Translations under genes and position numbers: made by a program | Notes under the pieces: model-generated | The model's database searches: none | What the model saw: the letters and a program-made list of their open reading frames with translations, nothing else | What the model was told of the DNA's origin: nothing | In this document: positions 1 through 24,000 of the stretch, one piece after another | Numbering within the stretch: the first letter of the stretch is position 1 | How the letters are laid out: each line of letters starts with the position of its first letter | Assembly (NCBI GenBank): GCA_934232845.1 | Contig: CAKQGD010000014.1 | Location: 1 to 24,000 of the forward strand | Source of the DNA: an uncultured Oscillospiraceae bacterium | GTDB lineage: Bacteria; Bacillota; Clostridia; Oscillospirales; Ruminococcaceae | DNA: 24,000 bases | Direction of reading: 5' to 3'

Positions 1-1755
1 GATTATCTGATCGTACAGCATATGGAGCCGGATCATGCGGCGACTCTGCCCGACCTGCTGGTACGCTATCCAAAAGTACAAATTGTCTGCAGCGCCATGG
101 CGAAAAATATGATCGGCCAGTTTTTCGATTTTGGAGAGCTGCCGATCCGCACGGTGAAGGACGGGGACACGCTTGTTTCCGGCAGCCATACGCTGCGCTT
201 TCTGACCGCGCCGATGGTACATTGGCCCGAGGTGCTGATGACCTATGATGAGACGGCCAAGACACTCTTTTCCGCGGATGCGTTCGGCTCCTTCGGTGCG
301 CTCAACGGACGGCTTTTCGCCGATGAAATCGATTTTATGCGCGACGGTCTCGACGAGGCGCGCCGTTACTACACCAATATTGTCGGCAAGTACGGTGATC
401 AGGTGATGGCGGCTGCCGGCAAGCTTGCTTCGTTTGAGCTTTCCATGGTTTGTCCGCTGCACGGTTTTGTCTGGCGCAGGGGCTTTGGCGAACTGTTGGA
501 AAAATACATGAAATGGGCCTTGTACGAACCGGAAGAAAAGAGCGTATTGATTGCGTACGCCTCCGTCTACGGAAATACCGAAGCTGCGGCGAACCGCCTT
601 GCCTGTATGCTCGGTGAGCGCGGCGTCCGTGTGAGAATGTACGACACCTCCGTCACGCCTGCCTCTTATATTGTGGCGGATGCTTTCCGCTGCAGTCATC
701 TGGTCTTTGCTTCCACGACATATAACGCGGGTATTTTTGTTACGATGGAGCAGCTGCTGCATGATCTTGCCGCCCATGGTCTGAGAAACCGCCGTGTTGC
801 TCTGATTGAGAACGGCAGCTGGGCGCCGACAAGCGGCGCTCTGATGGAAAAACTGCTCTCGCCGCTCAAGGACTTCTCATTCGTGACGCAGCGCATCACG
901 GTCCGTTCCGGCGTAAAACCCGCGCAGGAGGAGCAGCTCTGCGCTTTGGCCGACGCGCTTGCCGCCGAGATTCTACCCGCCGCATCCGGCGGACAGATGC
1001 CGGTTTCCCTCGGAAAAGTCGAAAACGAGGCGTTTTTCAAGCTCTCCTATGGGCTGTTTGTTCTCTCCGCCCGGCAGAACGGCCGCGACAACGGCTGCAT
1101 TATCAACACCGCGATTCAGCTCACCGAGGACCCCAAGCGGATGCTGATCGCCGTCAACAAGGCAAACCACACCTGCGATATGATTCGCGAGACGGGGATA
1201 TTCTGCCTCTCTGCCCTGTCGGAGTCAACACCCTTCTCCGTGTTTCAGAATTTCGGCTTCCAGTCGGGACGCAGTGCGGATAAATTTGCGGCCGTCGCCG
1301 AGAAGCGCACTGCCGACGGCCTGCGTATTCTGCCTGAACATGCGTCGGCGTTTTTCTCCTGCCGCGTTGTCGATCAGAAAGACTACGGCACGCACACGCT
1401 CTTTGTAGCCGAGGTGACCGAGGCGGGCGTGCTTTCTGCCGAGGCTCCCGCGACATATGCCTATTACTTTGCCCACATTAAGCCGAAGCCTCAGCCTGCC
1501 GCTAAGCAGAAGACCGGATTCGTCTGCGAAATCTGCGGCTATGTGTACGAGGGAGAGACGCTGCCCCCCGATTTTATCTGTCCGCTGTGCAAGCACGATG
1601 TTGAGGCGTTTCGGCCTCTTGCACCCGCTGCGCCGAAGAAAAAGGGCTTTGTCTGCCGTATCTGCGGTTATGTGTATGAGGGAGACGTACTTCCGCCCGA
1701 CTTTACCTGCCCGCTGTGCAAGCACGGTGCGGAGGATTTTGAACCGCTGCCCTGA
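1..1755 (+). CDS. Flavodiiron protein (FprA-like), 5'-truncated by the window edge, fused C-terminally to a flavin-reductase-like domain and two rubredoxin domains
   Basis: Frame 1 is open from nt 1 (DYLIVQ precedes the listed Met). This places the diiron H-x-E-x-D-H motif HMEPDH at nt 19-36. Further FDP ligand contexts are PMVHWPE, LFSADAFG and CPLHG. A flavodoxin-like VLIAYASVYGNTEAAA starts near nt 541. A flavin-reductase-like block (FFKLSYGLFVLSARQNGRDNGCIINT...) spans about nt 1018-1489. Two CxxCG...CPxC rubredoxin modules lie at nt 1516-1752, and the stop is at 1753-1755. Confidence 0.85.
   Translation, partial: DYLIVQHMEPDHAATLPDLLVRYPKVQIVCSAMAKNMIGQFFDFGELPIRTVKDGDTLVSGSHTLRFLTAPMVHWPEVLMTYDETAKTLFSADAFGSFGALNGRLFADEIDFMRDGLDEARRYYTNIVGKYGDQVMAAAGKLASFELSMVCPLHGFVWRRGFGELLEKYMKWALYEPEEKSVLIAYASVYGNTEAAANRLACMLGERGVRVRMYDTSVTPASYIVADAFRCSHLVFASTTYNAGIFVTMEQLLHDLAAHGLRNRRVALIENGSWAPTSGALMEKLLSPLKDFSFVTQRITVRSGVKPAQEEQLCALADALAAEILPAASGGQMPVSLGKVENEAFFKLSYGLFVLSARQNGRDNGCIINTAIQLTEDPKRMLIAVNKANHTCDMIRETGIFCLSALSESTPFSVFQNFGFQSGRSADKFAAVAEKRTADGLRILPEHASAFFSCRVVDQKDYGTHTLFVAEVTEAGVLSAEAPATYAYYFAHIKPKPQPAAKQKTGFVCEICGYVYEGETLPPDFICPLCKHDVEAFRPLAPAAPKKKGFVCRICGYVYEGDVLPPDFTCPLCKHGAEDFEPLP
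1516..1752 (+). repeat. Tandem duplication of a rubredoxin-coding module (period 129 nt / 43 codons)
   Basis: GFVCEICGYVYEGETLPPDFICPLCKHDVEAFRPL (from nt 1516) aligns with GFVCRICGYVYEGDVLPPDFTCPLCKHGAEDFEPL (from nt 1645). By my count 27 of 35 residues are identical. The two copies are joined by the linker APAAPKKK. Confidence 0.85.
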
Positions 1756-1768
1756 ATAAAAAACGGGA

Positions 1769-1808
1769 CCGCCGCGCATCTGCTTTTGGATGTGCGGCGG
1801 TTTGATTT
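1769..1808 (+). terminator. Rho-independent terminator of the flavodiiron gene
   Basis: ccgccgcgcatc (1769-1780) pairs with gatgtgcggcgg (1789-1800), giving a 12-bp stem with one G-U pair and an 8-nt loop. It is followed by tttgattt. Confidence 0.7.
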
Positions 1809-1835
1809 GACAGCGCTTCGCCGCCGCGCTATAAT
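1807..1835 (+). promoter_or_regulatory. Sigma-A type promoter, perfect consensus
   Basis: TTGACA (1807-1812), a 17-nt spacer, then TATAAT (1830-1835). It lies about 75 nt upstream of the ynbB-like start. Confidence 0.65.
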
Positions 1836-1912
1836 CGGTGTCGTGTGAAAAGCCCCGAAAAGCGCGGAAAATCTGCCGCTGCGGGCTTGATCGAACAATG
1901 GGGGAAGAAGAA

Positions 1913-3190
1913 ATGGATAATACAATGCTTTCACAGCTCGGCGTCAGCGAAAAGGTCGCCGCGTTCGGAGAGGAGATTCTCTCCTCCCTTCGGGAGCGCT
2001 TTGAGGAAATCGACGCCGCCGCAGAATACAATCAATACAAGGTCATCGCGGCTATGCAGAAAAACCGCGTCAGCGCGGCCTGTTTTAATCCGTCTACGGG
2101 CTACGGCTATGACGATATGGGGCGCGATACGCTGGAAAAGGTCTACGCATCGTGCTTTCATACCGAGGCGGCGCTCGTTCGTCCTCAGATCACCTGCGGC
2201 ACGCATGCGCTCTGCATTGCGCTTTCAGCAAATCTGAGGCCCGGCGACGAGCTCCTTTCTCCGGTGGGCAAGCCCTACGATACGCTTGAAGAGGTGATCG
2301 GGATCCGTGACTGCCCCGGTTCGCTGAGGGAATACGGCGTTTCTTACCGGCAGGCCGACCTGCTGCCGGACGGAACGTTCGACTACGATGCGATCCGTGC
2401 CGCGATCAATGAAAAAACGCGCGTTGTGACGATTCAAAGGTCAAAGGGATATCAGACGCGTCCGTCCTTTTCGGTGGCACAGATCGGGGAGCTGATTTCG
2501 TTTGTAAAGAAGATCAAACCCTCGGTCATCTGTATGGTCGACAACTGCTACGGCGAGTTTGTCGAGAGGATAGAACCCTCCGACGTCGGCGCGGACATGA
2601 TCGTCGGCTCTCTTATCAAAAACCCCGGCGGCGGTCTGGCTCCGGCGGGAGGATATATCTGCGGTACGCAGGAGTGCGTCGAGCGCTGTGCATACCGCCT
2701 TACTTCACCCGGCTTGGGACGGGAGGTCGGCGCGAATCTCGGTACAATGCCCTCGTTTTACCAGGGATTTTTCCTTGCGCCCACGGTCGTAGCAGGTGCG
2801 CTCAAGGGCGCGATTTTTGCCGCGAATGTGTATGAAAAGCTTGGGTTTTCCGTGGTGCCCAACGGCTCAGAGAGCCGTCACGACATAATTCAGGCTGTCA
2901 CGCTGGGCTCCGCCGAAGCGATGCTGGCTTTCTGCCGGGGCATTCAGGCAGCCGCCCCGGTCGACAGCTATGTGACGCCGGAGGGGTACCCCATGCCCGG
3001 CTATGATTCCGACGTCGTGATGGCTGCGGGCGCGTTTATCCAAGGGTCGTCAATCGAGCTTTCGGCGGACGGCCCGATTCGTGAGCCCTATGCCGTCTAT
3101 TTTCAGGGCGGCCTGACGTGGTATCATGCGAAGCTCGGCATTCTGATGTCTTTGCAGAAGCTGGTCGAAAAAGGGATTGTTGAACTGTAA
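1913..3190 (+). CDS. ynbB: YnbB / 'aluminium resistance protein' family PLP-dependent enzyme (Met_gamma_lyase-like fold)
   Basis: Blocks I recognise from the B. subtilis YnbB family: STGYGYDDMGRDTLEKVYA, LVRPQITCGTHA, GKPYDTLEEVIG, IQRSKGYQTRPSF (likely the PLP lysine), VDNCYGEFVE, GSLIKNPGGG, AYRLTSPGLG, QGFFLAP and SIELSADGPIREPY. The start is set at the ATG at 1913, which follows GGGGGAAG. In-frame alternatives at 1898 and 1838 have no RBS. Confidence 0.85.
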   Translation: MDNTMLSQLGVSEKVAAFGEEILSSLRERFEEIDAAAEYNQYKVIAAMQKNRVSAACFNPSTGYGYDDMGRDTLEKVYASCFHTEAALVRPQITCGTHALCIALSANLRPGDELLSPVGKPYDTLEEVIGIRDCPGSLREYGVSYRQADLLPDGTFDYDAIRAAINEKTRVVTIQRSKGYQTRPSFSVAQIGELISFVKKIKPSVICMVDNCYGEFVERIEPSDVGADMIVGSLIKNPGGGLAPAGGYICGTQECVERCAYRLTSPGLGREVGANLGTMPSFYQGFFLAPTVVAGALKGAIFAANVYEKLGFSVVPNGSESRHDIIQAVTLGSAEAMLAFCRGIQAAAPVDSYVTPEGYPMPGYDSDVVMAAGAFIQGSSIELSADGPIREPYAVYFQGGLTWYHAKLGILMSLQKLVEKGIVEL

Positions 3191-3281
3191 GAGGAGTATA
3201 AAAACAAACGCATTTTAAGGGGCATCAGTATCTGCAAAGCGGGAAGCATATGGGAAAATCAGACCGATGCATCCATAAAAC

Positions 3282-3322
3282 GGCGGTACTCAGTTTTTAC
3301 GACTGGGTACCGTCTGTTTTTT
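3282..3322 (+). terminator. Rho-independent terminator of ynbB
   Basis: ggcggtactcagt (3282-3294) pairs with actgggtaccgtc (3302-3314), giving 13 bp including two G-U pairs and a 7-nt loop. It is followed by tgtttttt. Confidence 0.65.
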
Positions 3323-3455
3323 GCCGTCGTGAAAAATGCTGCGGCTCTTATAAAAAATGCGGCAGTGAGCCAAAACCTTTGTGATTTTTAAAAGAATACC
3401 CATGCGTGCAAATTTTAACGGAGAGAAAACAAAATGTAAAACAATCCATGATATA

Positions 3456-3484
3456 TTGACGAAACCGTCGGGTTGTGGCATTAT
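3456..3484 (+). promoter_or_regulatory. Candidate sigma-A promoter of the tetR-MATE unit
   Basis: TTGACG (3456-3461), a 17-nt spacer ending in the extended -10 TGg, then CATTAT (3479-3484). The region is AT-rich, so the -10 register is ambiguous. Confidence 0.4.
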
Positions 3485-3529
3485 ATAAAAAAAACAGACT
3501 GGTCGGTCTATATTTTGGAGGAAACATCG

Positions 3530-4150
3530 TTGAAGCGCGAGGAAAAAAACGCACTTTCCAGAAAAAGAATATTAGAGGCGGCGGCGCGGGAGTTTTCCAA
3601 AAAAGGATACGACGGAGCTTCGCTGAATTCGTTTTGTTCGGAAAACGGCATTTCAAAAGGGATTCTTTATCATCATTTTAAAGACAAAGACGAATTATAT
3701 CTTTTGTGCGCCGAGGATTGCTTTAACCGGCTTGCCGCATATCTGGAAACACCGGTATTTGATGAATCTGATTGCCCGGAGGTGCGCCTGCAGAAATATT
3801 TTGATGCCAGACTGCGTTTCTTTACAGAGAATCCGATTTGCCTCGGAATTTTTTTGAATTCGGTATTGTATCCGCCGGCCCATTTAATCTCAAGAATTGC
3901 CGAGGTGCGCAAAAAATTTGACAGACAAAACATTTCCATTCTGACGGAGCTTTTAAAAAGCGCTCCTATGAGAGAAGGAAATACCATCCCGACGGTGGTG
4001 GATGATTTTCGAATGTATATGGATTATTTCAATGCGGTTTTACGCCCTGTGCTGGACGAGGACGAGAGCCCTGAGCAGGCGCTTCGCGAACATGAAGAAA
4101 GATGCCGTCGGCAGCTTAAGATATTATTATACGGAGTATTGGAGAATTGA
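3530..4150 (+). CDS. TetR/AcrR family transcriptional regulator
   Basis: The N-terminal helix-turn-helix signature is RKRILEAAAREFSKKGYDGASLNSFCSENGISKGILYHHFKDKDELY. The start is set at the TTG at 3530, 8 nt after GGAGG (3517-3521). The listed start at 3473 is also TTG, has no RBS and overlaps the putative -10. Confidence 0.85.
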   Translation: MKREEKNALSRKRILEAAAREFSKKGYDGASLNSFCSENGISKGILYHHFKDKDELYLLCAEDCFNRLAAYLETPVFDESDCPEVRLQKYFDARLRFFTENPICLGIFLNSVLYPPAHLISRIAEVRKKFDRQNISILTELLKSAPMREGNTIPTVVDDFRMYMDYFNAVLRPVLDEDESPEQALREHEERCRRQLKILLYGVLEN

Positions 4151-4151
4151 C

Positions 4152-5515
4152 ATGTGCAAAGATAAAACAGGGGAAAGAGAATCTGTTCTCTCTGCGGTAA
4201 AGCCTTCCAAGGCAATTGTGAGCCTCGCCGTTCCGGCTACTCTGGCTCTGCTGGCAAAAGCGATCTATAATATGTGGATACGGCGTATATCGGCATGCTG
4301 CACAGCGATGAAGCGCTGGCGGCGGTGGGCGTAACACTGCCTCTGCTTCTCATCATGGTTTCTGTGGAAAACATTTTCGCGGCGGGTGCTGCCGTTCTGG
4401 CGGGCCGCCAGCTCGGAGCCGGAGGAAAAGAGGATGCCAATCGCACGGTGACGACGATTGCGGCGCTTTCCATGATGATTGGAATTCTGCTGTGCGTATT
4501 GGGAATTGTGTTTATCGAGCCGCTTCTGAAAGGATTCGGCGCATCCGACGCCGTGCTGCCTCAGGCAAAGGATTATGCATTTTGGATGTTTGTTGCCGCG
4601 GTTTTCAACCTGCCTGCACAAAGTCTTAATTGCGCGGCGCGTGCGGAATCTTCCGTAAAAATCTCTTGCGGTCGGCGCGGCGCTCAACGTTCTTCTGGAT
4701 CCTGTGTTCATGTTTTCATGGGGATTGAATATGGGCGTAGAGGGAGCTTCTTTAGCTACGACAATTTCTCAGTGCGTTACTTTTGCAATTCTTGCATGGT
4801 TTTATCTTTCCGGGCGCTCTATTATCAAGATCAGACCGGAATACTTCAGCCCATCCCGCAGAATGGTGTGGGTTGTGGTGTCAATCGGCATTCCTACGGC
4901 GATTATACAAATCTGTCTTGCGGCGGCAACTTCTCTCACTAATATCGCGGTAAAGCCCTTGGCGGATTCCGATTTGATCATTGCCGCATATGGCGTGGTG
5001 CAGAGACTGATTCTGATAGGCTGTTATATCATTATGGGCTCTTTATGCAGGGCTATCAGCCGGTGGCGTCTTATGCCTACGGCGCAAGAAACGAAGAGCG
5101 TTTTCATGATTCGGTAAGATTTGCGATACGAGGAGCGCTGCTTTTGACGGCTATCGTTGAGGTAATTTATATTCTGCTTGCAGAGCCGCTGATTATGCTG
5201 TTTAATCAAAATCCCGCAGTGATTGAATATGGGCGCCTCCTGCTCATTTCTCAGGTGGCGATATATCCGGCGTTTGGCCTTTGCTATATGATGTCCATTA
5301 CTTTCCAAACAGTTGGAGCGTCAAAAATGGGTGTGTTTTTGTCACTGCTTCGCCAGGGACTGTTTTATATTCCGTTTATTTTAGTTCTGCCTAATCTTTT
5401 GGGAATCAAAGGCGTCTATCTTTCTCAGCCCTTCGCCGATGTGTTCACTATATTGGTGTGCGTATGCCTGATTAAGCCTATGAAGCGCATCGCCTCACGA
5501 AATATGTTCACTTAA
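4152..5515 (+). pseudogene. MATE family efflux transporter, disrupted by three single-nucleotide frameshifts
   Basis: MATE-like sequence is continuous only if four ORF pieces are joined. The pieces are 4152-4274 (frame 0), 4274-~4660 (frame 2), ~4662-~5042 (frame 0) and 5045-5515 (frame 2). The junctions read YNM|VDTAYIG (atgGtg collapsed to atgtg at 4274), SVK|SLAVGAALNVLLDP (A5 run at 4657-4661) and IIMG..F|MQGYQPV (T3 run at 5042-5044). The ATG at 4152 lies 1 nt after the tetR stop and is preceded by GGAG. Confidence 0.75.
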
Positions 5516-5682
5516 AAGACGCTCAAAGCCGTGATCGGCGGCAAATCGGCAGATGAAAATGAGTTTTGTTTTATCATAAAGTCCGTAAGAATCGGACTAC
5601 GGCCTGTCCCGTTTTTTATATAATATCTGGAAAAACAGAGCTTTACGGCTTTCCTTCTTTCACAGATTAAATTCTGTTTTTG

Positions 5683-5712
5683 TGCCCGCTTCCAAACGAA
5701 GCGGGCATTTTT
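5683..5712 (+). terminator. Rho-independent terminator downstream of the MATE locus
   Basis: tgcccgcttc (5683-5692) pairs perfectly with gaagcgggca (5698-5707) across a 5-nt loop. It is followed by ttttt. Confidence 0.7.
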
Positions 5713-5719
5713 AACCGGG

Positions 5720-5748
5720 TTGTGATTTTGGGCACGGCGTGTTACAAT
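5720..5748 (+). promoter_or_regulatory. Candidate sigma-A promoter of corA
   Basis: TTGTGA (5720-5725), a 17-nt spacer, then TACAAT (5743-5748). It lies 30 nt upstream of the corA ATG, whose RBS is AGGAGG at 5763-5768. Confidence 0.5.
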
Positions 5749-5777
5749 AAACAAAAAATCATACAGGAGGAGCCCGT

Positions 5778-6701
5778 ATGCGGGAATACAGAATTTCGGA
5801 TTTTCTTGATCCGGCGGTGGAATCGCCGCAGGAGGCGGTCGGTACGGTGCTCGTCTGCACCCAAGAGGAATGGGATGCGGTTGAACTCCCTGATCTGACG
5901 CGCCAGAGCTATGAGATGATTCGACGCGGAAGCCGCTACTGCCGTGCAGAGACACTTCGCACAAGCTATTTTGGTACGCTTTGTTTTCCGAACCGAAAAA
6001 AAATCTGCGGTCCGCCCGCGGACAGCCTTCATTTCTGTCTGAGTGAGGAAAAATTGATCATCATCGACGCGGATGCCTCGACCGTCGACTGGTGCGAGGG
6101 GATGAAAGAAGGCAAAAGCCTTCACCGAAAAACTCCTGCGGCCGTGCTGTTTGAGCTGATCCGGATGAAATCGACGGATGATGACGTTTTGCTTGATAAT
6201 CTCAAGAACAGAATGTATCGCATGGAAGAAAACATTCTCAGCGAGAACCCCAGCGGCCATATCGGAGAGCAGATTCTTCGCACACGGCATGAGCTGCTGA
6301 CACTTCGCTCTCATTACGACCAAATGGAAATTCTGTCAGAGACGCTTTGCGAAAACGCGAACGGCGCTCTTACAAAGCAGGACTGCCGCCTTTTCCGGGT
6401 GCTTGCGGGACGATACGGTCATTTTTTGTCGGATGCGCAGATGCTGCTCGATTACTCGGTGCAGGTAAGGGATCTCTATCAGACGCAGATCGACGTCAAG
6501 CAGAACCAGATTATGAAGCTGCTCACTATCGTTACGACGGTCTTTTTCCCGCTGACTTTGATTGCAGGCTGGTATGGAATGAATTTTTCTTATATGCCGG
6601 AGCTGCGCTGGCACGGCAGTTATTTTGTATTGATTGCGCTCTGTGCAGGAATTGTCTGCGTCAATCTGCGTATCTTTAAAAAATACGGCTTCTTTCGTTA
6701 A
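5778..6701 (+). CDS. corA: CorA family magnesium/cobalt transporter
   Basis: The C-terminal part has two transmembrane segments with the signature GWYGMNF (the GMN motif) followed by MPEL. The size (307 aa) and a soluble N-terminal domain are typical of the family. Confidence 0.85.
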   Translation: MREYRISDFLDPAVESPQEAVGTVLVCTQEEWDAVELPDLTRQSYEMIRRGSRYCRAETLRTSYFGTLCFPNRKKICGPPADSLHFCLSEEKLIIIDADASTVDWCEGMKEGKSLHRKTPAAVLFELIRMKSTDDDVLLDNLKNRMYRMEENILSENPSGHIGEQILRTRHELLTLRSHYDQMEILSETLCENANGALTKQDCRLFRVLAGRYGHFLSDAQMLLDYSVQVRDLYQTQIDVKQNQIMKLLTIVTTVFFPLTLIAGWYGMNFSYMPELRWHGSYFVLIALCAGIVCVNLRIFKKYGFFR

Positions 6702-6722
6702 GAGGATCGTGTCAAGCTAAAA

Positions 6723-6750
6723 TCCGCCTTTGCAAAAAGACGGATTTTTT
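6723..6750 (+). terminator. Rho-independent terminator of corA
   Basis: tccgccttt (6723-6731) pairs with aaagacgga (6736-6744), giving 9 bp with one mismatch and a GCAA loop. It is followed by tttttt. Confidence 0.6.
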
Positions 6751-6858
6751 ACTTTAGATGTAAAAATGATAACTTTTGCGAATTTCCAAAAGCATCTTTT
6801 CGGTGAAAAAAGAAGACCGTTTTTCTTTTGGAAAAGACAAGGAAAAGGAAACTTCTCC

Positions 6859-6887
6859 TTGAATTTCGGGCATATATCCGATACAAT
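6859..6887 (+). promoter_or_regulatory. Candidate sigma-A promoter of the yjjI-yjjW-ABC unit
   Basis: TTGAAT (6859-6864), a 17-nt spacer, then TACAAT (6882-6887). It lies about 50 nt upstream of the ATG at 6936. Confidence 0.5.
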
Positions 6888-6935
6888 AAATACGTTGGAT
6901 ATATAAAAAATCCGATTATTTCAGGGGGGATCAGG

Positions 6936-8483
6936 ATGCGCCCGATTTCGATGGAAACCGTGGAAAAAAAGAGAGAAGAAATTTTGCGGGAAATCTGCAA
7001 TCGTCAGGAGAGCCACGAGCAGAAAGTGACTGCCCTTTCCCGTGCGGCGGAGAACTTTCTCACCGTGCTCGATGAACCCGAGGGTCTTGACGAACTGATG
7101 CGCTGCCCGCAGGAGGAACGCTGCATCTGCAATCTGTTTGAGGGAGACGCGCCCTACCGTCCGCGCTATATTGCTCCCGACTATGATAAATTTCTGCGGC
7201 AGGGAAGCCGTTTTCTTCAGCTTGAGCCGCCTCGTGATTTTGAAGAGGCGCTTAATTCGCTGATGATTTTGTACCACAACGTACCGAGTATTACGAACTA
7301 TCCCGTTTATATCGGCAGACTTGACCGCCTGCTGACGCCTTATCTCGACGGTGTGGACGACGAACGCGCCAAAAAAGCGCTGCGGCTGTTTTTCACCCAA
7401 ATCGACCGTACGATTTTGGATTCCTTCTGTCATGCAAATATCGGACCGGAACCGTCGCGCGCGGGCAGGCTGATTCTCGAGGCGGAGGGTGAACTGGAAA
7501 ACGCCGTGCCGAACCTCACCATGCTTGTGGATGAGGAAAAAACCACCGATGATTTTCTGCTTGATGGAATTCGCTGCGCCATGCACAGCGCCAAGCCGAG
7601 CTTTGCAAACGATAAAATGTTCCGAAAAGAGCTGGGCGGCGGTTATGTAATCGCCAGCTGCTACAACGGTCTGCTCGAGGGAGGCGGCAGCTATACGCTT
7701 TCCCGTCTGCTGCTTTCCGGGATTGCGAAGCGTTCGAAAAACCTGCGTGATTTCAAGGAAAATCAGCTGCCGCATGTCATGGACGTGATGGCGCGCTATA
7801 TGGATGAACGGATTCGCTTTATTGCACAGGATACCGGTTTCTTTGAGAGCAATTTCCTTTCGGTCGAGGGACTGATTCAGCGCGACCGCTTTACCGCGAT
7901 GTTCGGCATGGTGGGTCTTGCCGAGTGTGTAAATCTCCTTCTGGAGAAGGAGGGACGCGGCAATCTCCGCTTTGGCCGCGACGCCGAGGCCGATGATCTC
8001 GGCGTTGAGATCATCGAACAGATCGACGCATTTAACCGTGCGCATACAAATCCCTACTGCGGTGCGACAGGCGGACATTTTCTCCTGCATGCGCAGGTGG
8101 GACTGGCGGACGATCACAACATGAGTCCCGGCACGCGGATCCCGGTGGGAGAGGAACCCGCGCAGCTTGTGGACCATCTCAAACAGATCAATCGCTTCCA
8201 TAAATATTTCCCGTCCGGCACGGGTGATATTTTCCCGGTCGATTTGACGGTGCATCAAAATCCCGCGTTTGTGCTTGACCTCATCCGCGGCTCCTTCTCG
8301 CAGGAGATTCGCTATCTTTCTTTCTACCGCAGCGACAGCGACGTTGTGCGTGTGACGGGTTATCTCGTCAAACGCAGCGAAATCGAAAAGCTTGCCGCGG
8401 GAGAAAACGTCCGTCAGAATACCACGGGCCTCGGCTATGGAGCCATGCAGAACTGCAAGGCCTTCGACCGGCGGATCCGCTGA
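6936..8483 (+). CDS. yjjI: YjjI-family (DUF3029) putative glycyl radical enzyme
   Basis: At 515 aa from the ATG at 6936 (RBS GGGGGGA at 6924-6930) it matches the approximately 516 aa I recall for E. coli YjjI. The C-terminal motif VVRVTGYLV (Gly codon at 8358-8360, 40 residues from the end) fits the glycyl-radical fingerprint R-V-x-G-Y. A YjjW-type activase follows 2 nt downstream. Confidence 0.8.
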   Translation: MRPISMETVEKKREEILREICNRQESHEQKVTALSRAAENFLTVLDEPEGLDELMRCPQEERCICNLFEGDAPYRPRYIAPDYDKFLRQGSRFLQLEPPRDFEEALNSLMILYHNVPSITNYPVYIGRLDRLLTPYLDGVDDERAKKALRLFFTQIDRTILDSFCHANIGPEPSRAGRLILEAEGELENAVPNLTMLVDEEKTTDDFLLDGIRCAMHSAKPSFANDKMFRKELGGGYVIASCYNGLLEGGGSYTLSRLLLSGIAKRSKNLRDFKENQLPHVMDVMARYMDERIRFIAQDTGFFESNFLSVEGLIQRDRFTAMFGMVGLAECVNLLLEKEGRGNLRFGRDAEADDLGVEIIEQIDAFNRAHTNPYCGATGGHFLLHAQVGLADDHNMSPGTRIPVGEEPAQLVDHLKQINRFHKYFPSGTGDIFPVDLTVHQNPAFVLDLIRGSFSQEIRYLSFYRSDSDVVRVTGYLVKRSEIEKLAAGENVRQNTTGLGYGAMQNCKAFDRRIR

Positions 8484-8485
8484 GA

Positions 8486-9328
8486 ATGGAGACGGCTCTT
8501 GTCAATCGCATCCTGCCGTTTTCCTCGGTGGACGGCCCCGGCAACCGCACCGCCGTTTTTTTGCAGGGATGCAACTTCGACTGCCGATACTGCCATAACC
8601 CCGAGACGATCCGCTTGTGTGTGTCTTGCGGGGCATGTCTGCCGTATTGCAAAACAGGCGCGCTCTCGCTTCAAGACGGGCATGTGACCTACGACTTTTC
8701 CAAATGCGTCTTCTGCGACGAGTGCTTTCGGCATTGTCCGAACAGCAGCTCTCCCCGCGTGCGGCGGATGACCGCCGTTCAGGTGATGGACGAAGTGAAA
8801 AGAAATCTTCCCTTTATTCGGGGAATCACCGTTTCGGGCGGGGAATGCACACAGCAGCGGGATTTTCTTCTTGCGCTTCTTACCCTCGCCAAGGCGGAGG
8901 GACTCGGCACGCTGCTTGACTCCAACGGCAGCTATGATTTTTCCGCCGATCCCGCGCTTCTTGCGGTGACGGACGGCGTGATGCTCGACGTCAAGGCGTG
9001 GTCGCCCGACGAGCACCTGCGTATAACGGGACAGACAAACGCGATGGTGCGGCAGAACCTTTCCTTTCTTGCGGCGTCAGGCAAGCTGACAGAGGTGCGC
9101 ACCGTGATTGTGCCCGGCCTGTTCGATGTGCGCAAGACGGTCCGCGAGACGGCGCGTGCCATTGCCCCTTTCCTGTCTGTGGGAAACGTGCGCTGCAAGA
9201 TTATTCGCTACCGTCCGCAGGGGGTGCGCCCGGCGTACCGCAGCATGACAGAACCGGACGATGCGCTTCTTGCAGAGCTTCGCGCGCTTGCAGAACGCGA
9301 GGGCCTGCCCGATGTGGTGACAACCTGA
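8486..9328 (+). CDS. yjjW: YjjW-family glycyl radical enzyme activating enzyme (radical SAM)
   Basis: The N-terminus VDGPGNRTAVFLQGCNFDCRYCHNPET carries the radical-SAM CX3CX2C motif (C29/C33/C36). Two ferredoxin-like motifs follow: CVSCGACLPYC and CVFCDECFRHCP. There is also a GGEC block. The start lies 2 nt after the yjjI stop. Confidence 0.85.
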   Translation: METALVNRILPFSSVDGPGNRTAVFLQGCNFDCRYCHNPETIRLCVSCGACLPYCKTGALSLQDGHVTYDFSKCVFCDECFRHCPNSSSPRVRRMTAVQVMDEVKRNLPFIRGITVSGGECTQQRDFLLALLTLAKAEGLGTLLDSNGSYDFSADPALLAVTDGVMLDVKAWSPDEHLRITGQTNAMVRQNLSFLAASGKLTEVRTVIVPGLFDVRKTVRETARAIAPFLSVGNVRCKIIRYRPQGVRPAYRSMTEPDDALLAELRALAEREGLPDVVTT

Positions 9329-9378
9329 AAAAAAACGCAATGTTTTTTCGATAGATAAAAAGCGAAGGAGGGGATTTT

Positions 9379-10929
9379 TTGACGCGGGAGGAAAGAATCG
9401 ACCGCTCTGTAAAAGTGGTCGAAATGAAAAAAATCGTCAAAAAATTCGGCGATTTTGTCGCGAACGACGGGATTGACCTGACCGTTTACAAGGGAGAAAT
9501 CCACGCGATTCTCGGTGAAAACGGTGCGGGAAAATCGACGCTGATGAATCAGCTTTACGGTTTGTACGCGCCGACGTCGGGTGAAATTTGGGCGAACGGA
9601 AAGCAGCTTGTAACCGACAGTCCCAGAAAAGCGATCGAAGCGGGCGTCGGCATGGTGCATCAGCACTTTATGCTGGTGCAGCCATTTACGGTGACGGAAA
9701 ACATCGTTCTCGGTGTGGAACCGCTGCACGGCATTTCTTTGGACATGGCGGCGGCTCGGAAAAATGTGGTTGAAATTTCCAAGCGCTATGGGCTTGACAT
9801 TGATCCGGATGCGAAAATTGAGGATATCTCCGTCGGAATGCAGCAGCGCGTCGAGATTCTCAAGGCGCTTTACCGCGGCGCCGAGATTCTGATTTTGGAC
9901 GAGCCGACTGCTTCCCTTACGCCGCAGGAAATTCATGAGCTGATCGAAATTCTGCACAACCTGACCGAGGACGGCAAATCTATTCTTTTGATTACGCATA
10001 AGCTCAAGGAAATCAAGGCTGTGGCGGATCGCTGCACGATCATCCGTCTTGGAAAATATATCGGCACGGTGGATGTGGAAACCGTGTCGGAAAGCGAGCT
10101 TGCCAGCATGATGGTGGGACGCAGCGTCACCTTTGAAGTGGAAAAGCCGGAGCAGAAGCCCGGAGACGTCGTGCTTGAGGTCAAGGACCTGCATGGCGTG
10201 GATTACCGCGGGGTAGAGATTCTGCGCGGACTGAACCTTACGGTTCGAAAAGGAGAAATTCTCGGCATCGCGGGCATCGACGGCAACGGGCAGACCGAGA
10301 TGGTCGAGATTATCACCGGCCTGCGGAAAGCGACCAAGGGTTCCGTATGCATCAATAAAACGGAGATCTGCAACAAACCGCCCCGCACAGGTTTTTTGGC
10401 GGGAGTGTCGAGCATACCGGCCGACCGGCAGAAGCACGGACTTGTGCTTGATTTTACGGTGGCCGAGAATATGGTTCTGCAGAATTTCCGCGAACCGCAG
10501 TTCCAGCGGCACGGTATTTTGAATAAAGACGCCATCCGCCGCTATACGCGGGAGGCCGTCGAAAAATACGACGTGCGCCCGCACGACTGCGTGGACAAGC
10601 TCGCGGGAACGCTTTCGGGCGGCAATCAGCAAAAAGTGATCATCGCCCGCGAGGTCAACAATGACAAAGACCTTCTGATTGCGGTGAATCCCACGCGCGG
10701 CCTTGACGTCGGCGCGATCGAATATGTGCATAAGTATATCGTGGAGCAGCGCAATAAAGGGAAAGCCGTTCTGCTCGTATCGTTTGAACTTGACGAGGTC
10801 ATGGGTCTTTCGGATCGCATCGACGTCATTTATGCCGGTAAAATTGTCGGCGAAATGGCAGGCTGCGACGCCGATGAGAACCGCCTTGGCCTGATGATGG
10901 CGGGAGGAGAACATCATGCAGAAGATTAA
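9379..10929 (+). CDS. ABC transporter ATP-binding protein with duplicated ATPase domains, BMP/nucleoside-uptake type (YufO/NupO/RnsB-like)
   Basis: The first Walker A is GENGAGKST, followed by GMVHQHFMLVQPFTVTENIVLG, which is characteristic of this subfamily. The second half has GIDGNGQTE, the signature LSGGNQQK and Walker B LLIAVNPTRGLD. The TTG start at 9379 lies 7 nt after AGGAGG (9366-9371). Confidence 0.85.
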   Translation: MTREERIDRSVKVVEMKKIVKKFGDFVANDGIDLTVYKGEIHAILGENGAGKSTLMNQLYGLYAPTSGEIWANGKQLVTDSPRKAIEAGVGMVHQHFMLVQPFTVTENIVLGVEPLHGISLDMAAARKNVVEISKRYGLDIDPDAKIEDISVGMQQRVEILKALYRGAEILILDEPTASLTPQEIHELIEILHNLTEDGKSILLITHKLKEIKAVADRCTIIRLGKYIGTVDVETVSESELASMMVGRSVTFEVEKPEQKPGDVVLEVKDLHGVDYRGVEILRGLNLTVRKGEILGIAGIDGNGQTEMVEIITGLRKATKGSVCINKTEICNKPPRTGFLAGVSSIPADRQKHGLVLDFTVAENMVLQNFREPQFQRHGILNKDAIRRYTREAVEKYDVRPHDCVDKLAGTLSGGNQQKVIIAREVNNDKDLLIAVNPTRGLDVGAIEYVHKYIVEQRNKGKAVLLVSFELDEVMGLSDRIDVIYAGKIVGEMAGCDADENRLGLMMAGGEHHAED

Positions 10930-11974
10930 ACGGCTGCTGGGCGGAAAATTCGCCCTGACGATTTTTTCGGTTCTCCTGTCTTTTCTGGTGGGTGCGATCT
11001 TTTTGACGATGATCGGGATTGACCCGATTGCGGCGTATCAAAAAATGATTGACGGCGCGGTCGGCTCCCGGAAAAATATCGCCTATTCCGTTGTGTATGC
11101 TTCTCCGCTGATTCTGGTGGGGCTTTCTGTGGCGTTTTCTTTCCGCACGGGTGTGTTCAACATCGGGGCGGAGGGACAGTTCGTCATGGGATCCATGGCC
11201 GCTTGTGTCGTGGGGATTCTCGTTCCGGCTCCGCCTGTGGTGCTGGTGCCTCTGTGCTTTCTGGCGGCGGCCGCCGCCGGCGCCCTGTGGGGGGTTCTCG
11301 TGGCTTTCTTAAAGACAAAATGGGGCATCAATGAGGTGCTGTCCATGATTATGTTCAACTGGATCGCCTTTTATCTTTCCAACTATATTGCGGGTCTGCC
11401 CGCAATTAAGACCGAAGGAAACGCCGAGGCGACCAAGAATGTGCAGGACGCCGCCCGTATCCTCTTTCCCGAAGCATGGAGAAAGGCGCTCTGTCCGACC
11501 TCAAACTGGGGCATTCTTCTCGCCGTAATCGCAGTGGCGGTGGTCTATATCATCATCGAGAAAACGACGCTCGGCTATCAGCTCAAGGCGGTCGGCTTCA
11601 ACCGCAGCGCCGCCGAGTACGGCGGCATCAACCCGAACCGTGCGATCATTACGGCGATTGCCATCTCCGGCGTGCTGGCCGGCCTCGGCGGTGCGGTGCA
11701 GCTGCTTGGCATGGGACAGCGCATCAGTATTTTTTCCGGACAGGAAGGCTTCGGCTTTCAGGGAATCAGCGTGGCGCTGATCGGTGCCTCGAACCCCATC
11801 GGTGTTCTCTTCGCGGGTCTGTTTTACGGCGCGCTGAAGTACGGAGGAAATAAGCTCAATCTGATCGGCGCGCCTTCCGAGGTGATCGATATCATCATGG
11901 GTACGGTCGTCTTCTTTATCGCGATTTCGCATGTATTTCGCTTTGTGCGGCATAAGAAAGGAGGAAAGGCGTAA
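10916..11974 (+). CDS. ABC transporter permease (YufP/NupP/RnsC-like)
   Basis: This is a polytopic membrane protein carrying FNIGAEGQF and GFNRSAAEYGGIN blocks typical of the first permease in BMP-type nucleoside/sugar importers. Its ATG overlaps the end of the ATPase gene by 14 nt, and GGAGGAG lies upstream. Confidence 0.8.
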   Translation: MQKIKRLLGGKFALTIFSVLLSFLVGAIFLTMIGIDPIAAYQKMIDGAVGSRKNIAYSVVYASPLILVGLSVAFSFRTGVFNIGAEGQFVMGSMAACVVGILVPAPPVVLVPLCFLAAAAAGALWGVLVAFLKTKWGINEVLSMIMFNWIAFYLSNYIAGLPAIKTEGNAEATKNVQDAARILFPEAWRKALCPTSNWGILLAVIAVAVVYIIIEKTTLGYQLKAVGFNRSAAEYGGINPNRAIITAIAISGVLAGLGGAVQLLGMGQRISIFSGQEGFGFQGISVALIGASNPIGVLFAGLFYGALKYGGNKLNLIGAPSEVIDIIMGTVVFFIAISHVFRFVRHKKGGKA

Positions 11975-12915
11975 TGGATAGCTTTATCAATAATCTTGGC
12001 GTTGTGCTCTATGCGACGCTGGTGTATACGCCTCCGCTGCTTTTTGCCGCGCTCGGCTCCTGCTTTTCCGAAAACAGCGGCATCGTGAATATCGGTATCG
12101 AGGGCATGATGACGATCGGCGCGTTCACGGGAGCCTGCATCGGGCACTTCACCGGCATGCCGTGGATTTCGTTTCTCTGCGCCGGGCTTGCGGGCGCGGC
12201 CTTCGGCGCGCTGCATGCTTTTGCCACGGTCAAGCTGAACGCCGACCAGACCATTTCCGGCACGGCGATCAATTTCCTTGCGCCGGGCGTTGCGCTTCTG
12301 ATGGCGAAAGCACTGTTTAATTCCTCCGACACGCCGGCGCTTTCCGATGCGAAGCTGCCGCGCCTGTTCACCTCTGTCTTTGAGGGAGGTTCGGTGGGAG
12401 CGAATTTTCTGAAAAACATCTTTGTCAACTATGCGTCGACCTACCTTGTGTTTCTGGTCGTCGTGCTGGTTTGGTTCGTGTTTTACAAAACGCGCTTCGG
12501 CCTGCGTCTGCGCGCCTGCGGTGAGCACCCCAAGGCATGCGATACGCTGGGCATCAACGTACAAAGAATGCGTTTCACCTGCGTGGTGATCTCCGGCTTT
12601 CTGGCCGGTCTCGGCGGTGCATGCGTTACGATGGCGACGATGAATCAGTTTCGGCCGACGTCTATTGTGGGACAGGGCTTTATCGCAATCGCCGCGGTGA
12701 TTTTCGGTAAGTTCCGCCCGCAGGGCGCGATGATGGCATGCCTGCTCTTTGGCATGTGCACCGGTCTCAAGGTCGTACTCGGTTCGAACGCGGTGATTTC
12801 TTCGCAGCTGATCTCCATGATCCCGTATGCGGTTACGGTTGTGGTGCTGATTCTGTTTGTCGGCAAGTCTCATGTTCCCGCCGCAAACGGAAAGCCCTAC
12901 GTCAAGAGCCGCTGA
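11974..12915 (+). CDS. ABC transporter permease (YufQ/NupQ/RnsD-like)
   Basis: It has VNIGIEGMM and RACGEHPKACDTLGINV blocks typical of the second permease. The ATG overlaps the upstream TAA (taATGg), and AGGAGGAAAGG lies upstream. Confidence 0.8.
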   Translation: MDSFINNLGVVLYATLVYTPPLLFAALGSCFSENSGIVNIGIEGMMTIGAFTGACIGHFTGMPWISFLCAGLAGAAFGALHAFATVKLNADQTISGTAINFLAPGVALLMAKALFNSSDTPALSDAKLPRLFTSVFEGGSVGANFLKNIFVNYASTYLVFLVVVLVWFVFYKTRFGLRLRACGEHPKACDTLGINVQRMRFTCVVISGFLAGLGGACVTMATMNQFRPTSIVGQGFIAIAAVIFGKFRPQGAMMACLLFGMCTGLKVVLGSNAVISSQLISMIPYAVTVVVLILFVGKSHVPAANGKPYVKSR

Positions 12916-12967
12916 ATCGGTTTGGTAAGAAAAGCGATTCTCATTTTTAAGCAGCCGCAAAACAATT

Positions 12968-13000
12968 TAGCGGCGGGTTTCTTACCCGCCGCTAATTCTT
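12968..13000 (+). terminator. Rho-independent terminator of the ABC operon
   Basis: tagcggcgggt (12968-12978) pairs perfectly with acccgccgcta (12984-12994), giving 11 bp and a 5-nt loop. It is followed by the T-rich attcttt. Confidence 0.6.
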
Positions 13001-13194
13001 TGTAAAACGTGCCGCAAAGCAGTTGAAAGAGGACTATGCATAAGCGCAGCCGTCTGTCGGACGGCAGCTCCGCCCAGAAAGCTGCACCGACAAAATCCGA
13101 AACAGGCAGTCTCCGGGCGATTGTCCGGCAGAGATCCGGCTTTCGATGGAGAAAGAAATCCGAAATCCTGCTTTTTAGGATGAAGTCAATATGG

Positions 13195-13235
13195 AAAAAA
13201 GGCGTCCTGCCGGTTTTGCAGACCGACGGGACGTC
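13195..13235 (-). terminator. Probable rho-independent terminator of the ytvI-like gene
   Basis: On the minus strand, gacgtcc...ggacgcc form an outer 7-bp stem with one mismatch, and gtcgg/ccggc form an inner stem. This is followed by U6 (the plus-strand A6 at 13195-13200). Confidence 0.45.
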
Positions 13236-13286
13236 GCTTTGTCTATGAGCGCAGTTTGTTTCAGCCGAACAATTATGAGAAAGCAC

Positions 13287-14345
13287 TCAGGTTTTATAAA
13301 GAGGAATTCCTTCCACCGTGGTAAGATACCGAATCAGCAGTGCGGCGACCGGCATTAAGAAAATGCCCCATACGCCGATCACTTTCAGACCGATGAACAT
13401 GGCGGACAGCGTTACCACGGGGTGGAGACCCAGCTGATCCCCGACGATGCGCGGCTCAATAATGTTGCGGATCACCGTAATCGCCGCGTAGAGCAGAATA
13501 AGCCCCACGCCTGTGCCGGCAGTGCCTGCGATCAGATGATAAAGCGCCCATGGAATCAGAATAGCGCCGGAGCCGAGCAGCGGAAGAATATCCAAAACGG
13601 CCGTCAGTGCCGCAATGCTCAGGGCATTTTCAATCTTCAGGAAAGAAAGCCCGATGGAAAGCTCTGCAAAAGTGACGATCATAATGATCAGATAGGCACG
13701 CACCAGCCGAAAAAGGCAAGAGGTCAAAAAGTTCTTAATATCAAGAATGAGCGGCTGCGCCCGTTTGGGGATTTGACGCATTAAAAATCCCGTGATGCGG
13801 GTATAGTCCATACAGATGTAGAACGAGGATACGATCATAAAAACGAAACCAATTAAGAACATAGGAAAGCCCTTGACAGCACCGGTTACGGTTGAGATAA
13901 GCCATGACGACAAGGAGGAGACCACATCTGTCATCGCGCTGGAGAGAACGTCAAAAATTTCGGATAGAGACAGCGCAAAGGCGGGGGCAAGTGCCTGCAG
14001 CCACTCCACCGTCTGATCTCCAAGGCTTTGCAGGGCCGGCAGCAGGCTGTCGCGGAAAAAAACAGGAAAGGACTGCGCCGCGCCGATTATACGCTCCACG
14101 GTAAAAACCGCTATGCCCCAGAACGCGAGAATGACCAGTGCGTAAAACAGTACGGCAATTACGGCGACCGGAGCCCCGCCGCGGATTTTCAGCCGGCGGG
14201 AAATATGTTTAAACAGATAGGCGAGGGCAAAGCCTCCGAGAAAAGGCCAGATGAGCGGTACAGCGAATTTTAAAGTACATAATACAAGGAGAACGATTAC
14301 TGCCCAAAAACAAAAATTCTGTAAAAAACAAATGCGTTTTTCCAT
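13287..14345 (-). CDS. AI-2E family transporter / sporulation integral membrane protein YtvI-like (UPF0118)
   Basis: It has eight or so hydrophobic segments and the family-typical C-terminal block IRNIIEPRIVGDQLGLHPVVTLSAMFIGLKVIGVWG. The RBS AAGGAG lies 8 nt upstream of the ATG at 14345. Confidence 0.7.
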   Translation of the reverse strand: MEKRICFLQNFCFWAVIVLLVLCTLKFAVPLIWPFLGGFALAYLFKHISRRLKIRGGAPVAVIAVLFYALVILAFWGIAVFTVERIIGAAQSFPVFFRDSLLPALQSLGDQTVEWLQALAPAFALSLSEIFDVLSSAMTDVVSSLSSWLISTVTGAVKGFPMFLIGFVFMIVSSFYICMDYTRITGFLMRQIPKRAQPLILDIKNFLTSCLFRLVRAYLIIMIVTFAELSIGLSFLKIENALSIAALTAVLDILPLLGSGAILIPWALYHLIAGTAGTGVGLILLYAAITVIRNIIEPRIVGDQLGLHPVVTLSAMFIGLKVIGVWGIFLMPVAALLIRYLTTVEGIPLYKT

Positions 14346-14563
14346 AAAACCGCTCCTTTCGGGGTGACGTCTCGGACAAAGGAGAAGAAAATGCCGACCG
14401 CAGAGAAGCTTTTCACGCGGAGCATTTTACGCTGCGCATCGGGAAAATAGTCTCTTTTGTAAAATAGATGAAAACCTGAATCAGACAAATGATTATCCTT
14501 ATTATATCCGTTATTTTTTAAGAAATTAAGCCTTTTGAGGAAAAAATATTGTGAAGAAAAGAC

Positions 14564-14592
14564 TTGCAGAAAATCGATTTCCTGTGTATAGT
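14564..14592 (+). promoter_or_regulatory. Candidate sigma-A promoter of the ACT-hom-thrB-ask operon
   Basis: TTGCAG (14564-14569), a 17-nt spacer, then TATAGT (14587-14592). It lies about 40 nt upstream of the ATG at 14634. Confidence 0.5.
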
Positions 14593-14633
14593 GTATTTTA
14601 TAGAAAAACAATCGTGCATGAGAGGTGGAAAAA

Positions 14634-15077
14634 ATGTGGGAAGAACCGAAATATCTGGTTGTGGAAAGTCAAGCCCTGCCGGATGTCTTTGTAAAGGTTG
14701 TATACGCCAAGCATCTTTTAGAGAGCGGCACCACAGGAAATATTTCCCTTGCGGCAAAAATGGCGGGAATTTCCCGCAGCGCAATCTATAAGTACCGGGA
14801 CGCGGTATTTCCGTATGTCAGCGAGATGTCGGGCAAGGTTGTCAGTCTCTATGTCGTGATGCACGACAGACCGGGAATGCTTTCGCGCGTGATCCATACT
14901 CTGTACGAAAACGGCGCGAATATTTTGACAATCAACCAGAACATTCCCGTCGATGGCATGGCGGCGGTATCTCTGTCTGTTTCGCTGGATGCGGCTGCGG
15001 CCAGCGACATGGATCTGCTCAACGCGCTGAAAAACCTCGGCGATGTGGCTGAGGTTAGAAGGCTGGTCGGAAGATAA
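14634..15077 (+). CDS. UPF0735 ACT domain-containing protein (PheB-like)
   Basis: An N-terminal helix-turn-helix-like segment (ISLAAKMAGISRSAIYKYRD) is followed by an ACT fold (VSLYVVMHDRPGMLSRVIHTLYENGANILTINQ). The start is set at the ATG at 14634, 8 nt after AGAGG. The listed start at 14625 is GTG and sits inside the RBS. Confidence 0.75.
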   Translation: MWEEPKYLVVESQALPDVFVKVVYAKHLLESGTTGNISLAAKMAGISRSAIYKYRDAVFPYVSEMSGKVVSLYVVMHDRPGMLSRVIHTLYENGANILTINQNIPVDGMAAVSLSVSLDAAAASDMDLLNALKNLGDVAEVRRLVGR

Positions 15078-15169
15078 CATACTTTTTTGCGGGTCTTGCC
15101 CGCGCAGAATAATTTTACAGACCGCTTTGCCTCGGCTGTGCGGTTCTGACGAAGAATTGGAGGAAAACC

Positions 15170-16381
15170 ATGAAGGTTGCAATCGTAGGCTTCGGAGTTG
15201 TCGGCTCCGGCGTGGCCGAGGTTCTCCGCGATAACGCGGAGGCGATCCGCCGCAGGTGCGGATTCCCCCTCGAACTGGGATATATCGTCGATCTCCGCTG
15301 TCCCAAAGGAGAATGGGCCAAGTACTGGACGACCGACTTTGGCACGGTGCTCTCCGATCCGGATGTCGGCGTTGTAGCGGAAGCAATCGGAGGGCTTCAT
15401 CCCGCATATGATTTTACAAAAGCGGCGCTTGATTCGGGCCGTCATGTGGTGACGTCAAATAAAGAACTGGTCTCTGCGCTTGGCACAGAGCTTCTGGCGG
15501 CAGCAAAAGCGCACAACGTCAACTATTTTTTTGAAGCGAGCGTGGGCGGAGGGATTCCGCTGCTGCAGCCTCTGGCGCGTCTGCTCGGTACGGAGCGCAT
15601 CACGGACGTGGCCGGTATTCTCAACGGCACAACGAATTTTATCATGACGCGCATGAATGAAGACAGGATGTCCTTTGACGACGCATTGGCTCTTGCACAG
15701 AAAAACGGTTATGCGGAGGCGGATCCCAGCGCGGATATCGAAGGACACGACGCCTGCCGAAAGACGGCAATTCTTGCTTCGCTGCTTTTGGGCAGACATG
15801 TGTCTCCCGAAGACGTATATACCGAGGGAATCACGAAGCTGACCGCACGGGACGCTGCGGCTGCGGCCGCGCATGGCTTGGCGATCAAACTGCTTGGACA
15901 GATCCGCCTGCGCGGAGAGGAAGTCTCGGCGCAGGTTACGCCCGCTCTTGTTTCGGAGAAAAGCCCCCTCGGCGTGACGAAGGATGTATTCAACGCGGTG
16001 CAGGCGCGCGGCGTTCATCTCGGCGATGCGATGTTTTACGGACGGGGCGCGGGCAAGCTGCCCACAGCGAACGCCGTTGTGTCCGATCTGGTCGAGGCGG
16101 TCTGTGCCGGGGGACATTGCTCGTTCTTTGACTGGGAAAAGGGTCCGGCTTGTGTCAAAAATGCGGCGATGGAGGAATTTATCTGGATGCTCCGCGTCCC
16201 GAAGGAGGATGCCGAGCCTGCCGCAGAGTTGTTCGGTACGCAGACGAATGGAAAGGATACGGACGGGGAGGCCGTTCTGTTCACAATGAAGCTTTCTGCG
16301 GCGCGCGTATATAAGCTGCGAAGCCAGGCACAGGCGCGCGGCGTCGAGATTCGTTCGGCTCTGCGCGTGTTCGAGCTTTGA
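15170..16381 (+). CDS. hom: Homoserine dehydrogenase
   Basis: The N-terminus has the Rossmann motif MKVAIVGFGVVGSGV. Other family blocks are VVTSNKELV, FEASVGGGIP, ILNGTTNFI, AQKNGYAEADPSADIEGHDA and MFYGRGAG. Confidence 0.9.
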   Translation: MKVAIVGFGVVGSGVAEVLRDNAEAIRRRCGFPLELGYIVDLRCPKGEWAKYWTTDFGTVLSDPDVGVVAEAIGGLHPAYDFTKAALDSGRHVVTSNKELVSALGTELLAAAKAHNVNYFFEASVGGGIPLLQPLARLLGTERITDVAGILNGTTNFIMTRMNEDRMSFDDALALAQKNGYAEADPSADIEGHDACRKTAILASLLLGRHVSPEDVYTEGITKLTARDAAAAAAHGLAIKLLGQIRLRGEEVSAQVTPALVSEKSPLGVTKDVFNAVQARGVHLGDAMFYGRGAGKLPTANAVVSDLVEAVCAGGHCSFFDWEKGPACVKNAAMEEFIWMLRVPKEDAEPAAELFGTQTNGKDTDGEAVLFTMKLSAARVYKLRSQAQARGVEIRSALRVFEL

Positions 16382-16397
16382 AAGGGGAAACACCGGC

Positions 16398-17303
16398 ATG
16401 ATTACAGTCAAAATTCCGGCTACCAGTGCGAATGTGGGATCCGGTTTTGATTCCCTTGGATTGGCACTGACGCTCTATAACGAGATCACCGTGGAGAAGA
16501 GCGACCGTCTTCTGATCGAATCTTTGGATGATACGCCTGTGCCGCAGGGAGAGGACAATCTGATTTATACGGCGATGCGCGGGCTGTACCGGCAGTGCGG
16601 AGAAAAGATTCCGGCGCTTCATATCCGTCAGATCAATCGAATCCCTATGTCAAGAGGGCTTGGCAGCAGCTCCGCCTGCATTGTCGGCGGCCTTTTGGCG
16701 GCGAATGCTCTTCTGGGCTCGCCTCTCACGCGGCAGCAGCTTCTCAACACCGCGGCAAAGATCGAGGGACATCCCGACAATGTGGCTCCGGCCCTGCTCG
16801 GCGGATTTGTCTGCGCTGTGATAGAGGGCGCGCAGGTTCGCTGGGTTCGGCAGGATCTTCGGCCCGATCTGCGTTTTGCGGCGCTGATTCCCAATTTTGA
16901 GCTCTCCACTTCTGTGGCACGCAGCGTTCTCCCGCGGGAAATACCGCACCGTGACGCGGTCTACAACTTGTCGAGAGCGGCGCTGATGAGCATGTCGCTT
17001 GCCGCGGGCCGCTACGAAAATCTTTCTGCCGCATCGGGCGACCGTCTGCATCAGCCGTACCGTCTGCGGCTGATTACCGGGGCAGAAGAGGCTCTGGGCA
17101 TTCTTCATGCACAGGGTGCGTACTGTTCTTATATCAGCGGCGCGGGATCGACTCTAATGGCGATGGTTCCGGCGGCAGACGAGGCTTTCTTTGAGCGCAC
17201 GCGCCGGGAACTGGATACCGCAGGCTTTTCACAATGGAGTCTGCTGATGCTTGACGCCGACAACGCGGGCGCGGTCTGCACAGAGATGCAGAAAGAAAAA
17301 TAA
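16398..17303 (+). CDS. thrB: Homoserine kinase
   Basis: VKIPATSANVGSGFDSLGLAL and the GHMP kinase motif PMSRGLGSSSA are present, along with EGHPDNVAPALLGG. Confidence 0.9.
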   Translation: MITVKIPATSANVGSGFDSLGLALTLYNEITVEKSDRLLIESLDDTPVPQGEDNLIYTAMRGLYRQCGEKIPALHIRQINRIPMSRGLGSSSACIVGGLLAANALLGSPLTRQQLLNTAAKIEGHPDNVAPALLGGFVCAVIEGAQVRWVRQDLRPDLRFAALIPNFELSTSVARSVLPREIPHRDAVYNLSRAALMSMSLAAGRYENLSAASGDRLHQPYRLRLITGAEEALGILHAQGAYCSYISGAGSTLMAMVPAADEAFFERTRRELDTAGFSQWSLLMLDADNAGAVCTEMQKEK

Positions 17304-17338
17304 AAAATGAATTCAACCGGAAAGGAGCGGTTTTTGCT

Positions 17339-18547
17339 TTGCAGCTGATCGTACAGAAATTCGGCGGCACCTCGGTCGCCGACGCCGCGCGTGTGGAGCA
17401 CGTCGCGGATATTATTACAAGGACATACGACAAAGGCTATAATGTCGTTGCGGTTGTTTCCGCGCAGGGAAAATTTACGGATGTGTTGGTCGACAAGGCC
17501 GCCGAAATCAATCCGAAGGCTTCACGCCGCGAAATGGATATGCTGCTCTCCGCCGGAGAGCAAATTTCCGTGGCGCTGCTGGCAATGGCCATTGAAAAGA
17601 GAAATTATCCTGTCAAGTCTCTTCTCGGGTGGCAGGCGGGCTTTTCCACCGACGCAAATCATTCCAAGGCGCGCATTCGCCGCATCAACACCGAGCGGAT
17701 GGAAAACGAACTTTCCAAACGCACGATTCTGATTGTCGCCGGGTTTCAGGGCCTTGACCGCTATGACGACATGACGACACTTGGACGAGGCGGCTCCGAT
17801 ACGAGCGCGGTGGCCTTGGCGGCGGCACTGCATGCCAAACGCTGTCAGATTTTCACCGATGTGGATGGGGTTTATACCGCGGATCCGCGCATCGTCGACC
17901 ACCCTGTCAAGCTCTCCGAAGTTACCTACGACGAGATGCTGGAGCTTGCTTCTCTCGGCGCGAATGTGCTTCACAACCGTTCGGTTGAGATGGGAAAACG
18001 CTATAATGTGGAAATTGAGGTTCTCTCCAGTCTGGAGGAGAAGCCCGGGACGATCATCAAGGAGGAAACAAAAGTGGAACAGATGATTATACGCGGCGTT
18101 ACAAAGGATACCAATGTGGCGCGCATTTCGCTCGGTGAGATTGAGGATACGCCCGGCATGGCCTTTCGTGTGTTCTCCCTCCTTGCGGAGAAAAAGATCA
18201 ATATTGACATTATTCTGCAGTCAATCGGCCGCAACGAGACGAAGGATATCGTGTTTACCGTGTCAAAAGATTCGGCCGAAGAAGCGGTGTCAGTGCTCAG
18301 TGAGCATCAAAAGTCTTTGAAATTCCGCACGATTACCTGCGACACGGAGATTGCCAAGGTTTCTATCGTCGGTGCGGGCATGGAATCCAACCCCGGCGTG
18401 GCTACAAGATTGTTTGAAGCGCTCGCAAGCAACAACATCAATATTCAGATGATTGCGACCAGCGAAATCAAGATTTCCGTTCTGATCGACATCGAAGATG
18501 CACAGCGCGCGGTGAGAGCGATTCATAACGCGTTTTACGGCAGCTGA
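17339..18547 (+). CDS. Aspartate kinase (monofunctional, with two C-terminal ACT domains)
   Basis: IVQKFGGTSVADAARV, VVVSAQGKFTD, LGRGGSDTSAVALAAAL and FTDVDGVYTADPR are present, followed by tandem ACT-like segments. The start is TTG at 17339, 11 nt after AAGGAG. I cannot tell which paralogue it is (lysC, dapG or thrD type). Confidence 0.88.
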   Translation: MQLIVQKFGGTSVADAARVEHVADIITRTYDKGYNVVAVVSAQGKFTDVLVDKAAEINPKASRREMDMLLSAGEQISVALLAMAIEKRNYPVKSLLGWQAGFSTDANHSKARIRRINTERMENELSKRTILIVAGFQGLDRYDDMTTLGRGGSDTSAVALAAALHAKRCQIFTDVDGVYTADPRIVDHPVKLSEVTYDEMLELASLGANVLHNRSVEMGKRYNVEIEVLSSLEEKPGTIIKEETKVEQMIIRGVTKDTNVARISLGEIEDTPGMAFRVFSLLAEKKINIDIILQSIGRNETKDIVFTVSKDSAEEAVSVLSEHQKSLKFRTITCDTEIAKVSIVGAGMESNPGVATRLFEALASNNINIQMIATSEIKISVLIDIEDAQRAVRAIHNAFYGS

Positions 18548-18577
18548 CTGCTGCGGATGCGGAAGATAAGCAAAAGG

Positions 18578-18620
18578 AAAGTCCCCTCAAAGTTTTTTGA
18601 AAACTTTGAGGGGACTTTTT
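18578..18620. terminator. Bidirectional rho-independent terminator between the aspartate kinase gene (+) and gltD-like gene (-)
   Basis: gtcccctcaaagttt (18581-18595) pairs perfectly with aaactttgaggggac (18601-18615), giving 15 bp. It is flanked by ttttt on the plus strand and by the complement of aaaaggaaa on the minus strand. Confidence 0.8.
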
Positions 18621-18679
18621 GGTGACACAGGGGAAAAGACAATGATACAGCCTCTCTGCGCATCCGCAGAAAAGATGCT

Positions 18680-19456
18680 TTATTCTTCGATGCCGGTATA
18701 TCCCATCAGGGTGCGGTCCGCTTCGGCGGCTGTGTGCTTTCCGGATGCGATTGCATAGCAGACAAAAGAACGGGCGTCTCTTTTTCTTTCTTTTCCCGTG
18801 CAGAAAAGAACGAGGTCAAACTGCTCTTTCAGCTTGGCGGCGGTATTTCCCGAGATCTCGGTTTTGGAGACGAACCGGACGCCTTCCGCCTCCATCAGGG
18901 CGATGCGGCGGCGGATGATTTCTTTCGGCAGACGTTTTTCAAGTGCATTTCCAAGCAGAGAGCCGCCCGGCTCATCGTCTTTTTCAAAGACGGTGACCTC
19001 GTGCCCGCGGCGGTTCAGATAATAGGCGGCGGACAGTCCCACCGGACCGCTGCCTACGACGGCGATCTTCTTTCCGGAACGGACAGCGGGAGGAGAGGGC
19101 TGCATCCAGCCGTGCTCAAAGGCGTATTCTATCAAATACAGCTCGTTTTCCCGCACCGTGACAGCGCCGTCCACATTTTTGCGCGTGCAGGCCTGCTCAC
19201 AGAAAGCGGGGCAGACCCGACCGGTAAATTCCGGGAAACAGTTGGTGCGAAGCAGGCGCTCGAGCGCATAGCGAACATTCCCCTTGCGCAGCAGGTCGTT
19301 CCATTCCGGAATCAGATTGTGCAGCGGGCAGCCGAACTGTTTTCCTTCCAGTTCTATGTTTGCCTGACAGAAGGGAACGCCGCAATTATAGCAGCGTGCG
19401 CATTGCGCCATACGTTCCTCAAGGCTGTGCGTTTCGCAGTATGCTTTTTTCTCCAT
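18680..19456 (-). CDS. gltD: Glutamate synthase small-subunit-like protein, abnormally short (lacks the central NAD(P)H-binding domain)
   Basis: The N-terminal Fe-S cysteine motifs are CARCYNCGVPFC, CPLHNLIPEW and GRVCPAFCEQAC. The first dinucleotide fold is KKIAVVGSGPVGLSAAYYL...VTVFEKDDEPGG. After FDLVLFCTG the sequence runs directly into the GltD C-terminal helix (YAIASGKHTAAEADRTLMG). The ATG lies 3 nt after the gltB stop, and GGAGG sits inside the end of gltB. Confidence 0.75.
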   Translation of the reverse strand: MEKKAYCETHSLEERMAQCARCYNCGVPFCQANIELEGKQFGCPLHNLIPEWNDLLRKGNVRYALERLLRTNCFPEFTGRVCPAFCEQACTRKNVDGAVTVRENELYLIEYAFEHGWMQPSPPAVRSGKKIAVVGSGPVGLSAAYYLNRRGHEVTVFEKDDEPGGSLLGNALEKRLPKEIIRRRIALMEAEGVRFVSKTEISGNTAAKLKEQFDLVLFCTGKERKRDARSFVCYAIASGKHTAAEADRTLMGYTGIEE

Positions 19457-19459
19457 GAA

Positions 19460-22400
19460 TCACGCCTCCTTTTCCGCAAAGGCGATCAGTTCCGCTTCGT
19501 CGCGCGTCATGCCGCGCTCCTCAAGGCGTGCGATTTCCTCCGCCATGATGCTGTAATCGCGGGGAACGATCTTTTTAAACAGGGAAACACGGCTGTCGAA
19601 GTCCGCAAGGAATTCCTTGGCCCGCGGCGAATCGGTTTCGGCCGCATGCGCCGTAAGAAGGGCGCGAAGCTGTGCAATATCCTTGGGGTCGGAGAGGGGC
19701 TCAATAGAGACGAGGGCCTTGTTCACGCGCAGATACAGGTCATGATCGGCGTCGAGCACATAGGCGACGCCGCCCGACATGCCCGCAGCAAAATTGCATC
19801 CGGTACGTCCCAGCACAACGACCCGCCCGCCTGTCATATATTCACAGCCGTGATCGCCGACACCTTCGACAACGGCGGAAGCGCCGGAGTTGCGCACGGC
19901 GAAGCGTTCGCCCGCGACGCCGTTGACATATGCCTCACCGGAGGTGGCGCCGTACAGGGCGACGTTGCCCACAATGACGTTTTCTCCGGGGTCAAGAGTG
20001 CTGTTTCGGTCGGGACGCAGAATCAGACGGCCGCCGGAAAGTCCTTTTCCGAAATAGTCGTTGCTGTCTCCTTCCAGACGGAGTGTCAGCCCTTTGGGAA
20101 TAAAAGCCCCGAAGGACTGTCCCGCACCGCCGCGGCAGCGCACCACGTAGCTGTCGTCGGAAAGAAGGTTTCCAAACCGCCGCGTCAGTTCTGCACCGAA
20201 AATCGTGCCGAAGGTGCGGTCGGTGCAGGAAACGGAAACCTCGGTCTCGTGCGGGGCGCCGTCCTCAAGCATATGCAGCAGCACGGTTTCGTCGGGCGTT
20301 TTTTCCAGTTCAAAGTCAAAAGTGTGCTTCGGGTCAAAGCGCGTTGCCTCTCCATTATCGGGAGCCTTGTCAAGCAGCGAGCACACATCCACCATTGCGG
20401 CACGCCGCGTGACCTGATGCGGTCTCACACGCAGCAGCTCGGTGCGGCCGACCATCTCGTCAATGGTGCGAATGCCGAGAGAGGCCATGGTTTCTCTGAG
20501 CTCTTCGGCGACGAAAAGCATGTAGCGCATGACGTGCTCGGGTTTGGCGGAGAAGTTTTTACGAAGCTCGGGATTCTGCGTGGCGATTCCCATGGGGCAG
20601 GTGTCTTTGTTGCACAGGCGCATCATGCGGCAGCCCATCGCGACCATCGGCGCGGTTGCAAAGCCGAATTCCTCCGCGCCGAGCAGACAGGCGACTGCTG
20701 CGTCAAAGGCGTTCATCAGCTTGCCGTCTACCTCGAGACGGACGCGCGAACGCAGGCCGTTCTGCACAAGGGTTTGATGCGCTTCGGCGAGGCCGAGCTC
20801 CCACGGCAGGCCCGCATTGTAGAGCGAGTTCTGCGGAGCCGCACCCGTACCGCCGTCCGCACCGGAAATCAGCACGGTCTGCGCGCCGGCCTTTGCCACA
20901 CCGGAGGCGATTGTGCCGACGCCCGCCTCGCTGACGAGCTTGACGGAGATATTGGCGTTTACATTGGCGTTTTTAAGATCATAAATCAGCTGTGCCAGAT
21001 CCTCGATAGAGTAAATATCGTGGTGAGGCGGAGGAGAAATCAGCGCTACGCCGGGCGTTGCGTACCGTGTTTTGGCGATCCACGGCCAAACCTTGCCGCC
21101 CGGCAGATGACCTCCTTCGCCCGGTTTTGCGCCTTGTGCCATTTTAATCTGAATTTCCTTGGCGCTGACAAGATATTCGCTTGTCACGCCGAAGCGCCCG
21201 GATGCGACCTGTTTGATGGCGGAGTTCGTTTTGGTGCCGAGACGCTCAGGCAGTTCGCCGCCCTCACCGCAGTTGGACTTGCCGCCCAAGCGGTTCATCG
21301 CCTCGGCGAGGCATTCGTGTGCTTCCTGAGAGATTGCGCCGTAAGAAATCGCTCCCGTCTTAAAACGACGCACGATCGATGCGGCGGGCTCCACTTCCTC
21401 AAGGGGAATGGGAGTGACATGATCCGTGTTAAATTCAAACAGTCCGCGCAGCGTGTGCGGAACATCCTCCGACCGGGCGAAAACGGAATACTTTTTGTAC
21501 TCCTCGTAGGAATTCTCCCGCACGGCTTTTTGCAGAGTTAAGATAGTCTGTGGCTTCCACATATGATCTTCCGCACGCTGGCCCGCGCGTTCGCGGTGAA
21601 TACCTGCGCTCTCGAGCCCCTGGCCGGTGGGCAGCCCCATCGGGTCAAACGCATTGTCGTGCCGCCATTCGACTGCTTCGGCGATTTCATCGAGGCCGAT
21701 GCCGCCTACGCGGCTGATAGTGTTGGTGAAATACTTGTCGATTACGCTGCGGCTGATGCCGACTGCCTCGAAAATCTGCGCGCTGCGGTAGGACTGTATG
21801 GTCGAAATGCCCATCTTTGACGCAATGCGCACAATGCCGTTGGAGACGGCCTCGTCATAGGCCTGTACTGCGGCATAGGGGTCGCGGTCAAGCATACCGC
21901 GCTCAATCAGTTCGCCGACGCATTCCTGTGCGAGGTAAGGGTTGACCGCGGTCGCGCCAAAGCCAAGCAGCGCCGCAAAATGATGCACGCATCGCGGCTC
22001 CGCGCTCTCTAAAATGATGGAGACTGCGGTGCGCTTTTTGGTGCGGACAAGGTACTGCTGCAGAGCGGACACCGCCAGCAGAGAAGGGATCGCGGCGCGG
22101 TTTTCGTCGACGCCCCGGTCAGAGAGAATCAGAATATTCGCGCCGCTTCGGTATGCTTTGTCGCAGCGGACAAACAGTTTTTCAAGTGCGTGTTCAAGCG
22201 AGGTGTTGCTGTAATACAAAAGCGGGATAACCGCACTTTTCAGACCCGGCATATCGAGAGACTTGATTTTGAGCAGCTCCATGCTGGTGAGAATCGGCCC
22301 CTCAAGCTGCAGAACACGGCAATTTTCCGCGCGATCCTCCAGCAGGTTGCCGTCCGCGCCGACATAGACCTTGGTATCCGTGACGATCTTTTCACGAATA

Positions 22401-23977
22401 GAATCGATCGGCGGATTTGTGACCTGCGCGAACATCTGCTTGAAATAGTTGAAGAGAGGCTGATGCTTTTCCGACAGTACCGCCAGCGGAATGTCCGCTC
22501 CCATGGCGGCGGTGGGCTCGGTGCCGGTCTTTGCCATGGGCAGAATCGACGATTTAAAATCCTCATAGGTATAGCCGAATGCCTGGCAGAGACGGCTGCG
22601 CGTCGCAGGATCGTGCTCGGGAACGCGTGTCTTGGGGGCGGGCAGATCCTCAAGCGTAACCAGCTCGCGGTCAAGCCATTCTCCGTAGGGATGCGACTGC
22701 GCGTAGGCGTTTTTCAGCTCGCCGTCGTCTATGATGCGGCCCTGCTTCAGATCGGCGAGCAGCATCTTGCCGGGACGCAGGCGGGATTTTTTAATAATTC
22801 TTTCCGCCGGAATAGGAAGTACCCCTACCTCGGAGGAAAGAATCAGCCGCTCATCGTCTGTCAGATAGTAGCGCGAGGGGCGCAGACCGTTGCGGTCAAG
22901 CACCGCGCCGACCACATCTCCGTCGGAAAACAAAATCGCGGCGGGACCGTCCCACGGCTCCATCATGGTGGCGTAATAGTGGTACATGTCGCGCACGGCG
23001 CGCGGCATGTCGCGGCGGGTGCTCCACGGCTCGGGGATGGTGACCATCACGGCGCGCGGCAGCTCCATGCCCGCGTACATCAGAAATTCAAGCGTATTGT
23101 CGAGCATTGCGGAGTCCGATCCGGAAGGGTCTACGACAGGCAGAACTTTTTCAAGATCGTCGGCCAGCAGAGGAGAAACCATGGTTTCCTCGCGGGCGAG
23201 CATGCGGTCAATATTGCCGCGGATTGTGTTAATTTCTCCGTTATGCAGAATCAGGCGGTTCGGGTGCGCGCGTTCCCAGCTCGGGTTTGTGTTGGTGGAA
23301 AAGCGGGAATGCACCAGCGCGAGCGCGGACTCATACCGTTTATCCGACAGATCGGGGTAAAAGGCCCGAAGCTGCTCGACGAGAAACATGCCTTTATAGA
23401 CGATTGTGCGGCAGGAAAGAGATGCGATGTATGTTCCCGAGACGGACTGCTCAAATTCGCGGCGCACCAGATACAGTCGGCGGTCAAACTCTGCATCCGC
23501 AGCGGCGCTCTTTGGGCGGCGCAGTACACATTGGCAGATGCAGGGCATGCAGTCAAGAGCCTTTTGACCGATGACCTCCGGACGGACAGGCACATCCCGC
23601 CAGAACAGAAGCTCCAGTCCGGCTTTTTGTGCAATCACTCCGAACAGGCGTTTTGCCCGTGCCCGCTGCAGGCTGTCCTGCGGGAAGAAAAACATTCCCA
23701 CCCCGTAGCTTCGCGCCTCGCCGAGGGAGATTCCGTTCTCGGCGGCGACAGAAGAAAACAAGCCGTGCGGAATCTGTGTCATAATACCGACGCCGTCGCC
23801 GGTTTTTCCGGCGGCGTCACGTCCTGCGCGGTGACGAAGCTTTTCCACAATAGAAAGAGCGTCCGACACGGTCTGATGCGAGACGCGCCCCTTGAGATCG
23901 ACGACGGCGCCGATTCCGCAGGAATCATGCTCAAAGCGGGAATCGTACAGAGGGCTGCAATAATCTGTGTGCTTCAT
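19460..23977 (-). CDS. gltB: Glutamate synthase large subunit
   Basis: The protein is 1505 aa. Its N-terminus has the Ntn-amidotransferase motif FEHDSCGIGAVVDL, with LVHSRFSTNT further in. The central and FMN domains contain GEGGE, KMAQGAKPGEGGHLPG, SPPPHHDIYSIEDLAQLI and ISGADGGTGAAP. The C-terminal GXGXG beta-helix domain has GGAGQSFGAF, and RBS GGAG lies 9 nt upstream. Confidence 0.95.
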   Translation of the reverse strand: MKHTDYCSPLYDSRFEHDSCGIGAVVDLKGRVSHQTVSDALSIVEKLRHRAGRDAAGKTGDGVGIMTQIPHGLFSSVAAENGISLGEARSYGVGMFFFPQDSLQRARAKRLFGVIAQKAGLELLFWRDVPVRPEVIGQKALDCMPCICQCVLRRPKSAAADAEFDRRLYLVRREFEQSVSGTYIASLSCRTIVYKGMFLVEQLRAFYPDLSDKRYESALALVHSRFSTNTNPSWERAHPNRLILHNGEINTIRGNIDRMLAREETMVSPLLADDLEKVLPVVDPSGSDSAMLDNTLEFLMYAGMELPRAVMVTIPEPWSTRRDMPRAVRDMYHYYATMMEPWDGPAAILFSDGDVVGAVLDRNGLRPSRYYLTDDERLILSSEVGVLPIPAERIIKKSRLRPGKMLLADLKQGRIIDDGELKNAYAQSHPYGEWLDRELVTLEDLPAPKTRVPEHDPATRSRLCQAFGYTYEDFKSSILPMAKTGTEPTAAMGADIPLAVLSEKHQPLFNYFKQMFAQVTNPPIDSIREKIVTDTKVYVGADGNLLEDRAENCRVLQLEGPILTSMELLKIKSLDMPGLKSAVIPLLYYSNTSLEHALEKLFVRCDKAYRSGANILILSDRGVDENRAAIPSLLAVSALQQYLVRTKKRTAVSIILESAEPRCVHHFAALLGFGATAVNPYLAQECVGELIERGMLDRDPYAAVQAYDEAVSNGIVRIASKMGISTIQSYRSAQIFEAVGISRSVIDKYFTNTISRVGGIGLDEIAEAVEWRHDNAFDPMGLPTGQGLESAGIHRERAGQRAEDHMWKPQTILTLQKAVRENSYEEYKKYSVFARSEDVPHTLRGLFEFNTDHVTPIPLEEVEPAASIVRRFKTGAISYGAISQEAHECLAEAMNRLGGKSNCGEGGELPERLGTKTNSAIKQVASGRFGVTSEYLVSAKEIQIKMAQGAKPGEGGHLPGGKVWPWIAKTRYATPGVALISPPPHHDIYSIEDLAQLIYDLKNANVNANISVKLVSEAGVGTIASGVAKAGAQTVLISGADGGTGAAPQNSLYNAGLPWELGLAEAHQTLVQNGLRSRVRLEVDGKLMNAFDAAVACLLGAEEFGFATAPMVAMGCRMMRLCNKDTCPMGIATQNPELRKNFSAKPEHVMRYMLFVAEELRETMASLGIRTIDEMVGRTELLRVRPHQVTRRAAMVDVCSLLDKAPDNGEATRFDPKHTFDFELEKTPDETVLLHMLEDGAPHETEVSVSCTDRTFGTIFGAELTRRFGNLLSDDSYVVRCRGGAGQSFGAFIPKGLTLRLEGDSNDYFGKGLSGGRLILRPDRNSTLDPGENVIVGNVALYGATSGEAYVNGVAGERFAVRNSGASAVVEGVGDHGCEYMTGGRVVVLGRTGCNFAAGMSGGVAYVLDADHDLYLRVNKALVSIEPLSDPKDIAQLRALLTAHAAETDSPRAKEFLADFDSRVSLFKKIVPRDYSIMAEEIARLEERGMTRDEAELIAFAEKEA

Positions 23978-24000
23978 GATTGTGTACTCCTATGGCAGAG

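Follow-up and report, generated by a model that had tools for sequence, protein, structure and literature searches.

Results

A yjjI-yjjW gene pair heads a five-gene unit that runs into an ABC importer

We analysed a 24-kb stretch of DNA from an uncultured Oscillospiraceae bacterium (hereafter the window). On its forward strand lie a yjjI-family glycyl radical enzyme (GRE) gene (6936..8483; 515 aa, ATG at 6936, TGA at 8483) and, after a gap of 2 nt, a yjjW-family radical-SAM activase gene (8486..9328; 280 aa, ATG at 8486). The first-pass annotation had placed this pair at 6859-9328; the end is correct, but the start codon of yjjI is at 6936, and 6859 marks the -35 hexamer of a putative promoter. 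This promoter-like site was identified by consensus match (TTGAAT-17-TACAAT, 6859..6887, forward strand), and a G-rich ribosome-binding site lies between it and yjjI at 6923-6929. Downstream of the pair, on the same strand, profile matches identify an ABC importer ATPase with two ABC_tran domains (9379..10929; 516 aa), followed by two BPD_transp_2 permeases (10916..11974, 352 aa; 11974..12915, 313 aa). A strong bidirectional terminator-like hairpin (12967..12995; 12-bp stem with eight G-C pairs) closes the unit, and the terminator-like hairpin of corA lies at ~6720-6751, upstream of the promoter-like site. The double-ABC ATPase and the two permeases of a BMP/PnrA-type ABC importer are thus present, and the unit that runs into this importer comprises five genes, led by yjjI and yjjW.

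Three further features of the region were considered. CorA was rejected as a functional partner, since it has its own terminator and forms a singleton cluster limited to this lineage. An inverted repeat of 8 bp that spans the -10 box (6874-6902) was discarded because it is not kept in relatives and equally loose matches occur ~11 times in 2.5 Mb. Searched at the Rfam gathering thresholds, the region ahead of the operon showed no riboswitch or other known RNA in either the window or five related loci. A neighbouring MatE gene is frameshifted.

YjjI and YjjW are members of curated GRE and activase families

The assignment to the YjjI and YjjW families, made previously by eye, is borne out by profile searches. 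YjjI scores 703.9 bits against PF11230 (threshold 23, E=1e-211) and 653.2 bits against TIGR04040 (curated cut-off 498.3), covering positions 3-497 of the 497 in the profile. YjjW scores 340.8 bits against TIGR04041 (curated cut-off 250.2) and matches the Pfam models Radical_SAM and Fer4. The E. coli proteins are 43% (YjjI, b4380) and 40% (YjjW, b4379) identical to those of the window over their full lengths. They are likewise encoded by adjacent genes, with a YjjI of ~515 aa that has the same RVTGY and S-C-Y-N loops and a YjjW with the same CX3CX2C and two ferredoxin-like motifs. In the YjjW of the window, all of the motifs listed by the first-pass annotation are present: CNFDCRYC (CX3CX2C; 8570..8593, residues 29-36) and the two ferredoxin-like CxxCxxCxxxC elements, CVSCGACLPYC (8618..8650, residues 45-55) and CVFCDECFRHC (8705..8737, residues 74-84), all on the forward strand.

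As that annotation also stated, YjjI carries the sequence VVRVTGYLV (8343..8369, forward strand; residues 470-478) close to its C-terminus, with Gly475 exactly 40 residues from the end. The Thr before this Gly, which departs from the general glycyl radical pattern, is typical of the YjjI family, since the loop reads R-[VI]-[TS]-G-[YF] among 20 diverse YjjI representatives. Two cysteines had been put forward as candidates for the thiyl radical, and conservation separates them. Cys242, in the loop S241-C242-Y243-N244 (7656..7667, forward strand), is the only invariant cysteine among 97 diverse YjjI homologues; S241 and C242 are found in 97/97, and Y243 and N244 in 96/97. Cys375 (NPYCGATGG) is found in only 65 of the 97 and is missing from E. 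coli YjjI, and was rejected as the catalytic cysteine. Judged by sequence conservation, then, the putative thiyl cysteine is Cys242, not Cys375. Cys65 was considered as a second, NrdD-like redox cysteine. Within the first two clades compared it does not vary, but it is present in 90/97 homologues overall, with His, Asp, Tyr or Phe in the other seven, and does not align with Cys175 of NrdD; this role is therefore unsupported.

YjjI is probably a compact third branch of the GRE superfamily

The structure prediction proposed in the first-pass annotation gave a GRE barrel with high confidence scores (AlphaFold AF2 model; pLDDT 91.8, pTM 0.91). In secondary-structure assignments (DSSP) of this model, Cys242 and Gly475 each lie at the tip of a beta-hairpin (strands 237-240/244-247 and 470-473/476-479, respectively). 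Foldseek comparison with the PDB placed class III ribonucleotide reductases (RNRs) in all of the top 14 positions (E 1e-15 to 2e-14, TMq 0.57-0.73), with pyruvate formate-lyase (PFL)-like GREs ranking after them (TMq ~0.6). By sequence, YjjI yielded only chance matches in the PDB and thus has no sequence relative there, and the YjjI family profile yielded a single marginal match, YbiW (E=1.5).

NrdD, the class III RNR, acts on the ribose 2',3'-diol. It is the best structural neighbour of YjjI and has its R-V-x-G-Y glycine loop and Cys finger loop in corresponding positions; a low-confidence profile alignment pairs the Gly475 loop with NrdD RRVCG681YLG and Cys242 with NrdD Cys384. These similarities would be expected if YjjI were a divergent NrdD-like anaerobic RNR supplying dNTPs for DNA synthesis. 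We consider this extremely improbable. The Pfam NRDD model matches only part of YjjI, at 20.0 bits, below its gathering score of 26.2. YjjI is ~100-200 residues shorter than NrdD and has no ATP-cone; the C-terminal four-Cys zinc ribbon is absent, Cys507 being the only cysteine in residues 376-515. The Cys loops also differ: E. coli NrdD has FNC175ML and PM382GC384R, whereas the YjjI counterpart of the latter, IASC242YN, has no Met, and among the 97 homologues the same low-confidence alignment shows no conserved counterpart of the bottom-face Cys175 or of Met382. In a by-eye, ungapped reading of this alignment, which is not tool-derived, the invariant Tyr78 of YjjI occupies the position of C175. 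Moreover, YjjW is not NrdG-like, scoring 46 and 84 bits against NrdG models with cut-offs of 126 and 131; it is an activase of the PflC/eliminase type with a ferredoxin insert. Finally, E. coli has genuine nrdDG as well as yjjI, and the gene context of YjjI is catabolic.

The PFL-like 1,2-eliminases (YbiW/PflD, glycerol and propanediol dehydratases, CutC and HypD) share the barrel fold and suggest a different possibility, namely that YjjI catalyses a redox-neutral GRE 1,2-elimination or dehydration of a sugar, or a sugar phosphate, derived from a nucleoside. Its model would be YbiW/PflD, the anhydro-sugar-phosphate dehydratases, and enzymes encoded elsewhere would process the keto product. Several observations are consistent with such an activity. 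YbiW is the only PDB entry detected with the family profile, albeit marginally; YjjI and YbiW/PFL-like GREs have in common a K/M-P-x-F-x-N-D motif and a strand-small-Cys loop context (YVIASCYN in YjjI, YAAIGCIE in YbiW); YjjI has a single universally conserved cysteine; and the proteins most similar to YjjW are the two-ferredoxin-cluster activases of eliminase-type GREs (144 bits against TIGR02494, 141 bits against the HypD activase model). However, the catalytic Glu of the eliminase G-C-x-E loop (G-C441-I-E in YbiW) is replaced in YjjI by Asn244, conserved in 96/97 homologues, a conserved partner that could take over a keto-deoxy product is missing from the operons of the 82 loci described below, and the PFL-like Pfam model (PF02901) scores 22.4 bits, below its gathering score of 24.3. 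PFL-like GREs are also far larger, at ~800 aa with Cys-x-Glu, than YjjI, at 515 aa with Cys-x-Asn, and the S-C-Y-N loop likewise differs from the Cys-Cys loop of PFL itself. We regard eliminase activity as unlikely. YjjI thus falls short of the defining features of both classes, and in our reading it is a compact third branch of the GRE superfamily, neither a class III RNR nor a PFL-type enzyme.

The pair is part of a conserved operon type with a probable role in nucleoside uptake and catabolism

We compared gene order in 80 species-representative genomes (82 loci) that hold the closest relatives of the window YjjI (53-77% identity). yjjW is directly downstream (+1) of yjjI in 75/82 loci. An ABC ATPase of the same protein cluster is found at +2 in 56 of the 80 genomes (57/82 loci), and permeases at +3 and +4 in ~55, as in the window; position -1 is occupied in 53 by the gene for a Bmp/PnrA binding protein. 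In 53-56 of the 80 species, yjjI-yjjW follows the gene for the binding protein of this importer and precedes that for its ATPase. Genes of nucleoside metabolism are frequent within 10 kb of yjjI in these 82 loci: cytidine deaminase (32 loci), DeoD (29), DeoC (19), DeoB (17), adenosine deaminase (15), Pdp (6), Udk (6) and PunA (5). The sample is limited to closest relatives, so part of this synteny may be inherited rather than selected. We assign the pair to a conserved type of operon that probably serves the uptake and catabolism of nucleosides. The first-pass annotation had called the pair an orphan; this holds with respect to its reaction, but not its context, which narrows the search for a substrate.

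Operons of this type encode a binding protein that matches PDB entry 7X0R, Lbp of C. thermocellum (E=4e-126). Lbp crystallised with guanosine bound (PMC9601137), an indirect indication from an orthologue that the BMP/PnrA-type importer of the operon may carry nucleosides. Loci with a 100%-identical Lbp have the order PNP-Lbp-YjjI-YjjW-ATPase-permease-permease-cdd-deoC. This C. thermocellum "transporter L" operon has the same architecture as the unit in the window, with a YjjI that is 63% identical and an ATPase and permeases that are 56-71% identical; it differs in having Lbp, an upstream PNP-family gene, and downstream cdd and deoC, all four of which the window lacks. Its yjjI gene appears, from the legend of Fig. 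1 in that source, to be labelled only "hp" and not to have been studied (PMC9601137). yjjI-yjjW is missing from 27 of 59 Lbp-type operons, indicating that uptake and catabolism can proceed without it.

An independent link to nucleosides is seen in the Enterobacterales. In E. coli, yjjI and yjjW form a unit of their own that diverges from deoCABD, whereas the pair of the window heads an operon with a BMP-type ABC importer, and yjjI is divergent from deoCABD in Edwardsiella too. A NupC-family nucleoside transporter gene is convergent downstream of the pair in Edwardsiella, and is directly upstream on the same strand in a further locus (L114). Conversely, the pair stands alone, with no nucleoside genes, in Proteus and Providencia and in 4/4 sampled genomes of the Tepidibacter/Alkaliphilus/Lutispora clade.

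These solitary pairs, and variants of the window locus that lose the transporter and keep yjjI-yjjW, are consistent with a function unrelated to nucleosides, such as a role in nitrogen or nitrate metabolism under anaerobic conditions or in some other step of fermentation, in which case the operon location would be a lineage-specific accident. A 2011 co-expression study tied E. coli yjjI to nitrate/nitrogen metabolism, and yjjI of E. coli and Salmonella co-clusters with narG and carries an FNR-like motif (PMC3228777). Anaerobic use, which our main reading also assumes, is supported by the direct activation of E. coli yjjI through FNR (PMC3688515) and by the 4.3-fold induction of Yersinia intermedia yjjI under anaerobiosis (PMC3792023). 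Control by FNR would be anticipated in every GRE and does not point specifically to nitrogen metabolism. An accident of location also fits poorly with the adjacency of the pair to deo genes and to two non-homologous nucleoside transporter families (BMP-ABC and NupC) in two phyla, and with its precise insertion, in 53 species, after the gene for the binding protein and before that for the ATPase. A function outside nucleoside metabolism is therefore, in our judgement, rather unlikely.

The window copy is atypical but intact

We found no tblastn trace of a Bmp (PF02608) binding-protein gene within the 24-kb window, and no trace of cdd or deo genes. The nearest relative, whose YjjI is 87% identical, retains PNP-DeoB-Cdd-Bmp upstream; the window copy is thus atypical, because the binding-protein gene and flanking cdd/deo genes have been lost. 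Other assemblies contain natural variants of the locus in which most of the transporter is deleted and yjjI-yjjW is kept. Together with the frameshift in MatE, these losses raise the possibility that the pair is a decaying remnant with no function in this genome. We consider this highly improbable, since neither ORF is truncated and all residues invariant in the family are retained, the pair is preceded by its own promoter-like site and ribosome-binding site, and three independent assemblies contain intact yjjI and yjjW, with amino-acid changes numbering only 2 and 3, respectively. Among variants in 99.4%-identical metagenome sequences, 2/4 differences from the window in yjjI and 3/6 in yjjW are synonymous, numbers that are too small to gauge purifying selection.

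Discussion

To our knowledge, YjjI is the last E. coli GRE that has no reaction. The statement in the first-pass annotation that the family has no assigned reaction agrees with our survey of the literature: titles and abstracts mentioning YjjI assign it none, and a functional assignment is likewise absent from the literature on YjjW, DUF3029, PF11230, TIGR04040, 7X0R, and the combination of glycyl radical, DeoC and nucleoside. The RefSeq label in E. coli K-12 is still "DUF3029 domain-containing protein YjjI".

The pair in the window, an activase with an oxygen-sensitive radical enzyme as its target, is a member of a known family that has now become more testable. What is new here is that five genes, beginning with this pair, form a unit that extends into a BMP-type ABC importer, and that the importer/deo neighbourhood is conserved across species. 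The position of the pair within importer/deo operons, the guanosine-bound orthologue of the binding protein, the linkage to NupC and deoCABD, and the RNR-like fold together give a short list of candidate substrates, namely nucleosides. We think it probable, if only narrowly so, that the intact YjjI/YjjW pair at the head of the importer unit is an accessory radical enzyme system of anaerobic nucleoside use with an RNR-like attack on ribose.

By analogy with GRE and radical-SAM biochemistry, the [4Fe-4S] cluster at the CX3CX2C motif of YjjW, fed by the two ferredoxin-like clusters, would cleave SAM reductively, and the resulting 5'-deoxyadenosyl radical would take a hydrogen atom from the RVTGY finger loop of YjjI, at Gly475. 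The stored glycyl radical would then give rise to a thiyl radical in the other finger loop, S-C-Y-N, at Cys242, a residue assignment supported by the conservation described above, and this thiyl radical would abstract a hydrogen atom from the substrate. As predicted from gene context and fold, YjjI probably attacks ribose. The substrate may be an imported guanosine-type ribonucleoside or a pentose phosphate released from it; the chemistry would be an RNR-like attack on the 2',3'-diol of the ribose with cleavage of the C2'-O bond; and the product would rejoin the route through the phosphorylase, DeoB and DeoC.

For the chemical step itself, the version that we prefer, while still regarding it as doubtful, is a formate-dependent conversion of ribo- to deoxyribo-compounds; redox-neutral dehydration or elimination ranks next. 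In the former, formate as the reductant would remove the 2'-hydroxyl, and RNA-derived ribonucleosides would pass through DeoB and DeoC to glyceraldehyde-3-phosphate and acetaldehyde. The lack of conserved counterparts of Cys175 and Met382, and the incomplete conservation of Cys65, count against a reductase, just as the replacement of the G-C-x-E Glu by Asn244 counts against an eliminase. The idea that YjjI is a new ribose-directed radical enzyme, a compact, unregulated relative of NrdD that acts on free nucleosides or pentose phosphates and not on NTPs, is similarly tentative and, we judge, unlikely.

YjjI is widespread in gut anaerobes, with a relative in at least 598 species-representative genomes. 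If the pair does carry out radical processing of nucleosides, this would extend the GRE repertoire by a new reaction and provide a new anaerobic gut route for RNA- and DNA-derived nucleosides. Should the reaction prove to be a formate-driven 2'-deoxygenation, GREs would gain a previously unknown class of reaction, and the removal of the ribose 2'-hydroxyl a fourth context.

Results

The yjjI-family gene lies on the forward strand from an ATG at 6936, the start called on near-identical contigs, to a TGA at 8481-8483, encoding 515 aa within a longer open frame (6828-8483) of the ORF list. The start at 6859 proposed in the first-pass annotation is not a start codon; it falls on a promoter-like site, TTGAAT-17-TACAAT (6859-6887, +), and a G-rich ribosome-binding site precedes the ATG. 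Strains are polymorphic directly upstream of yjjI, with a 20-nt indel (6788-6807) ahead of the promoter-like site and a run of G6 or G7 at 6924 inside the ribosome-binding site. The yjjW-family gene (280 aa, +) starts at ATG 8486 after a 2-nt gap. The motifs described earlier are all present in the two proteins: VVRVTGYLV occupies YjjI residues 470-478, placing Gly475 exactly 40 residues from the C-terminus, and in YjjW CNFDCRYC (CX3CX2C) is accompanied by a pair of CxxCxxCxxxC motifs.

The first gene scored 703.9 bits against PF11230 (YjjI-like; E = 1e-211, cut-off 23) and 653 bits against TIGR04040 (cut-off 498), and the second scored 341 bits against TIGR04041 (cut-off 250). Full-length identity to the E. 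coli proteins is 43% for YjjI and 40% for YjjW. Judged by sequence, the two assignments are unambiguous, in agreement with the identity first proposed, and we predict with near certainty that the genes encode a functional glycyl radical enzyme (GRE) and its activase. The locus is a further member of an already annotated family of orphan function, and the earlier interpretation stands. YjjI scored below the cut-offs of the Pfam NRDD (20.0 versus 26.2 bits) and PFL-like (22.4 versus 24.3 bits) models, which at this level of comparison places it outside both groups, and neither phmmer nor the family profile found a significant sequence match in the PDB. YjjW is similar to the activases with two ferredoxin clusters that serve PFL-like eliminases (TIGR02494, 144 bits), and it does not look like NrdG (46-84 bits, under the NrdG model cut-offs).

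We built an AlphaFold model of YjjI from 79 aligned homologues that span two clades (mean pLDDT 91.8, pTM 0.91). Foldseek found no YjjI structure in the PDB. The best 14 matches were all class III ribonucleotide reductases, namely NrdD of P. copri, S. thermophilus and phage T4 (E 1e-15 to 2e-14; query-normalised TM-scores 0.57 to 0.73). The next matches, at TM ~0.6, were PFL-like enzymes: proline-derivative dehydratases, PflD/YbiW, CutC, glycerol and propanediol dehydratases, and benzylsuccinate synthase. In the model, S241-C242-Y243 caps a hairpin (237-240/244-247), as does T474-G475 (470-473/476-479); these tips correspond to the modelled two-finger-loop arrangement typical of GREs.

Residue conservation was counted over 97 full-length homologues from three clades, forming about 20 clusters at 50% identity. 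Two candidates for the thiyl cysteine had been put forward, of which the one in VIASCYNG holds (Cys242, 97/97), whereas that in NPYCGATGG does not (Cys375, 65/97, absent from E. coli). Cys65 is found in 90 of the 97 and is elsewhere His, Asp, Tyr or Phe; the further invariant polar residues are E69, R77, Y78, D130, D157, H166, N193, T203, R257, E311, R401 and R512. A low-confidence profile-profile alignment with NrdD (probability 1.4%) sets C242 opposite E. coli NrdD Cys384 and G475 opposite Gly681, and an ungapped by-eye reading of it puts invariant Tyr78 at the position of NrdD Cys175. However, YjjI has no conserved counterpart of NrdD Met382 or of the bottom-face Cys175, which speaks against a mechanism copied from NrdD, and it lacks the four-Cys zinc ribbon, Cys507 being the only cysteine after residue 375. 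The Cys-loop context (YVIASCYN) is similar to that of E. coli YbiW (YAAIGCIE), and both proteins have a P-x-F-x-N-D motif ahead of the loop. In YjjI, however, Asn244 takes the place of the Glu found in the G-C-x-E motif of eliminases, which argues against a standard dehydratase.

Gene context is our main new result on yjjI-yjjW. We sampled neighbourhoods from 80 species-representative genomes with relatives at 53-77% identity (at least 598 relatives were confirmed), picking neighbour ORFs by cross-locus conservation and then clustering them. Relative to yjjI, yjjW is at +1 in 75 of 82 loci (the 80 genomes, the window and E. coli), an ABC ATPase is at +2 in 56/80, permeases are at +3 and +4 in about 55, and a 366-aa Bmp/PnrA-family lipoprotein (PF02608, 273 bits) is at -1 in 53; the 80 Clostridia loci are kin to one another, and their synteny may be partly inherited. 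Within 10 kb we identified cytidine deaminase (at least 32 loci), DeoD-type phosphorylase (at least 29), DeoC (at least 19), phosphopentomutase DeoB (at least 17), adenosine deaminase (at least 15), a Crp/Fnr-like regulator (at least 13), pyrimidine-nucleoside phosphorylase and uridine kinase (at least 6 each) and PunA (at least 5), all lower bounds because several contigs stop close to yjjI. At four loci from close relatives, TGTTAACA-type palindromes lie ~100-200 nt ahead of the gene that opens the operon, which is the binding-protein gene (L002, L005, L006) or yjjI itself (L014). They may be a candidate operator for a regulator; no equivalent was seen in the window.

The operon-type binding protein matches Clostridium thermocellum Lbp (PDB 7X0R) with E = 4e-126. 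Lbp was earlier named a laminaribiose-binding protein; the crystal density fits guanosine, the ligand contacts are like those in PnrA, the nucleoside receptor of T. pallidum, and a transporter-L mutant still grows on laminaribiose (PMC9601137). The legend to Figure 1 of that paper names "hp" and "rsam" genes among the clusters (PMC9601137). By analogy, the transporter of the yjjI operon type is predicted to be nucleoside-binding. Searching contigs with the Lbp sequence, we identified two metagenome loci with a 100%-identical Lbp, both in the order PNP-family phosphorylase, Lbp, YjjI (PF11230, 758 bits), YjjW-like radical SAM, ATPase, permease, permease, cdd, deoC. Downstream sequence was sufficient at 59 Lbp-type loci; yjjI directly follows the binding-protein gene in 32 of them, and the operon lacks yjjI-yjjW in the other 27. 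Hence, operons of this type, which serve nucleoside uptake and catabolism, seem to carry the pair as an optional insert of two genes.

In E. coli K-12 and in Edwardsiella, deoCABD is divergent from yjjI-yjjW; in Edwardsiella a NupC-family (CNT) nucleoside transporter gene is also convergent just downstream of the pair, and in a further enterobacterial genome a gene of the NupC family precedes the pair by 70 nt in the same orientation. Thus, two non-homologous nucleoside transporter families are tied to YjjI, in two phyla. The linkage is not universal: the pair is alone in Proteus and Providencia, and in each of the four genomes sampled from the Tepidibacter/Alkaliphilus/Lutispora clade. At one locus with the pair alone (L194), PfkB kinase and Indigoidine_A genes ~5 kb downstream (13328-15327) resemble pseudouridine kinase and glycosidase, a nucleoside-related neighbour that is possibly coincidental. 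A 574-aa E. coli protein record from a 2.9-kb contig (P0124) joins PF11230 and DeoC domains, probably through an assembly or gene-calling artefact, since yjjI lies next to deoC, in divergent orientation, in that species.

In the window, yjjW is followed on the + strand by a double-ABC ATPase (9379-10929) and two BPD_transp_2 permeases (10916-11974 and 11974-12915), with no terminator between the pair and these three genes and a strong hairpin terminator (12967-12995) ending the unit. The upstream neighbour is corA, which has a terminator-like hairpin of its own, and a tblastn search of the whole 24 kb for the binding protein, cdd, deoD, deoB, deoC, add and pdp was negative for each of them. 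The closest relative that is distinct from the window's copy (87% identity) keeps PNP-DeoB-Cdd-Bmp upstream. Two independent assemblies from the human gut (L199 and L200, 99.4% identity) share the corA-yjjI junction, which is therefore not an assembly artefact. Both join window positions 10228 and 12507, a 2.28-kb deletion between TCTGCGCG direct repeats that takes out permease 1 together with the 3' portion of the ATPase gene and the greater part of permease 2. The pair is intact (2 residue differences in YjjI, 3 in YjjW), so this lineage keeps the enzymes without the usual importer.

Elsewhere in the window, a MatE-family efflux gene (4274-5515, +) is broken over at least three reading frames. 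Compared with L199/L200, whose called ORF runs uninterrupted for 261 aa, the window has two inserted nucleotides (5039-5040); a pseudogene or sequencing error is likely. At 18680-23977 (-), a complete gene for the glutamate synthase large subunit (1505 aa, with four GltB domains) precedes a 258-aa small-subunit-like ORF that looks truncated, matching only positions 29-243 of the 485-position model. A threonine-pathway cluster (14625-18547, +; ACT-domain protein, homoserine dehydrogenase, homoserine kinase, aspartate kinase) bears no relation to yjjI. At 22-3190 (+), a 577-aa protein with flavodiiron-like, flavodoxin, flavin reductase and rubredoxin domains precedes a PF06838 methionine-gamma-lyase-like PLP enzyme.

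Discussion

The E. coli yjjI operon is directly activated by FNR (PMC3688515), and yjjI is up 4.3-fold anaerobically in Yersinia intermedia (PMC3792023). A published functional guess, "nitrogen metabolism", came from co-expression with narG (PMC3228777); we found no other in the literature on YjjI.

YjjI belongs to its family, has intact catalytic motifs and a GRE-type fold, and is encoded in an operon. By established GRE biochemistry, YjjW would cleave SAM to place a radical on Gly475, which would be handed to Cys242. Context and fold suggest that YjjI may act on a ribonucleoside brought in by import, or on the pentose phosphate derived from it, and attack the ribose diol in the way of ribonucleotide reductases. 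Besides the transporter, regulators and YjjI, the recurrent operon genes are all annotated with nucleoside metabolism, mostly catabolic; hence, the product of YjjI is probably a substrate of one of their enzymes, which favours a ribo-to-deoxyribo conversion. Such a conversion, with formate as the likely reductant, would open ribonucleosides to DeoC, the sole carbon-cleaving enzyme of the operon. We lean towards a role for YjjI in nucleoside or pentose metabolism, and regard a reaction that is specifically a 2'-deoxygenation as rather unlikely. The locus is ordinary for a gut anaerobe, yet it yields a concrete substrate hypothesis for a long-standing orphan enzyme, unpublished as far as the searchable literature shows, and opens the question to direct testing.

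Follow-up and report, generated by a model that had tools for sequence, protein, structure and literature searches.

YjjI, a glycyl radical enzyme, is still termed uncharacterised in the literature that we searched. Together with its activase gene, yjjW, it is induced anaerobically in Yersinia (PMC3792023), and in living cells a radical probe labels Gly465 of the E. coli enzyme (bioRxiv 10.64898/2026.08.13.742689). In E. coli K-12, the pair (b4380/b4379) adjoins the nucleoside catabolic genes deoCABD, as a preliminary description of the present DNA had stated; the two are divergently transcribed, and the yjjI promoter region sits between two DeoR operators.

Nucleoside ABC importers of the BMP/PnrA type include B. 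subtilis NupNOPQ and L. lactis RnsBACD. The binding protein of C. thermocellum transporter L, Lbp, was first reported as a laminaribiose binder, according to a citation in PMC9601137. However, Lbp was crystallised with guanosine, not laminaribiose (PDB 7X0R); the structure cannot accommodate laminaribiose, and a transporter-L mutant still grows on this sugar (PMC9601137).

In the window, by which we mean the whole 24-kb stretch of DNA analysed, a yjjI-yjjW pair is followed directly by genes for an importer of this type. We consider it probable that positions 6859-12995 form one self-contained transcription unit, composed of a promoter, yjjI, yjjW, an ATPase gene, two permease genes and a strong terminator, and that it represents the conserved core of a gut-Clostridia module for taking up and utilising nucleosides anaerobically. 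The recurring link between yjjI-yjjW and genes for nucleoside uptake and breakdown provides a testable lead on the role of an orphan radical enzyme.

Anatomy of the yjjI unit

The features of the locus are as follows.

6719..6752, + strand: intrinsic terminator assigned to the upstream corA gene, a hairpin followed by a U-run (-12.9 kcal/mol, z = -2.6)
6859..6887, + strand: predicted sigma-70-type promoter, TTGAAT-17-TACAAT (promoter scan and alignment to a conserved promoter)
6872..6904, no strand assigned: inverted repeat ATATATCCGA / TTGGATATAT, 9/10 complementary, bracketing the -10 hexamer
6936..8483, + strand: yjjI, YjjI-family glycyl radical enzyme, 515 aa (TIGR04040, 652.9 bits, cutoff 498.3; PF11230, E = 1e-211)
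8486..9328, + strand: yjjW, 280-aa radical-SAM activase for YjjI, containing a ferredoxin-like dicluster insert (TIGR04041, 340.8 bits, cutoff 250.2; Radical_SAM, Fer4_7)
9329..9378, + strand: 50-nt intergenic gap carrying the RBS AAGGAGGGG for TTG start 9379 of the ATPase gene
9379..10929, + strand: ABC ATPase of the CUT2/BMP type, two fused ABC domains (PF00005 twice), TTG start
10916..11974, + strand: permease 1 (PF02653; orthologues in related loci)
11974..12915, + strand: permease 2 (PF02653; orthologues in related loci)
12967..12995, no strand assigned: strong bidirectional intrinsic terminator, 12 bp stem with 8 GC pairs (-25.6 kcal/mol, z = -5.9)

The true start of yjjI is ATG 6936, which has an RBS (GGGGGGA) and is where the homologues begin; TTG 6828, the start given by the ORF finder, was rejected on these grounds. 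The promoter at 6859-6887 therefore lies upstream of the gene. YjjI carries the glycyl motif RVTGY (G475) and the invariant motif SCYN (C242), and its stop codon, TGA 8481-8483, is closely followed by the ATG of yjjW at 8486.

The corA terminator is predicted to insulate the unit from upstream transcription. Taken alone, the promoter is weak evidence, with 9/12 matches in a region that has 10 such sites compared to 5.7 +/- 2.8 after shuffling. It aligns, however, with a positionally conserved -35 and extended -10 element, TTGAAA-N17-TGATACAATAA, found 45-65 nt 5' of yjjI in 11 orthologous loci, among which TA.AAT is invariant. The inverted repeat drives the fold of 6830-6940 (-27 kcal/mol, z = -3.2) and may be an operator; most relatives do not conserve it.

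Downstream of the promoter, 12967-12995 is the sole strong + strand terminator, shared with a convergent ytvI-like gene (13287-14345, - strand), and the remaining + strand matches are weak (5-8 bp) and lie within coding sequence. The sole hairpin of the yjjW-to-ATPase gap, made of A/U pairs (-6.1 kcal/mol, z = +0.9), is no better than those of shuffled sequences, and a sigma-70 scan of the gap found no promoter-like site; in the ABC region, such sites fall solely in coding sequence (11019, 11049 and 11706). The ATPase and permease 1 genes overlap by 14 nt, and permease 2 begins on the stop codon of permease 1 (TAATG, 1-nt overlap). VHQHFMLV, NIGAEGQ and NIGIEGMM are all present in the ABC proteins. 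In these respects the anatomy bears out the preliminary description, which had named the promoter-like element, the next good terminator after it, the weak hairpin and strong RBS of the gap, both overlaps and the three motifs.

Among relatives, the yjjW-to-ATPase gap has a median length of 74 nt, and a terminator-like hairpin occurs in 2/60 of these gaps (58/60 lack one) versus 33/52 BMP-to-yjjI gaps. From the anatomy and these comparative terminator data, we infer co-transcription of the radical pair with the ABC genes.

Gene neighbourhoods and the missing binding-protein gene

We compared approximately 170 loci related to the yjjI-yjjW region, including a census of gut Clostridia (80 species-level genome loci) and one of a distant YjjI clade (80 metagenome loci). 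In the gut-Clostridia census, whose counts overstate independence because the loci are related by ancestry, the same ABC ATPase and permease genes lie directly 3' of yjjW in 58/69 informative loci, a BMP gene lies directly 5' of yjjI in 50/73 species loci, and PNP, cdd, deoA, deoB or deoC is found within 10 kb in 29/48. The window ATPase is 65-82% identical to its counterparts in those 58 loci. The order BMP / yjjI-yjjW-ATPase-permease-permease, flanked by PNP, cdd, deoA, deoB and deoC, is present in 45 of the 63 fully informative species loci, spanning Oscillospiraceae and Lachnospiraceae. The distant-clade census adds three gene orders that couple the pair to BMP-ABC or deo genes. Writing I and W for yjjI and yjjW, and A, P1 and P2 for the ATPase and permease genes, further arrangements include the following.

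I-W-BMP-A-P1-P2-amidohydrolase-PNP-deoB: loci L095 and L133
BMP-A-P1-P2-I-W: tight in L173-L176; P2 to yjjI approximately 1.7 kb in L168/L169
Divergent BMP-ABC operon facing I-W-cdd-deoA-deoC-deoB-PNP: L129
deoCABD facing yjjI-yjjW: E. coli and Edwardsiella
NupC adjoining yjjI-yjjW: Enterobacterales

Overall, BMP-type ABC genes are joined to the pair in at least four gene orders and nucleoside genes in at least five, across two phyla and with two transporter families, BMP-ABC and NupC, that are unrelated to each other. Several of these orders have tight, operon-like partners with gaps of 10-60 nt; once the pair heads a cdd-deoA-deoC-deoB-PNP operon, and the block I-W-A-P1-P2 travels across loci as one unit. 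By our own rough estimate, chance alone would place a BMP-type ABC operon in ~1% of 16-kb segments, compared to 84% and 25% observed. The gut-clade loci share ancestry, and the independent linkage events are therefore far fewer than the loci, perhaps five or six rather than dozens. The tie to nucleoside handling proposed earlier is upheld by these comparisons, with nucleoside genes recurring around the pair in gut Clostridia, the distant clade and Enterobacterales.

The link is not universal, as most distant homologues are stand-alone yjjI-yjjW pairs. These make up 29/40 informative loci of the distant clade and 5/6 distant-lineage look-ups (Hypnocyclicus, Anoxybacter, C. estertheticum, Alkalithermobacter and Atribacteria), and the pair of Proteus likewise stands alone. 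In the gut clade, 11/63 loci are of this kind, and comparing their neighbours revealed no pattern.

The window has no gene for a BMP-family lipoprotein, as had been noted: a Pfam scan of 20 ORFs (plausible genes) gave no PF02608 match, tblastn of the 24 kb with two orthologous BMP proteins plus cdd, PNP, deoA and deoC returned only noise at E <= 10, and no BMP/PnrA gene or remnant was found in any frame. In relatives, the BMP gene usually has a dedicated terminator, beyond which lies the conserved promoter that aligns with that of the window. In the closest long relative, whose YjjI is 87% identical, the order is PNP-deoB-cdd-BMP-YjjI-YjjW-ABC, whereas the window's lineage has MATE and CorA genes in place of PNP-deoB-cdd-BMP, and so appears to have lost the BMP-bearing flank by rearrangement. 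The preliminary description had taken the missing gene to imply either an unlinked receptor or altered specificity. The first part stands, in that the binding protein would be encoded elsewhere unless the pump is non-functional; altered specificity is needless, since BMP normally lies directly 5' of yjjI and the flank is rearranged here.

The BMP protein encoded in the operon of the closest relative matches Lbp (7X0R) with E = 1e-124 and ~68% identity, counted from the printed alignment. The orthologous PF02608 protein also matches PnrA/TmpC (E = 1e-53), pneumococcal PnrA (1e-49) and BmpA/D. On the strength of the similarity to guanosine-bound Lbp, the predicted ABC system groups with nucleoside importers, not with the sugar importers that had been raised as an alternative.

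Proposed role and competing explanations

In our model, the ancestral unit would have had a nucleoside-binding lipoprotein gene just 5', forming a cistron with its own terminator and probably with higher expression, and genes for nucleoside phosphorylases, cytidine deaminase, phosphopentomutase and deoxyribose-phosphate aldolase as flanks. Rearrangement would then have swapped PNP-deoB-cdd-BMP for MATE and CorA genes, leaving a pump that relies on a binding protein encoded elsewhere or has ceased functioning. Under anoxia, YjjW would install a radical on Gly475 of YjjI, whose target would be a nucleoside brought in by the importer, or the pentose (phosphate) part of it, a substrate class that we infer from gene context. 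Our tentative best guess for the chemistry, possible though doubtful, is a ribonucleotide-reductase-like reaction at C2'/C3' of ribose, most likely the 2' position; the 2'-deoxy product could be cleaved by Deo enzymes to acetaldehyde and glyceraldehyde-3-phosphate. The AlphaFold2 model of YjjI (pLDDT 92.6) finds class III RNR (NrdD) in 16 of its top 18 Foldseek matches in the PDB (E to 5e-16, TMq to 0.72). The modelled likeness says little on substrate, because the preference is modest (TMq 0.6-0.72 for NrdD versus 0.55-0.66 for PFL-like enzymes) and the hhalign profile alignment with E. coli NrdD is weak (probability 73%).

Adjacency could instead reflect hitch-hiking of a pair with a non-nucleoside substrate. 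One such role, in the metabolism of nitrogen or nitrosative stress, was proposed by a 2011 biclustering study in which E. coli yjjI shared a group with nar genes and FNR/NarP motifs (PMC3228777). The stand-alone pairs of distant lineages and the inflated independence of the gut-clade counts fit the hitch-hiking view, but FNR control suits any anaerobic enzyme, and the variety of gene orders, the tight operon partners and the excess over chance make it quite unlikely. Import of a non-nucleoside such as riboflavin, vitamin B6 or laminaribiose, as by some BMP-family systems, with this compound as the YjjI substrate, is highly improbable. The first report on Lbp points that way, as do the best NCBIfam matches of the ATPase and permeases, 'putative B6 ABC transporter' models (BMP-linked for the ATPase) that all score below cutoff; against it stand the Lbp crystal and mutant, the flanking PNP, cdd, deoA, deoB and deoC genes, and the nearest other solved relatives, which are the nucleoside receptors PnrA and BmpA/D.

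The remaining explanations concern the window's own lineage. The ABC genes could be a separate transcript, driven by a promoter that went unrecognised within or ahead of the 50-nt gap, since the sigma-70 scan is blind to non-consensus promoters; given the gap without terminator or promoter-like site, the similar gaps of relatives and the joint movement of the block, we find this very doubtful. The importer half might also be a decaying remnant after BMP loss, leaving only yjjI-yjjW functional. This is rather unlikely for the window, where the three ABC genes are intact, well conserved, still translationally coupled and preceded by a strong RBS. Units of the form I-W-A-P1-P2 that lack BMP but are otherwise complete recur in four or more other species (L026, L031, L039 and L040). 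Unlinked binding-protein genes are common among ABC importers. Even the ATPase of an importer can be unlinked (PMC9601137). Nonetheless, the pump in this lineage may be decaying: no BMP remnant exists across the 24 kb, stand-alone pairs are frequent in the same clade, and two metagenome contigs (L084 and L085, 99.4% identical, the former in two samples) carry a 2.28-kb deletion of window positions 10229-12506, at the 8-bp microhomology TCTGCGCG. The deletion joins the N-terminal half of the ATPase to the permease 2 tail; it is absent from a third, intact contig.

Comparison with known systems

YjjI/YjjW share with PFL-type enzymes (PflB, CutC, HypD, and glycerol and propanediol dehydratases) the ten-stranded barrel, the C-terminal glycyl loop and the auxiliary Fe-S clusters of the activase. 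However, YjjI is ~250-300 residues shorter, has SCYN in place of the CC of PFL or the GCxE of eliminases, and scores below threshold with the PFL-like Pfam model (22.1 versus 24.3).

Class III RNR is the closest solved fold, also an oxygen-intolerant glycyl radical enzyme tied to nucleoside or nucleotide chemistry. Identity is nevertheless only ~13-15%, and the Pfam NRDD score of 19.6 is below the threshold of 26.2. The NRDD match spans YjjI residues 235-404 and the hhalign alignment starts at residue 146 of E. coli NrdD; as both are confined to the core, nothing in YjjI appears to match the N-terminal ATP-cone region of NrdD. YjjI is also ~200 residues shorter than E. coli NrdD, its activase is PflA-like with a ferredoxin insert rather than NrdG-like, and its genomic context suggests externally acquired nucleosides, not cellular NTPs.

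With the BMP/PnrA importers (T. pallidum PnrA/TmpC, S. pneumoniae PnrA and Borrelia BmpA-D), the locus shares a fused double ATPase and two PF02653 permeases, and its orthologous loci carry the PF02608 lipoprotein. It differs in that the window has no binding-protein gene and that, in relatives, a radical enzyme and its activase stand between the binding-protein and ATPase genes, an arrangement undescribed in characterised systems. The gene-cluster legend for C. thermocellum transporter L lists 'pgm', 'hp' and 'rsam' genes, probably deoB, yjjI and yjjW, although the paper presents the system as a putative laminaribiose transporter and does not take up the radical genes (PMC9601137). Finally, E. 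coli YjjI is 43% identical over its full length and shares RVTGY, the invariant SCYN cysteine and the adjacent activase, but the E. coli pair has no adjacent transporter gene, whereas that of the window lies within an ABC importer operon.

The yjjI-yjjW unit and its missing receptor gene

Our analysis supports the link between the radical pair and nucleosides that the preliminary description had drawn, with amendments: the receptor gene of the importer has been lost from its usual site, and the linkage is recurrent yet not universal. The features of the locus are as follows.

5778-6701, + strand: corA (Pfam/NCBIfam scans)
About 6719-6752, + strand: corA's own terminator (folding analysis)
ATG at 6936, + strand: yjjI, YjjI-family glycyl radical enzyme, 515 aa (TIGR04040, PF11230)
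8486-9328, + strand: yjjW, YjjW-family activase (TIGR04041)
9379-10929, + strand: ABC ATPase, 516 aa, two ABC domains (PF00005 matched twice)
10916-11974, + strand: permease 1 (PF02653)
11974-12915, + strand: permease 2 (PF02653)
12967-12995: strong terminator hairpin (-25.6 kcal/mol, z = -5.9)
13287-14345, - strand: convergent ytvI-like gene, after permease 2

The true start of yjjI is ATG 6936 and not the TTG 6828 chosen by the ORF finder, because homologues and a GGGGGGA ribosome-binding site place it there; yjjW starts 2 nt past the yjjI stop. Several details of the preliminary description hold. In the 50-nt gap between yjjW and the ATPase gene, the weak hairpin (-6.1 kcal/mol, z = +0.9) is no more stable than shuffled sequence, and AAGGAGGGG provides a strong ribosome-binding site ahead of the ATPase's TTG start. 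The ATPase gene shares its last 14 nt with permease 1, permeases 1 and 2 overlap at TAATG, all three quoted peptide motifs are found in the ABC proteins, and the terminator near the unit's end is indeed strong. The window has a G+C content of ~54%, and the nearest relatives of its YjjI are proteins of uncultured Oscillospiraceae and Gemmiger-like gut bacteria.

The ABC genes have the architecture of a BMP/PnrA-type (CUT2-like) importer, with a single double-ABC ATPase and PF02653 in both permeases, and the unit lacks an operon-encoded PF02608 binding-protein lipoprotein (BMP). PF02608 is absent from the window ORFs scanned with Pfam, and tblastn with two orthologous BMP proteins against the 24-kb window (E <= 10) returned only noise, neither gene nor pseudogene; the absence extends to all six frames. 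The same search with the cdd, PNP, deoA and deoC products of relatives also gave only noise; the lineage also lacks deoA, which in Gemmiger-like loci such as L002 lies downstream of the block. An assembly artefact at the corA-yjjI junction was considered and rejected: yjjI is covered by three metagenome contigs (99.3-99.7% identical), and the two that extend upstream, L084 and L085, have corA and yjjI in the same arrangement. The nearest relative on a long contig (87% YjjI identity) has the order PNP-deoB-cdd-BMP-YjjI-YjjW-ABC-perm-perm, and the window groups with it in a dendrogram of YjjI similarity. Because the window clusters with this BMP-bearing locus, its BMP-less state is derived. What had been described as a missing receptor gene is better described as one lost from its usual site upstream of yjjI, and comparison of these loci indicates that the window lineage exchanged its upstream flank for MATE and CorA genes.

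Some smaller differences and neighbouring genes were also observed. Relative to L084 and L085, the window has 20 nt extra in the corA-yjjI spacer (6788-6807) and, in the yjjI ribosome-binding site, a G-run that is shorter by one G (6924). The MATE efflux gene (4002-5515), downstream of a TetR-family gene (3473-4150), is split into at least two ORFs and translates out of frame in its middle; a 2-nt 'CT' at 5039-5040 is absent from L084, whose reading frame is longer there, and the break reflects a frameshift specific to this strain or else an error in sequencing. At 18680-23977 on the - strand, a GltD-like ORF of 258 aa comes after a large gene for glutamate synthase (1505 aa); GltD is expected to be longer, and this ORF may be truncated or split. 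Positions 22-1755 encode one protein with metallo-beta-lactamase-like diiron, flavodoxin, flavin reductase and rubredoxin domains, probably an oxygen- or NO-detoxifying flavodiiron protein of the kind typical of strict anaerobes.

The promoter TTGAAT-17-TACAAT (6859-6887) aligns with a -35 / extended -10 promoter conserved upstream of yjjI, in which TA.AAT is unchanged across 12 aligned loci. It is this conserved position that makes the promoter credible; the consensus scan, with 10 sites against 5.7 +/- 2.8 expected, would not suffice alone. In many loci the conserved promoter sits between the BMP terminator and yjjI. Between the BMP gene and yjjI the median gap is 190 nt, and a terminator-like hairpin occurs in 33 of 52 cases; between yjjW and the ATPase gene the median is 74 nt, and such a hairpin occurs in only 2 of 60. 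Judged from these intergenic sequences, the conserved unit comprises a promoter of its own followed by yjjI-yjjW-ATPase-permease-permease, and the receptor gene forms a distinct cistron upstream of it. The truncated arrangement in the window would therefore still be expressible, and we infer that yjjI-yjjW are co-transcribed with the ABC genes. An inverted repeat, ATATATCCGA ... TTGGATATAT (6872-6904, 9/10 complementary), flanks the -10 hexamer and could be an operator. It is not kept in most orthologous loci, and no conserved operator, only the promoter, emerged from 79 upstream regions inspected for shared k-mers and inverted repeats. No riboswitch or other known RNA matched Rfam at the gathering threshold in the window and seven orthologous loci.

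Within the species, the importer half appears to vary. L084, recovered from two samples, and L085 are 99.4% identical to the window and join its position 10228 to 12507, and the junction is an 8-bp direct repeat, TCTGCGCG, found at 10221-10228 and 12507-12514 in the window and at 5474-5481 in L084. The 2.28-kb deletion takes out permease 1, most of permease 2 and the ATPase's C-terminal half; in the third contig, L086, the sequence runs intact through the left junction. L084 and L085 end 77 and 55 nt past the junction, as would fit a de Bruijn assembler where a real minority variant rejoins the main path. The deletion looks like a real, strain-level polymorphism. Because of this deletion and the absent receptor gene, this species may be able to do without the importer half, or may be losing it, while keeping yjjI-yjjW. 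Strain variants were also considered as a measure of purifying selection, but the SNPs (2/4 non-synonymous in yjjI, 3/6 in yjjW) are too few.

Gene neighbourhoods of YjjI homologues

The expectation that nucleoside genes are enriched around YjjI homologues stands as a strong and recurrent association, in two censuses and in Enterobacterales, and fails as a universal rule. The first census, of gut Clostridia, used one genome per species and was queried with window proteins, E. coli Deo proteins and orthologous BMP, cdd and PNP proteins. It comprised 80 loci, mostly labelled Oscillospiraceae or Lachnospiraceae, with YjjI identities of 63-77%, and its dominant order is [PNP][cdd] BMP - yjjI - yjjW - ATPase - permease - permease [deoA, or PNP-deoC-cdd-deoB].

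Neighbours of yjjI-yjjW in the first census
ABC ATPase gene directly 3' of yjjW, same strand: 58/69 informative loci
BMP gene immediately 5' of yjjI: 50/73 loci
Downstream ATPase and upstream BMP together: 45/63 loci
ABC genes present, no BMP gene within 800 nt upstream: 7/63 loci
Neither ABC genes nor BMP gene: 11/63 loci
At least one of PNP, cdd, deoA, deoB, deoC: 29/48 loci with wide flanks

By these counts, the radical pair is normally wedged between the receptor and ATPase genes of a nucleoside importer. Around the stand-alone pairs, Pfam scans of 20 neighbouring genes gave unrelated functions with one exception, locus L010. There the flanking genes (8522-9886 and 12430-13374) code for a metallophosphoesterase whose C-terminal domain is of the cyclic-nucleotide phosphodiesterase type and for a ribokinase-like kinase of the PfkB family; in L147 and L149, too, a PfkB gene comes before yjjI. 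At six loci (L052, L053, L056, L070, L126, L139) tblastn found no adjacent YjjW, and in L053 an ABC ATPase gene directly follows yjjI. These YjjI copies are either served by another activase or inactive.

In E. coli K-12, yjjW-yjjI lie beside deoCABD, as the preliminary description had stated, and face it divergently. The K-12 locus (L001) has DeoR operator sites at 13665-13680 and 14264-14279. One, the perfect palindrome TGTTAGAATTCTAACA, lies within the yjjI coding region, and a one-mismatch copy lies at deoP2, so the yjjI promoter region falls between two DeoR operators and adjoins the deoP2 region, which binds CytR/CRP. This arrangement suggests nucleoside-responsive control of E. coli yjjI. 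In Edwardsiella, yjjIW lie between deoCABD and a NupC-family nucleoside permease gene, and in another gammaproteobacterial genome a NupC gene precedes yjjI by 70 nt in the same orientation; the Proteus locus has no deo or NupC neighbours.

Five of six look-ups in distant lineages (Hypnocyclicus, Anoxybacter, C. estertheticum, Alkalithermobacter and Atribacteria) gave stand-alone pairs, and the sixth the order yjjI-yjjW-BMP-ATPase-perm-perm-amidohydrolase-PNP-deoB. A second census, of 80 metagenome loci from a distant clade with a 497-aa YjjI, found BMP-type ABC genes within 8 kb in 10 of the 40 informative loci. Here the order BMP-ATPase-perm-perm-yjjI-yjjW occurs with gaps of 10-60 nt (L173-L176) or with ~1.7 kb between permease 2 and yjjI (L168, L169), the yjjI-first order recurs once (L133), and in L129 yjjI-yjjW lead a cdd-deoA-deoC-deoB-PNP operon divergent from a BMP-ABC operon. 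In the C. estertheticum-like loci L092 (2820-4825), L105 and L106 (5423-7425), genes for pseudouridine kinase and pseudouridine-5'-phosphate glycosidase lie 5' of yjjI on the same strand, ~0.6 kb away in L106 and ~3 kb away, with intervening genes, in L092; they add a further neighbour related to nucleosides.

Could the adjacency reflect chance or hitch-hiking? The linkage is far from universal, and the gut-clade loci are non-independent samples. However, at least five different arrangements, spread over two phyla and two unrelated transporter families, couple yjjIW to nucleoside genes. We estimate the chance of finding a BMP-type ABC operon in a 16-kb window at roughly 1%, and consider chance or hitch-hiking unlikely. 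The recurrent fusions, in differing gene orders, with a guanosine-binding type of ABC importer, the NupC neighbours and the complete deo-type catabolic operons suggest that the substrate, under anoxia, is a nucleoside or its pentose moiety.

The specificity of the importer can be judged through the BMP protein of the closest relative, which we compared with solved structures in place of a window protein. Its best match is the C. thermocellum transporter L binding protein, Lbp (PDB 7X0R; E 1e-124, about 68% identity as counted from the printed alignment), followed by T. pallidum PnrA/TmpC (E 2e-53), pneumococcal PnrA (E 1e-49), Borrelia BmpA (E 3e-42) and Borrelia BmpD (E 2e-33). In the 1.5-Å structure of Lbp guanosine fits the density, and neither laminaribiose nor cellobiose does; the transporter-L mutant grows normally on laminaribiose (PMC9601137). 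By analogy with Lbp, and given the flanking PNP, cdd and deo genes, importers of the window type would carry a nucleoside. The alternative raised in the preliminary description, that the ABC genes might group with sugar importers, is not borne out by these matches.

YjjI and YjjW as enzymes

Both proteins score well above their family cutoffs: YjjI has 652.9 bits against TIGR04040 (cutoff 498.3) and 703.5 against PF11230 (cutoff 23), and YjjW has 340.8 against TIGR04041 (cutoff 250.2). YjjI contains the glycyl motif R472-V-T-G475-Y476, which fits RVxG[FWY], and the cysteine motif S241-C242-Y243-N244. G475, C242 and N244 are invariant in family alignments of 40 and 19 sequences; F replaces Y243, and likewise Y476, in one or two members of the smaller set. 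C65 is present in 39/40 close homologues and 13/19 distant ones. The family-invariant charged residues E69, R77, H166, K220, R257, E311, H385, D393 and R401 would suit a polar substrate, for example a sugar or phosphate ester. In E. coli YjjI, Gly465, the predicted radical glycine, was labelled in vivo by a radical probe (bioRxiv 10.64898/2026.08.13.742689), and by analogy activated YjjI would carry a stable glycyl radical.

We found no sequence relative of YjjI with a solved structure. An AlphaFold2 model built from 40 homologues (pLDDT 92.6, pTM 0.91) gave 81 Foldseek matches in the PDB at E <= 0.001, and the best 50 listed are all glycyl radical enzymes. The model thus predicts the ten-stranded alpha/beta barrel of NrdD and PFL. 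Sixteen of the top 18 matches are class III ribonucleotide reductases (RNRs; E to 5e-16, TMq to 0.72), and PFL-like enzymes come next (TMq 0.55-0.66), which in the model is a modest preference for the RNR fold.

This preference does not make YjjI an NrdD, and it is not one. Its score of 19.6 bits against Pfam NRDD (PF13597) is below the gathering score of 26.2, the N-terminal ATP-cone region of NrdD has no counterpart as far as weak alignments show, and hhalign with E. coli NrdD is weak (probability 73%, E = 3e-5), with the thiyl cysteine only roughly aligned. Residue-level equivalence was set aside, since so weak an alignment does not allow a second active-site cysteine to be assigned. YjjW likewise is not an NrdG-type activase (84 bits against NrdG2, cutoff 131; 46 against NrdG, cutoff 126). 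It resembles the PflA-like activases of the PFLE/PFLC type with a dicluster ferredoxin insert.

A proposed function and its relation to known systems

We hypothesize that under anoxia YjjW would make the Gly475 radical on YjjI, that this would pass to Cys242, and that the thiyl radical would attack an imported nucleoside or its pentose (phosphate). We favor RNR-like chemistry at C3'/C2', in which the 2' substituent would be lost, whether or not reduction accompanies this, because of the model fold, the recurrent DeoC partner and the fact that Deo enzymes already cover phosphorolysis. DeoC handles only deoxyribose-5-phosphate, and the other Deo enzymes cover the ordinary phosphorolytic steps. 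The phosphorylases, phosphopentomutase and DeoC encoded alongside would then cleave the 2'-deoxy product, giving acetaldehyde and glyceraldehyde-3-phosphate.

These proposals differ in strength. A nucleoside-linked anaerobic function for YjjI/YjjW, taken broadly, is probable. RNR-like C3'/C2' chemistry, suggested by the modeled fold together with the DeoC partnership and the coverage of the Deo enzymes, is a tentative proposal of low probability. That YjjI is a hitherto unrecognised RNR relative acting at the nucleoside or pentose-phosphate level, removing the 2'-oxygen function from an imported ribonucleoside, either plain or modified (for example 2'-O-methylated), is doubtful. If true, it would give gut bacteria and enterobacteria a new anaerobic route for fermenting ribose from RNA, and possibly an electron sink; RNR-like chemistry on free nucleosides would be a new enzyme activity and would add a new branch to the anaerobic scavenging of nucleic acids in the gut.

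To our knowledge, YjjI/YjjW are among the last E. coli glycyl radical enzymes without a function, and Clostridia of human and animal guts are rich in members of the YjjI family. The gene families are already known; what is new, and well supported, is the functional assignment of an orphan radical family to nucleoside metabolism, which narrows the substrate search to one chemical area. YjjI is still termed an uncharacterised putative glycyl radical enzyme (bioRxiv 10.64898/2026.08.13.742689). In the journals covered by our search, nothing connects it with nucleosides, and its function is touched on only by a 2011 guess at nitrogen metabolism, based on co-expression with nar genes and FNR/NarP motifs (PMC3228777), by the radical-probe labeling, and by expression data: anaerobic induction of yjjI and yjjW in Yersinia intermedia (PMC3792023), and an E. 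coli LysR-regulator dataset in which yjjI shifts together with adhE, hybO and ynfE.

A published system that bears comparison is transporter L of C. thermocellum. The Fig. 1 legend names 'pgm', 'hp' and 'rsam' genes in its cluster (PMC9601137), which from that legend are probably deoB (phosphopentomutase), yjjI and yjjW; the authors report guanosine in the binding protein and do not comment on the radical genes. Transporter L, published as a sugar ('laminaribiose') transporter, needs reinterpretation: it appears to be a nucleoside module containing the yjjI/yjjW radical genes.
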